Below are positions 1 through 47,317 of a stretch of DNA of 47,317 bases, in pieces. The first letter of the stretch is position 1, and each line of letters opens with the position of its first letter. This DNA comes from Calditrichia bacterium (GTDB taxonomy: Bacteria > Calditrichota > Calditrichia > RBG-13-44-9 > J075). Both the position numbers and the translations under genes were made by a program. The stretch covers positions 1 to 47,317 of the forward strand of contig JBOEGD010000017.1 in assembly GCA_050633245.1 (NCBI GenBank), written 5' to 3'. The notes below the pieces were generated by a model that made no database searches, was not told the origin of the DNA, and saw nothing but the letters and a program-made list of their open reading frames with translations.

Positions 1-21
1 GGGAGATTTTGACGACTTACA
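1..21. mobile_element. Terminal inverted repeat of an IS-like element whose body lies left of the window
   Basis: GGGAGATTTTGACGACTTACA matches the reverse complement of 47296-47316 at 20/21 and resembles the left end of the mini-element at 18578 (TGTAAGTCTTCAGAATCTCC). It has a TGT/ACA-type terminus. Confidence 0.75.
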
Positions 22-22
22 T

Positions 23-145
23 TTAAAAGTTATTCAAGAATTATTAGAGCATGAGTCGATACAGACTACGCTGATTTATGCGCATCTAGCGCTAGATTCG
101 AGCATGGTGGCGGCGGAGGTTATTGATCAAAAAATCATGCAATAA
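23..145 (+). pseudogene. C-terminal fragment of a tyrosine recombinase/integrase, cut at the IS end
   Basis: Manual translation LKVIQELLEHESIQTTLIYAHLALDSSMVAAEVIDQKIMQ* matches box II (IQELLGH-S-I-TT-IY-H) including the catalytic Tyr, with LGH changed to LEH. Not in the ORF track. Confidence 0.8.
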
Positions 146-159
146 ATAATTTCATTTAT

Positions 160-957
160 TCATCCTTCTAAGGCAGGCTGATTTTGACCTTCAATGAGAT
201 TTAAAAGGTCATTATTGTTTCCCCAGAAATGTGGAGATATTTGGTCAGATTTTTTCCAGTCTTTCTCTTCTGTCATCCAGAATGTTCTCATCCCTAATTT
301 CAGAGCCGGTAAGATATCGATGTTATAATTGTCTCCGACGACTAATACTTCTTGGGATTGTGCACCCAATTGTTTCAAGCATACTCTGAAAAAATATGCT
401 GCGGGCTTACCGAGTAAAACTACATCATTTGTAATTTCAGCGAGAGCAGACATAAAAAAGCCGCAACTAGGTATGTAACCTTCCGGGCTTGGGCTTATTA
501 AATTTCCATGTAACACAAGTAGTTTGCTGCCTTTTTGTAAATTTGATATAGCACTCAGAAGATCTTTCCATAGAGTATCTTTTGGGGGATTCGATACAAC
601 TACAGCATCCGGTGGATTTTTAGACGTTTCAATCCACAAATCAAAACTTTTATAATAACCCAGCTGTTCTTTTGGTGCAAATAGCTGTATGGAGCTTACC
701 CGGTTACTTTGCAACCACTCAATAGCTAATGATGTTGGTGTAATTATGGAAGCTTCTTTCAATTTAAGTCCGGCACTCTGTAAATCCTGCTGTAATCGCC
801 TTTGAGGTTGAGAAACAGAGTTAGATGCAATTACATAGTTGATTTTTTTCTGCTTAAGCGCCTTATCCAGAAGACCAAGATCATGTGTTTTAGTTAAGCT
901 ACGTGGAATGAGCGTATCATGAACGTCAAAGATTACGCCTTTTAGCTTAGTCTGCAT
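160..957 (-). CDS. HAD-superfamily subfamily IIA hydrolase (NagD-like phosphatase)
   Basis: Motif I IFDVHDTL (atypical), motif II ASNS, GKP, and motif IV GDNYNIDI..A..LG. 265 aa. Confidence 0.85.
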   Translation of the reverse strand: MQTKLKGVIFDVHDTLIPRSLTKTHDLGLLDKALKQKKINYVIASNSVSQPQRRLQQDLQSAGLKLKEASIITPTSLAIEWLQSNRVSSIQLFAPKEQLGYYKSFDLWIETSKNPPDAVVVSNPPKDTLWKDLLSAISNLQKGSKLLVLHGNLISPSPEGYIPSCGFFMSALAEITNDVVLLGKPAAYFFRVCLKQLGAQSQEVLVVGDNYNIDILPALKLGMRTFWMTEEKDWKKSDQISPHFWGNNNDLLNLIEGQNQPALEG

Positions 958-1038
958 AAGAATTTAGCCTTTTACTATATTTTGTTTACTCCCATCCCTC
1001 CCCTAAATGGGAGCAAACGATTAAAAACTCACTCTAAA

Positions 1039-1188
1039 TTAACTGCAATTACATCCTTTCCAACAACTTGGACAGCGTTGTCTACCACAACCAGAGCACT
1101 TTGAGTACCAAATATTGCAGTCTCTACATCGATTACGGCCTGATTCCAGCGAAATAAGCGTTAAGTGTAATCTTTGTAATCTTTGCAT
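1039..1188 (-). CDS. Small cysteine-rich peptide (49 aa, 8 Cys), not in the ORF track
   Basis: A GGAGGA SD (1197-1202) precedes ATG 1188. Translation: MQRLQRLHLTLISLESGRNRCRDCNIWYSKCSGCGRQRCPSCWKGCNCS*. It is co-oriented with both neighbours. Confidence 0.75.
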   Translation of the reverse strand: MQRLQRLHLTLISLESGRNRCRDCNIWYSKCSGCGRQRCPSCWKGCNCS

Positions 1189-1266
1189 TAAAAATATCCT
1201 CCAATCCATGTAAGCAGTAAATTAGCCGTTGCAAATTTCTGATTTAAGATTACTCCATGTAAAAAG

Positions 1267-4200
1267 TTATTTGATGAGAAGCATTTTTTTAGTCTGACTA
1301 ATTAAATTTCCATTTGAGATAGCTCGAAGAGTATAGAAATATAATCCTGAAGAAACACGGTCGCCTGATCGGTTAACTCCTTTCCATGTTCTAATATATG
1401 TTCCGGGAGTAAGGTTATCGTCTACAAGTGAGATTATATGTTCCCCAAGGATATTATAGATATCAAGTGCGATCTTGGATCTTTGAGCGACTTTAAATTT
1501 TATGGCAGTACTAGGATTAAATGGATTGGGGTATGCATTCTCAAGGTCAAATTTTTCTGGAATTCTGACTGAGTTTTGCTCAACTCCAGTTAGCATAGAA
1601 TCAGAAAATAGGCTTCTAGCAAAAGATGTATCTGCTGGATATGAATCATAATATGTAACTAAAATTTCATCTCCATATCTTGCATATATTTCTTGTCCAC
1701 TTGAAGACGTTGGGTTGAAAAGAAAAGTATTTGAGAAATAGCCACTGTTAACAGAATGCTCAAAAAGTTTTATACCAATACCAGTAGAATCAGATGTTGA
1801 GCTTAAATGAACTATTACTGTATCAATTTGGAGGGAGCTGAAGTTTAAATTATTATCGTTCAGTTGGATGATACCAGATTCACCGTATCCATCATATAAG
1901 ATCTTATCTAAACTGACTATCCCCATAGATGACAGTGAATCTTCTACAAACAATCTAAACAATGTAGTATCAGACTTGCCAAATGGATCGTTAACGCTGA
2001 TCTCAAATCGATGATAACCAGCCTGAGTCTGATCAGGAACCCAACTCAACACACCGTTATCACTTAGATTTACTCCAGCAGGAGTGGATATATTTGAGAA
2101 ACCAAGTACATCTCCATCCGCATCAAATGTCATCAACTGGTAAATTAACTCTTGATTAACATTAACCGAGTTTGGGTAGCTTTGATCTATAAATATAGGT
2201 GAATTGTTCGAAGAGCTGCTAATAAAATTAATGTTGATTATATTGGATGGTGCACTTTCCTTTGATAATGAGTCCATATTTGTAACCATAAACGAATATT
2301 CGTAACCAGGTTCAAAATTGCTCATCATATAACTATTTGTATCACCAAGATTAAAGTACCCAGAAGAGTAATCAACCCTTCCCTCAGTAGAATAGTATAA
2401 AATACTGTTCAGAGATTCTGGTGAATTAGTATCCCAATTAAAGGCTAATGAAGTATCTAAAACCTGAACAGTGAAATTTGTCGGCTTGCTAGGTGAGTTC
2501 AATTCAACCAGATTTAGAGGATTATTAAAGTATACTGTTGAAACCCCATTGGTACTATCCTCAATTGAAGCATAGAGGTAATATGTTCCAGTGACAATGG
2601 AATCCCCGGACCAAAAAAGTTGATCTACGGTATCATCTTCCCAAATATCCTCAGAAATGCGAATGCCATTAAATCCGTAATTATTATTATCAAGGAAAAA
2701 ATTAACCTTTGCATTATTATCCGGATCTGAATCGCTCCATTTGATATCAAGCATTCGCTCTCCAACCACTCCCACGTCTATAATATCTATAGTGGGACGA
2801 AAGTTAGCTCCAAATACATCGATTAAATAATTCCCCGAGTTTTCAAATTGGATGGAATAGATTCCTGATAAGGCATTTCTGATAGCAAAAAACCCTTTAT
2901 TTTCCGCAGAATACTCAACGTATTCTATATTAAAATAGTCATCGACATTATGCTTATCGACCATACTACTATCTGGTAATAATAGAGTGAAATTTGGTGT
3001 ATTTGCGGCATCACTAGATCGGATAACTACAAGAGGGAGATTATTCACTAACTCAAAATTTTGTATCAGTATGTCCCCGTTAAAATATGAATCAGAGTTT
3101 AAACTTTTACTGTTTAATCTTAAACTTTTTCCCTCAAATCGATTTTGATTTTTACTAGTCAGAAGATAATTCTCTGAAAAAAGTGTGGAGTTAAGGTTTT
3201 GTATATTAGGAGCCCACTCTGTTTCTAAACTACTCCCAGACCAGGTCATGGAATATGCCAAGTCAAAAACATTTGATATATAACGACGACCTGTAATAGT
3301 ATTATTTTTTATTTTACTTTCAATATGAGAAAGTGTATATGGTAAACCTAAATAGCCATTTAAATAATCAAATGGGAAATCAAACAATTCTGGTATTTGC
3401 AACTTTCCTAGAGCTGCACCTTCAAAGTCTATCTTAGATGCAGATTTTCGTATACTAGCTTGAACATTACCAATTACTACATCTCTGAAATTTGCTTCCC
3501 CTTCAATTAGGACTCTGTCCTTTTTTACATTTATGACTGCCTCAGCTAAATCTTCATCAAAAACTCTTAGACCACCTCTACCTTCGAGTTCCTTTCCAAA
3601 CCAATAGTCAAGAGTTAGTTGATTAAGTTCTATAAAATCGAAACTACTCTGCCCAACAGGAACGATACTGACAATTAATGCTAACCTTAATGGAGGATTA
3701 TTTATACGACCTAATGCACCTCCACCTTCTTTGAATGCGAGGCCGGTCGATCCTATAGGAATTGGGCTACCACTTCTTATAACTACTCCAACTGAATCTA
3801 ATTGTCCACTTTCAACTTTTGCACCCGCTTCTAACCCAAATAACTTTGTATCTAATTTTGTAGTTCCAATAAACAAATCATTGACAGAGTCAAAGAGTAA
3901 TCTCAACTCAGTAAGTTCTACTGTTTTCGCAACTTTTATAGGCTTCTCAAGATTAATTTCACCAATGACTTCTATACCATTACTTTGAGTAATTTTTAGT
4001 GTGCTTATGTTTATTTCTAAACTATCCAATAACTCAGGGAGTTGAAGCTTACCATCGACACGCAACCCATCTGATAATATTTGTAATGAATCTATCTCGA
4101 CTGGTAATCCTGCTAGTTCAAACGTATTATTGATCTCATTTATAAAGACACCATTTAGGAAGTCCTCATCGAAGTCAAAGCTGAATTGCCCATTGTATAA

Positions 4201-5427
4201 GTCAACTTGGCCCAGGTTTGGTATTCCATCAACGAATAATAACGTATTACCAGATATGAGTCGATTAACCATATCGATAGATACTATTCCATTTGCTTTT
4301 AAAATATTATTAATCGAGACGTCACCAGTAGCTCTGTATACTCCATCAATAAATTCAATTTGATTAGCAAAAAGTGTCAAATCTGATGTTAAAGATATTT
4401 GTTGAAGAGTCGTATTGGGTTCGATACAGAAAGTTGAATTGCTGACATCAGTGATTGAAGATAGGCTACTGGAAAAAACTTTTATCAGTACATCACAAGA
4501 GTTAACTGAGGGAACTCCCCAAGAGTATACACCTTGGGATGCATCAATATTCTGGGCAATTGAAATCCAGGAGTTTCCATTATCGATGGAGTATTCCAAG
4601 TCTATTCCAGTAACTGCAATTGAATTCCATCTTATATCTTCTGTTGAGCCAACTGTCCAGATTTCTCCACCATTTGGTGAAATCAATTCAATTGTAGGCT
4701 GAGTATTGCCGGGGGTATATAGAGTTAATATCTCGTCATTGCTTAGAGTTCTATTAAACAAACTTACATCATCGATTTTACCATAAAAATGAGCTGTGGT
4801 ATTAGCTGATTTATAAGCACCGATCATGCTAATGAAATTAGATGCTGGAGTGTTGAACCCTGGATTTGCTTGTTTTGAATTTACAAGTTGCGCATTAACA
4901 TAAACACGCATTATACCGGATGCATCTTTTGATACAACTAAATGAGCCCAATCGTTTGAAACTATATTGGGTGGAGTCCTAAGAGTGGTATTATTATTCT
5001 CAAAATGTCTAACATCATATCGAACACCATAACTATTCTCTACAAACAAAAAGTATTGTCCGTAAGGACGAGTGTCTGATGCGGCATATGAAACAACAGC
5101 AGATCTGTAGGTTGCTAGATCTTCTATTTTTACCCAGGCAGAGATTGTTTGTTCGTTATAACTATCAAAGTCGATCCCATCCATCAGTTCGATATAATCA
5201 TCAACTCCATCAAATGAATATGCGGAGTTAAAATTGCCGAAGCGATCTGTTGTTAATACAGCACCACTGACAATACCGTGATTGGCGTTTGCTGTAGAAT
5301 CCTCCGCATTACCAGAGAACGGGTAGTGGGCAATTAAGTCCGGTATGGTTATCTGTGAATGTCCCCTAATATTCAATAAGCACGTTAAGAGCAGGAGCAA
5401 AGTTAAGAATTTCGTATATAGAGACAT
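1267..5427 (-). CDS. Large secreted protein: LamG-like jellyroll, Ser/Thr-rich Ig module, FN3, Ig/cadherin-like repeat, C-terminal FlgD-Ig/T9SS-A-like sorting domain
   Basis: Signal peptide from ATG 5427 (GGAGAG SD; the track starts at TTG 5439). LIAHYPFSGNAED...DRFG..NSAYSFDG...FYGKIDDV indicates LamG; SPNGGEIW marks the Ig module; C-terminus AYPNPFNPST...SSGLYFY...KKMLLIK. Confidence 0.85.
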   Translation of the reverse strand: MSLYTKFLTLLLLLTCLLNIRGHSQITIPDLIAHYPFSGNAEDSTANANHGIVSGAVLTTDRFGNFNSAYSFDGVDDYIELMDGIDFDSYNEQTISAWVKIEDLATYRSAVVSYAASDTRPYGQYFLFVENSYGVRYDVRHFENNNTTLRTPPNIVSNDWAHLVVSKDASGIMRVYVNAQLVNSKQANPGFNTPASNFISMIGAYKSANTTAHFYGKIDDVSLFNRTLSNDEILTLYTPGNTQPTIELISPNGGEIWTVGSTEDIRWNSIAVTGIDLEYSIDNGNSWISIAQNIDASQGVYSWGVPSVNSCDVLIKVFSSSLSSITDVSNSTFCIEPNTTLQQISLTSDLTLFANQIEFIDGVYRATGDVSINNILKANGIVSIDMVNRLISGNTLLFVDGIPNLGQVDLYNGQFSFDFDEDFLNGVFINEINNTFELAGLPVEIDSLQILSDGLRVDGKLQLPELLDSLEINISTLKITQSNGIEVIGEINLEKPIKVAKTVELTELRLLFDSVNDLFIGTTKLDTKLFGLEAGAKVESGQLDSVGVVIRSGSPIPIGSTGLAFKEGGGALGRINNPPLRLALIVSIVPVGQSSFDFIELNQLTLDYWFGKELEGRGGLRVFDEDLAEAVINVKKDRVLIEGEANFRDVVIGNVQASIRKSASKIDFEGAALGKLQIPELFDFPFDYLNGYLGLPYTLSHIESKIKNNTITGRRYISNVFDLAYSMTWSGSSLETEWAPNIQNLNSTLFSENYLLTSKNQNRFEGKSLRLNSKSLNSDSYFNGDILIQNFELVNNLPLVVIRSSDAANTPNFTLLLPDSSMVDKHNVDDYFNIEYVEYSAENKGFFAIRNALSGIYSIQFENSGNYLIDVFGANFRPTIDIIDVGVVGERMLDIKWSDSDPDNNAKVNFFLDNNNYGFNGIRISEDIWEDDTVDQLFWSGDSIVTGTYYLYASIEDSTNGVSTVYFNNPLNLVELNSPSKPTNFTVQVLDTSLAFNWDTNSPESLNSILYYSTEGRVDYSSGYFNLGDTNSYMMSNFEPGYEYSFMVTNMDSLSKESAPSNIININFISSSSNNSPIFIDQSYPNSVNVNQELIYQLMTFDADGDVLGFSNISTPAGVNLSDNGVLSWVPDQTQAGYHRFEISVNDPFGKSDTTLFRLFVEDSLSSMGIVSLDKILYDGYGESGIIQLNDNNLNFSSLQIDTVIVHLSSTSDSTGIGIKLFEHSVNSGYFSNTFLFNPTSSSGQEIYARYGDEILVTYYDSYPADTSFARSLFSDSMLTGVEQNSVRIPEKFDLENAYPNPFNPSTAIKFKVAQRSKIALDIYNILGEHIISLVDDNLTPGTYIRTWKGVNRSGDRVSSGLYFYTLRAISNGNLISQTKKMLLIK

Positions 5428-5702
5428 ATTACTCTCCAAATAGTTTTACCGGTACGATACAGTTTGAAGTATGAGAATCAGTCATTTATGATTGCAATAA
5501 ATCCCCAGAGGGGTTATTTTATTCTTCTTCATTTGTTTGAAGAGTAACTCCCCAACCGAATTGCCAAGATATATGTTCAACGCCCCGCATTGCCTGCAAT
5601 AAAACTCAGTATTATTGATTTTTTCAAGGAAAATGAGGTGCAATGAATGTGCATTGCACTGTTTTTTAAATGCAATTTGTTTGAAAGCTGAGGATAAAAC
5701 TG

Positions 5703-7481
5703 TTGAAAGAGAAGAATGAGAAGAATGAGAATTTAGTCTATCTGGTCTATCCTGATACAATGGAGTTTTGTGAGAGGGCTTTACAAGATCTAAAAATAAA
5801 AAGATCGTATTTGATATACAAAGCAGAGAATAAAACCAACCCTATAGCGGGTAGGACTATCGGCTATTTTTTAAAAAGTAAAGCGGGATCAGAATATAAA
5901 AAAAGACATTTGGAAGTATATCAAGAACGCGTTCCAAAATATATCTGGAGCGAAATTCGTGATAAAATGAATACCCCTACTGACAAACTCACAAGTCTGA
6001 AATTAAATGAGATTGAAGCGTTTGTTAAATTCCGAGACGAATTTGCCTCTCAGCACTCCTCATTTCCATTTATCCTTGATAATTATTCCACCGAAGAACA
6101 GGAAAAGCTAAGGTCATTACCAATTATTAGCGTGAAAGTTCAGTATGTTTCTAACAATACTAAGCGTGAGCAGGAAGAGGATTTACTTTCTGTTGAAGAT
6201 CAGGAAAGTATAATTCCCACATTAAAAACTGATTTTAAAGGCGAGTTTACAAGCGAACCTGCAGAAATTATTAAAAATAAAGGGATTGTAAGGATTCTAT
6301 TAAGTACGGCAATAATTATTCTTATCGTCATCTTAATAGTATATTCATTCATACTTCCCAAAAAATTTGACCATTTAGCCCTCGGGGCTCAAAATAACAT
6401 TTTATCTTTAAAGGATAAAAGTGATAACACAATCAATAGGATCAAACTTAAAAATGGCTCCATAGGAAAATATGGCGAGGTGAGAACCTCACTAGGAAAA
6501 GTAATTTATATTCTGGAAGAACATCAAAGATTTAATGAAAAAAAACCTGTCCCATATCATGAATCTATACTAGCCTACAATTCCAATGGAGATTCTTTAT
6601 GGACTTATAGACTTTACGATCAATCGATTAAGGAAAAGCTTGATAAGGAAGAAGTGAAGGTAGCAATCAACAAGAACCTTTCATATATGAAAGAAGTATC
6701 CAATCACTTTTTTGTCAAAAGTATTGGAGTAAGCTCATTTTTTGGAGAAAAAAACAAAGAGTATATTTACGCCATATTTTTTGATCTGGAACATAACGCA
6801 TCAAAGCTTGTAATTTTAGATCCTGTAGAAGGGAATCCTGTTTATGAGTTACGAAACTGGGGACGGTTGAACAGAATTTTTATATCTGACATCGATAAAA
6901 ATGGGATAGCTGAGATAATATTAGGTGGTCATTTAAACGCTTTATCACTGATGCTTGGTAAAGTACATGGTATAAAGGGGAATATTTGGAGTCCGTATGT
7001 AGCTAAAATAGAACCTATTAAAAAGGGGGTTTTTGCTTTACCAGGACATATTCTGAGACCTGACCTTCCGGCAGAAGAAGTTCAATGGATGGTATTCACG
7101 ATTAGTCTTATTAACGGAAGTTATATTCTGGGAGATGGAGAACGTGTAGTTATATATCCATCGAAGGTTGGTGTCAAATACCCATTAGATACTAATGGAA
7201 AACCATTTGGCAAAGCTTATGCAATAACACCCTGGATCAAAAAACACTCAAAACATCATTATCCTCCTATTATAAAATTTAATCTTAACCAAAATCGGTT
7301 AACTTCAAAACTACTATTCACCGATTCACCACGACCTTATAAAGAACTATTAGAAGAGGAACTAACAGCTGAGCTCTTAACCATGTTTAATGCCATCCAA
7401 AAGCTCGAGTTTCGTATAAATGATGAAGGCTACTGGGAGCATTATTATGAAGGGAAGCCATTTACTTTAGAAAGCCTGTAA
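5703..7481 (+). CDS. Hypothetical single-pass membrane protein (cytoplasmic N-domain, TM, extracellular beta-rich domain with one FG-GAP-like motif)
   Basis: 592-aa ORF with GAGGA before the TTG start, TM segment ILLSTAIIILIVILIVYSFIL and SDIDKNGIAEIILGG. First gene of an apparent operon with the kinase and regulator. Confidence 0.7.
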   Translation: MKEKNEKNENLVYLVYPDTMEFCERALQDLKIKRSYLIYKAENKTNPIAGRTIGYFLKSKAGSEYKKRHLEVYQERVPKYIWSEIRDKMNTPTDKLTSLKLNEIEAFVKFRDEFASQHSSFPFILDNYSTEEQEKLRSLPIISVKVQYVSNNTKREQEEDLLSVEDQESIIPTLKTDFKGEFTSEPAEIIKNKGIVRILLSTAIIILIVILIVYSFILPKKFDHLALGAQNNILSLKDKSDNTINRIKLKNGSIGKYGEVRTSLGKVIYILEEHQRFNEKKPVPYHESILAYNSNGDSLWTYRLYDQSIKEKLDKEEVKVAINKNLSYMKEVSNHFFVKSIGVSSFFGEKNKEYIYAIFFDLEHNASKLVILDPVEGNPVYELRNWGRLNRIFISDIDKNGIAEIILGGHLNALSLMLGKVHGIKGNIWSPYVAKIEPIKKGVFALPGHILRPDLPAEEVQWMVFTISLINGSYILGDGERVVIYPSKVGVKYPLDTNGKPFGKAYAITPWIKKHSKHHYPPIIKFNLNQNRLTSKLLFTDSPRPYKELLEEELTAELLTMFNAIQKLEFRINDEGYWEHYYEGKPFTLESL

Positions 7482-7510
7482 ATATCATTTAACTTCGAAT
7501 CGCTTTTCCT

Positions 7511-10500
7511 ATGATAATAAGACGAAACAAAAAACTCAGCTTTATTGCCATTCTAATATTTGTGGTATTACAACAGGTTTATCCTCAGATATCTATGAGC
7601 GATTCATCAACAATCCGCTACTTCCCTGGCTGGGAAGCAGCACAGTTACTTGAAATTCATGTCCTTGATGAGAACTATGCAGTCGCTCTCGGCAAGTATG
7701 CACTTTTGGAATGGGACGGACAAAACTGGAAAAAGCTTAAGCCGCTATTTTCAGACAACTCTTCAACTTATCAGAGTCTTAAAATTAATGGATACCAGAA
7801 TTTTTATTATACATACTCCTCTGACGGCATTAACCACCAGCCATATCTTGCACAGTACAAAAACGGTCAATGGGAAAGAATCAAGACTGAACAGCCTTAC
7901 AGATTAGATAAATTAAGTTTAACATCTGCAAATTCTCTTTGGGCAGTTGGTAACTGGGGCTCAATGATTCATTATTTCGACGGGTATTCAAAGAACATAT
8001 TAACCCCCAGATTTGCAATGCCGCTTGGTATTTGGTCTTTTGCGGATACGAGCATTGCTCTACTGCATTTGGATGAAATTAATGGAAAGACTATTCGTTT
8101 AAGTGAATTTAAAAATCGCACTTGGACTACCAGCTTATTCGCAGACGGGTACCATCAGGGCAGCCTTTTCTTAACGCCTGATTCTGCGTGGATGGTAAAA
8201 GATAAAACCCTTTTCAAGTATTCAAATAATACTCTCCGGCAGATAGGTGAACAAAAATTTTTCGGTCAAAAAGCCGATTTATTTACGTTTGATGATACCT
8301 TGCTTGTCAGTTCCGTTGGAAAGTTGGCCAGATATAAAGATGAAGTACTTATTGATACTCTGCTATTGGAGGAGAGTAGATTCTTTCCCATCAATCCTCA
8401 AGAGTATTTTCTAATAAACGCTAGAAGAACGCTGGCCTACTGGGGGCCTAAACCAATCGGGGATCCGAACTTTAAACACAGAGCGAATTTCAGCTGGCAT
8501 CAAAATAATGACGGTCCCTCGCATCATCTATCCATAGCCACACTCGAAATGCCAAATCAGAAAGAAATACACTTCCTGATCTCCCCCGATGAAACGATTA
8601 AACGATTTATTCCCGCTCCCAAAAAGAACAGTAGCCTTTGGGGATTGAAAAATGTCCCTCTACCAAGTGGGCTTGAAGGGTATGCAGGTCATGAGTTTAT
8701 TGAGGATAAACCGAATATTAATGGAGGAATTTTCTTTGCTGATATCGATGGGGATAAAGATCATGATGCTATTCTTACTGCCCTAAGAGGTAAGACCCGT
8801 TTGTTACAAAACATTGAAAACCAAAAGTTTGTAGATGTTTCGGAAAACTTTGATTTCAATTTGGCGGGTCGAATTGTCGGCGTACAGTTGGCCGATTTCG
8901 ATCGGGATTCCAACCTCGATTTTGTTGCCTCCGATGAGTCAAATGGCTCAACGATATATCTCGGTGACGGTTATTTCAGATTTGACAGTACCCGGGTTAT
9001 GCCTGAGCTGAAAAGCGGATTCTCTTCGGTTTCAGACATTGATTTGGATGGTTTTCCCGACATTCTCACCTATGGCAATCATGCTCCACCATCTCTGTTT
9101 TTGAACCTTGGAAAAAATACGGACGGAAAATGGGTGGGGTTTAAAGATATCACACATCTATCACCAGCCATCGCAAGTGAATTGAATGTATATGTGCAGT
9201 CTGTAGAGTGGGTGGATTATGATCAGGATGAGGATGAAGATGCACTAATAATAAACAGGCGGCGTCCGCTAAGACTATTCGAGAACAGGCGTAACGGCTA
9301 TTTTACAGACGTAACCGATTCTCTTGGATTGGGGATTGTTCGTTCACCCTATGGTGCAAACTGGGCAGATTTTGATGGCGACGGAGACCTGGATTTTTTC
9401 CTAAGCAATCTGCACCGCAACTATTTGTTTTGGAATGATTCAACCAAGGGTTTTATTGTGGATTCTATCTCGCTTGAAGATAATCGTATTAAATATTCAA
9501 CCGGGTCTGTAATTATTGATGTAAACAACGATGGTCGGCCTGATATTTTAGTCGCGAACAGTGAAGTTGGCGCTTCTGGTTTTTATATTAACGAAGGCCC
9601 GGCAAGCGAAACAATAACGATTAGGGTAGATGGAGGCATTGGAAATCGAAGTGGAATCGGTACTAAGATTTCCATTTTTGCTGAAGAAAACAACCGACTA
9701 CTTCATTATGAAGAGATTCGTACAACAACTGGCTATAATTCTACTAAGCCCGCTCAAATAAACTTTTCAAGCAAATATCAGAAGCTAAAGGCAATTGCGA
9801 TTTTTCCTTCAGGAGAACGCCAAGAGCACCGCTTTACGTTGAACGACCAGCATATTATATTCACCCAATCAAAGTCAATTTTTGCTGAAGTATGGGTACA
9901 AATCAGACCCCATTTTCACTTTCCCTGGAAATTAATTGCCACACTTCTTGCCTTTTTATTTATTGGTTTGTTGGCAGGTTTGCGCAAACGCCTATTATGG
10001 ACATTAAATATACGCAGACCTGAGAGCAATTTTACTTTCTTAACTATATTAGGATTATTAGCACTGTTAATTAGCTGGGTATATCTTGGCCCATTACCAT
10101 TACTTTACTTTTTAATCGGCGTTATTACAACTTTTCTTATCACACGATTTCTTTTTACCAAATACCTTGAACGCAAATATACAATAGATCTCTTCCCTAT
10201 TCTATCCAAGCTGGAGCACTTCCGCCATTCCAAGAGCGTTTCTAACAATCTGGATCACTTGAGTTTTCTAAGCCTTGAAGGAGAAAAAGAAAAATACGAT
10301 AAAGAGCTCATTACGGATGTAAAAGAGGAAATTTACTTTTTTAAAACGGAAAGTGAACCTTTGCTTCAACAAATAGCGATTCAACTGCATCAGCATAAAA
10401 TACCTTATGCACTCTATCATCGTTTTTATCACTCTCGACAACAGCTACAACAGTTGCTGAAGGAATGTAAAAAATCCCCTGAAAGTCTATTTTATTCCGC

Positions 10501-10999
10501 TAACTCCGAATGTATAGAAGCATTGCGAAGCACAATTAAGGACATTGATGAGACACTCATTAAGCGTGTATCATCTAACCTCTTGGACTGTCTGGATCAG
10601 GCTATCTCTAGGCTACCTGAACTGGCACAGGTTAAAGTTGTAAATCCAAAGCAGAAAAAAAACATCCGCGTTAACATTTCTAAAATAGATCTCTTACTGA
10701 CTCTGGAAAACCTACTACAAAACAGTCTTGCTGCGGTAAAAGACAAAACGCCGGAAATTAATATTCGCATAGATTATACCGGAAGTTATTGTGATCTATT
10801 CATTTCGGATAATGGTATGGGAATTGCTCCACTTTTACAGAAGAAGATTTTTGACAAGTATGTATCCAGTAAAGGGTCTACCGGCCTGGGGTTATTTTTG
10901 GTTAGAGAAACTGTAAATAAGTATAGTGGTAGCATTGAGCTGTTGGACTCTACAGATCGGGGTACTACTATGAAGTTAAGACTGAGGGTTTTAAAATGA
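7511..10999 (+). CDS. Sensor histidine kinase with extracellular propeller, FG-GAP repeats and ASPIC/UnbV-like (CRTAC1-type) domain
   Basis: Signal peptide; repeats ADIDGDKDHD, ADFDRDSNLD, ADFDGDGDLDFF, DVNNDGRPDIL; GNRSGIGTKI (UnbV-like); about 3 TMs; possible H-box EHFRHS; HATPase motifs ENLLQNS, DNGMGI, GSTGLGL. Confidence 0.85.
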   Translation: MIIRRNKKLSFIAILIFVVLQQVYPQISMSDSSTIRYFPGWEAAQLLEIHVLDENYAVALGKYALLEWDGQNWKKLKPLFSDNSSTYQSLKINGYQNFYYTYSSDGINHQPYLAQYKNGQWERIKTEQPYRLDKLSLTSANSLWAVGNWGSMIHYFDGYSKNILTPRFAMPLGIWSFADTSIALLHLDEINGKTIRLSEFKNRTWTTSLFADGYHQGSLFLTPDSAWMVKDKTLFKYSNNTLRQIGEQKFFGQKADLFTFDDTLLVSSVGKLARYKDEVLIDTLLLEESRFFPINPQEYFLINARRTLAYWGPKPIGDPNFKHRANFSWHQNNDGPSHHLSIATLEMPNQKEIHFLISPDETIKRFIPAPKKNSSLWGLKNVPLPSGLEGYAGHEFIEDKPNINGGIFFADIDGDKDHDAILTALRGKTRLLQNIENQKFVDVSENFDFNLAGRIVGVQLADFDRDSNLDFVASDESNGSTIYLGDGYFRFDSTRVMPELKSGFSSVSDIDLDGFPDILTYGNHAPPSLFLNLGKNTDGKWVGFKDITHLSPAIASELNVYVQSVEWVDYDQDEDEDALIINRRRPLRLFENRRNGYFTDVTDSLGLGIVRSPYGANWADFDGDGDLDFFLSNLHRNYLFWNDSTKGFIVDSISLEDNRIKYSTGSVIIDVNNDGRPDILVANSEVGASGFYINEGPASETITIRVDGGIGNRSGIGTKISIFAEENNRLLHYEEIRTTTGYNSTKPAQINFSSKYQKLKAIAIFPSGERQEHRFTLNDQHIIFTQSKSIFAEVWVQIRPHFHFPWKLIATLLAFLFIGLLAGLRKRLLWTLNIRRPESNFTFLTILGLLALLISWVYLGPLPLLYFLIGVITTFLITRFLFTKYLERKYTIDLFPILSKLEHFRHSKSVSNNLDHLSFLSLEGEKEKYDKELITDVKEEIYFFKTESEPLLQQIAIQLHQHKIPYALYHRFYHSRQQLQQLLKECKKSPESLFYSANSECIEALRSTIKDIDETLIKRVSSNLLDCLDQAISRLPELAQVKVVNPKQKKNIRVNISKIDLLLTLENLLQNSLAAVKDKTPEINIRIDYTGSYCDLFISDNGMGIAPLLQKKIFDKYVSSKGSTGLGLFLVRETVNKYSGSIELLDSTDRGTTMKLRLRVLK

Positions 11000-12342
11000 A
11001 CAATCAAGGCACCATTGTTTACATCGATGATGATCCATTTTATGAAAAATTTTATCGTAAAGGTTTACAAAATGATTTTGTTCTTCACCATGCCATGGAT
11101 TTACCAACTGGCCTGGAACTCATACGACAAACCCAACCCGGACTGTTACTTCTGGATATCAGCCTTAAACCTGATATCTCTGAAGACACCTCAGGTATTG
11201 ATGCCATTTCCAGGATCCGCTACGAGTTTCCACACCTCTCAATTATTATGGTTACCGGACACGATAAACACACATTCTCTTCCAAAGCAATTGATTTAGG
11301 AGCTAAAGAATATTTCATAAAGAAAACGCAAACAGTCGATGAACTTCTTCAATTGATAAAAATACATTACGCCAAGAAGCAATTAATTAGACTGAAAGCT
11401 GGCGATCCAATTGCGGTTTCGGAAAAAATGCAAAAGGTGCTAATTGATGCAAGAAAATTTGCACGTTCAAAAGAAGATATCCTCATTACTGGTGAAGCAG
11501 GTACCGGTAAAGAGGAGGTTGCAGACTTTATTTTCAAACATAGTGGATTAGAAGACAAACCTTTCATCAAAGTGAACATAGCCAGCCTGAGCTCCGAGCT
11601 TATGATGTCCGAATTGGTAGGACACAAAAAAGGTGCCTTCACGGGTGCTAATAGTGATAGGATTGGAAGGTTCGAAGAAGCAGGAGCAGGGTTTATCCTA
11701 CTCGATGAGATTGGGGATATGCGTACTAAAGATCAAGTAAATCTTTTGCGTATCCTTGAAGAGCGCTCATTTCAAAGAATTGGCTCTAACAAGTCAATCT
11801 CACTTGACGCAAGGGTCATTTCTGCAACAAACGCGGATATGAATAAACAAATATCAAAAGGTTCGTTCCGAGAAGATCTATATTCGCGATTAAACATCTG
11901 TAAACTTGATATTCCTCCGCTTCGTGAACGTGAGGCAGATATCATCCCCCTGGCACAATTATTTATTGCAAAGGCGGCACAGAAAAATGAGTTGAGAGTT
12001 AAAACCTTAAGCAAGAACGCCAAGCGCTTTATCCGAAATTGTCCATGGCCCAGTAACGCCCGCGAGCTTAGAAACGCCATGACACGAGCATTGATTACCT
12101 CTAAGGGACCGCAAATTCGTCCATCAGATATTAAAACACGAGTCCCTGAGTTAAAGGTTATACAGGACTTCAAGTCTTCAAAGAAGGAATTTGAGCGGCA
12201 ATTTTTTAAGGACATGCTGGCTTATTGCAAGGGTAATATTTCTAAGATGGAAGAGATAATAGGCATTACAAGGCAGAGTATTCACAAGAAGATTAATGAG
12301 TATGGATTAAATGAACCTGATGACGATACAACAAATGACTAA
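10996..12342 (+). CDS. Sigma54-dependent response regulator (NtrC/AtoC family: REC, AAA+, Fis-type HTH)
   Basis: Receiver YIDDD...LLLDI...VTG; Walker A GEAGTGKE; GHKKGAFTGA; LDEIGDM; FREDLYSRL; C-terminal HTH. ATGA overlap with the kinase stop. Confidence 0.95.
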   Translation: MNNQGTIVYIDDDPFYEKFYRKGLQNDFVLHHAMDLPTGLELIRQTQPGLLLLDISLKPDISEDTSGIDAISRIRYEFPHLSIIMVTGHDKHTFSSKAIDLGAKEYFIKKTQTVDELLQLIKIHYAKKQLIRLKAGDPIAVSEKMQKVLIDARKFARSKEDILITGEAGTGKEEVADFIFKHSGLEDKPFIKVNIASLSSELMMSELVGHKKGAFTGANSDRIGRFEEAGAGFILLDEIGDMRTKDQVNLLRILEERSFQRIGSNKSISLDARVISATNADMNKQISKGSFREDLYSRLNICKLDIPPLREREADIIPLAQLFIAKAAQKNELRVKTLSKNAKRFIRNCPWPSNARELRNAMTRALITSKGPQIRPSDIKTRVPELKVIQDFKSSKKEFERQFFKDMLAYCKGNISKMEEIIGITRQSIHKKINEYGLNEPDDDTTND

Positions 12343-12349
12343 AATAATA

Positions 12350-12367
12350 TGTAAACCAAAGTTTACA
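12350..12367. promoter_or_regulatory. Palindromic putative enhancer/upstream activator site (TGTAAA-N6-TTTACA)
   Basis: TGTAAAC-CAAA-GTTTACA is a perfect palindrome. A weaker copy (AGTAATCCTTCCTTTACA) is at 12440-12457 and an IHF-like AATCATCGACTTA at 12384-12396. Confidence 0.6.
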
Positions 12368-12487
12368 ATTCGATTTAGCACCTAATCATCGACTTAACAA
12401 GACTTTAGAACGCTTACTTCCACATGTCATTATGTAATCAGTAATCCTTCCTTTACAAATTACTCCATTATCAAACCTCTAAATTGA

Positions 12488-12515
12488 AATAAATCCCATG
12501 AAAGCGGGATTTATT
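12488..12515. other. 10-bp-stem hairpin (possible terminator or protein site)
   Basis: AATAAATCCC-ATGAAAGC-GGGATTTATT. Confidence 0.5.
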
Positions 12516-12520
12516 GTATG

Positions 12521-12536
12521 TGGCATGGGGTTTGAA
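12521..12536 (+). promoter_or_regulatory. Putative sigma54 -24/-12 promoter
   Basis: TGGCATGGGGTTTGAA versus consensus TGGCACG-N4-TTGCW: correct GG-N10-G spacing with GA at -12. It lies ~155 bp downstream of the palindromic site, next to a sigma54 activator gene. Confidence 0.55.
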
Positions 12537-12613
12537 ATCTCTAATTCAAAATATCAACTCAAATTCTTGGAGATCAAACTCCAGAGTGTAAAGCGTGTGA
12601 ATAAATCCGATAG

Positions 12614-12808
12614 TGAACTTCCCCCGGCGTTTGTGGATACTAAGTTAAGCTACATATTCACTCAAATAACTAAGAGAGGTAATCAATTTATGAGAAAAAA
12701 AGCAGATCGTATCAGACGCCATTTATCCATCGGCTATTTGGCTCCAGTAGAATTCAAAAAACCACATTATGCAGCTTAACTGCCTGTCCACTTTTTTTGA
12801 GAAGTTCA
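12614..12808 (+). mobile_element. Internally deleted IS3-family element (195-bp mini-IS)
   Basis: Ends TGAACTTCCCCCGGCGTTTGTGGATA and TGTCCACTTTTTTTGAGAAGTTCA form an imperfect TG...CA IR. Inside, SD + MRKKA is fused directly to an OrfB-tail motif RRHLSIGYLAPVEF..AA*. Confidence 0.75.
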
Positions 12809-12835
12809 AGTTCAACATTCAAAGGAGTCTGTGCC

Positions 12836-15800
12836 ATGAAGATGATTAAATATATAATTTATTTTTGCATAATTAATCTATTAGCAACTAATGTAATGGC
12901 ACAGCAAATGGCCAGCCCATTTCTACCAGGGCAAGCGTGGGATTGTCCACAAGGCAATAATACTCCAGGCAACATTACTCATATTAGCAACATCTCTCAT
13001 TCTTGGGATTTTAGCCAAGATGGTTTACCAAATGATGTTGGTAAGCCACTTATTGCAGGAGTGTCAGGTATAGTGACTAATACAGGATTAAACGGCTCAC
13101 TCGGAAATCATAACCATCCAATTTATGGTGGTCGTAATTCTAACTGCGGTGGAGAGGGAACTGGCTTTGGATACTATGTAAGGATAAGTGGTGACGGAGC
13201 TAATGCTAACTATAGATGGCTTACATCCCATTTACATTACACGAGGATTAATGGACAAAATCACCCGTATATTTTCGTGAAACAAGGTCAGTATATTCAG
13301 CAGGGCCAAGTTATTGGTTATGTTGGAAATACTGGTTATTCATGTGGTGACCACATACATGTACACATGGAGGGCAGCCAAGATTGGAACTCAGTCGCCT
13401 CTTCATTTACAGATATTGGAAATATAAATGGTTTACCAGCACCTATGGGTTATTCGGGTGATGGTATGCCTACTGAAAGTATCAGTGATGTTCCAAACTT
13501 GTACACTTCTCAAAATCACACCCTCTTCCAAATCGCCAAAGATGTAGAAGCCGATCTTAGTAGCTTTGCTAACATGGATCAATGGACGTTTGGATGGCAT
13601 CATCCATGGACAAGTGGTGATTACAGCAACGTCTACTTCGCATACACACCAACTGGCTATGAAGTACATCGCAAAGCATTGGTTTATGATCCAATGAACG
13701 GCGCTCGTATGCCTGTGTATATACATAATCAGATGTCACATGCCTGGCTTGCAGACAATGGTCCACAAAGCGACGCAGGTGCTCCAATTGATCGTGAGCA
13801 AGCGGTTGGTTCTGATGTCCAGCAATATTTTCAAGGAGCATATTGGGAGTGGGATGGTAACGTAGCTACAAAACACTACTATCCAAACCAATATGGTCCA
13901 GGAAGTTTTGCAACATCTGAAACAGATCCGGGATTATTGTTACGTACAATTCCCAAAGGCAATCGAGCAGTAGATATTCGTTGGTCACCAATTGCATCAT
14001 ATGCATTTGTAGAAGCGTTTACTAATAATGGTGGGTTAACAGAAGTAGGGTATCCTATCTCAGAAAATAACGCACCAGCTGCAGTACACCGGTGGTATGA
14101 AACTTATGCCACCCAAGGTAACGGTTCTGGTGACTATATATACATTCAGAACTATGATCATGGGACCAAAGGAAATTGTGCTATTGTCTATGATCCAAAA
14201 AACAGGGGTAATAAGAATACGGAAACAGCACAGGCAGGCAAGAATAAGGCCTGGCTACTCGAAGACTGGTCATGGGACTACTATCGAGATAACTGGGGTC
14301 CGCTAGTACTTGGCCCTCCTATTTCTGAGCCATCAGGCAATCGTCATGATTTCCACAAAGGGTACATTCTCAAGAACAACGGTGACCCAGTTGGTTATGA
14401 TCACAACGATCAACCATTACCGGAACCGCAACCTTTGACGATCATGGATAGTCAGAATACGGGATATGTTGTACAGGTAGCAGGCATACAAGTTGCAAAT
14501 TTACCTGCAACCCTGAATCTTATCCCAAGTGTTGTAGAGGTAACTACGTACGAACCTACAACAGGTATTGAGAATTCCTTTGGCGTGAATCATATCGGCT
14601 CGACTAACATCAACCTCGCAGACTACCAGGTTAACATTGACGTAGTAGAGTTTACGCTCTCTAATGACAATCCAGGAATAGGAGAAAGTACTATTGCAAG
14701 TGTTGAACTCAGGAACAATGGAGCTAGTAGTGTAACTATGCCTAGCATTTCACTCTCATCTCAAGACGGATACTTTAACGAGTATTCACAAGAGAGTGGA
14801 GTAGTGAAGTCTGGTCCAATTACACTCGGTGCAGGACAGACTTATTCATTTACCTTTCCCTATACTCCTCAGTCTATAGATGGTCCTAGGTCACTCTACC
14901 TCAAACGAGATACTGGTAGCAGTGGTGCCTCACCATACTTTGGTGAATCAGGTACTAATCCACTAAGTATCATCGTAGGAAATGAGATTCAAGGAGCCGT
15001 CTCAGTAACGAATCCTTATGTCCAAGGAAATCCAATCTATGCAGGTAGTAATACTTGGATTGGTGCAACCTGGAAAACAGGGAATGCCCCACTAAATAAT
15101 TACAGGATTGTATTTGAGTATACAACATCCGGTATGAACAACTGGCAAGAAGCTGATGCATTCACTATTAACATGGATGCAAATGATACTAAGAGCTATG
15201 GATCAGACAACTTCACAGCCCCGGGAGTAGGCAGTCACAGGGCTCGGATTTCGCATGAACCACTTGGTGGTGAAAAAACTGTACTAAAAGAATTTGTCTT
15301 TACTTGCACAGAACAAAATCCGGGTAGTGGTGAACTAACCCTTGGTGGAGACTTTGTGCCATATGATAGTATCTACCAGGGCATACCCCATGAGATAAAA
15401 GTGCGACTGCAAGAATGGCAAAATACAGCTTCAGTTTTTGCACCTGAAGTACGACTCTCAGTCTATCCAAGTGCTCGTGTACTCACTGATACAAGCAGTG
15501 CATTGTATGATCTTGATACACTCTACAATGTCAGTATTCCTACAGGTAGTAATTACACCTGGACACAGGACTACACTTTTAGAGATAATGGTGACTACCA
15601 GTACGCTGTTCGTATCAGTAGTGACGGAATTCACTGGTCTTATCCACATAGTGTAATACAATTTGCACCAATTGTACGATATGGTTTTCCAAATCCCTAT
15701 CAAATCACCGTCTTACCACATCCAGATGCACCACCCGCCCTAAACAGTCTTCTGGTAAATGGCAATACAAATCCATCTCCAGTTACAAATATGACATTCT

Positions 15801-18550
15801 CCGGAATAATTAGTGACCAGAGTGGTAATACGACTACAGCTTATCAGCTGCAACTTGCAGATAGTACACAAAACTGGAATAAACCGGTCTGGGATACTGG
15901 AAAGGTTCAACTTCAAACCCCACGAGTACACGGTGAAAGCCTCTCAATACCGTATGCTGGTAACCCTTTAACTTATGATGGTAGTACCTACTACTGGCGG
16001 ATCCGTACGTGGAATCAACACGATTACAGTGGACATTGGAGTGATGGTGCAAGTTCAATTGGGATGTATAAAAATATAGCACCAAGTGCAACGCATCACT
16101 ACTACCCGGACAGCAGTGACGCAGTCTTTGGTGTAGGTGAAAGTAATAGCAGTACTGATTGGAATACGGCACGAGCTATGCTAAATGCTACTTATGCAGT
16201 GTCACACTCAGCACCAATTATGACGGTCCGCTGTGATGATCATGCAGGTCGGTATCGAATCTATCGTGTATCGTTACCATTTGTCATACCCAATAAAGAC
16301 AATAAAGTCATAAAAGATGGTACACTAACTATTCCAACTGGAATTGTAAATACTGAATTTGGGGTAAGTCTAGTCAGTCATTATCGCACGACGTATCTGC
16401 CTCTTACCAATACTGACTTTGCCATATCTAATTTTGGAACAGTCGAACTTGCGAGTCGACAGACAGAGGTAAATAATAAACTATCATTCACTCTTAACCA
16501 ATCGGGGATTGACTATCTACAATCAACACCAGGCGATACAGTAGTTTTTGGTTTGATGGCGATTGAAGATTTTGATAATACCGAGTATCATCCTAATAAC
16601 CCTCGATCAGTTGAAGTCTATGGTCGTGAGTATTCAGATAGTACTATGTGGCCAAAGTTGGTCATAAACAGTCAACCACGCCCCACAAACTTACAACCAA
16701 TTATCCACAGCACCAGTCACACTACAGAGCGAAACACAGCTTTTGCACTTACCTTTTCAGCCTATGATCCAGATGGTGATCAGATGACGTATAATATATT
16801 GAAGCAGCCATTACATGGCAGACTATCAGGTACGCCACCACATATGACTTATACACCAGATTCAGGATATGTTGGTACTGACTCGCTTATGTTTAATGTG
16901 TATGATTACGCATCATTTACTGATGCAGTAATGGTCTACATCCAGGTTGAAGAAAACCGTACAACGGAAATCATCAAACTCTATATAGACGAGTCTGATG
17001 CTGTGATAGGTATTGGTACACCTGAAGCACATACGAATTGGGATGATGCACGTACTCACAGTGTGGCACAGTACATAACTACAGATACAAGTCCAACCTA
17101 TACACTCAGGTCAGACATGCATGCTGGAGTGTATCGCGTCTATCGACTCTCGCTTCCAGTTAACACGAGCAGCCTCGCAGGAAAAGAAATTGTACGTGCT
17201 AAGCTACACTTCACAAGACAAAACTGGCATGGTGGTATCCAGGCAGCACTTACAACCCATACCCCCCAGGCGGTAGGTAGTATTAATAGTAGTGATTTCG
17301 ATATAACGCGCTTTAATACGCTACAGTTGCTAACTGGCTCAGTAGTAACACCTGGTGCAAGTTCGCTCACATTTGAACTCAACCAGACAGGACTTCAGAC
17401 TCTAAATACAACTGGAACTACTGTTTTTGGTCTGATGACTGCTAATGACTATCTGAATAATCCAATTGGTGTAGTACATACTGGAATAACACTTAGAAGT
17501 CGCAACTATCCAGACAGTACTGACTGGCCTTATTTAGAAGTAGAGGTTATCGCAGAAAATCAAAATCCAGTTGTAGTTTATGATACGCTTACAACCAAAA
17601 TCTACACAACAGATGATGGTGATGTGTCACACACAACTACAGGTAATTGGGCGACTATGCGGAGTGCAAGCGGTGGCACAAACGTGCATACAACTGGCAC
17701 ACAAACCGGAGCAGGCATTTCATATGCTCATGGTAAATACAGAAACTATCGCAGTTTTCATGTAGTAGATCTGAGTGCCATACCAAGCACAGCACAGATA
17801 CTCTCAGCCAGTTTCAACATCAATATTCCAAGAGTAGATACACGAAACGGTGGAGATGACGGGAATGATTTCATAGAGGTTGTTGCGAGCAATCACACAT
17901 TGCCGCTTTCAGTAGTCAACTATAGTGATATTGATGTTGTAAACAATACTGGAGTACTCTCAGGTAGTCTGGATATTTCAAGTGAACTAGTAGCAAATCA
18001 GTATAATTCCTTTGTATTTACACAGTCAGGAATTGATAGTCTGCAAGCAGCATGTGGGGAGCAGTTCATGCTATCACTACGTGAAGGACATGATAGCAAT
18101 AACCAGGCATTAAATCCGCTACCCTGGGCGTATAGCTACATCGAATACTGGAATAGTCGAGAAGTAGGCACTGACAAAGATCCGTATATAGAAATGACAT
18201 ATCTGGTGCCACAAACTAGTTCAAAAACTAACACAAAGCCAAAACCTCAAACTGTAGCAACAAAAGTACCAACCGAGTATAAGCTGTATCATAATTATCC
18301 AAACCCATTTAATCCAATTACTACTATCAAGTTTGATCTACCCACACGCGACAGAGTTGACATATCAATCTATAACAGTCTCGGACAAGAAGTTGAAAAA
18401 CTTGTAGTAGACAAAACGTATGAAGCTGGAACGTATACTATACAGTGGAATACACAACAACCACAGAAACTTATTAGCACTGGCCTGTATTTTATAACTC
18501 TAAAAACGAACAACTATTTTAAAACCCAAAAAGCGATTTTAATTAAATAA
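12836..18550 (+). CDS. Very large secreted M23-family peptidase with LGFP-like repeats, Ig/cadherin-like modules, three DNRLRE-like repeats and FlgD-Ig/T9SS-A-like tail
   Basis: AAGGAG SD before ATG 12836 (the track starts at TTG 12797, inside the mini-IS). Signal peptide; M23 motifs H...WDF, SHLH, VKQGQ.IQQGQVIGYVGNTGYS.GDHIH; G.PI..E repeats; NYPNPFNP tail. Confidence 0.85.
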   Translation: MKMIKYIIYFCIINLLATNVMAQQMASPFLPGQAWDCPQGNNTPGNITHISNISHSWDFSQDGLPNDVGKPLIAGVSGIVTNTGLNGSLGNHNHPIYGGRNSNCGGEGTGFGYYVRISGDGANANYRWLTSHLHYTRINGQNHPYIFVKQGQYIQQGQVIGYVGNTGYSCGDHIHVHMEGSQDWNSVASSFTDIGNINGLPAPMGYSGDGMPTESISDVPNLYTSQNHTLFQIAKDVEADLSSFANMDQWTFGWHHPWTSGDYSNVYFAYTPTGYEVHRKALVYDPMNGARMPVYIHNQMSHAWLADNGPQSDAGAPIDREQAVGSDVQQYFQGAYWEWDGNVATKHYYPNQYGPGSFATSETDPGLLLRTIPKGNRAVDIRWSPIASYAFVEAFTNNGGLTEVGYPISENNAPAAVHRWYETYATQGNGSGDYIYIQNYDHGTKGNCAIVYDPKNRGNKNTETAQAGKNKAWLLEDWSWDYYRDNWGPLVLGPPISEPSGNRHDFHKGYILKNNGDPVGYDHNDQPLPEPQPLTIMDSQNTGYVVQVAGIQVANLPATLNLIPSVVEVTTYEPTTGIENSFGVNHIGSTNINLADYQVNIDVVEFTLSNDNPGIGESTIASVELRNNGASSVTMPSISLSSQDGYFNEYSQESGVVKSGPITLGAGQTYSFTFPYTPQSIDGPRSLYLKRDTGSSGASPYFGESGTNPLSIIVGNEIQGAVSVTNPYVQGNPIYAGSNTWIGATWKTGNAPLNNYRIVFEYTTSGMNNWQEADAFTINMDANDTKSYGSDNFTAPGVGSHRARISHEPLGGEKTVLKEFVFTCTEQNPGSGELTLGGDFVPYDSIYQGIPHEIKVRLQEWQNTASVFAPEVRLSVYPSARVLTDTSSALYDLDTLYNVSIPTGSNYTWTQDYTFRDNGDYQYAVRISSDGIHWSYPHSVIQFAPIVRYGFPNPYQITVLPHPDAPPALNSLLVNGNTNPSPVTNMTFSGIISDQSGNTTTAYQLQLADSTQNWNKPVWDTGKVQLQTPRVHGESLSIPYAGNPLTYDGSTYYWRIRTWNQHDYSGHWSDGASSIGMYKNIAPSATHHYYPDSSDAVFGVGESNSSTDWNTARAMLNATYAVSHSAPIMTVRCDDHAGRYRIYRVSLPFVIPNKDNKVIKDGTLTIPTGIVNTEFGVSLVSHYRTTYLPLTNTDFAISNFGTVELASRQTEVNNKLSFTLNQSGIDYLQSTPGDTVVFGLMAIEDFDNTEYHPNNPRSVEVYGREYSDSTMWPKLVINSQPRPTNLQPIIHSTSHTTERNTAFALTFSAYDPDGDQMTYNILKQPLHGRLSGTPPHMTYTPDSGYVGTDSLMFNVYDYASFTDAVMVYIQVEENRTTEIIKLYIDESDAVIGIGTPEAHTNWDDARTHSVAQYITTDTSPTYTLRSDMHAGVYRVYRLSLPVNTSSLAGKEIVRAKLHFTRQNWHGGIQAALTTHTPQAVGSINSSDFDITRFNTLQLLTGSVVTPGASSLTFELNQTGLQTLNTTGTTVFGLMTANDYLNNPIGVVHTGITLRSRNYPDSTDWPYLEVEVIAENQNPVVVYDTLTTKIYTTDDGDVSHTTTGNWATMRSASGGTNVHTTGTQTGAGISYAHGKYRNYRSFHVVDLSAIPSTAQILSASFNINIPRVDTRNGGDDGNDFIEVVASNHTLPLSVVNYSDIDVVNNTGVLSGSLDISSELVANQYNSFVFTQSGIDSLQAACGEQFMLSLREGHDSNNQALNPLPWAYSYIEYWNSREVGTDKDPYIEMTYLVPQTSSKTNTKPKPQTVATKVPTEYKLYHNYPNPFNPITTIKFDLPTRDRVDISIYNSLGQEVEKLVVDKTYEAGTYTIQWNTQQPQKLISTGLYFITLKTNNYFKTQKAILIK

Positions 18551-18577
18551 CTAGCAAAACAACTAAATATATAATTG

Positions 18578-18721
18578 TGTAAGTCTTCAGAATCTCCTGA
18601 TTTGTAATTTTGAACTGGATTTCTTAGGCATAATACGCCTCCTGAGGATTTGATTAGATTAATCAAAAACCGTCACTTTAGAAAATGACCTCAAGGATCT
18701 GCGGGAGTTCGAAGACTTACA
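18578..18721 (-). mobile_element. 144-bp MITE-like relic of the IS family found at both window ends
   Basis: TGTAAGTCTTC...GAAGACTTACA is a perfect 11-bp TIR, extending imperfectly to ~20 bp. The minus strand retains AGGAGG + MPKKSSSKLQIRRF* running straight into the other end. Confidence 0.7.
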
Positions 18722-18723
18722 CT

Positions 18724-18743
18724 TGTTACCTACTTCTGTTACC
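18724..18743. repeat. TGTTACC direct repeats, candidate integrase arm-type sites
   Basis: TGTTACC at 18724-18730 and 18737-18743, ~65 bp from the tRNA fragment. Confidence 0.4.
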
Positions 18744-18750
18744 ACCTACC

Positions 18751-18788
18751 AAAAACAAGGCTGATCAGCACAGTCGCCAATCAGCCTT
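18751..18788 (-). terminator. Intrinsic terminator downstream of the tRNA-Leu 3' fragment
   Basis: Minus strand reads AAGGCTGAT-loop-ATCAGCCTT then GTTTTT. Confidence 0.7.
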
Positions 18789-18807
18789 AGGTCATTGTTT
18801 TTACTGA

Positions 18808-18942
18808 GTACCCGGGGCCGGACTCACTCACAACCTCCATGTTGTTCGCCCTGCGGGTCCCGAAAAGAACGGGATGCAAAACCGCCTTCCAACGCGGTTT
18901 TGTCAAACCGGCACGGTGTTTCACACCGAGGGATTTTAAGTC
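18808..18942 (-). pseudogene. 3' half of tRNA-Leu(TAA), att-like remnant, interrupted in the T-loop by a 79-nt structured insert
   Basis: Minus strand GACTTAAAATCCCTCGGTGTGAAACACCGTGCCGGTTT[insert 18826-18904]GAGTCCGGCCCCGGGTAC gives the anticodon loop CTTAAAA, long variable arm, T-stem GCCGG/CCGGC and 3' acceptor strand. No 5' half or D-arm, no CCA. Confidence 0.85.
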
Positions 18943-19082
18943 ACAGTATTCCAAAATGGCTCAAACTCAATATTATCAATGCAAATACGTTAATTTATTA
19001 CAACTTACTCCGGTAATCCCCCCTGAAAATAGTGCTGTCGAGAAGTAGAATTTTCTTGTATAATTTATCAAGGAGATTCGTT

Positions 19083-19349
19083 ATGAAAAAGTCCCGATTT
19101 ACTGAAAGTCAAATCTTCAAAATTCTTAGACAAGCCGAAGGCGGAGCGCCTGTTGCTGAACTGTGTCGTGAACATAATATCAGCTCTGCGACCTTCTATA
19201 ACTGGCGTGCCAAGTTTGGTGGAATGGATGTATCCATGATTTCCCGTGTGAAAGAGCTTGAAGCCGAGAATGCCCGTTTGAAGAAGATGTATGCCGAGGT
19301 TCAGTTGCAAAACGATATTATTAAGGATGCGCTTGAAAAAAAGCGCTAA
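19083..19349 (+). CDS. IS3 transposase OrfA (HTH)
   Basis: AAGGAG SD; MKKSRFTESQI...LCREHNISSATFYNWRAKFGGM; -1 frameshift motif A7G at 19336-19343. Confidence 0.95.
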   Translation: MKKSRFTESQIFKILRQAEGGAPVAELCREHNISSATFYNWRAKFGGMDVSMISRVKELEAENARLKKMYAEVQLQNDIIKDALEKKR

Positions 19350-20173
19350 AACCGTCTGAAAGGAAGCAGATGGCAAAAGCCGCAGTCGCCTTGCATGGTG
19401 TAAGCATTCGTTTAGCCTGCAAGGCCTTTGGAGTTAGTGGCACCTGTTATCGTTACCAGCCGAAGCTCAAGGAAGAAAATGAGGTGATTGCCGACTGGTT
19501 GATCCGCTTAACCAGTAGCTATCGCAACTGGGGTTTTGGGTTATGCTTTCTATTCCTTCGGAATGTGAAAGGCTTCGAATGGAATCATAAGCGTGTGTAT
19601 CGGATTTATCGTGATTTGGAATTAAATCTACGCATAAAGCCTAAAAAGCGTCTGGTGCGTGACGTGCCTGATAAACTGGTTGTGCCTGAGCATATAAACC
19701 ATACCTAGTCAATGGACTTTATGCACGATCAACTTGAGGATAGGCGCTGCTATCGCGTCTTAAACATTATTGATGATTTTAACCGCGAAGGATTGGCTAT
19801 AGAAATAGACTTTTCGTTGCCGGCAGAACGAGTTATCCGCACGCTAAATCGGGTGATCGAATGGCGTGGTAAACCTGGGGCTATTCGTTGTGATAACGGG
19901 CCTGAATATGTTAGCGCCAAGCTGATGGAATGGGCAAAGAAGGAAGAAATTGAACTGCTTTATATTCAACCAGGCAAGCCCCAGCAAAATGCTTACATCG
20001 AACGATACAACCGAACGGTTCGATATGACTGGATGAATCAGAATATATTCGCTGGAATAAATCAAGTAAGGGAGCATTCTACACAGTGGCTCTGGCATTA
20101 CAACAATGAAAGACCAAACATGGCATTAGGCGGTATTACACCTGTGCAAAAACGCGCCGCTGCAGCGGCATAG
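19346..20173 (+). pseudogene. IS3 transposase OrfB (DDE) with in-frame nonsense codon
   Basis: Track ORFs 19370-19708 and 19712-20173 are in one frame. TAG at 19706-19708 replaces the conserved Trp of W-SMDF; the motifs DNGPE and [10 protein letters not shown] are present. Confidence 0.9.
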
Positions 20174-20213
20174 AATTCTACTTTCTCCCTGCACTAAATA
20201 TGGGGGGATTACC

Positions 20214-20946
20214 CTGATGCACGACCTCCTGTCGCGCTTCCGGCAACGTAAATAAAGACACGATCAATTATAGTATCATTTTTTACATTTACATCAAGAC
20301 TTTCGGAATTATATAAATTTTCGGCTAAAGCAATCGCATCCGTCATTATTCGTGAATTGTTTTTACCGTCAGTATACTCCGCAAATGTATCAGGTAGCTT
20401 AGCCCAAATAATACTGCTATCAGTTGAGTCCACATGATTAACAATCCCACTGCGAAACATACTATCTACGACACTTGGATGAGTAACTGCAGGAAGCACT
20501 TCGAGGTTGTTATTACTTACTTCCAGAAAATAATCTCGCATTGAACCATACGTTACAATTAAATGCGAGCCTGCATCAGGATGTATTCCAGGCACCTCAT
20601 TTGGATCGATATAAGTCCCCTTGGTAAAAAACATCTCCCAATAGTGATGATAACGGAATTTTTTCTCTATTTTATTTGGAGGTGGGTCGGGTAAGATAGC
20701 ATCCCATCCAATACTACCGCGAGCTAAATCGTTACTATCAGCATCTGCAAACTCTACAAAGAACATAGCAACACGAAGTGTCCTATCCTGATAAACAGGA
20801 GCACCATTCATTAATAAAATGGAATCGGCAGCAGTAAGGTGTTCCGAAAAATTACAAAAAATTTCCGATTCCTGAGCCTTAGCGATACTCATTAAACTTA
20901 CTACAATAAGAATTGCAAAAAATATTACTCTCTTTTCTTCCACCAT
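20214..20946 (-). pseudogene. N-terminal part of an M6/immune-inhibitor-A-like secreted metalloprotease, truncated by IS3
   Basis: GGAGG SD, signal peptide, VAMFFVEFAD...YWEMFF...YGSMRDYFLEVS. The stop codon lies in the IS TIR and no HExxH is reached. Confidence 0.75.
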
Positions 20947-20961
20947 AACTCCTCCGAAAAA

Positions 20962-22614
20962 TTAATTCAAAAGTAGCATTTTTTTGGTACTGGTCTTAAC
21001 ACCATTTATTCGCAATTGATAAAAATAGATGCCGCTGGATAATTCCGATGCATTGAATACGACAGAATAGTTTCCGGAATATTGTCTTTCATTCACGACT
21101 GTAAAGACTTTCTGGCCTAGCAGATTATGAATAGTCAATTCCACCTTATCGCTCTGATGTATATAATATTCAAAGTTGGTAGTTGAATTAAAGGGGTTTG
21201 GATAATTTTGCATTAAGTAGGGCGGCTGTTGTATAACAGTAGAGGGTTGTGGTGCTATATCAGTTAGGACTTCCCCTAGAATACCATTCCGAGATACTTG
21301 CTTCATGTATATTCGTAGGCCCTGAAAGTTTAATACCCAGTTGAGTATTATACCTCCCCGCCCGTCTTCTGTAATTGGAAGAATAGAGAAAGCCGAGCCA
21401 GAAATATCGCTTGTTGACGAATATACCACGTGTCCATTTGACCCCCATAAATATTGACCTGTGCTGTCAATGCGCTGAGCATGAAAAGATATACCCGGCG
21501 TCGGTTTATTCGTCGCGGCGACTCCTATTACCCCACTTTGTAAATCCGAGGCAATTCCCAATATCGAAAAGCAGTCTGAGCAAATCAGAACTGTATCAGA
21601 CCAAGCCAGGGTTCCATCTCTTCTGATTCTATTTAATGGTCTATCTGCAAATACTGCCTGATAATACATGCCTTCCCTGCCATCTGGTGCAAACTTACAA
21701 GGCGCAAGAGAAACTGGTACAACTTCATTACCTTCAAAGGCAACGTTCCCATCAGAAAAGACTCTGTTGTATTGAACTTCTGTAAGCGTTCTGGTGATAC
21801 CATATACCCCTCCGGTTTCGTTTGCCAATGCCAACCCCTTATCATAACCAATGTTGTCCGGAATCCGTCCGATTAAGGTATCAGGCCACAAAACAGTTCC
21901 TGACAAATCGACTTTTTGACGTCTACCGGGAGACGGTGTAGAAAGATTAATAAAGGCATTTCCTTCAGGATTTACTGCACAAACATCGATAAACGTCTCA
22001 TCAAAATAGGTCTCCCACAAAATCGTCCCATCGCTTTCAATTCTCTTCAAGACGCTCATTGCTGTCGTAGAATCATGTGAGAATCCAATAAATACACCAC
22101 CCTTATGATCCGATTTCATATCTCCCAAGAGATGCCCCTCATCGCGCAACGTATTAATTCGCTTGCCATTGGGGCCCATATAGATAGCCCCATTTGAGTC
22201 CACATACTGTATATAGATATCATTGGTAATCGGAGTGAATTCATCATACAATGCATCTCGGTAATCCTGCCAACTCACAAACAAACCACCAGAATTATCC
22301 GGCACAACAGCTCCCCATTGTTTCGGCAGATTGGTCAGGAACCTGCCAAACATTTCCGTTGTATCACCCAATGTTATTCGATTGCCTCCCCAAAGCGGAT
22401 CACCATAGCGATCATATTTCTTGGCATGTAGAGCACCATTCATCAGATAAACAACAAAAACAGATTCATCAAATTCGCTTACAACCACGCGAGGATAAAT
22501 TCCAAAATCAACAAAGATGGCTGAGTCGACCTCCGTAGGCCAAGAGGCATAAGACGATAAAGAGAGCATGCACAAAAACGAGCAGGCAATTATCAACCGT
22601 TGAAAAGAAGCCAT
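20962..22614 (-). CDS. Secreted beta-repeat protein with FlgD-Ig/T9SS-A-like tail
   Basis: Signal peptide; repeated D-x-x-GG..v.W and aQrid..G..lW motifs; QNYPNPFNSTT...LSSGIYFY...KKMLLLN. Confidence 0.85.
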   Translation of the reverse strand: MASFQRLIIACSFLCMLSLSSYASWPTEVDSAIFVDFGIYPRVVVSEFDESVFVVYLMNGALHAKKYDRYGDPLWGGNRITLGDTTEMFGRFLTNLPKQWGAVVPDNSGGLFVSWQDYRDALYDEFTPITNDIYIQYVDSNGAIYMGPNGKRINTLRDEGHLLGDMKSDHKGGVFIGFSHDSTTAMSVLKRIESDGTILWETYFDETFIDVCAVNPEGNAFINLSTPSPGRRQKVDLSGTVLWPDTLIGRIPDNIGYDKGLALANETGGVYGITRTLTEVQYNRVFSDGNVAFEGNEVVPVSLAPCKFAPDGREGMYYQAVFADRPLNRIRRDGTLAWSDTVLICSDCFSILGIASDLQSGVIGVAATNKPTPGISFHAQRIDSTGQYLWGSNGHVVYSSTSDISGSAFSILPITEDGRGGIILNWVLNFQGLRIYMKQVSRNGILGEVLTDIAPQPSTVIQQPPYLMQNYPNPFNSTTNFEYYIHQSDKVELTIHNLLGQKVFTVVNERQYSGNYSVVFNASELSSGIYFYQLRINGVKTSTKKMLLLN

Positions 22615-22798
22615 GGGCCTCCTCCAAATGATAGAATAGATGTGAAAGTAAATGAGGGTTTGTGTATTACTATTTTTAAGATTACTCCTGTTTTTAATCA
22701 GCTAAGAAAAGCTGAAAAAGTCAAGGAGAAGTTTGATTCAATGATTCTTACCGCTATTGTATTACTTACTTAAAAAAATGGCAAAAGCATATCGTTTC

Positions 22799-22834
22799 TC
22801 ACACCCTGCAAACAACTAAATGTGCAGGGTGTGA
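22799..22834. other. 12-bp-stem hairpin after the M43 gene
   Basis: TCACACCCTGCA-N12-TGCAGGGTGTGA with no clear U-tract. Confidence 0.55.
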
Positions 22835-22849
22835 AGCTTGAAATAAAAA

Positions 22850-25800
22850 CTATTGAACGAGTGTCATCTTTTTTGTAGAGACAAAATCATTCGCAACAAG
22901 ACGATAAAGATAAACCCCGGATCCCACACGTTGCCCTGAACTATTTTTACCATCCCAGGTCGTTGTATAACGACCGGCCTCAAGCTGATTCGACATTAAT
23001 TTCTGAATAAGGTGGCCATTGATGTCAAAAACCGTCAACTGAACAAAACCTGTCTGTGGTATCTCAAACTCAATTTGAGTCGTCGGATTAAACGGGTTGG
23101 GGTAATTCTGGAAGAGGGCATAATCTGTTGGAATAGCGGACGTTTTTGTCGCAGCATCTGACGGTTTAACTACGGGTGTTGCAGCTACACGTGCTGTTTT
23201 ATCTTCCTCTACACCTTCATATATCTCAGTGTAGCGTGTATTATCCATTGAGACGAAGTGATTAAATCTGGCCTGAACAATCACATCACGGCCAACCATC
23301 TCCTCCAACGGTATAATTAAATTTAGCTCAAACGGATCTTGTTGACTGGCGTGAGCAATCAGATTAGCAACTGAGATGGAATGCAGTTCTTTTGTGTTAG
23401 ACGGGTTTGTTGGCTCAACCGCTTCAAAGACAATAACCTTTTCATTTAACCATTCCGGTTGGACCTGTCCCCTTTGCTCGAAGTCATGGCCATCGATTCT
23501 TAAACGTAATTTGAAAGCACGACTACTAGCTCTAAAGGGAGTTGTCTCAAAGAAGCTTTGCTTGTTTCGACTTGTTTTGGGGAAGTTTGTATAAGAGGTA
23601 TCCATTTCGACATCAAGAGTAATTGCGCCACCGAAAATGTCATTGGTTCGTGAAATGGAGATATTAGCTAAATCCAGGTCGACACGTCTATAATATCTCC
23701 CATCTCCATTAGTCTTGGCAGTAGGTGAGCTCGTTTTTGATGACGAATATATAGTTCTATTGCCGATAATATACGGAACCGTTGTTTGCTCGGTGGCCAG
23801 CAATCTGATAGCGGAGTTACCGGTATTAAGTGTTGGATGCTGCCCTGAAAAATTACCAAGCACATTTGGAGGAAGCCACCCACTTCCACTATTCACGTTG
23901 TAGAACACTTTATCGTCGATGTCTTCGTAGTATGATAATGCCAAATCTCCCGATGAAGCCTGGTAGGCAATTGTCGGCCTGCGGTAGGATTTATTAAAAG
24001 TTGAAAGCGTTGTTAAAACATCAGCATCATAATCGTAATAATAAACCGGGTTCTTTTGCGATTCATCGCCTTGCCAAACAATATGAATATCGCTGCCGTC
24101 TATTGTAATACTCGGATTTGCAGGATTGGAAATAGAGGAGTAGCCACTGGTCAGACTTTCCGAACTACTCCAGTTCCAAGAAGAGGAGCCATTGGCATCA
24201 CCGGTTATATAGAGGATCTCATCTTCAGAGTCATCTGCCCACACAATTTTGGTGAAATACGACGATGCGCCTCGGTCTATTGAAGGAGTATTTGAACTGA
24301 CGTTAGTTCCCGAAACGGAAAAGACAGAGCCCCAAACACTTGACTGGTTCACATCATGCGTCTGAATTGCGAGTCCGGAATAATGTTCCCAAACCAGCCA
24401 CACTTTATCTCCAGCCTCGGAATGAATTGCCGGATTAGTAGACGTATAGTTCTCATAAACGGTTGAACCTACTGCTTCCTCAGTCCAATTCGTAGACAAC
24501 GTTTTTGTTAAGTACCGTACCTTGTGACGCAAAAGCCCCAAGTACGAACCTTTCTCATCAAAGGCCACATGATAATAATTTGTTCCAAAAGCACTGGAGG
24601 TTGCAATGGTAGGATCTTGAACGGGATTTGCCGATGTACCTTGCCAAAGCTTTTCTTCGTTTGACCAGGTGGAACCACCATTTGTTGAGGTCGTGTAATA
24701 AATAGCATTGTTATCAACATAGACTGCATGCCAGTATCCCAGCCCGTCAACAACGACTTTGCGAGAGCTATTTCCGGAGGTTGCGGATACTTCATTCGAT
24801 GCCAGATGCCCCTTCATGTTGGCTGTTACGGTTGTATTTGTTCCAGTAAATTCTAATGAAGTAGTCGAAGCATTGGCATCGGTAAAGTTAACCCCGCCAG
24901 TTGACGTCCATTCATCGAGAAAATATGATGTTCCATTAATTGATTGGTCTTGCGCCCGAACAGAATAGAATACAGGGTCAACATTGGGATTAACGTTACG
25001 AAAAATACCACCACTACTTTCATCAAACTTTCCTGTTGGAATGAAAGGTAAAGTACTTTCATTTTTAAACTGATTGGGTTGATCATTGTTTACATTACTA
25101 ACATACCATGGATCTTTAAAACCGATTGTTCCACTATTTAGTGAGTTGGTGGAAAAAAAGTTCGTTTTTATTGTTGTTGGGTATAATTGGAAGAAGTTCG
25201 CGGTTTGGTCATCAGTTAGGTTGTTTATTACAAGGTTTGGAAGAGTTAATTTATAGTTGTTTAAGTCTTCGGACCATTCTTGGTGTTTAAAATCTCCATC
25301 AAAACGCTCCTGTTCGGGAGTAACTGAAACAGTCTGTCCCATAGCAGGAAGATATCCACCTGAGTTCAGGTTATTGGTATTCAACCCTTCTACAACTAAA
25401 ATATTTCCACCTGAATTTGCATTGTCAGCTATATTTGTAATCTGAACCCACTCAACACCGCGAAGAGAAGAACGATCAGCCCAAGGTAGATCCGCAAAAG
25501 TGCCTGTAGATATAGCGTTCATTACATTTTTTTGTCCTTGAGAGAATCTACTTCGGCAAGCTCCAGTAAACAAATTCGTTGTCATAAAATTATTTGCGTT
25601 GGGACGCCATTTTGCATCGTTGCCTGTCCAGGTCGGATCATCATAAGGATAAATAGTATCAAAAAAAACACCCGGGCGGTCGTAGTCACATTGTGCATTA
25701 TAATTTGACGTTTTTGGAGAGTTAGGTTCTGCTGGCGTATCTGGTATTAAATCTCCAGTAGTAAACCTGTCCGCATGATCGGGATGTCCAAATGGAGGTT

Positions 25801-26333
25801 CGGGGTCAACATTGTTTAAGTCTCGAACATTGGTATGGTACAATCCGAAAAAATGTCCAAATTCATGAACTAAAGTAGGCGTAAGTGCATTTTCATTTAC
25901 AACAACTACCGCTGGTCTCAGATTAATTACTCCTCTTAGAGTATCCCTTCCAGCAGGAAGTGTCGCATTTCCTCTATCATCTCCACTTGGTACAAAATAA
26001 AGATTTATCGCAGCTTCTGATGTTTTATAACGATTGTAAGTTCCCGTTAAATTGTCCATCATGCTTGGAGAAAAATCAACAAAGGAGGTATTTCTATGAT
26101 AAAGAATTTGTGCAACAAAAGAAGTTTAATGGATCAGCAAAACTTCCAAACGCATCAACGTGATTTAATTGTTCAATAGCTGGTTTAACAAGTGAACTAT
26201 CTAGTGCAGGATTATTGTCATCATATATTAGATGAACAATAACCCCTATTTGATCTGTTTGAGAATAAACTACGTTTAAAGAAGACATAAAATAAATTAA
26301 AACCCCAAAAACAATAAGAGATATACGCTTCAT
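22850..26333 (-). pseudogene. Secreted zinc metalloprotease (M43 pappalysin/ulilysin-like) + BNR-type propeller + FlgD-Ig tail, split by a 1-nt frameshift near 26117-26120
   Basis: HEFGHFFGLYHT zincin, GDLIPDTP, Met-turn NNFM. ORF 26094-26333 supplies the SD and signal peptide. Removing one base of the 4-nt run at 26117-26120 fuses the frames (..PLNFFVAQILYHRNTSFVDFSPSMMDN..). Confidence 0.8.
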
Positions 26334-26345
26334 ACCACCCTCCAA

Positions 26346-27425
26346 TTAATTATTTCTTACTCCGCTAACTATGACTAGCCTTTGAACTCCTTGTGAATAA
26401 TCTTGCCCAACAATAATTACCCGCTCGTCCTTTAAAGCTACTGATACAAATTCGTGATCTATGTTTTGTAATTCAGGATAGTTCCTCCAAGTTCTGCCAT
26501 TGAAATGCCAAACCATTCCGCGCTGGCCAACAATAAAGAGATCGTTGTGAGCTTGGCCACGGACTTTATTAGGAAAGGCTTCCAATTCGAATAGTTCCTG
26601 ACGTGGCGTAGAATTTTCCATAACGTTTTGCCAATAAATCTGTCTCCCCCCGACAATAATAAGAGAGTCATTGCCACAATACCATAAGCTCGATAGCTCA
26701 CCTTGATAGAAGTTACTATTGATTCCACCCTGTTCCCATACAATGCTCCAAGTTTCTTCCTTACCTTTTAGGAGAATGCTCGCGCCTCCTGTTGACTTTC
26801 TCCCACAAATCCAAATCGCTTCAGAATCAGGTGTACCGCCTACATCAGTTAAGCGAATATTTGTTAAGCGATCTGGTTCTTTCCAAATACTATTGCTATA
26901 AAAAAGCAGAAGCCCTTCTGCCCCAACGGAATAGATGTTTTGAAAAGAGTCACCCCAAATTGTAATAGCTATATCTAGAGAGTTGAGGTTACGTTGCCAA
27001 GAAAGTGGAGCATAAGCCCCCCCCTCCTGATGAAAAATGCTACCTGCGGCAAACCAAATATTAGTCTCATCTATTGCCCATACTCCCCGTGCACCAATTA
27101 AAGAATGTCCGGGTTCATCTTCTATTTGTTCAAAAGTCCAACCTGAACTTTTCCATCTCGCAAATCCATATGAAAAACTTTGCCCCAAAGAATCGCTAAA
27201 CGATAGTCTGCCTACAGCTAAAGCTTCCGATTCAGTTAAAAAAACTATATCGTTTAATGTTGTAGTTAGCGGCCCAAGCGTATCAATCTGCCAAACAAAA
27301 TTATGACTTGTTGTATCGACCTTGACATCAGGAGGTGGCGGAGGCGTTGTGTTTTTTGAACAGCTGCAGGCAACGAATATCAAAATCAAATAAAATGACA
27401 TAACAATATCACGCAACATCGGCAA
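26346..27425 (-). CDS. Lipoprotein with beta-propeller repeats (DTTSHNF.W family)
   Basis: Lipobox-like FVACSC, Pro-rich linker, repeats IWG....IY.VG..G...HFNG..W. Confidence 0.8.
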   Translation of the reverse strand: MPMLRDIVMSFYLILIFVACSCSKNTTPPPPPDVKVDTTSHNFVWQIDTLGPLTTTLNDIVFLTESEALAVGRLSFSDSLGQSFSYGFARWKSSGWTFEQIEDEPGHSLIGARGVWAIDETNIWFAAGSIFHQEGGAYAPLSWQRNLNSLDIAITIWGDSFQNIYSVGAEGLLLFYSNSIWKEPDRLTNIRLTDVGGTPDSEAIWICGRKSTGGASILLKGKEETWSIVWEQGGINSNFYQGELSSLWYCGNDSLIIVGGRQIYWQNVMENSTPRQELFELEAFPNKVRGQAHNDLFIVGQRGMVWHFNGRTWRNYPELQNIDHEFVSVALKDERVIIVGQDYSQGVQRLVIVSGVRNN

Positions 27426-27433
27426 AGCCCCTG

Positions 27434-27487
27434 TTGTTAATAGAGAATTGTTAATAGAGAATTGTTAATAGAGAATTGTTAATAGAG
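27434..27487. repeat. 14-bp tandem repeat, ~4 copies
   Basis: (TTGTTAATAGAGAA)x3 plus TTGTTAATAGAG, directly upstream of the lipoprotein start. Confidence 0.95.
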
Positions 27488-27526
27488 TGAATGAGGAGTA
27501 TTTAACACTACATATTTAATTGCTAA

Positions 27527-27560
27527 ATAAGCAAGAGGAATTTATAAGCAAGAGGAATTT
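27527..27560. repeat. 17-bp tandem duplication
   Basis: ATAAGCAAGAGGAATTT x2. Confidence 0.9.
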
Positions 27561-27745
27561 TTAGTAGCTGTTAACAACGACTACCAAGAAGTGGACTTCC
27601 CCAAGAAGGTAGGCAATCTGTTAGAGCTTTTGACTCTATTTTTCCAATTCGATCGATGTTAAATAGCCTACATGGATAGCGTATGTTACAGTATAATTAC
27701 ACTTCAGCGGAATTATACTTCAACTGTTGTGATTTTATCCAAATA

Positions 27746-28354
27746 TTAAACAAGTTCTAGATCCTTTCGATATGAAACAATCTCATCTGCCCCCTGCATT
27801 TTCTCAAAAATTCTATGCTGCCTTCGTCCGGAAATAGCCATATATCGGCTTGTACTTTCAAGTCGTTTATGTCCTAAATGAAACTGAACATCTTTTTGGG
27901 AAAATCCTGCATCCCCCATGTGCACGGCAATAGAATGCCTCAACACATGGGCATGGTGTAACTCTTTTGGGATACCCGCAATTGGAGCATACCGTTTGAT
28001 ATGCCAATCGATTGTCTTTCGGGAAATTGGATTCTTATTTCTGGATAAGAATAAAGGAATATTGAGGTCGCTTTCTATATCTCTAAGATAATATCCAAGC
28101 AAATAAGAAGTATCGGAGAAGAGCATATATTCCCTAGACTTACCATGTTTCAATCGCCAAATCTTAATTCTATTTCTCTCCCATTTTAGGTCTTTTAGCC
28201 TTAATAGGCCAACCTCTGAGGCTCGCAATCCATACTTATACATCATATCAAACATCACTCGATCACGTGGGCTTGTAATCTGTGCAAAAAGCCGTCTGAC
28301 TTGTTCTTGAGTCAGGTACTTCGTCTTTTCTTCAGTCTCTTGATAATGCCACAT
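27746..28354 (-). CDS. Small tyrosine recombinase, FimB/FimE-like (catalytic domain only)
   Basis: 202 aa; KYLTQEQV; GLRASE (R), RLKHG (K), HVLRHS (HxxR), LGH (H), TSRY (Y). No N-terminal arm or core-binding domain. Confidence 0.92.
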   Translation of the reverse strand: MWHYQETEEKTKYLTQEQVRRLFAQITSPRDRVMFDMMYKYGLRASEVGLLRLKDLKWERNRIKIWRLKHGKSREYMLFSDTSYLLGYYLRDIESDLNIPLFLSRNKNPISRKTIDWHIKRYAPIAGIPKELHHAHVLRHSIAVHMGDAGFSQKDVQFHLGHKRLESTSRYMAISGRRQHRIFEKMQGADEIVSYRKDLELV

Positions 28355-28361
28355 AGTCTTC

Positions 28362-28395
28362 CCAACTAGACATTTTAACTAAAGTGTCCAGTTCA
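28362..28395. other. Putative recombination site A (13-8-13)
   Basis: CCAACTAGACATT-TTAACTAA-AGTGTCCAGTTCA; 30/34 identical to the reverse complement of site B; 7 bp from the recombinase ATG. Confidence 0.85.
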
Positions 28396-28397
28396 AG

Positions 28398-28425
28398 ACC
28401 TTAGCATTATCAGAGATAAAGTCAA
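28398..28425 (-). promoter_or_regulatory. Putative sigma70-type promoter of the recombinase, inside the cassette
   Basis: Minus strand TTGACT-16 nt-TAAGGT with extended -10 TGc. The predicted start falls in the inner arm of site A. Confidence 0.5.
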
Positions 28426-28458
28426 TACTCACAGTAATAAATGCAGGGGGTATCTGCG

Positions 28459-29661
28459 ATGAAGAGAGTTTCAATCATAGGTTTAACTATTATCAGCCTG
28501 GTTCTTTTTCCAAGCTGTAGTAAGGACGGTAGCAGCAGTTCAAACGGAAATATTACCTTTACCCCCTCCCCTGCAAAAGGAGTGAGGTATCAAAACATCC
28601 GTCTTCAACTTTCCGAGGAAATACTCTCCGCAACCTGGAGTTCAAGCAATCCAGATATTGCCATTTACATCCGAAACACTTCCTCCTGGGGAGAATTCTC
28701 TTGTAATATGGAAGGAACTGTCACAATCCGTGCAGTTGGAGAAGATAAGTCTGCTGAGACCCAATTGGAAGTCATTCCCAATGGCACTTGGGAAGCCGTG
28801 CCACTGGTATTATCTGGTGCGTTAGACAACCTTAGTGATGTTCAATTTTTTGATGAAATGGCCGGTTGGGCTTGCGGCGGACTAAATGGCCATGCCTATT
28901 ACACTTCAGACGGAGGACAAACCTGGCAGGATCGTCTACCTGCAAGTTTAAATGCCGAATGGATTCATAACGTGTTTTTCCTTAATCAAAGCACCGGTTG
29001 GCTAACAGAGCTATCTGAGGATATATACAAGACAACTGATTCCGGGCTTACCTGGAACCTGCTCCCAAGCATCGGTAGCGGATTAATTAATGACATTTGC
29101 TTTCTCGACGAAAATATCGGAGTCATCGCAATGTCAGGTAGCCAAGATGGTATTCTAAGAACAACCAATGGAGGTAATACATGGACTCAGATCATTGCGG
29201 GTGCATTTTCAAAAATCTACTTCCTCGATTCAGAATATGGATGGGCTATTGAGTCTCGTAAAAATTACAGAACAACAGACGGTGGAGCCACATGGATCGA
29301 AGGCCCCAGAATTCATCCAAGTCCAAGAAGTGCATCACAACTTCATTTTGAAGACCGTAATTCTGGTTGGTTCATAAAATCGGGGAAAATATATACCACT
29401 ACAGACGGCGGTATTACGTATGAGGAAATGTCCTTAGATGGTTTCTCTCCATCTGTTAGCGGTGTATCCGGAATACTTAAACTGAATGACTCCGTCGGAT
29501 GGGCTTTGGTCGGTAACCAATATTATCAAACTGCAGATGGGTTTAAAACGGCGGCCTATCAGTTGTTTAACCATACAACGTCAACTCAAGGAATGGGTTT
29601 TGCCAGAAGTAGACCATATGTGTTTACACAGCGTGGGATTTTGTTTAATGATCGGTATTAA
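28459..29661 (+). CDS. Lipoprotein with Ig-like (Big_2-like) domain and YCF48/BNR propeller
   Basis: MKRVSIIGLTIISLVLFPSC lipobox (ATG 28459; the track starts at 28441); TWSSSNPDIA; repeated F.D...GW and T.DGG.TW. Confidence 0.85.
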   Translation: MKRVSIIGLTIISLVLFPSCSKDGSSSSNGNITFTPSPAKGVRYQNIRLQLSEEILSATWSSSNPDIAIYIRNTSSWGEFSCNMEGTVTIRAVGEDKSAETQLEVIPNGTWEAVPLVLSGALDNLSDVQFFDEMAGWACGGLNGHAYYTSDGGQTWQDRLPASLNAEWIHNVFFLNQSTGWLTELSEDIYKTTDSGLTWNLLPSIGSGLINDICFLDENIGVIAMSGSQDGILRTTNGGNTWTQIIAGAFSKIYFLDSEYGWAIESRKNYRTTDGGATWIEGPRIHPSPRSASQLHFEDRNSGWFIKSGKIYTTTDGGITYEEMSLDGFSPSVSGVSGILKLNDSVGWALVGNQYYQTADGFKTAAYQLFNHTTSTQGMGFARSRPYVFTQRGILFNDRY

Positions 29662-29690
29662 AGTTGATTAACCATATGGGGACAATAGTA

Positions 29691-29726
29691 TTGACATTTC
29701 AACTAAAAGGGTATAGTTTTACTATA
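29691..29726 (+). promoter_or_regulatory. hicBA promoter with overlapping palindromic operator
   Basis: TTGACA-17-TAGTTT; palindrome TATAGT-TTT-ACTATA at 29712-29726. Confidence 0.6.
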
Positions 29727-29743
29727 GAAGTAAGTCAATACTT

Positions 29744-29977
29744 ATGGAGATCAACTTGAAAGACTTTGCCTATACCGTTGTGTTTGAGCCTGCCGAAGAA
29801 GGAGGCTACCTTGCCCATGTACCGGCTTTGAACGGTATTACCACAGAAGGTGAGACTTTGGAAGAAGCCAAGAATATGGCTATCGATGCGATACGAGGTT
29901 ATATCGCCACTCTGATACAGGAAGGGTTACCAATTCCTTTTGAGCATTCAACTGAGAAGTTAGCTGTTTCTATTTAA
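29744..29977 (+). CDS. hicB: HicB-family antitoxin (short form)
   Basis: YTVVFEPAEEGGYLAHVPALNGITTEGETLEEA...DAI...L...G.PIP. Confidence 0.92.
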   Translation: MEINLKDFAYTVVFEPAEEGGYLAHVPALNGITTEGETLEEAKNMAIDAIRGYIATLIQEGLPIPFEHSTEKLAVSI

Positions 29978-30210
29978 TGTCTCCTCAACTACCCAATATT
30001 ACTTCGAAACAAATGATCCGGGCGCTTAAGCGTGCCGGATTTGTCTTTAAACGTCAATCAGGCAGTCATCAAATGTATATCCACCCTGACCGGCCTGGAA
30101 ACATTGTTGTTGTTCCGTTTCATAATCGGGATTTGAAGAAAGGGACTTTGAAGAGCATTTTGAGGCAGGCCGGGTTGTCGGTGGAGGAGTTGATAGATAT
30201 CCTGACATAA
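29977..30210 (+). CDS. hicA: HicA-family mRNA interferase toxin
   Basis: IRALKRAGF...RQSGSH......VVVPFHNRDLKKGTLKSILRQAG; TAATG coupling with hicB. Confidence 0.93.
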   Translation: MSPQLPNITSKQMIRALKRAGFVFKRQSGSHQMYIHPDRPGNIVVVPFHNRDLKKGTLKSILRQAGLSVEELIDILT

Positions 30211-30494
30211 TATCAAAAGTTACTTCCAAAAGATAGCACCAAGAATGTAAACAAACGATGGTTTTAATCACAGCCAGTTAATATGCATTCTCAAGTTCGC
30301 TAGAATTGAATTTTATTCTTCAAAAAATAGGACAGTAAGTACTTTACAAAATCGAGATTCGTTCAATAATCCCTCAACTCTAAAACTTCTAACCTCAACC
30401 AACAATCAAGCATAAACACCTGTTTTGAATATACTGAACAAATTGGGTATGTCATCAAAACCCGATGTTAGTTTGGTATTGCTCGTCAGAAGTC

Positions 30495-31367
30495 TTACAC
30501 TTGCTCCAGTGTTTTGGCAATTTCATCCGAAATAACAACAAATCCTTTTTTTGTTGGGTGAAGTTCATTTGCCCACCAAGTTTTATATTTTTTATCGTTG
30601 GGTAATTTTCCTCTAAGGTTTACATACGTTACCAGTTCAAACCCACGTATTCTATTTAGTGTTGCAAGCATGTCATTAAACTGATTGATGAGTTCTTCAA
30701 CAAGATCGGTTCGGTACTGAAGCGGCTTATCAGGGTATCCTTTTTTTCTAAACCCAGGTTGAAGCCAAGGACCAGGCAATATCCATCCACCTCCCCAGAA
30801 GCCCCTCCCATCGGGCACCGCAAAATCATACCCATGAACTAGAATCGGGCATTTAGTTCCAAAATGCTTTTCACATAATGTATTGATTCTGCTTATCAAA
30901 GTTATATAGCAATATCTCAGTCGCTTATTGATAATTGCGGACATAATTTCCGGACTGAGTCCGGGTTTAGGTGACTTTGCATGATTCAATAAAATAGTAA
31001 ACTCGTCTCCCGCAATATCATTGCCACCAGCTGACAACAGAACTGCTTTGGGTGATTCATCTCGCCTAAGTAATCGTTCTAAAATCCGAATAAATCCTTT
31101 AATCTGAGATGAATCATACGCCATAGATTCAGCTTTATCGCCCTTATTAGCGGAATGTTCTATTCTATAATTATGTTTATCTTCGAGAATATCAAGCACA
31201 TCAGAACCCGGATAATCAAACCACGAATCCCCTTCTGCAATTAGAATCCCTTTGGGCTCATCATTACGAGAAATTTTTTTTCGAATCCCGGCACGATTTT
31301 TCCAATGTTTTTCTGCCAGATCTTTTCCCATAATAATCGCATCATTGAGGCTTTCATTTTTTGACAA
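30495..31367 (-). CDS. SGNH/GDSL-family hydrolase
   Basis: AEGDSWF (block I), SAGGND (block III), HGYD, ANELHP (block V); GGGAG SD before TTG. Confidence 0.85.
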   Translation of the reverse strand: MSKNESLNDAIIMGKDLAEKHWKNRAGIRKKISRNDEPKGILIAEGDSWFDYPGSDVLDILEDKHNYRIEHSANKGDKAESMAYDSSQIKGFIRILERLLRRDESPKAVLLSAGGNDIAGDEFTILLNHAKSPKPGLSPEIMSAIINKRLRYCYITLISRINTLCEKHFGTKCPILVHGYDFAVPDGRGFWGGGWILPGPWLQPGFRKKGYPDKPLQYRTDLVEELINQFNDMLATLNRIRGFELVTYVNLRGKLPNDKKYKTWWANELHPTKKGFVVISDEIAKTLEQV

Positions 31368-31395
31368 TGCAAAACTCCCTTAGTTTATAGTTAAG

Positions 31396-31602
31396 CTAAG
31401 TCGTATGACACTCATTTGAACAATAGTAACAGCCATTCGTCTGTTTATAATATTTCTTTGCTTCTTTTACAGCTTGTTGACAATTTGAAAAGTCACCCAA
31501 ATAGATTCTGTTATGCGTTTCTGGCATAAAAGAACAACCCGTTGTATGAACTTCATGATCTCCGTTAGATTGAGCATTTTTGTTAACGTAATATCTAGCC
31601 AT
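31396..31602 (-). CDS. Small Cys/His-rich hypothetical protein (68 aa)
   Basis: GGAGA SD; YYVN...Q.NGDHEVH...C...LG.F..C..AV..AK...NGCYYC...CH pattern, likely metal-binding. Confidence 0.8.
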   Translation of the reverse strand: MARYYVNKNAQSNGDHEVHTTGCSFMPETHNRIYLGDFSNCQQAVKEAKKYYKQTNGCYYCSNECHTT

Positions 31603-32007
31603 GCTTTTTCTCCATAGTTAAAGGATTTACGTACCTAAATTTGATTAGTGATAAAGAATATGATAGTAAAAACAAGATTAAATAATCCATATCAACCACA
31701 TGAATGATAAATACAATCATTCAGTGGACGGCGGATTACACGGTCAAATTTCGGGGAGTATTTCTATTTAATGAAAAAAAATTTGGAAATGCAATATTGT
31801 GAAAAGAATAACTCATCCTCAATAGCATTTTAGAACATAGGATAAATCTGAAATACGATGAAATGGTTATTTGTCTAATTTTTTGAGGGTTAGGATGAAA
31901 TAAAAAGGCAGTAATATTAAAATCTAATCCAAGAGCACATTTTTTTGTAACTAGAAATTCAAGGTATGCAAAATGACTAATAATTTAGCTACAAATATCC
32001 GATAGTC

Positions 32008-32041
32008 TGAACTGGACACTTTAGTTAAAGTGTCCAGTTCA
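32008..32041. other. Putative recombination site B (perfect 13-8-13 palindrome)
   Basis: TGAACTGGACACT-TTAGTTAA-AGTGTCCAGTTCA; symmetry extends over 32006-32043; the spacer is the reverse complement of that of site A. Confidence 0.88.
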
Positions 32042-32505
32042 GATAATATAAATATTAACCTCCTCAATAATCAACGAAAATATCCACATTATATAGGCGT
32101 CTTTCATCAACAAAAACAGTCAATTTATTTATACACTCTTTTTGCCTCACCGACCGGAGTATTAAAATTGTCTATGACCATCTATCTAAGGCGGTACGTT
32201 AACGGGACGTGAATCCGCATCTATAACCGGCACAATAAACAACCTCAGGATTCGGATCAGGATTGGGCAGCGTATCAGTCAGAAGAACAGCAAGCCAGAC
32301 CGACCGGTCATGAAAAAGATATTTTCATAGGAAGCTCCTCTTGATAGAGTAAAAAATGAATTGAGCTTCAAATTATTTTTTCGAGGTAAACGATTTTTAC
32401 ATAAACGTCAATGCTAGGAAGAATCGAGGTAAAAAGCACTTTTGCCAGCAATAAATTTGAGTTAATTTTTCAGCTCACTCACAAAAGGGAAATGGGAGAA
32501 TTGAA

Positions 32506-33072
32506 ATGGCAAAAGAAGACCTTGGGCCAATCTATAGTGAACTTTTGGGTTATATGAGTCAATCACCAGAACCCCAATCAATGACTGATTTTTTAGCAGA
32601 TAAGGCCGGAGAATCAGTATGGAAACAATTAAACAAAGTAATAGAAATGCTGGAGACTGAGTTAGAGATTGACCTTAGTAGATTTAAAATCGTTTCATAT
32701 CATGGTACAGGATCAACAACTTATGTATATCTTTATTCCTACCGGCAAAAATTAGGTGGTTTAATTGCCTTTTTACATAGAAAATACTTTAAAAGCGAAC
32801 CGCCGCCCTTCTCGGATATGCCTCCTACAACTATCATAAACCAAACCCAAAGCCAGCATGTTGACATTCAGCTAATGCTAGATCTCCGAGGAGCAATTGA
32901 AAAGGCACTTCCGCAGACAAAGAAAGGTAGCCCTGAGTACGGATTTCTGACAAAAATAAAAGAAACGATGAGCACTGCGGATACTGGTATAAGTGTGATG
33001 AGCAAAGTCCTTAGAGCCGCAAACGGAAGTGGACTATCACTCGAAAAAGTAAAAGACCTTCTCGGTCTCTGA
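32506..33072 (+). CDS. Hypothetical protein
   Basis: 188-aa ORF with GGGAGA SD; no recognised motif. Confidence 0.7.
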   Translation: MAKEDLGPIYSELLGYMSQSPEPQSMTDFLADKAGESVWKQLNKVIEMLETELEIDLSRFKIVSYHGTGSTTYVYLYSYRQKLGGLIAFLHRKYFKSEPPPFSDMPPTTIINQTQSQHVDIQLMLDLRGAIEKALPQTKKGSPEYGFLTKIKETMSTADTGISVMSKVLRAANGSGLSLEKVKDLLGL

Positions 33073-33251
33073 CCTGCAGAATAAACATGAAAGCGCTTTC
33101 GCTCAGGAAAACTGTTCAGTATCTTTTGATGTAACATACAAAAAATCTCCCCAAACATATTTTGCAAAGGTCATGAAGGATCTTTGGATTTCCGCTGTAT
33201 TTGTGCTTACCCTAATACAGCTGTAGCGATTTGTCCTATCCATAATGAGGA

Positions 33252-33669
33252 GTGAATAATTATGAGGAGCCGGAAAATCCGGTAGTTAAGTTTTATGAAA
33301 TGAGAAAATGCGGATTTTACAAAAGAGGTGAGTATAAACCGCTGTTAGGCGATATCGGTGAAATATTAGAGAACCTTAATAAATGGGTAAAATCCAAAAG
33401 GAATAAATCACTTGGAACTTGTCCATTCAAGCCGATTCCAAATGAAGATCTGCGATATGCCCTTCGTACCGCTATTGAACATGACGCTGGAATCGGTGAT
33501 TGCGTTATTTCCACCTTTAATAACACTGCTTTTTATTGGAGGGCCAGTAATTTACTTAAATCCGAGCGCTTCTGTAAATAGCCGGTCAAGTCCAAAATTT
33601 TTAGAAATTACTTATAGAGCCATATTATGTTTTTATCACAAACCACTAATTTATAATAGCTACAGGTGA
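33252..33669 (+). pseudogene. Probable decayed or truncated hypothetical gene
   Basis: The 109-aa ORF 33252-33581 overlaps a second frame (..GGPVIYLNPSASVN..) that runs to the helicase start, suggesting a frameshift. Confidence 0.4.
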
Positions 33670-36600
33670 GAATGTCAGAGCAATCAATGCTACCGACTCC
33701 AGAGATACCATCGAATCCACGTTCTGAGATTGTTAACTCCTACCTTTCGACAATCGAGGAAAGTTTTCGTTCTGGGCGTCCTCAAATCAAACTTATCAAT
33801 TACGGAACGGGTTCGGGCAAAACCCATCAATTTTTTGAAGCGGTCTGTGAATCGATCAGAAAACATGAGAATGTTCATATTATAGGTATATATGTAGCTC
33901 CACTTAGGGAACATTTGCAGGCCCCTGCTACGACATCAGAGAATAAAGATATTCCTTTCTATACTGTCAATTCATTGCAAATGAAGACTACTGATACATT
34001 GTTTAAAAAGTACACTTCATGGTTAGATAAAATTCTTGGGAATAGAAAATTCTGGAATGATAAACTAATAAATTCTCCAAATAGTGGTTTTGAAGAAGCT
34101 AGGTCATCTTTGGCAAGAGTCCCAAGAATCATTGGGCAATTAGAGTTTATGAAAAGAACAGATTTTGGAGATGAGGAATTCAGAGAGAAATTTCGAATTA
34201 AGGCAATACGTGAGCTGAATAATTTGATAGAAAAATTTTTGGACTTTCTTATCAAAAATCTGCCTGATGAGACCACATGGCCTGATGAATGTTTAAAGCT
34301 CACTAAAGTATTTTATCCTCTCTATCTATTGCGGGAAAAGCCTGGGATCATAATGTTAACATATGACAAATTTGAGACCAAAATTCCATTCTTCATTCAC
34401 AATGGTTTTAAATGGATTAAAAAAAATGATCATCTAGATCAATTTATTCGACAACAGTCTGATGGAAACAAAAGGTTCATACTCGCTTTTGACGAACAGG
34501 AAGATGGTTATCAAATTGTTTTAAATCGCAAAATAGACATTATCTCTCCGCGGATGCTTGCAATAAATAATGCTCTCTCTTCAATCAGCCGTGAATTTTC
34601 TATTCTATTTTCAGAGAAAGAAAAGGTATACAGAGAGTTCCTGGAATATGCAGACTTGAATCCAGGTGTATATCATGAGTTAGCAACACACCTGGAGAAA
34701 GAAAAGTCTATTGACGACAGAATATCGAAATATGTAAACGTCTTTCGAGAGCTTACTCAAAGTGAAGGAAATTCCATAGATTTTTTGAGGCAAGTGAGTC
34801 AAATCAGCAAACATATATCCGCTTCAATTAATGATGTTTTAGATGTTTGTGAGACTCTTGGGGATCGTAATCCAGTAGATTTAGACTTTGGTATGCTTTC
34901 CAGAGTATTTTCAAAATTTGAAAATAATCGGAGTTTGTTAATCCCTCGGCGACTTTACTCGAAAATCGCCGATGAGTTAATGAGCATTTTTTCGCACAAC
35001 AATTTGTTCATTTACAATATTGAACCTTTAAGAAGTTTGTTTTTAGCAAAATCAGCAGGTGGACATGTTTACATCACAGATGAACCTACTGCGGATAGCG
35101 CTTCTGTCGCTGAGTTAATTTATGCAATATTCGTGATACGCTTGCAAATTGAACTTATAATTGAATTTTTGTCTAACGTCCTTAACGCAGAAGATAGTCA
35201 GTCTCGGTCATTAGACATTTGGTCAAAACAAATAACGAAAATCCAAAAAGCTAGTGAAGAAATATCAACTGAGACTAGACCTCCCAAATATGTAAATCGA
35301 GAATATGTCTACAAAAGCTATAAGTCAATTATTAACATAATGGAGATTTCGCGCTATCAGCATCCTACCAATGACTTAGTTAATCACACATTTCGGGAAG
35401 TATCGATTGGTAGCACAGCAATCTTAACCTCCCCTGAACATAAGCTGCACTCAATATTAGAAAATGGCAGTAATGTTCTATTTCTAATCTCCGCAACGGG
35501 GGGAATCACTGGTGACCTCAGCACTAGTTACGATATGAGGTACTTGGAGGATATTTTAAGAGATGATTCGGGTAAGAGCTCATTTAACCAAATGATTGAA
35601 ACAGAGTTGCAACTATGTGAGCAAATCAGAAAATACCGTAAATCAACGAAGCATTTATCTGTAGTATTTTTTGATGCTAACCAATCTACTTACCCAAACG
35701 TACGTACTGAACTAGTTGCCGAGCAATTTTATAATGGATTGCTAAATGGATTTATTGAGTCAATGACTGGGGATGGGAGGTGGTTTGGGGCCTATAAAAA
35801 GCATGAATTACAAAACTTTTTTCGTTTTTTATTCTTGCTGTTTGAGGACGACACTATTCAAAACATGATCGCTTTCACTCAAACCCTGCGTTGGATAAAG
35901 GAGTCAATAAAATATTGTCGCTTAAGGCGTCATGCCAATTTCAAGTTTGAACCTTCACCAGACCATCCAAACATTTGCTATTTAAAGTTAGAACATAAGA
36001 GCTTTGCGAGTAACCTACGAGTTAAGGTAATCTTGTATGATGCCTCTTTTAACGCAGAGTACTATTCGGATGATTCTGGAAAAACCTATCTGGATGAATT
36101 AGTTGAGTGTGATGGGGAAAAGATCTTATTTGTTTCCGCCTACCAATCTGCCGCTAAAGGATTGAATCCAATTATTAAGTATAAGGGTGATGCTCAGAAA
36201 GATTTTGATGCGCTTGCTTTGCTAATGGACAGCTACTATACCGCTATGGGCCCCTTACTCAATCAGCCAAAGGATGCTGGAAAAGCAACCACACTTTACC
36301 ATTTTGCCTTGATGAAAAATATTGTCCATTTAGGTGATACCAGTGTCGAAATTAAGGACTTTAATAAATACATAAACAATCCTGATGCAGAATCTTTTCG
36401 TGTATTACAACATCAGATTTTACTTGGTAAGGGGATTCTGCAAGCAATTGGGAGAACGGAGCGGAGAGATTTTCCGAATCAAGTTTCAAAGATATTTATT
36501 AATGAAGAGACGCGCAAAAATTTGGTCAATTTTTATAGATACCTTAACAGAAATGAACCCAACGAAATACGAAAACTTTCAGTAAATAACTACGAAGTAT

Positions 36601-37619
36601 ATCTCGCACTACAGAAAGACGAAAAGAGCCGGTGTATCCCTAAATATGAGGAACACGAGTACGATGAGGTGGCTTCATATTATGCTCTACAGGAATTTAG
36701 GGAGAAAATGCTTGAAGAGATTCAACACTTCCATGAAGGCAAATCCAACGCTAAAATTATTGATGCTTGGAAATTGTTGCGGAATCCCGTTGTCTTCAGT
36801 GATCCTGCAGCCTTTCTAAAAAAAATCGAAGCATCAAAGTTATTTCCTGCTGACTTCATCGAATCATTATTTTACTGCCGCCCAAGCCAACTAAGATTTA
36901 CACCTTATTTAGCAACGATAACGGATGGTGGAAGAAAGATTGATATTATAAGCGATAGCGTGAATGGGGACAAAACATATAAATATATGCAGAGACTCTA
37001 CCCCAATTTTCTCAAAACAGCGTCCGCAGGCTTTGATACTTATGGAGAAGAATTACAACATCTCAATCAGTCATCCGACGCAATTGTTAGATTATACAGG
37101 AAACTCATTCCAGAACCAGATATATTTAACACGTACATTCCACGACCGCACTTTTTTTACGATGTTTTGCTCCCTTCACTTGCAGAAAACTTTGTCGAAG
37201 GATGGATCAAAAACGAAATATTCGAAGGCAATGAAGATAGAACTATAAAATCTTTATACAAATTTGAACAGGTACGGAATTTTAATAAATACAATAAACT
37301 GTATGAGCTATTTGATTTGTATTATACAAAAGAGTCTACACTTTTTTGTATTGATGTAAAAGCATGGAGTAGAATTAGCGGGAACAGGCTCTCCTCTAAA
37401 GCTCTGAAAAAATCTCAAAAAAAGCTCGATAAAATCGCTACCGACTATCCAGCTTTTGGTAATGTCCGGGGCCTACTCCTGAACTTATACGCGCCAATTG
37501 AAACAAATCTGCAGCACTCACCAAATTTGTTTTCCGGCAATTTGATCTATACAGATAGTTCTCGCTGTCCAATTGCTTCTACCATTCTAAAAGATTTCTT
37601 GTTTTGTAAGGAGATATGA
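33666..37619 (+). CDS. SF2 helicase fused to C-terminal PD-(D/E)xK nuclease, DdmD-like
   Basis: Walker A GTGSGKT, YVAPLRE (Ia), LTYDK, AFDEQE (II), ISATGG (III), SAYQSAAKGLN (V), QAIGRTER (VI); C-terminal ELFDLY...IDVKAW. 1317 aa. Confidence 0.8.
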   Translation: MRMSEQSMLPTPEIPSNPRSEIVNSYLSTIEESFRSGRPQIKLINYGTGSGKTHQFFEAVCESIRKHENVHIIGIYVAPLREHLQAPATTSENKDIPFYTVNSLQMKTTDTLFKKYTSWLDKILGNRKFWNDKLINSPNSGFEEARSSLARVPRIIGQLEFMKRTDFGDEEFREKFRIKAIRELNNLIEKFLDFLIKNLPDETTWPDECLKLTKVFYPLYLLREKPGIIMLTYDKFETKIPFFIHNGFKWIKKNDHLDQFIRQQSDGNKRFILAFDEQEDGYQIVLNRKIDIISPRMLAINNALSSISREFSILFSEKEKVYREFLEYADLNPGVYHELATHLEKEKSIDDRISKYVNVFRELTQSEGNSIDFLRQVSQISKHISASINDVLDVCETLGDRNPVDLDFGMLSRVFSKFENNRSLLIPRRLYSKIADELMSIFSHNNLFIYNIEPLRSLFLAKSAGGHVYITDEPTADSASVAELIYAIFVIRLQIELIIEFLSNVLNAEDSQSRSLDIWSKQITKIQKASEEISTETRPPKYVNREYVYKSYKSIINIMEISRYQHPTNDLVNHTFREVSIGSTAILTSPEHKLHSILENGSNVLFLISATGGITGDLSTSYDMRYLEDILRDDSGKSSFNQMIETELQLCEQIRKYRKSTKHLSVVFFDANQSTYPNVRTELVAEQFYNGLLNGFIESMTGDGRWFGAYKKHELQNFFRFLFLLFEDDTIQNMIAFTQTLRWIKESIKYCRLRRHANFKFEPSPDHPNICYLKLEHKSFASNLRVKVILYDASFNAEYYSDDSGKTYLDELVECDGEKILFVSAYQSAAKGLNPIIKYKGDAQKDFDALALLMDSYYTAMGPLLNQPKDAGKATTLYHFALMKNIVHLGDTSVEIKDFNKYINNPDAESFRVLQHQILLGKGILQAIGRTERRDFPNQVSKIFINEETRKNLVNFYRYLNRNEPNEIRKLSVNNYEVYLALQKDEKSRCIPKYEEHEYDEVASYYALQEFREKMLEEIQHFHEGKSNAKIIDAWKLLRNPVVFSDPAAFLKKIEASKLFPADFIESLFYCRPSQLRFTPYLATITDGGRKIDIISDSVNGDKTYKYMQRLYPNFLKTASAGFDTYGEELQHLNQSSDAIVRLYRKLIPEPDIFNTYIPRPHFFYDVLLPSLAENFVEGWIKNEIFEGNEDRTIKSLYKFEQVRNFNKYNKLYELFDLYYTKESTLFCIDVKAWSRISGNRLSSKALKKSQKKLDKIATDYPAFGNVRGLLLNLYAPIETNLQHSPNLFSGNLIYTDSSRCPIASTILKDFLFCKEI

Positions 37620-37620
37620 A

Positions 37621-39921
37621 ATGTTTAGCCTGAACCATACCCCCTCAAGCACATCTCGAACGAATCAACTCATAATTAATGAATCGACATCAGAAGTTGC
37701 TGAAAAACTCGTTCAATATCTTTTCAAAAAAGGTAAAGGGATAGAACATTTTAGCATTAATGGTTGGTTTGCTAAAGAGGAATACTCGAAAAAAAACTTT
37801 TATATAATGCGTCATCAACGCATAAAAGATGAAATTAGAAGACGACTCGCTGAATACGGCGAAGCTCCTATTCTTTCTGAAATTCAATATTTCTTTTCTC
37901 GTTCGAACGGTCAAAACCTTGTTTTTTATTTATCACCCAGTCGGCAACATTCGGGCTGGAAAAAACTCTTCTCTGATCAATGGCAAAAAAGTAATCGTGA
38001 AAGAATTTTTAATTTGATTTTTAAGGTCCATCTTATTTCTCAGGAACTGCCTGTAGAGACACTAAATGGGTTCGAAGAATTACTCTTTATACATTCAGCA
38101 AAGTCAAATAAGAAAGGAGACGTTCTATACGTTTGGGGACAAAATTTATTTGTGAATTATAACCACTTTAACGTATTGACGTTAACTCTCAACCGGAAAT
38201 TTCGCAAGTTTTTGTCATCGGACACATATGGTAGTTTGGATGAAGATGACCTCGGTGAACTTATGGTTTTCGAAAGCAGGAAATACCATCACCATCGAGA
38301 CGAGGATGCAAGGCGTAAAAATGATATTTTCTTTATGCGCTTTGAGTCGGGAGATGAAGAATACAAGAAATTCAAAAAAACTCAGCTCTACTACTACCAA
38401 ACCCTCATGACCAAACTGCAAGAGTTCTTAAGTGAGTGTAAAATAGCCTTCGATGCACTTCCTTATACCGCTACTCATTTCTTGGAAAACCCATTTATCA
38501 AGAATATCGAGTCCGTTGAATCCCTGAAGGTTATTAATAATACTGGATTCGACCTTACAATTGAAGATCAGCAATTTCTTCAAAACTTTTTATCACTCCA
38601 GGGTGTAGTGCAGGTAACCTTACATAATGCGGGCAAAAGTATTAGTAGCTATGAGAAAATGGAGGATGAAGATGAAGGGTGCTGGAAAATCACTGAATTA
38701 GTGCCTTGGGATGAAGTTGAGTTGAACCAGCAGACAAATTACTTGGTATTAAATCGACTACTGGATGAAGAGATTGGATCAATGGCATATCAAAAAGAAG
38801 ATGGCCTATGGTATCCGTCGAATAAGTTAAAGAACGAACAGACTGTTGACTTTTACACAAGAATAAAGAGCAAATATAATTACCTTAAGACTGGGAAATT
38901 TATTAGTACACAGGGAGTTAATTTAGATAAGTTTTTAACCGTTGGAAGCACAAAGTCATCCTTGCCAGTCTTATCTTTTAGTGAACCCCAAATCCGTCAA
39001 GATGACTTTTACAACGATATAAAACCTTTGGCTAAAGGTAAACATTTAAGTGTTAGCGAATCGATTGCCAGCTATTCCAGAGAACAATCCGATCCTGACA
39101 AATGGAATATGTTTCTCAAGAAACATAAGATTAAGATTTCCCCTGAGTATCAGAAAGTGCTTATAGAGCTTGGTATCAAAAATTGGATTCGTGAGAGTCT
39201 CTGTAATCATGTAGCAGGCTTACCTATTTCGACTCAAACTTTCGATGAAAAAAGCTTTTACTCAATCTATGTGCGAAGTCCACGAAAGCAAGATACCCGG
39301 GCTGTTGCCGTAGAATTTGTTTACAAAGATGGTGCGATCTTTATTAGACAAGTCATAAGTGAGTTAAGGCAAATTCAGGAAAAGTTTAAGTTTCTAAAAA
39401 CTCGAAGAAACTCGGACACATTAGTTGACAACCAGCAATATTTTGTAGATGCTACAGACAAATTGTATGTTAGCTGCTACACCGATGACTATTTCACACC
39501 TACCTTGATTGGCAGAGATGGTATTTTGGACGAGATGAAGAGTGGAACATTAAAAGTGAACAGACAGGTCCGGGATAATAACAGTAGCAGAATTCTCCCC
39601 CTTGTCACTCACTATAACGAAGAAATGAGGCCAATTAATCGAATTCGAAAACTGATTTGCTTTGACTTAGCCAATGATTCTTTTATCCAGTATTTTGTCC
39701 CGCCTGGTAAGAGCATTGAAGCGCGGGTTAAAAAAGGATTTAGAGTTTATCACATGATCGGAAAATCGTTCACCAATGAGCCTATTTTAACCTCTGAACT
39801 CATAGAGCACCCAATCACAAGTTTACACTTTAATACGCTGACCCACAACATTTTAAGAATTAGTGACAATAGTCAGTCGTCTCTTCTACAAAAAGTGGCA
39901 AGAGTGCTTGTTGAGAATTGA
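37621..39921 (+). CDS. Argonaute-like protein, DdmE-like (MID-type guide pocket, probably no slicer activity)
   Basis: 766 aa coupled to the helicase (AAGGAG SD, 1-nt gap). FYTRIK...ISTQGVN...KVLIELGIK resembles the Ago MID Y-K-Q-K motif; no recognisable DEDX tetrad. Confidence 0.65.
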   Translation: MFSLNHTPSSTSRTNQLIINESTSEVAEKLVQYLFKKGKGIEHFSINGWFAKEEYSKKNFYIMRHQRIKDEIRRRLAEYGEAPILSEIQYFFSRSNGQNLVFYLSPSRQHSGWKKLFSDQWQKSNRERIFNLIFKVHLISQELPVETLNGFEELLFIHSAKSNKKGDVLYVWGQNLFVNYNHFNVLTLTLNRKFRKFLSSDTYGSLDEDDLGELMVFESRKYHHHRDEDARRKNDIFFMRFESGDEEYKKFKKTQLYYYQTLMTKLQEFLSECKIAFDALPYTATHFLENPFIKNIESVESLKVINNTGFDLTIEDQQFLQNFLSLQGVVQVTLHNAGKSISSYEKMEDEDEGCWKITELVPWDEVELNQQTNYLVLNRLLDEEIGSMAYQKEDGLWYPSNKLKNEQTVDFYTRIKSKYNYLKTGKFISTQGVNLDKFLTVGSTKSSLPVLSFSEPQIRQDDFYNDIKPLAKGKHLSVSESIASYSREQSDPDKWNMFLKKHKIKISPEYQKVLIELGIKNWIRESLCNHVAGLPISTQTFDEKSFYSIYVRSPRKQDTRAVAVEFVYKDGAIFIRQVISELRQIQEKFKFLKTRRNSDTLVDNQQYFVDATDKLYVSCYTDDYFTPTLIGRDGILDEMKSGTLKVNRQVRDNNSSRILPLVTHYNEEMRPINRIRKLICFDLANDSFIQYFVPPGKSIEARVKKGFRVYHMIGKSFTNEPILTSELIEHPITSLHFNTLTHNILRISDNSQSSLLQKVARVLVEN

Positions 39922-39939
39922 TATAGTAAATGAAGTGTT

Positions 39940-40092
39940 TTAACAAATGTAAATTTTCTTGAACAAATAAAAACATCTTGTGAAAGAAGAGAAGTTATCT
40001 CCTGCTTTCGCTTGGTCATCAGTCATCGATAAATCGAAGTCTTCTTCGTAGATTTCCTTTAATTCATCGATAGCGTCTTGGGAAAGCTCCAT
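39940..40092 (-). pseudogene. Frameshifted paralogue of the small recombinase-associated gene at 44240-44431
   Basis: MELSQDAIDELKEIYEEDFDLSMTDDQAKA, then in another frame LLFFHKMFLFVQE, versus MDLPQSAITELQEIYKEDFQVDLTLDEAKA...LLFFHKMLLFVQE. Confidence 0.8.
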
Positions 40093-40331
40093 ACTCCAAA
40101 TTATTATACTTTGATTAGATCACTCCCCAGGGACAATTCTGTCTATATCCGCTAGCTTATTTGACTGCTGAGGACGCTAATAATACAATTTGATATATAT
40201 AGGATATTCTAATACCCCATCAAACTAGGGGTGGTAAAAATGAGAAAAAAGTTAGTGATTTACACCACTGCATCTGGATTTATTTAAGTGAAAATAGGGA
40301 AAACGATCAGACATTTATTTTCGATATCATT

Positions 40332-42542
40332 ATGATTAAAAAAATAAAAAGAATAAAAAATTTGGATCTGTTTTCAGATTACACTTGGGATAATAATCTA
40401 TCTGACTTTTCAAGATATAATCTAATATATGGGTGGAATGGAACTGGGAAAACTACCCTTTCAAAATTATTTGCATATTTAGAAGAAGGTTCCTTAAATG
40501 AGTTTCCTCATCTTGAGTATGAAATAGAACACGAAGATGGCAACTACAATACTCATAAGAGCTTTGATTGCAAAGTTCGTGTATTTAACCAAGATTATAT
40601 ACAAAGAAATGTTCAACTTGTCGATGGCGTTGCCAGTCCAATTTTTATCCTTGGGGAAGAGAACAAAGAAATAGCCAACCAAATTCTTTCCGATGAAAAA
40701 GTTTTATTCAGCCTTCAAACTGAACAAGTCTCATTAATAGAAGACAGAGAAAAAATTATTAAAGAAAAAAAGAAAATATTTACTGATGTTGCAAAAGTTA
40801 TTGGTGCAAACCTAGTTGGATTTTCTACAAGAAATTACAGAGCTCCTAATGCCGTAAAGGATTTTGATGCTTTACCTGAATGTGAGATTTTAAGTGAAGA
40901 AATTGTCGCAAAAAAACAAGCAATAATAAAACAAGAACAAAAAGATAACATCTCAAAGATTGAATTAGATGAAGATGCTAATGTAAGTGATATCTGTAAC
41001 GAGATTAAAGCTATCTGTGGAGAAACTGTCGAGATTAATGTGATTGCTAAACTTACTGGTAATCAAACTATTTCCGAGTGGGTTGAGCAAGGCTTGTCCT
41101 TTCATACTCCCAATAGTAAAGAATGTGAATTTTGTGGTTCTAATATTCCACAAGGAAGAATAGAAACTTTGCTAGGACATTTCAATGAAGCCGATAAGAA
41201 ATTGAAAGAAAAGATTGATAGTAAAATAGTTGTCCTACGAGAAGCTATTCAAAAAGTTAATGACATCCAATTTCCTAATAAAGCCCAGTTCAATAATGAC
41301 TTACAAACTCTCTTTATTTCGAGCGCAGTAACATATGATCAAGAAAAAAAGAATTATTGTGCTGAGTTATCATCGATGATTGAGATTCTCAATACAAAAA
41401 AACAAAAAACCACAGAAGCTTTGCCATTTGTAGAGTCTTTCAACAATAATTTTGAGGCTTCAGTAAATTCTATAAACAATCTTATTGATCAGCACAATCA
41501 AACAAATGATAACTTTCAATCAGAAAAAGACAAAGCCATTGAGTCTCTAAAGCAACACTACTTAAGTGAAGTATTTGAAGATGTAAAAGCTATTGATGCG
41601 AAATTAGAGGAGCTTAATCAGAATATTATAAAACTTGAGAATGGGGATAGCACTGATTATTTTATTGGTATCTTAAACTTAAGAAAGAGGATTGCAACTA
41701 ATAAAAGTAAGATATCATCTGCTCATAAAGCATGCGATAAAATAAATGAGCAACTAAAAACTTTTTTGGGAAGAAGTGAAATCCTTTTTGAGGTGTCTCC
41801 GGAAGGTGGTTATGTTGTAAAAAGAAATGGAGTAGTAGCAAATAATTTAAGTGAGGGCGAGAAGACAGCAATAGCTTTTGTATATTTTGTAGTACATCTC
41901 AATGATCAGGACTTTGATATTGATAATGGTATTGTTGTAATAGATGACCCAATTTCAAGTTTAGATTCTAATTCATTATTTCAGGCGTTTGCCTTTCTGA
42001 AAAAGTCTGTTAAAGATGCAAAACAAATATTTATTTTTACACATAACTTTAGCTTTCTAAAACTGCTTTTAAATTGGCTTAATAGAACTAGAGGACATAA
42101 ATATTTCATGATTAACAACAAGCACTCTGCTACTGGTAACAGAGAGGCATTTATTGCTGCGCTTGATAAAGAGTTAAGAAGTCATGAAAGTGAATATCAT
42201 TATTTATTTAAAGTCCTATATACTTTCAAAAAAGATGGAAATGAAAACATTTCTTCTGTCTACCATCTCCCCAATATTGCAAGGAAGGTCCTTGATACTT
42301 TTTTAATGTTTAGAGTTCCAACAGGAGAAAGCCCATATAAGAAACTGGAAAAGCTAACTTTTGATGAAGTCAAAAAAACGGCTATATACAAGTTTACAAA
42401 TGATCAGTCGCATATTACTGGAGATGGGTTCGATCCGTCATTAGTACCTGAAACACAAAAAAATGTTGAGTATCTTCTCGAAATGATGGAGACGGTATTC
42501 CCCGAACATTATAAGATTCTTGAGGAACAGTTTTCAGACTGA
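40332..42542 (+). CDS. RloC-like (AAA_13) ABC ATPase with zinc hook and C-terminal HEPN-like domain
   Basis: GWNGTGKTT, VFNQDY, coiled coils with CEFC, LSEGEK, IVVIDDPISSLD, FTHN, SEYHYLF, NIARKVLDTF...NDQSH. Confidence 0.85.
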   Translation: MIKKIKRIKNLDLFSDYTWDNNLSDFSRYNLIYGWNGTGKTTLSKLFAYLEEGSLNEFPHLEYEIEHEDGNYNTHKSFDCKVRVFNQDYIQRNVQLVDGVASPIFILGEENKEIANQILSDEKVLFSLQTEQVSLIEDREKIIKEKKKIFTDVAKVIGANLVGFSTRNYRAPNAVKDFDALPECEILSEEIVAKKQAIIKQEQKDNISKIELDEDANVSDICNEIKAICGETVEINVIAKLTGNQTISEWVEQGLSFHTPNSKECEFCGSNIPQGRIETLLGHFNEADKKLKEKIDSKIVVLREAIQKVNDIQFPNKAQFNNDLQTLFISSAVTYDQEKKNYCAELSSMIEILNTKKQKTTEALPFVESFNNNFEASVNSINNLIDQHNQTNDNFQSEKDKAIESLKQHYLSEVFEDVKAIDAKLEELNQNIIKLENGDSTDYFIGILNLRKRIATNKSKISSAHKACDKINEQLKTFLGRSEILFEVSPEGGYVVKRNGVVANNLSEGEKTAIAFVYFVVHLNDQDFDIDNGIVVIDDPISSLDSNSLFQAFAFLKKSVKDAKQIFIFTHNFSFLKLLLNWLNRTRGHKYFMINNKHSATGNREAFIAALDKELRSHESEYHYLFKVLYTFKKDGNENISSVYHLPNIARKVLDTFLMFRVPTGESPYKKLEKLTFDEVKKTAIYKFTNDQSHITGDGFDPSLVPETQKNVEYLLEMMETVFPEHYKILEEQFSD

Positions 42543-42584
42543 GTATCTAAGGAGTGAATAAATATTTTGGAAAAAAATTGAGAT

Positions 42585-44231
42585 TCACTTTTCAACAAAC
42601 TTATTATAAATAGTTTCAAAATTTTCTTTCCAGTCAAATTCTTCCTCCCAAAAGGTTCTAAGATCATCCACTTGTGCCCGCCAAGTGAGACATGAAGGCT
42701 CAAGAAGCCTTCTTTTGCTTTTAGGTTGGCCAAGAATTGAGGGTTCGAACCTACAAAACTGGTCCCAATTCCGATCTTTGACTTTTTGAGTAAACGCAAA
42801 CGGAACTTTGGCTTGTATTAGCAACTTTTTGTCCTGCAATATAGGGTTCGAACCGATTGTTTCAATGATGAGTCGTTTATCCTGATCGGTAGCCGATTTA
42901 AACCAAAAATGTGCATACTGCGCTACGTGCAATACCTTTTCTACAAGTGGATATAATTGGACACCACCATTACGCTCTTGGTCAATCTGTTCCTCTAATA
43001 TCTGTTGTTCCTGAATCAAACCTGCTTTCTCTTTAAGAAACTCTTCATCATCGAGTAATCCTTTGTAACGCATTTTATTCAGTTCGCTTAACTGATTGCG
43101 ATAACCTTTGAGAATACTCTCAAGGTTAAACAGTTTATCAATACTAACGAGTTTTTGTTCTTCATCTACCGATTTGATTTGAAGTAGAACCCATCTTCCA
43201 AATTTAGTTGATATCTTGATAGAATTATGAAACTCACTAAATTGACACTCTAGGTCTTCAGCTCTGATACTTCGTTCTAGACATCTTACATTCTTGTTCT
43301 TTTTTGAACAGTGGTAGTAAGTATAGCGGGTTCCGTGTCTATTCGTAGTATACTCAGCAGTGACACTGCATCCGCAAAGGCCACATTTAATCATGCCACC
43401 AGCAAATGGGAAGTTGTGTTTTATAGATTTCAGCTTGTCAGTTCTACCCAATATTTGCTGCACCTCATCAAATTCTTTCCGGGTAACCATCGGCATATGG
43501 TTGCCCTTAAATACCCCCTGTTTGTGCTGCATATCCCCATAATAAAATGGGTTCGTTAGAATCTTATAAATTGTTGTTCGACCAACTGGACCACCACCCA
43601 TTCTTTTATATTTCCGTGTCCGTAGACCCCATTCATTTGTAGCTATTTCTCGAATGGCATTAACACTTGTTGTTCCTGATAGCATTAGATCCCACATTTT
43701 TCGCACGAGATGAAATCGTTCTGGATCTGGGACAACCTTCTTTTCTGAATCCTTGATATATCCAAGAGGGGGAATTGCTGTCCAATCACCCTGTTTCAAC
43801 TTCATTCTAAGCCCACGAATTACATTCTTGCTCAAGTCATCAACATATTTTTGAGCCATACCAAATTCTATGTATAGCAAAATCGTATTTTCATCCCTGT
43901 GGCTATAACTTTGGCTCGGTGTATGAATTGTAATACCATCTTGCTTCATAGCCCAGATGATAGAAGCACCATCAATAGGGTTTCTTGCAAGTCGGTCTAG
44001 CTTCCAGCATAACACCCCATCTGCTTCCCCCTTATATATACGTTTCATCATATCATTAAAGACCTCTCGACCCGGCTCTTTTGCCGATTTTGCTTCAATT
44101 AATTCCTCTTTTATTTCAATATTAAGATTGGAAGCTATTTGCCTCATTTCATTCAATTGAGCATCAATACTCAAAATCTGTCGGTCTTCTGATTCTGTTG
44201 ATTTTCTTGCGTATAAAAAGAATTTAGACAT
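42585..44231 (-). CDS. Large serine recombinase (resolvase, recombinase and zinc-ribbon domains)
   Basis: YARKSTESEDRQ..SIDAQ, SAKEPGR..F, KLDRLARN, PPLGY, ILTNPFYYG, CGLCG...YYHC...C, coiled coil. Confidence 0.95.
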   Translation of the reverse strand: MSKFFLYARKSTESEDRQILSIDAQLNEMRQIASNLNIEIKEELIEAKSAKEPGREVFNDMMKRIYKGEADGVLCWKLDRLARNPIDGASIIWAMKQDGITIHTPSQSYSHRDENTILLYIEFGMAQKYVDDLSKNVIRGLRMKLKQGDWTAIPPLGYIKDSEKKVVPDPERFHLVRKMWDLMLSGTTSVNAIREIATNEWGLRTRKYKRMGGGPVGRTTIYKILTNPFYYGDMQHKQGVFKGNHMPMVTRKEFDEVQQILGRTDKLKSIKHNFPFAGGMIKCGLCGCSVTAEYTTNRHGTRYTYYHCSKKNKNVRCLERSIRAEDLECQFSEFHNSIKISTKFGRWVLLQIKSVDEEQKLVSIDKLFNLESILKGYRNQLSELNKMRYKGLLDDEEFLKEKAGLIQEQQILEEQIDQERNGGVQLYPLVEKVLHVAQYAHFWFKSATDQDKRLIIETIGSNPILQDKKLLIQAKVPFAFTQKVKDRNWDQFCRFEPSILGQPKSKRRLLEPSCLTWRAQVDDLRTFWEEEFDWKENFETIYNKFVEK

Positions 44232-44239
44232 GTTAAAAG

Positions 44240-44431
44240 TTATTGACTTTGCTTAATCTGATCAGCCAATACAGCATCACCATGTTCTTGAACAAAAAGC
44301 AGCATTTTATGGAAGAATAGAAGAATTCGCCGAGCCTCGGCCTTCGCTTCGTCAAGGGTTAAATCTACCTGGAAATCTTCTTTGTAAATTTCCTGTAATT
44401 CGGTAATTGCTGATTGTGGGAGATCCATCAT
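44240..44431 (-). CDS. Small acidic helical protein directly upstream of the serine recombinase
   Basis: 63 aa from ATG 44431. The track's TTG extension to 44626 is unlikely, and the start is supported by the paralogue at 40092. Confidence 0.75.
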   Translation of the reverse strand: MMDLPQSAITELQEIYKEDFQVDLTLDEAKAEARRILLFFHKMLLFVQEHGDAVLADQIKQSQ

Positions 44432-44508
44432 ACTATCACTATAATGCCAGTATAATGAAAGGAGGCAAAGAGGGCTGAACTTGCCGGATAAGGGATTATT
44501 TTCTAAGT

Positions 44509-44578
44509 AAACAAAAAGGGAACAGAACTCTGCTTTGAAGTCAACCTCCTTGAGGGAGTTTGAAGCAGGGCTGTTCCC
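44509..44578 (-). terminator. Long imperfect hairpin with U-tract upstream of the recombinase operon
   Basis: Minus strand GGGAACAG-CCCTGCTT...AAGCAGAGTT-CTGTTCCC-TTTTTGTTT. Confidence 0.55.
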
Positions 44579-45033
44579 ATGTTGTTTCACGATTCGCTTT
44601 AAATCATAAAATACTAAAACCCTCAATAGGTCGACTTCATCGGAAGAATAGCATATTCTCGGTCAGAATACAACTTAAGTCGAGTGCAATTTAATATAAA
44701 AACATGCCCAATGATAGGCTGACATTTAGGAACCTTCCTTCGAATAGAGGTGTTCTTGTCACGTTAATTTTTTGCTGAAAAAATTGGCTAGAGTTAGCCG
44801 CCGGAGTGTAAGAAGGGGCACTTAAATCAATAAATCGACTGTAGGTGTAAATTACCAATTATGGTTCAATTGTAATAGTAACATCGTTTTATTTTACTTG
44901 TCAAAATACTGTCCTTACAAGAGCTTCGAGGTAAATGCAGACTTCCGAACACAAGCAATAACTTCCAATATTTCAGGCTTTGAGGTATGCTATTATAAAA
45001 GCACTTAACTCAATTTTAAATATCGGAGGCATA

Positions 45034-45237
45034 ATGCAATCTAATCGTAAATACAGAATAGGATTCCAGGGGCTTACAGTGATCTCATTTATAGTCTTTA
45101 TGACCATTTCATACGTTCTAGGACTTTTTGATAGAAGTCCTTTAGAAGAGGTTAGCAGTTTCACTCTAGTTCTTGGCGGTACTATAGCAGTTATTATATT
45201 GTGTTTTGGAATATATAACCGGTTCTGCTCAAAATAA
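45034..45237 (+). CDS. Small two-TM membrane protein
   Basis: GGAGG SD before ATG 45034; two hydrophobic segments; terminator follows. Confidence 0.7.
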   Translation: MQSNRKYRIGFQGLTVISFIVFMTISYVLGLFDRSPLEEVSSFTLVLGGTIAVIILCFGIYNRFCSK

Positions 45238-45247
45238 ACACACTTCG

Positions 45248-45275
45248 AGGGTAAGGTTGGATCTTACCCTTTTTT
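45248..45275 (+). terminator. Intrinsic terminator
   Basis: AGGGTAAG-GTTGGAT-CTTACCCT-TTTTT. Confidence 0.8.
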
Positions 45276-45408
45276 ACTTCAAAAACCAACATAGCTAAAT
45301 ACTTATTGTTATAATATCTTAAAAAATAGTTTTTGAAATTTCCGAAATATATGTATAGTATATTATTTATCTCTTAAATAAGTTTATGTTGAGGCTGGGG
45401 AGAAACAG

Positions 45409-46206
45409 ATGCATCAACCTGAAAAAAACGATATTTTCGAGACAATTGAAATCGAAAACAATCGGATTACGAACACCATTCTTGCTTTATATGCTGGTGC
45501 TTTTCTTACAGTTGTCATTCTTTTTATAGGTCAAATACAAGATAGCTACGAAAGTAGAGGGGATATTCTATTAAAAGAATCTGCCATTTTTATCATCCTA
45601 GTAATTTTATCAATTCAAAGCATCGTTTTTTATTTTCGACTTGTTATTAAATTACGTGAAAATAATTTTGGCAAAGCACTTTCGATCACGCTGAGTGCTG
45701 TACTTCTCATTCTAATCGTTGTAGACATCAAGTATGGATACTATAGCGTCATTGGAATTGGATTAGGATTCATTGGCTGGAAAGCAGGACAACTCTATTA
45801 TTTCGTAAAAAGAAATAAGGTTGGTGACCTGACAGAAAAATATTTAAGAAAAATTTACCTGGCTTATATTCTCACTACAATTGTGGTGCTTAGTTTTGGC
45901 CTTTATATGGATTTTAGTGAAAAGAATTTAATTCCGTTTGCGAGTGCTACTCAGGAATTCAACTATCTTAGTGGAAAGATTGAACTATTAGAAATTCCTG
46001 ATACGGATAAGCAAATTCTCCTTAAGCAATTAAAGTCGGTCAAAAGTAAAATCGAATATCGAGATCTAGCATTAACTGTTGTATATGGAGCTACCCTTTT
46101 TCTTATAGTTTTTTTGATTATTTATGCATTGTATAAGGCATTCCTCGTGAAGACTATAACTTTACCAAATGTTCACGATGAACTTAGATTATATTATTCT
46201 AATTGA
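45409..46206 (+). CDS. Hypothetical polytopic membrane protein
   Basis: GGGGAG SD; about 6 hydrophobic segments. Confidence 0.75.
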   Translation: MHQPEKNDIFETIEIENNRITNTILALYAGAFLTVVILFIGQIQDSYESRGDILLKESAIFIILVILSIQSIVFYFRLVIKLRENNFGKALSITLSAVLLILIVVDIKYGYYSVIGIGLGFIGWKAGQLYYFVKRNKVGDLTEKYLRKIYLAYILTTIVVLSFGLYMDFSEKNLIPFASATQEFNYLSGKIELLEIPDTDKQILLKQLKSVKSKIEYRDLALTVVYGATLFLIVFLIIYALYKAFLVKTITLPNVHDELRLYYSN

Positions 46207-46240
46207 ATATCTATCCATAAATTCTGCCGAGCCCTTGAAA

Positions 46241-47065
46241 ATGAAAGTAGTTTATTTGTTTGTCATAATGCGGCCCTTTATGTCAGCGATTGCTGCGACA
46301 ATTACAACCGCAATCTACATTAACACCAATATTCAATTTGAAATTTTTCATTCAATTTTTTTGTTTTTTACCGTTTTTTTAACTAGTGCCTTCGGATTTG
46401 TTCTAAATGACTTTATAGATTTAGAAAAAGACAAAAAACACCATGTTAATAGAATCTTACCTAGAGGGTTAATTAGACCTAACACTGCATATTATTTTGC
46501 TCTTTTATTAGGAATTACGTCAATATTAAATTCCATCAGTGTTTCATTTCCTGTTTTTCTTTTGAATATGCTAACCCTATTTTTTTTAAGTATCTACTCT
46601 TTTATAAACAACCGTTATGGAGTAGTAGCTAACATTATTACGGGACTAAACTGTTCATTCATATTTATTATTGGGATGCTCGCGGGTAACTTTACACTTT
46701 TGATTAGTTTTGTATCTTTTCTAGCCTTTCTTTTGATAATTGGTCGAGAGATTATTCTTGACATTCGTGACATTGAAAGTGACAAATTAATAGAAAAAAG
46801 CTCTTTCCCAATTATTTATGGGATTAATAAGTCACGGATTATTGCTGGCTTCTTTTTTGGATTTTGTACTATCTTTAGTGTCGCAATAGGGGTAGCTATC
46901 GGTAATTTTTGGTTTAACCTTTTAGTAGTCGGCCTTCTTAACTTAATTCTGTGGACTACCTTTTTATATTATTATTTTACCCCTTCAGATAAAAACCTTC
47001 ACTCATTTATTACGGCAACACGTATTGCATTTATTCTATTACTTCCGGCAATTTTACTAACTTAA
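46241..47065 (+). CDS. UbiA-family prenyltransferase (DGGGP-synthase-like)
   Basis: MRP, LNDFIDLEKD...NRILPRG, REIILDIRDIESD...SFPIIYG; multiple TMs. Start uncertain (46169 or 46241). Confidence 0.88.
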   Translation: MKVVYLFVIMRPFMSAIAATITTAIYINTNIQFEIFHSIFLFFTVFLTSAFGFVLNDFIDLEKDKKHHVNRILPRGLIRPNTAYYFALLLGITSILNSISVSFPVFLLNMLTLFFLSIYSFINNRYGVVANIITGLNCSFIFIIGMLAGNFTLLISFVSFLAFLLIIGREIILDIRDIESDKLIEKSSFPIIYGINKSRIIAGFFFGFCTIFSVAIGVAIGNFWFNLLVVGLLNLILWTTFLYYYFTPSDKNLHSFITATRIAFILLLPAILLT

Positions 47066-47199
47066 GACTATAAGCAATCGTAAATCTGACTATCAAAGTT
47101 GACATTCTCAACATTACTTGTTATCGTTATAAAACTATGATCATCTGAAAATATCCCACAACTGGTATGATTTTAATCCATCCAAGCTTTCACACTTTT

Positions 47200-47226
47200 G
47201 AGCTAGCCTTCCCGCTAGCTCTTTTT
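47200..47226 (+). terminator. Intrinsic terminator
   Basis: GAGCTAGC-CTTCCC-GCTAGCTC-TTTTT. Confidence 0.8.
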
Positions 47227-47295
47227 GATTCTAAAAAGGTTTTCAACTCCAGATTAAATAAGTCTAAAGTCGTTCTAAATTTCAGATTAAATAAT

Positions 47296-47317
47296 TGTAA
47301 ATCGTCAAAATCTCCCG
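47296..47317. mobile_element. Terminal inverted repeat of an IS-like element whose body lies right of the window
   Basis: TGTAAATCGTCAAAATCTCCCG, inverted relative to 1-21. Confidence 0.75.

Follow-up and report, generated by a model that had tools for sequence, protein, structure and literature searches.

FimB and FimE of Escherichia coli, which act on fimS, are small tyrosine recombinases that invert DNA. These enzymes are about 200 aa long, consist of the catalytic domain only, with no core-binding domain, and are encoded beside the invertible DNA. The fim switch comprises 9-bp repeats around a 314-bp promoter segment, depends on host factors and leaves coding sequence unchanged. Cre, a two-domain protein of 343 aa, acts on loxP as Flp does on FRT: a single recombinase recognizes a 34-bp site with inverted arms around an asymmetric centre, and inverted sites give inversion. 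In the G segment of phage Mu and the C segment of P1, kilobase-sized DNA with two converging gene sets lies between inverted sites of ~34 bp, with the invertase gene (gin or cin) just outside; Gin and Cin belong to the serine recombinases, require an enhancer as well as Fis, and switch C-terminal coding exons. The pdif modules of Acinetobacter plasmids are toxin-antitoxin or resistance modules flanked by inverted Xer-type sites. Tyrosine recombinases usually need homology in the overlap region. TnpI of Tn4430 has a core-binding domain and is longer than the enzyme analysed here. A study of TnpI (PMC2847244) describes how the orientation of the core centre decides between deletion and inversion when accessory motifs are absent, and how the accessory DR1 and DR2 motifs of the IRS enforce resolution.

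The window analysed here is a 47,317-nt stretch of DNA from a Calditrichia bacterium, a member of a poorly studied lineage. It contains a small tyrosine recombinase gene next to the first of two inverted sites, A and B, that enclose five genes. The locus is probably an inversion switch. In-cell recombination of A with B is an inference, as is every promoter role proposed below.

The recombinase gene (27746..28354, minus strand) encodes 202 aa comprising a catalytic domain only. Its PF00589 match (residues 12-174, E 3.4e-30; 105.5 bits against a cut-off of 27.1) places it in the tyrosine recombinase superfamily. The catalytic residues R44, K69, H136, R139, H162 and Y171 are all present (alignment A1); position 139 is R or K in the 26 aligned sequences and the others are invariant. 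The enzyme is thus intact, as an earlier note on this DNA had stated, and its ATG (28354) lies 7 bp from the end of site A. Since the open frame around the gene is 210 aa at most, a hidden N-terminal domain is impossible. NCBIfam models of FimB/E-type invertases align with it over their full length (residues 8-190 and 10-193) but score far below their cut-offs (NF007370, 68.3 versus 221 bits; NF007371, 57.3 versus 222 bits). In sequence it comes closest to the catalytic domains of Xer proteins (XerA model, E 1.1e-33; PDB entries 4a8e, 1a0p and 5hxy). The equivalog cut-offs for XerC, XerD, XerA and XerS are all missed, the best score being 117 versus 220 bits for XerA, over model positions 90-256 only. 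Two ordinary Xer-like genes (306-311 aa) are present elsewhere in the genome. The enzyme is FimB/E-sized, Xer-like in sequence and devoid of a core-binding domain. Enterobacterial plasmid genes annotated as 'tyrosine-type DNA invertase' are 32-36% identical to it. A close homologue was found in just one of 86 genomes of the phylum, which makes the locus accessory.

Site B (32008-32041) reads TGAACTGGACACT-TTAGTTAA-AGTGTCCAGTTCA, and a script check of the sequence found its arms perfectly complementary. The palindrome reported earlier is even longer than claimed, extending without a flaw over 38 bp (32006-32043, 18-2-18), with the asymmetry confined to two central bases, GT at 32024-32025. The outer three bases on each side of the supposed 8-bp spacer are themselves palindromic, so the 13-8-13 parse is arbitrary; read as a core, the site is 13-6-13 with the centre TAGTTA. 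Site A (28362-28395) matches the reverse complement of B at 30/34 positions, as claimed, versus 28/34 for B read directly. The two matches gained are the central dinucleotide, AC in A and GT in B. The centre of A is TAACTA, and each centre is the exact reverse complement of the other (inverted, 6/6 or 8/8; direct, 4/6 or 6/8). The orientation of the sites is set by these two bases only, reversed between A and B. The cassette-side arm of A is perfect. The arm nearer the recombinase is degenerate, agreeing with its partner arm at 9/13 positions, and overlaps a likely ribosome-binding stretch, GGGAAG, read by eye. The exact 13-nt arm occurs three times in the 6,345,459-bp genome, always at A and B, and six further matches with one mismatch lie elsewhere; 34-mers matching at 30/34 or better are expected genome-wide by chance ~1.7e-7 times.

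The segment between the sites carries two converging operons, an arrangement noted earlier and borne out by ORFs and Pfam. On the plus strand, a lipoprotein with a BNR/Ycf48-like beta-propeller (28441..29661, likely true start 28459; PF14870, E 1.7e-11), which belongs to a large paralogue family of the phylum with matches in 62/86 genomes, is followed by the toxin-antitoxin pair hicB (29744-29977; PF15919, E 4.2e-8) and hicA (29977-30210; PF07927, E 2.5e-24). The minus strand encodes a 68-aa Cys/His-rich protein (31396-31602) and an SGNH/GDSL hydrolase (30495-31367; PF00657, E 3.8e-6). The former has no Pfam or NCBIfam match and represents a conserved family, with Atlas clusters of 68-aa hypothetical proteins matching at a score of 0.96. 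Atlas neighbours of the hydrolase are SGNH proteins too, in some cases with a caspase or trypsin domain attached.

Non-coding DNA adjoins both sites. Between site A and the lipoprotein gene lies a short region (28396..28458) that reads by eye as a divergent control region. It includes a candidate promoter facing the recombinase, TTGACT (28425-28420) and TAAGGT (28403-28398) separated by 16 nt, which was unflagged by the promoter scan and matches the -10 hexamer at 3/6 positions only. The B end of the segment is a 405-bp AT-rich leader (31603..32007, GC 0.33) with no convincing ORF and no credible Rfam match; the sole Rfam match overlapping this end is the palindrome of site B itself, taken for a microRNA hairpin (E 0.021, 28.6 bits versus a gathering threshold of 90). 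Just outside B, a candidate promoter, TTGATT-18-TATATT (32045..32074, minus strand), faces into the segment; the scan that reported it was not above chance overall (14 sites found versus 16.4 expected). Downstream of the recombinase, a co-directional minus-strand array (20209..27425) encodes a 359-aa lipoprotein, T9SS-sorted proteins of 1070 and 550 aa, and a 245-aa protein. Arrays of this kind also lie behind the genome's two other mini-recombinase genes. On the right, the locus is flanked by a defence-type island, in which a large serine recombinase is encoded at 42585-44231.

The locus shares features with each of the known systems. It resembles fim in the size and domain content of the enzyme and in the position of its gene, and the switch would likewise be regulatory; it differs in having near-perfect palindromes of 34-38 bp around 3.6 kb and five genes instead of short repeats around ~0.3 kb. 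The kilobase-sized segment, inverted sites, converging genes and external recombinase gene recall the Gin and Cin segments, but this locus encodes a tyrosine recombinase, and neither site falls within an ORF. The likeness to loxP proposed earlier is a surface reading. At 202 aa the enzyme has no room for the N-terminal domain of a Cre-like two-domain DNA clamp, only two of eight bases in the '8-bp spacer' of B are asymmetric, unlike in a fully asymmetric spacer, and relatives show 6-bp spacers. Xer/dif systems, including the single-recombinase XerS/difSL and XerH/difH with the site beside the gene, share arm-6-arm cores and the Xer catalytic domain; the enzyme here lacks their N-terminal domain, and two inverted sites would be useless for dimer resolution. 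Symmetrical arms around a few asymmetric central bases, beside the recombinase gene, are also found in the IRS of TnpI (PMC2847244). Homologues of the window's enzyme reside in minimal Tn3-family transposons, a further parallel with TnpI. In contrast to the IRS, no accessory half-site (an extra arm with at most three mismatches) was found within 300 bp of A or B, so nothing here would impose resolution selectivity as DR1 and DR2 do for TnpI. Nor was the transposase domain PF01526 found among the 19 ORFs of a scan that began at 20 kb and ran to 47 kb. The pairing of enzyme and sites, which the earlier note did not recognize and suggested could be a new tool, is of a kind that has close precedents in FimB/E-type invertases and the TnpI/IRS core.

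Homologue loci, 155 in all, were then screened systematically for site pairs. At 10 of them the recombinase gene itself is flanked, by a palindrome that directly follows its stop codon and by a matching site 54-66 bp ahead of its ATG. All ten spacer pairs match 6/6 when inverted (2-4/6 direct), and seven different spacers are represented. Three further gene-flanking pairs were noticed by eye. Seven other loci have inverted pairs ~150-185 bp apart upstream of the recombinase gene; the upstream pairs in L104, L112, L129, L113 and L143 show three spacer types. The other two of the seven, L138 and L141, carry window-like sites, AGTTAGACATT-TTAAnnAA-..., whose centres co-vary from one partner to the other, and the segments in L129 and L138 span 125-185 bp. 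The TAGTTA centre resembles spacers in distant homologues. Taken together, the relatives suggest a 13-6-13 core with a 6-bp overlap region. The combination of inverted sites, identical overlap regions and an adjacent recombinase is present in the window and in 10/10 of the screened pair loci. Paired palindromes thus do occur near homologous recombinases, a check suggested with the original proposal, but the closest homologues in the genome collection, L014 (55%) and L015, have no window-like palindrome and show a single half-site-like motif only. In L014, 46-bp inverted repeats enclose a serine recombinase, which may own them. No two loci with homologous flanks carried the segment in opposite orientations, and just one such pair of loci came from an inverting group.

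Many members of the family look like resolvases by their layout, which gives the family a mixed appearance. Among 34 loci with a strong upstream palindrome, 11 combine a core with a single accessory arm, an arrangement similar to the IRS of TnpI (PMC2847244). Two loci (L052 and L053) are minimal Tn3-family transposons containing the mini-recombinase; L052 has TnpA (PF01526, E 1.2e-133), terminal repeats of 38-40 bp and a palindrome upstream of the mini-recombinase. The locus could accordingly be a module that resolves or stabilizes an integrated mobile island, one that reaches to the serine recombinase at 42585-44231. The recombinase and A would then be a multimer or cointegrate resolvase with its autoregulatory operator, B a second or orphan site, and any inversion incidental. 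The accessory character of the locus and the defence-type flank fit this explanation, as does hicAB, since toxin-antitoxin pairs next to Tn3 resolution modules are reported in PMC7157771. We nevertheless regard it as unlikely. Accessory arms are missing near A and B, no transposase turned up in the 19 ORFs of the 20-47 kb scan, and there is no remnant of a second recombinase beside B. A flawless 38-bp palindrome would be unexpected in a relic, and the spacers of A and B are exactly complementary. A split with SH-aLRT 95 moreover separates the window, L014 and the inverting lineages (49 rows) from 107 rows that include every Tn3-linked locus (9) and every row in which a core is accompanied by a lone extra arm (9), in a quick tree in which the window's enzyme sits on a long branch.

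Rather improbable, too, is a mobile gene module of the pdif kind, in which the 3.6-kb cassette is exchanged between site-bearing replicons by a dedicated recombinase next door. Inverted Xer-type sites around toxin-antitoxin modules define pdif modules, and the cargo of similarly laid-out loci is wholly different, with an AbiEii-type toxin-antitoxin pair between the two sites of L147 and hicAB plus accessory genes in the window. However, the 6.3-Mb genome has no second copy of the sites or of the cassette, no related cassette was found elsewhere, partner spacers do not match in L121 and L147, and the canonical mechanism cannot excise a circle from an inverted pair. Least credible of all is that the sites are operators only and never recombine, with the recombinase or some other dimeric regulator binding there to repress the recombinase gene (at A) and either the right flank or the Cys/His-SGNH operon (at B): this would suit the overlap of A with the ribosome-binding stretch, the family-wide enrichment of upstream palindromes (17/177 upstream regions versus 7/957 control windows at 12/13 or better), and the paralogues in contigs C2 and C20, in which one full site and a half-site lie behind a good promoter, but operators need no conserved spacer, let alone an exactly reverse-complementary one, all catalytic residues are kept, partner-site spacers co-vary in homologues, and B is 406 bp (inside the segment) and 465 bp (outside) from the nearest start codons.

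In the inversion switch that we favour, the recombinase would bind as dimers to two core-only sites, each with 13-nt arms around a 6-bp centre, TAGTTA or TAACTA, and recombine A with B. Given the overlap-homology rule, the reversed centres imply inversion rather than excision: synapsis with matched overlap regions would invert the 3,612-bp segment 28396-32007. Inversion in silico regenerates both sites and fuses no ORF; because it changes none, any switch would be regulatory. As only 7 bp separate site A from the ATG, the promoter of the recombinase must lie in the invertible DNA, and that of the surface-protein array behind it probably does too. A flip would put the 405-bp leader of the B end in place of the 63-bp control region of the A end, and would change which of the convergent operons looks towards the right-hand flank. 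By covering the ribosome-binding stretch, enzyme bound at A would also repress its own gene. Each cargo operon may have a promoter of its own, which speaks against a switch. The T9SS-sorted proteins after the recombinase and the Ig-domain surface protein encoded directly after that of L129 fit surface-protein phase variation. The proposal that a compact invertase flips a five-gene cassette therefore stands in part: the intact enzyme, unique sites, complementary centres and co-varying pairs in relatives speak for it, the many resolvase-like relatives and the genome's two other mini-recombinase units, each with a single full site and no partner for it, against it.

It is conceivable, although we would not expect it, that these catalytic-domain-only enzymes make up a class of minimal invertases not described before, on the principle of 'one protein, one palindromic site'. 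Such a class would be deployed in three ways, flipping the recombinase's own gene (Acidobacteriota-type loci), control segments of 125-185 bp or, between a surface-protein array and a defence island, the window's five-gene cassette, where one event would re-wire several operons; as few as two central bases would code site orientation. If the class exists, the co-varying centres would represent natural orthogonal recombinase/site pairs, with enzymes ~40% smaller than Cre. From the comparative data there seems to be a sizeable, so far uncharacterised group of invertases that have the catalytic domain only, some of whose genes apparently flip themselves, and the spacer variety of this group could supply small orthogonal tools. 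Should the resolvase explanation hold, there is nothing unusual about the locus. If A recombines with B, the 202-aa enzyme and its 34-38-bp site make up a compact self-contained inversion system, one that also bears on how a tyrosine recombinase without a core-binding domain recognizes a 13-nt arm. This would be control of a multi-gene cassette at the junction of T9SS surface proteins and a defence island, and would bring to this lineage a kind of phase variation known mostly from gut and pathogenic bacteria.

The window contains two palindromic sites in opposite orientation, A and B, which flank a segment of five genes, with a recombinase gene (27746–28354, minus strand) adjoining A. Direct reading of positions 27500–32300 and a script check showed that the arms of site B (32008–32041) are perfectly palindromic. 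The palindrome reaches 32006–32043, further than an earlier note on the same DNA had claimed, and the only asymmetric bases are the central GT at 32024–32025. Site A (28362–28395) matches the reverse complement of B at 30 of 34 positions compared to 28 of 34 for B read directly, because the central dinucleotide differs; its recombinase-side arm is degenerate (9/13). As the earlier note had also stated, a gap of 7 bp separates A from the ATG that opens a 202-aa minus-strand ORF. The exact 13-nt arm is present in three copies in the 6,345,459-bp genome, every one of them at A or B, and about 1.7e-7 matches of at least 30/34 are expected genome-wide by chance. The inverted pairing of core sites A and B beside an intact recombinase is thus real and statistically secure. 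The centres of the pair, ttaactaa and ttagttaa, are reverse-complementary between partners. The sites had been described as loxP-like, with a 13-8-13 structure, which was not confirmed. Read as a core, site B is GAACTGGACACTT-tagtta-AAGTGTCCAGTTC, and sites of homologous recombinases often have the same form, for example GAACTGCCCAGAA-cagtta-TTTTGAGCAGTTC; this makes 13-6-13 the natural parse.

Two other roles for the palindromes were considered and rejected. Site B forms an 18-bp stem with a 2-nt loop, but has no T-run and was not listed as a terminator by the scan. An operator for HicB is not supported either, since HicB has no DNA-binding domain match and neither palindrome precedes hicB. 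In an Rfam E-value scan of positions 26000–34000 the B hairpin scored as a microRNA at E 0.021, far short of the gathering threshold; the only other match was due to chance. A tRNA search of the window was negative.

The 202-aa ORF matches PF00589 (E 3.4e-30, residues 12–174). Alignment with 25 homologues revealed that R44, K69, H136, R139, H162 and Y171 are all retained, in agreement with the initial description of an intact recombinase. Since the open frame is at most 210 aa, the enzyme lacks a core-binding domain. The NCBIfam models of XerA (117 bits, catalytic part only), XerD (92 bits) and XerC (88 bits) all scored far below their cut-offs, as did two FimB/E-type ‘tyrosine-type DNA invertase’ models that align over the full length (68 and 57 bits). 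The closest solved structures are Xer proteins, and genes on enterobacterial plasmids that carry a tyrosine-type DNA invertase annotation are 32–36% identical. Model scores, structures and identities together define the enzyme as resembling FimB/E in build and Xer in sequence, belonging to neither equivalog. Within the phylum, a homologue at E ≤1e-25 is found in this genome only (1 of 86). The closest homologues, proteins P0002 (encoded on a 95-kb contig) and P0003 (on a 10-kb contig), are 62–64% identical and are absent among the metagenome matches listed.

The A–B interval is 3,612 bp long. ORF listing and domain search identified in it the five converging genes of the initial description: a BNR/Ycf48-like lipoprotein gene, hicB and hicA on the plus strand, and genes of a 68-aa Cys/His protein and an SGNH hydrolase (30495–31367) on the minus strand. 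A 405-bp non-coding AT-rich stretch occupies the B end of the segment. The predicted fold of the hydrolase is similar to that of SGNH domains fused elsewhere to caspase/trypsin-like proteases (TM 0.73–0.77), a hint that it may be a conflict-system effector. Left of the recombinase gene and co-directional with it (minus strand) are genes of a 359-aa lipoprotein and of two T9SS-sorted proteins (1070 and 550 aa). Perfect tandem repeats, a 14-bp unit repeated about 4 times (27434–27487) and a 17-bp unit repeated twice (27527–27560), occupy part of the 320 bp that separate the end of the recombinase gene from the lipoprotein start. Right of B is a defence-type low-GC island (32506–44626) with a 109-aa fragment resembling PDC-M18A (33252–33581), a PDC-S06-type AAA_13 ATPase (40332–42542, E 2e-243), a large serine recombinase (42585–44231, minus strand) and two large proteins of 1317 and 766 aa without a family.

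When the inverted form of the segment was built in silico, A and B were regenerated exactly and no ORF of at least 30 aa was made or lost, except for three frames of 31–38 aa that overlap the sites. The effect of inversion can therefore only be regulatory. Given the 7-bp distance between A and the ATG, the recombinase promoter must be part of the invertible DNA or of the site. A candidate found by eye, TTGACT-16-TAAGGT (28425–28398), faces the recombinase and was not flagged by the scan. Candidates from the scan are TTGATT-18-TATATT (32074–32045), just outside B and facing inwards, and ATGAAA-17-TAAAAT (31895–31923), facing outwards through B; promoter-like sites are not enriched over shuffled sequences (14 found versus 16.4 expected). 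The segment is placed between two outward-facing gene arrays, while its own two operons converge. With this arrangement a flip would swap control regions between the surface-protein array led by the recombinase and the right-hand array, and would also change which cargo operon abuts which flank. In one homologue locus, L129, an Ig-domain surface protein directly follows the recombinase.

Two further mini-recombinase genes in the same genome are 27% identical to the window enzyme and 97% identical to each other. Both are followed by paralogues of the window array (550-aa protein, 54–57%; 359-aa, 49%; 245-aa, 58%). Three paralogous clusters, each consisting of a site, a mini-recombinase and lipoprotein/T9SS proteins, are thus present in one genome: on contig C2 (4520–8158), on contig C20 (7270–14413) and in the window (20209–28395). 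Each sister unit has one full palindrome, AGTTCACACTT-6-AAGTGTGAACT, and a half-site; no partner site was found anywhere in the genome. The 686-bp site-plus-recombinase units of C2 and C20 share 87% DNA identity compared to only 54% for the adjoining 551/552-aa proteins, which suggests that this unit alone may have been recently copied or gene-converted. No mini-recombinase was found within 1.5 kb of 359-aa-protein homologues in the loci of seven relatives.

At least 223 homologue loci were gathered from genome, metagenome and viral collections, and 187 were analyzed by script (159 genome or metagenome loci and the best 28 of 64 viral ones, with 36 viral loci left out). Strong palindromes (at least 12/13 in arms, spacer of 4–10) no more than 160 bp upstream of the ATG were detected in 17 of 177 loci versus 7 of 957 control windows. 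A degenerate core pattern on viral contigs gave nine loci, none with a recombinase nearby, and these were discarded as chance palindromes. A homologue is also encoded on a complete 13.9-kb C. perfringens plasmid, whose high AT content makes a palindrome search uninformative.

In a screen of 155 loci that favoured neither orientation, palindromes just past the recombinase stop were compared with upstream sites. At 10 loci (L022, L032, L035, L037, L040, L042, L054, L066, L069 and L098) the palindrome after the stop matches a site 54–66 bp upstream of the ATG. In all 10 the spacers match 6/6 when inverted versus 2–4/6 directly, with seven different spacers; L026, L039 and L043 were recognized by eye. 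In these loci, which come from Acidobacteriota and a single Gemmatimonadota genome, inverted 10-6-10 sites with co-varying spacers (7 variants) surround a mini-recombinase gene of roughly 600 bp, and the gene itself appears to be the invertible segment, predicted to flip itself. Elsewhere an inverted pair lies upstream of the ATG, about 150 bp apart in L104, L112, L129, L113 and L143 (three spacer types). In L138 and L141 the sites are very like those of the window and about 185 bp apart; their centres (ttaaccaa/ttggttaa and ttaatcaa/ttgattaa, respectively) vary by locus and are reverse-complementary between partners. No pair of at least 18/24 was found in the other 11 rows of the 18-row clade of this type, three of which have less than 200 bp upstream. 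L014 and L015, the closest homologues for which DNA was compared, lack the window palindrome.

L014 was not counted as a twin architecture. Its inner pair of 46-bp inverted repeats, 3.2 kb apart, lacks the window-type motif, encloses genes of a response regulator, a serine recombinase and a peroxiredoxin, and may belong to that serine recombinase. The two copies of another inverted repeat, of 113 bp (2496–2608 and 6928–7040), are 87% identical and contain a hairpin. This repeat immediately precedes two genes that point outwards, carbonic-anhydrase-like and lipoprotein, and may represent a common leader or regulatory RNA.

When the flanks of the 187 loci were compared by all-against-all BLAST, only collinear pairs were obtained, few of them informative, and none was swapped or inverted. 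Among 31 short contigs only L104 clearly ends in its partner site; L123 starts 14 nt from its site. Position 1 of the L104 contig (1,066 bp, metagenome) is inside the distal-site spacer of the inverted pair, an anecdotal observation of what is expected from an assembler if both orientations are present.

A quick tree with SH-aLRT support only was built from 156 rows (153 of the 187 loci and three from this genome), excluding rows with a match start past query residue 15, a length outside 165–215 aa, no stop or an X. A branch with support 95 groups the window and L014 with the inverting lineages (49 rows). The opposite side (107 rows) contains all nine Tn3-linked loci and all nine tree rows with a core and a lone extra arm. 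Since the window is on a long branch, the tree is supportive, not decisive. Overall, inversion of the five-gene cassette by the recombinase is the favoured reading, somewhat more probable than not.

The recombinase family is, as judged from its loci, mixed, with resolvase-like as well as inverting members, and the window enzyme might instead be the resolvase of an integrated island, which we consider unlikely though the strongest of the alternatives. One clade is found inside minimal Tn3-family transposons: L018, L023, L028, L048, L052 and L053 have 28–40-bp terminal repeats around the recombinase and about 3.5–4.3 kb, and the large ORF of L052 is a Tn3 transposase (E 1.2e-133). L052 and L053, from one Acetobacteraceae chromosome, are two identical 4.5-kb minimal transposons (9768–14260) bounded by 40-bp terminal repeats. 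They encode a 987-aa TnpA and, as presumed resolvase, a 171-aa mini tyrosine recombinase with a palindrome upstream of it. Of 34 loci having arms of at least 11/13, 11 have a lone extra arm 70–165 bp off the core. This is the layout of the Tn4430 IRS, at which accessory motifs DR1/DR2 are reported to enforce resolution (PMC2847244). TnpI cores with a symmetric centre have been reported to yield inversion as well as deletion. Such relatives and the island context of the window are consistent with a resolvase. However, there are no accessory arms (at most 3 mismatches) within 300 bp of A or B, no transposase was found among the 19 ORFs scanned between 20 and 47 kb, tblastn of the window gave the recombinase gene itself and nothing more, with no decayed remnant at B, and the perfection of B also argues against this reading.

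It is improbable that the cassette is a mobile module similar to the pdif modules of Acinetobacter plasmids. The toxin-antitoxin cargo of L147 is in line with such a module, but no second copy of the cassette was found and the spacers of the L147 partner sites are mismatched. In that locus (260–1395) a toxin-antitoxin pair of AbiEii type is enclosed by two sites 1.1 kb apart, and the adjoining mini-recombinase is frameshifted. The L121 locus (601–3437), where spacers also differ between partner sites, has a mini-recombinase directly upstream of type I hsdM. Least probable of all is that A and B are operators only, which leaves their reverse-complementary spacers unexplained: an overlap match that survives sequence change is a requirement of partner recombination and is unneeded by an operator.

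The predicted inversion system of the window would work like FimB/E and like core-only TnpI, yet it is a member of none of these named families. The full texts searched describe neither this enzyme group, nor invertases that consist of a catalytic domain only and use such sites, nor tyrosine recombinase genes that invert themselves. The wider group, including the recombinase genes that seem to flip themselves, is worth direct testing.

Follow-up and report, generated by a model that had tools for sequence, protein, structure and literature searches.

Contig JBOEGD010000017.1 of a Calditrichia bacterium (assembly GCA_050633245.1, genome 6.35 Mb), whose 47,317 nt are referred to here as the window, carries a small recombinase gene that adjoins a 3.65-kb segment of five genes (28379 to 32024) with inverted palindromic sites, A and B, at its ends. 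Beyond site B stands a block of DdmDE-like genes. This raises the question of whether the segment inverts and, if it does, which genes would change their expression. A sequence-only reading had proposed that inversion re-aims a promoter from the recombinase toward the defence genes. The answer that we prefer, with a probability of about 0.42, is an invertible gene cassette that would switch transcription of the recombinase and determine which inner gene set is read, with the defence genes autonomous. We infer both the occurrence of inversion and every promoter discussed below.

Palindromic sites at the ends of a five-gene segment

The genes within the segment form two convergent sets, the BNR-lipoprotein gene with hicBA on the plus strand and the genes for the 68-aa protein and the GDSL hydrolase on the minus strand (Table 1). 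The two sites, their uniqueness in the genome and their resemblance to a site family are established, as are the gene content and the folds. They contain an inverted-repeat pair (I1; arms 28364-28395 and 32008-32039, 32 nt, 94% complementary, 3,612 nt apart) next to a recombinase gene, an arrangement by which invertons are recognized. When aligned in inverted orientation, A and B match at 30 of 32 positions, and their inner 22 nt are identical; in direct orientation the match is 28 of 32. The centre of site B is the reverse complement of that of site A, and these two bases make the difference between the alignments. The orientation of the sites is thus decided by two centre bases alone.

Table 1. 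Features of the recombinase locus and the adjoining DdmDE-like block (window coordinates).
Feature	Position	Strand	Evidence
Tyrosine recombinase, 202 aa, catalytic domain only	27746-28354	-	PF00589, E 3.4e-30, residues 12-174
Site A, imperfect palindrome, centre AC at 28378-28379	28364-28395		Repeat analysis, A/B alignment
Claimed promoter-like element TTGACT-16-(TGC)TAAGGT	28398-28425	-	Sequence; matrix score 5.08
BNR/Ycf48-like lipoprotein gene, start MKRVSIIG...C	28459-29661	+	PF14870, E 1.7e-11
Promoter-like element of hicBA, TTGACA-17-TAGTTT	29691-29719	+	Matrix score 12.37
hicB, toxin-antitoxin pair with hicA	29744-29977	+	PF15919, E 4.2e-8
hicA, toxin-antitoxin pair with hicB	29977-30210	+	PF07927, E 2.5e-24
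GDSL-type hydrolase gene	30495-31367	-	PF00657, E 3.8e-6
68-aa Cys-rich protein, phrog_4298	31396-31602	-	phrog_4298, E 9.4e-26, full length
Promoter-like element upstream of 68-aa gene, inside cassette	31834-31863	-	Matrix score 9.18
Site B, perfect 18+2+18 palindrome, centre GT at 32024-32025	32006-32043		Repeat I7, 100% complementary
Promoter-like element TTGATT-18-TATATT, just outside site B, aimed into cassette	32045-32074	-	Matrix score 12.56; generic scan 9/12
188-aa protein, conserved uncharacterised family	32506-33072	+	291 cluster representatives at E<=0.001
Promoter-like element TTTCGC-17-TATCTT, upstream of remnant and DdmD-like gene	33097-33125	+	Matrix score 13.74
109-aa ORF, probable gene remnant	33252-33581	+	PDC-M18A, E 1.5e-11, positions 6-56 of 339; phrog_24371, positions 13-89 of 386
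1317-aa DdmD-like helicase-nuclease	33666-37619	+	Fold matches; weak DEAD match, residues 44-86
766-aa DdmE-like Argonaute-fold protein	37621-39921	+	Model pLDDT 64.3; start 2 nt past helicase stop

A 15-nt arm sequence occurs exactly three times in the genome, each time within A or B, and a 16-mer arm allowing up to 3 mismatches has 3 matches in the window (0.59 expected). With a strict site pattern (8-nt arm, TTTAGnnAAA, complementary arm), A and B are the only matches in the window; site A is found at 28366-28391 with the core TTTAACTAAA. Of 167 related loci, five have the strict pattern in the 400 nt ahead of the recombinase gene and none has it anywhere in the remaining 1.6 Mb, while a relaxed pattern is found in eight. 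Taken together, the segment is plausibly invertible.

A catalytic-domain-only recombinase and its relatives

The recombinase lacks a core-binding domain, the profile of our alignment (A1) covering residues 103 to 282 of the 292-aa XerC-like protein 4a8e, and its catalytic residues R44, K69, H136, R139, H162 and Y171 are intact and conserved. In its length of ~200 aa, its restriction to the catalytic domain, the presence of the R-K-H-R-H-Y set and the position of its gene beside a segment bounded by inverted repeats, it resembles the FimB/FimE invertases. It aligns over its full length with the "tyrosine-type DNA invertase" model NF007370 (positions 7-195 of 200), with scores far below the curated FimB/FimE cut-offs (68.3 bits versus 221 for NF007370; 57.3 versus 222 for NF007371). 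Resemblance to the Xer family is plain, the best sequence matches among solved structures being 4a8e (E 1.6e-34) and XerD 1a0p (E 1.8e-28), with NCBIfam XerA at E 1.1e-33. Unlike Xer proteins, the recombinase falls under every equivalog cut-off (117 versus 220), has no N-terminal core-binding domain and is not located at a dif-like single chromosomal site. The segment also differs from fimS of Escherichia coli, which is ~0.3 kb; with 3.65 kb and five genes it is not promoter-sized, and its sites are 36- to 38-nt palindromes with a TTTAGnnAAA core.

The closest relative with available DNA (L010; 55% identity, same 32-row clade, SH-aLRT 97%) has a comparable layout, as a 3.2-kb cassette bounded by 46-nt inverted repeats lies directly upstream of its recombinase gene, again with convergent gene sets inside and flanking genes that point away. 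Two further loci (L031 and L128) each have, immediately ahead of the recombinase, a pair of inverted TTTAGnnAAA-type sites spaced by ~170 bp. In the second close relative with DNA (L011), by contrast with L010, no inverted-repeat partner is found in 4.7 kb upstream.

This last locus bears on the foremost alternative, a static cassette with no meaningful inversion rate, in which A and B would be leftovers, or an operator and its spare copy, and the recombinase a decayed or resolvase-type enzyme from a former mobile element. The single assembly presents one orientation, six of the eight loci with relaxed sites show one site only by that criterion, and the outer arm of site A, which abuts the ribosome-binding region of the recombinase gene, has diverged (6/8 complementary in the strict scan). 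A Tn3 transposase is encoded beside the recombinase in 21 of 173 related loci, and part of the wider family are therefore resolvases; in one such transposon (L053) the DDE_Tnp_Tn3 match of the neighbour of a related short recombinase reaches E 1.2e-133. Likewise, inverted repeats of at least 24 nt occur in 7 of 160 related loci, five of them being Tn3 transposon ends rather than switches. TnpI of Tn4430 offers a further likeness, as its IRS, like site A, immediately precedes the recombinase gene and combines symmetrical arms with a short asymmetric centre. According to the TnpI study (PMC2847244), a 4-bp asymmetric spacer determines the orientation of the core sites, which have symmetrical arms, and minimal cores in inverted repeat yield inversion products. 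In contrast to the Tn3-family tyrosine resolvases, the window has no Tn3 TnpA relative (search to E<=1, best E 0.26), nor does the genome (E threshold 1e-5); the recombinase belongs to a clade separate from its Tn3-linked relatives; and no accessory direct repeats were found. Decay of A and B is itself unlikely, given the perfect palindrome of site B and the inner 22 nt that the two sites share without change, and the intact catalytic residues likewise speak against a decayed enzyme. We regard a static cassette as unlikely.

A second question is whether the segment travels, as do the dif modules of Acinetobacter plasmids, in which cargo between inversely oriented sites is shuffled and inversion would be a side reaction. 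The cargo of the window (lipoprotein, HicBA, hydrolase, small protein) is unrelated to that of L010 (receiver domain, serine resolvase, peroxiredoxin), and the contig is AT-rich (38.2% GC versus ~45% genome-wide), with IS3 pieces and a large serine recombinase among its other mobile genes. Dif modules often carry toxin-antitoxin pairs, "toxin-antitoxin" figuring as a term in the dif-module papers; the cassette has such a pair, and HicB adjoins the recombinase in L121 as well. Against this, the genome has only two sites, which leaves neither an array nor an empty target; the cassette has a dedicated recombinase beside it, whereas dif modules use the host XerCD; and a second copy of the cargo is not known. 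A movable module is thus improbable.

Predicted transcription in the two orientations

Candidate promoters were scored with a matrix trained on the other contigs of the genome, which has ~45% GC against 38.2% here. In the calibration, the best score reaches at least 12 in 24.2% of promoter-oriented and 2.4% of non-promoter-oriented intergenic regions. As high scores are no more common in the window than in random sequence (scores of at least 12.56 occur at 0.148 per kb of strand, versus 0.171 in random sequence of the same composition; those of at least 13.74 at 0.074 in the window), every promoter call is a candidate. About 2.9 kb of strand was scanned in the chosen regions, where ~0.5 chance matches of at least 12 are expected. 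A generic sigma-70 scan of 27400 to 34000 returned 18 promoter-like sites, compared with 20.1 +/- 4.4 in shuffled sequences.

In the cassette reading that we prefer, the Xer-like recombinase would flip 28379-32024 by crossover in the common central region of A and B. Since 9 nt separate the recombinase ATG (28354) from site A, and 24 nt separate it from the centre of that site, there is little room for a promoter outside the cassette; the crossover point would lie 24 nt upstream of the ATG, so the recombinase promoter would have to be cassette DNA, changing with orientation. In the assembled state the element that faces the recombinase is the weak TTGACT-TAAGGT. In the flipped state nothing better would do so, the best facing score being 1.94 within about 450 nt, and the earlier proposal that inversion acts as a self-limiting latch on the recombinase is accordingly uncontradicted. 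A fixed and strong element just outside site B (32074 to 32045) would read inward, in the assembled orientation into the 68-aa/GDSL-hydrolase set. It would be unneeded for the 68-aa gene, since that gene has a candidate of its own (9.18) and is 400 nt from site B. In the inverted orientation the outside element would reach the BNR-lipoprotein gene and then hicBA. The lipoprotein gene appears otherwise promoterless, as there is no plus-strand promoter-like element in 28355-28470 (best score 1.42) and no plus-strand match that scores at least 9 from 26381 to 29691.

Inversions of gene size have precedents. The G segment of phage Mu has convergent inner gene sets that are read from a fixed outside promoter, and its recombinase, Gin, is a serine recombinase. 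A gene-sized inversion beside Tsr16 in Bacteroides fragilis is described as switching an operon (PMC11761130), and the Tsr16 locus has in common with the predicted system whole genes between inverted repeats, a recombinase outside them and transcription decided by orientation (PMC11761130). In both cases inversion occurs, whereas here it is predicted, and our outside promoter is a matrix prediction only.

A downstream DdmDE-like block

The pair of genes at the end of the block is DdmDE-like at the level of predicted folds, with a putative role in plasmid elimination or defence against foreign DNA. In the model of the C-terminal 618 aa of the DdmD-like protein (pLDDT 75.2), all 20 PDB matches at E<=0.001 are DdmD chains (best 8u3k_F, 1.1e-7), and the nuclease residues D518 and D531-V-K533 show no variation among 23 sequences; its helicase part is recognized by the weak DEAD match and by Atlas leads. 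For the DdmE-like protein the top PDB folds are Vibrio cholerae DdmE (9bgk_E, 5.5e-8; 9ezy_B), followed by prokaryotic Argonautes, with a TM of only ~0.26, and the Atlas leads are Piwi/Argonaute. As in V. cholerae DdmDE, a large helicase that ends in a PD-(D/E)xK-type nuclease is encoded just ahead of, and in tight linkage with, a protein of Argonaute fold. The structural alignments show 10 to 15% identity, and both proteins exceed the matched chains in length (1317 versus 1099-1190 aa and 766 versus 569-713 aa). No PDB match was obtained by phmmer or profile search, and no PADLOC match at E<=0.01, although PADLOC 2.0.0 may include no DdmDE models. Relatives of the pair are mostly cyanobacterial.

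Between site B and the pair are two other ORFs. The 188-aa protein has no match in Pfam, PADLOC, NCBIfam or PHROG. The 109-aa ORF is probably a gene remnant, because its match is confined to the N-terminal part of profiles 328 to 386 positions long; four in-frame stops lie ahead of 33666.

The sequence-only reading had TTGACT-TAAGGT driving the recombinase in the assembled state, leaving it upon inversion and then driving the plus-strand genes, so that the DdmDE-like system would be phase variable. The geometry holds. The element, with its TG extension, is read on the minus strand from 28425 to 28398, lies inside the cassette and is aimed through site A; in-silico inversion of 28379-32024 brings it next to site B, aimed at the plus-strand ORFs (32506, 33252, 33666 and 37621), with ~1.6 kb from site B to 33666 and no plus-strand terminator-like site from site B to 33269. 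A start ~7 nt downstream would fall near 28391, within the right arm of site A, which makes autorepression plausible. L010 likewise has an element inside its cassette (TTGTAA-17-TATAAT, 5849-5877) that faces the recombinase across the near site.

As a recombinase promoter the element fares unevenly. It is the best-scoring one upstream of the gene, with a strong -35 part (+7.5), and the loose pattern that it fits, TTGACn-N16-18-TAnnnT, has 84 matches in promoter-oriented versus 5 in non-promoter-oriented intergenic DNA of the genome. In the AT-rich window, however, this pattern has 8 matches where 7.57 are expected. The total score of 5.08, with a -10 part of -1.73, is at chance rate (4.83 per kb of strand at or above it in the window versus 4.88 in composition-matched random sequence), and best scores of 4 to 6 are found in 11% of promoter-oriented and 16% of non-promoter-oriented intergenic regions. 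Among 83 such sites of the genome, just 2 have a G at position 5 of the -10, and the element is absent from the generic scan, as its 8 of 12 matches are below the threshold.

Phase-variable immunity is not supported. After inversion the element would stand head-on to the much stronger outside-B element, with start sites about 35 nt apart. Before the helicase gene it would then face a 460-nt spacer, the unrelated conserved 188-aa gene as the first gene met, the gene remnant and the strong element at 33097-33125, which the DdmD-like gene has as its own. Nor does the synteny recur: none of the 173 recombinase loci encodes a relative of this helicase or of the Ago-like protein, and none of 85 other genomes of the phylum has the Ago-like gene or a close recombinase relative. 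Re-aiming onto the DdmDE-like genes is thus weakly founded, because the element makes a poor promoter candidate and the defence genes seem to be served by a better one of their own, and we hold this model to be highly unlikely. The pair would instead be a module of horizontal origin that adjoins the cassette and has a promoter-like element of its own, and its expression probably does not depend on how the cassette is oriented.

We give similarly little credence to a broader version, in which the recombinase would belong to a family of Xer-like invertases that has not been described before, spans phyla, has the catalytic domain only, uses arm-TTTAGnnAAA-arm sites and keeps its own promoter on the flipped DNA. 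The switches would be promoter-sized in Eisenbacteria and would take the form of gene cassettes here and in a genome of the Deferribacteres. At the present locus, in this version, the flip would latch the recombinase off and direct transcription into the neighbouring defence island, reaching the 188-aa gene and, through read-through, the DdmDE-like genes, as a bet-hedging switch for Argonaute-type defence.

Implications

Phase-variable expression is known for restriction-modification systems and capsules. A literature search on both terms found no paper combining "DdmDE" and "phase variation", and a link between them would therefore be new; the evidence here speaks against it. We found no description of the recombinase clade or of the site type, in literature searches that were not aimed at either. 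If the cassette flips, it would represent recombinase-driven phase variation in a little-studied phylum of the FCB group. Of practical use are the site motif, which may help to locate further switches, the alternative wiring that we propose, in which the cassette would be read from a fixed promoter outside it, and the downstream genes, which point to a distant DdmDE-like gene pair that is widespread and mostly cyanobacterial.

Inverted sites bound a gene cassette

The recombinase gene lies just outside site A, which together with site B bounds a 3.65-kb cassette. The two sites form an inverted repeat of 32 nt with 94% complementarity; 30/32 positions are identical when one site is inverted versus 28/32 in direct alignment, with the centre dinucleotide as the sole difference. 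In TnpI-like cores, a short centre likewise sets site orientation (PMC2847244). The site arm is found at A and B alone in the 6.35-Mb genome, and additional arms or accessory repeats are absent from the window with up to three mismatches allowed. An Rfam scan of 27300-33800 matched the site B palindrome to a microRNA model, which we regard as spurious. Separately, perfect tandem repeats follow the 3' end of the recombinase gene.

The cassette carries two convergent gene sets. The plus-strand set consists of a BNR/Ycf48-like lipoprotein gene with hicBA behind it; the minus-strand set encodes a 68-aa protein of phrog_4298 plus a GDSL hydrolase. Our best reading is that the locus is an invertible gene cassette of a known kind, comparable to tyrosine-recombinase invertons. 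Another comparable case, gene-sized, is the Tsr16 element of B. fragilis (PMC11761130). We place the probability that the cassette inverts at roughly 60%.

The recombinase is a 202-aa tyrosine recombinase that consists of the catalytic domain only, with all catalytic residues present. In sequence it is nearest to the catalytic domains of XerA and XerD, and the core-binding domain is absent. It has the same size as FimB/FimE but falls far under the score cut-offs of that family. A less likely reading is a static relic, in which the cassette does not invert. Also less likely is a movable cassette resembling a dif-module, against which stands the confinement of the arm to these two sites. Attachment sites (attL/attR) of an integrated element were dismissed because the centres are not the same when A and B are aligned directly and because the recombinase gene is not between them; an integron was dismissed for want of an array and of an extra domain in the recombinase.

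Promoter-like elements, sites and neighbouring genes of the locus
Feature	Position	Strand	Remarks
Tandem repeats, 14-nt unit x ~4 and 17-nt unit x 2	27434-27487, 27527-27560		3' of recombinase gene
Site A	28364-28395		centre dinucleotide AC
Claimed element	28425->28398	minus	TTGACT, 16-nt spacer with terminal TGC, TAAGGT
hicBA own promoter-like element			matrix 12.37
Candidate promoter of 68-aa gene			matrix 9.18
Site B	32006-32043		perfect 18+2+18 palindrome; centre dinucleotide GT
TTGATT-18-TATATT	32074->32045	minus	matrix 12.56; also in generic scan; 2 nt outside site B, fires inward
Strongest regional promoter-like element	33097-33125		matrix 13.74; past 188-aa gene
AAA_13 ATPase	40332-42542	+	PADLOC candidate PDC-S06, E 2.2e-243
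Large serine recombinase, 548 aa, XisF/Ccr-like	42585-44231	-	adjoins AAA_13 ATPase gene
IS3-type transposase in three ORFs	19032-20173		HTH_Tnp_1, HTH_21, rve

Related recombinase loci

Searching the genome contigs with the recombinase as a single query confirmed no close relative. An alignment-based search recovered relatives at 79 genome loci, 80 metagenome loci and 14 viral loci. The two nearest proteins are P0002 and P0003, from Logan contigs, with 62-64% identity. The closest relative with DNA, at locus L010, has 55% identity and falls in the same 32-row clade (SH-aLRT 97%). There, the cassette spans 3.2 kb immediately 5' of the recombinase gene and is bounded by 46-nt inverted repeats; its inner gene sets are convergent and its flanking genes point away, as in the window. 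L011, the other close relative, counts against inversion, as no partner repeat is seen there in 4.7 kb.

A strict site pattern (an 8-nt arm, TTTAGnnAAA and the complementary arm) lies no more than 400 nt 5' of the recombinase gene at 5/167 related loci, with no match in the remaining 1.6 Mb of these loci; a relaxed pattern is found in eight of the 167. Arm sequences are similar as well, with CTGCACC at the Eisenbacteria loci versus CTGGACAC in the window. Two loci of the Eisenbacteria type, L031 (6064-6263) and L128 (9740-9930), each have two inverted palindromic sites with the core TTTAGCGAAA, ~170 bp apart and directly upstream of the recombinase gene. These pairs look like promoter-sized invertible switches, and a generic promoter scan of both returned no promoter. 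At L128, a gene for an Ig-domain protein lies 3' of the recombinase gene.

Two further results count against inversion. Inverted repeats of at least 24 nt occur in seven of 160 related loci, and in five of these they are Tn3 transposon ends. As a Tn3 transposase gene lies beside the recombinase gene in 21/173 related loci, part of the wider recombinase family consists of resolvases. The Tn3-linked loci belong to a clade other than that of the window recombinase, and no Tn3 transposase was found in the window (E<=1) or in the genome (E<=1e-5). Six loci (L053, L054 [9766-14262], L016, L021, L025 and L048) hold compact transposons of the Tn3 family: they span 3.7-4.5 kb, end in 34-46-nt inverted repeats and encode a ~170-190-aa recombinase of the window's family as their likely resolvase. 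Two identical copies are on one Acetobacteraceae chromosome.

DdmDE-like genes and their surroundings

The coupled genes for the 1317-aa and 766-aa proteins come last in order beyond site B. Neither protein has a match in PADLOC, PDB sequences or Pfam beyond a weak DEAD hit. For the 1317-aa protein, the C-terminal 618 aa were modelled (pLDDT 75); this model has 20 PDB fold matches at E<=0.001, all of them DdmD chains, followed by McrC and restriction endonucleases, and the protein's D...D-x-K motif is invariant in 23 sequences. For the model of the 766-aa protein (pLDDT 64, with a poor C terminus), V. cholerae DdmE ranks at the top of the fold matches, ahead of other Argonautes, at low TM scores. 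Atlas leads agree with the fold matches of both proteins. The label "DdmDE-like" stands as a distant resemblance at the level of predicted fold.

Relatives of the helicase-nuclease and the Ago-like protein (among P0122-P0360) share 50-64% identity and are mostly cyanobacterial, e.g., from Nostoc, Microcoleus and Planktothrix, where they are annotated just as hypothetical proteins or DEAD/DEAH helicases. With pairing judged from adjacent locus tags in the names, the pair is widespread in filamentous cyanobacteria and appears to form an unnamed distant branch of DdmDE. No relatives of the Ago-like protein were found in viral contigs or plasmids. As the Ago-like gene is found in none of 85 other genomes of the phylum, the module was probably acquired horizontally.

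Nearer to site B, Rfam recognises no RNA family in the first 460 nt, and the 188-aa gene belongs to a conserved, uncharacterised family with 291 cluster representatives. The match of the 109-aa open reading frame at 33252-33581 to the PDC-M18A and phrog_24371 profiles (328-386 positions) covers just their first 50-80 residues, and four in-frame stops follow; since the match is confined to the N terminus, the frame is probably a remnant of another defence-candidate gene. The AAA_13 ATPase and serine recombinase genes nearby place the DdmDE-like pair in a small defence island that also holds a candidate integration gene. The contig has a GC content of 38.2%, versus ~45-46% in the assembly's other large contigs, falling to 32-36% at 31.5-46.5 kb, and could represent a foreign island, part of a plasmid or a contig binned in error.

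Promoter-like elements and the effect of inversion

The sequence-only reading held that inversion could re-aim the recombinase promoter toward the DdmDE-like genes. Its description of the claimed element is accurate in letters, position within the cassette and direction, and the open reading frames starting at 32506, 33252, 33666 and 37621 are all on the plus strand. The putative start would lie ~7 nt downstream of the element, near 28391, within the right arm of site A. Only 9 nt separate the recombinase ATG (28354) from the outer edge of site A, and 24 nt from the centre of that site, so almost any recombinase promoter must be on cassette DNA.

A generic sigma-70 scan did not return the claimed element (8/12 matches) and found 18 promoter-like sites in 27400-34000, no excess over the 20.1 +/- 4.4 in shuffled sequence. 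In the genome, intergenic DNA facing a gene start was compared with intergenic DNA facing away. The pattern TTGACn-N16-18-TAnnnT, which the claimed element fits, has 84 promoter-oriented versus 5 non-promoter-oriented matches, an enrichment indicating that the organism uses -35/-10 promoters. The AT-rich window has eight matches versus 7.57 expected, five of them upstream of genes when the match list is read against the ORF lists. The genomic -10 consensus is TAtaTT; the G that TAAGGT has at position 5 is seen in 2/83 sites.

A promoter matrix was trained by expectation-maximisation on the assembly's other contigs; best scores of at least 12 occur in 24.2% of promoter-oriented versus 2.4% of other intergenic regions. 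The claimed element scores 5.08 (-35 part, +7.5; -10 part, -1.73). Scores this high or higher have a density of 4.83 per kb of strand in the window versus 4.88 in composition-matched random sequence, and best-per-region scores of 4-6 are slightly commoner in non-promoter than in promoter-oriented regions (16% versus 11%). The three tests give a mixed, mostly negative answer: no candidate upstream of the recombinase gene scores better, but the element's score is indistinguishable from chance.

Other elements score higher. In ~2.9 kb of strand scanned, in chosen regions, ~0.5 chance hits of at least 12 are expected and three are observed, while high scores are not enriched across the window as a whole. 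The position and direction of the element beside site B suggest a fixed outside promoter that would read alternative inner genes. For the lipoprotein gene, the best plus-strand score is 1.42, with nothing of at least 9 between 26381 and 29691.

In silico inversion shows that the geometry allows re-aiming, but each step of the proposed chain is weak. The claimed promoter is at chance level, and phase-variable immunity driven by it is not supported. The flipped element would face the element beside site B head-on, with start sites ~35 nt apart; the 188-aa gene would be the first one reached; and a better promoter-like element, the strongest in the region, lies upstream of the DdmD-like gene itself. 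Nor does the proposed synteny recur: tblastn with the window's proteins, run on the 173 recombinase loci (1.77 Mb in total), finds no helicase, Ago-like or AAA_13 relatives, the only matches being HicB in L121 and HicA in L078. A literature search returned no paper combining "DdmDE" and "phase variation". The L121 gene (124-309, minus strand), for an antitoxin 58% identical to the window HicB, is divergent from and directly upstream of the related recombinase gene.

The proposed self-limiting latch survives: once the cassette is flipped, no element that faces the recombinase gene within ~450 nt scores above 1.94. In the invertible cassette that we favour, orientation would set transcription of the recombinase and would probably determine which of the two inner sets the fixed element beyond site B transcribes; the defence genes would be autonomous.
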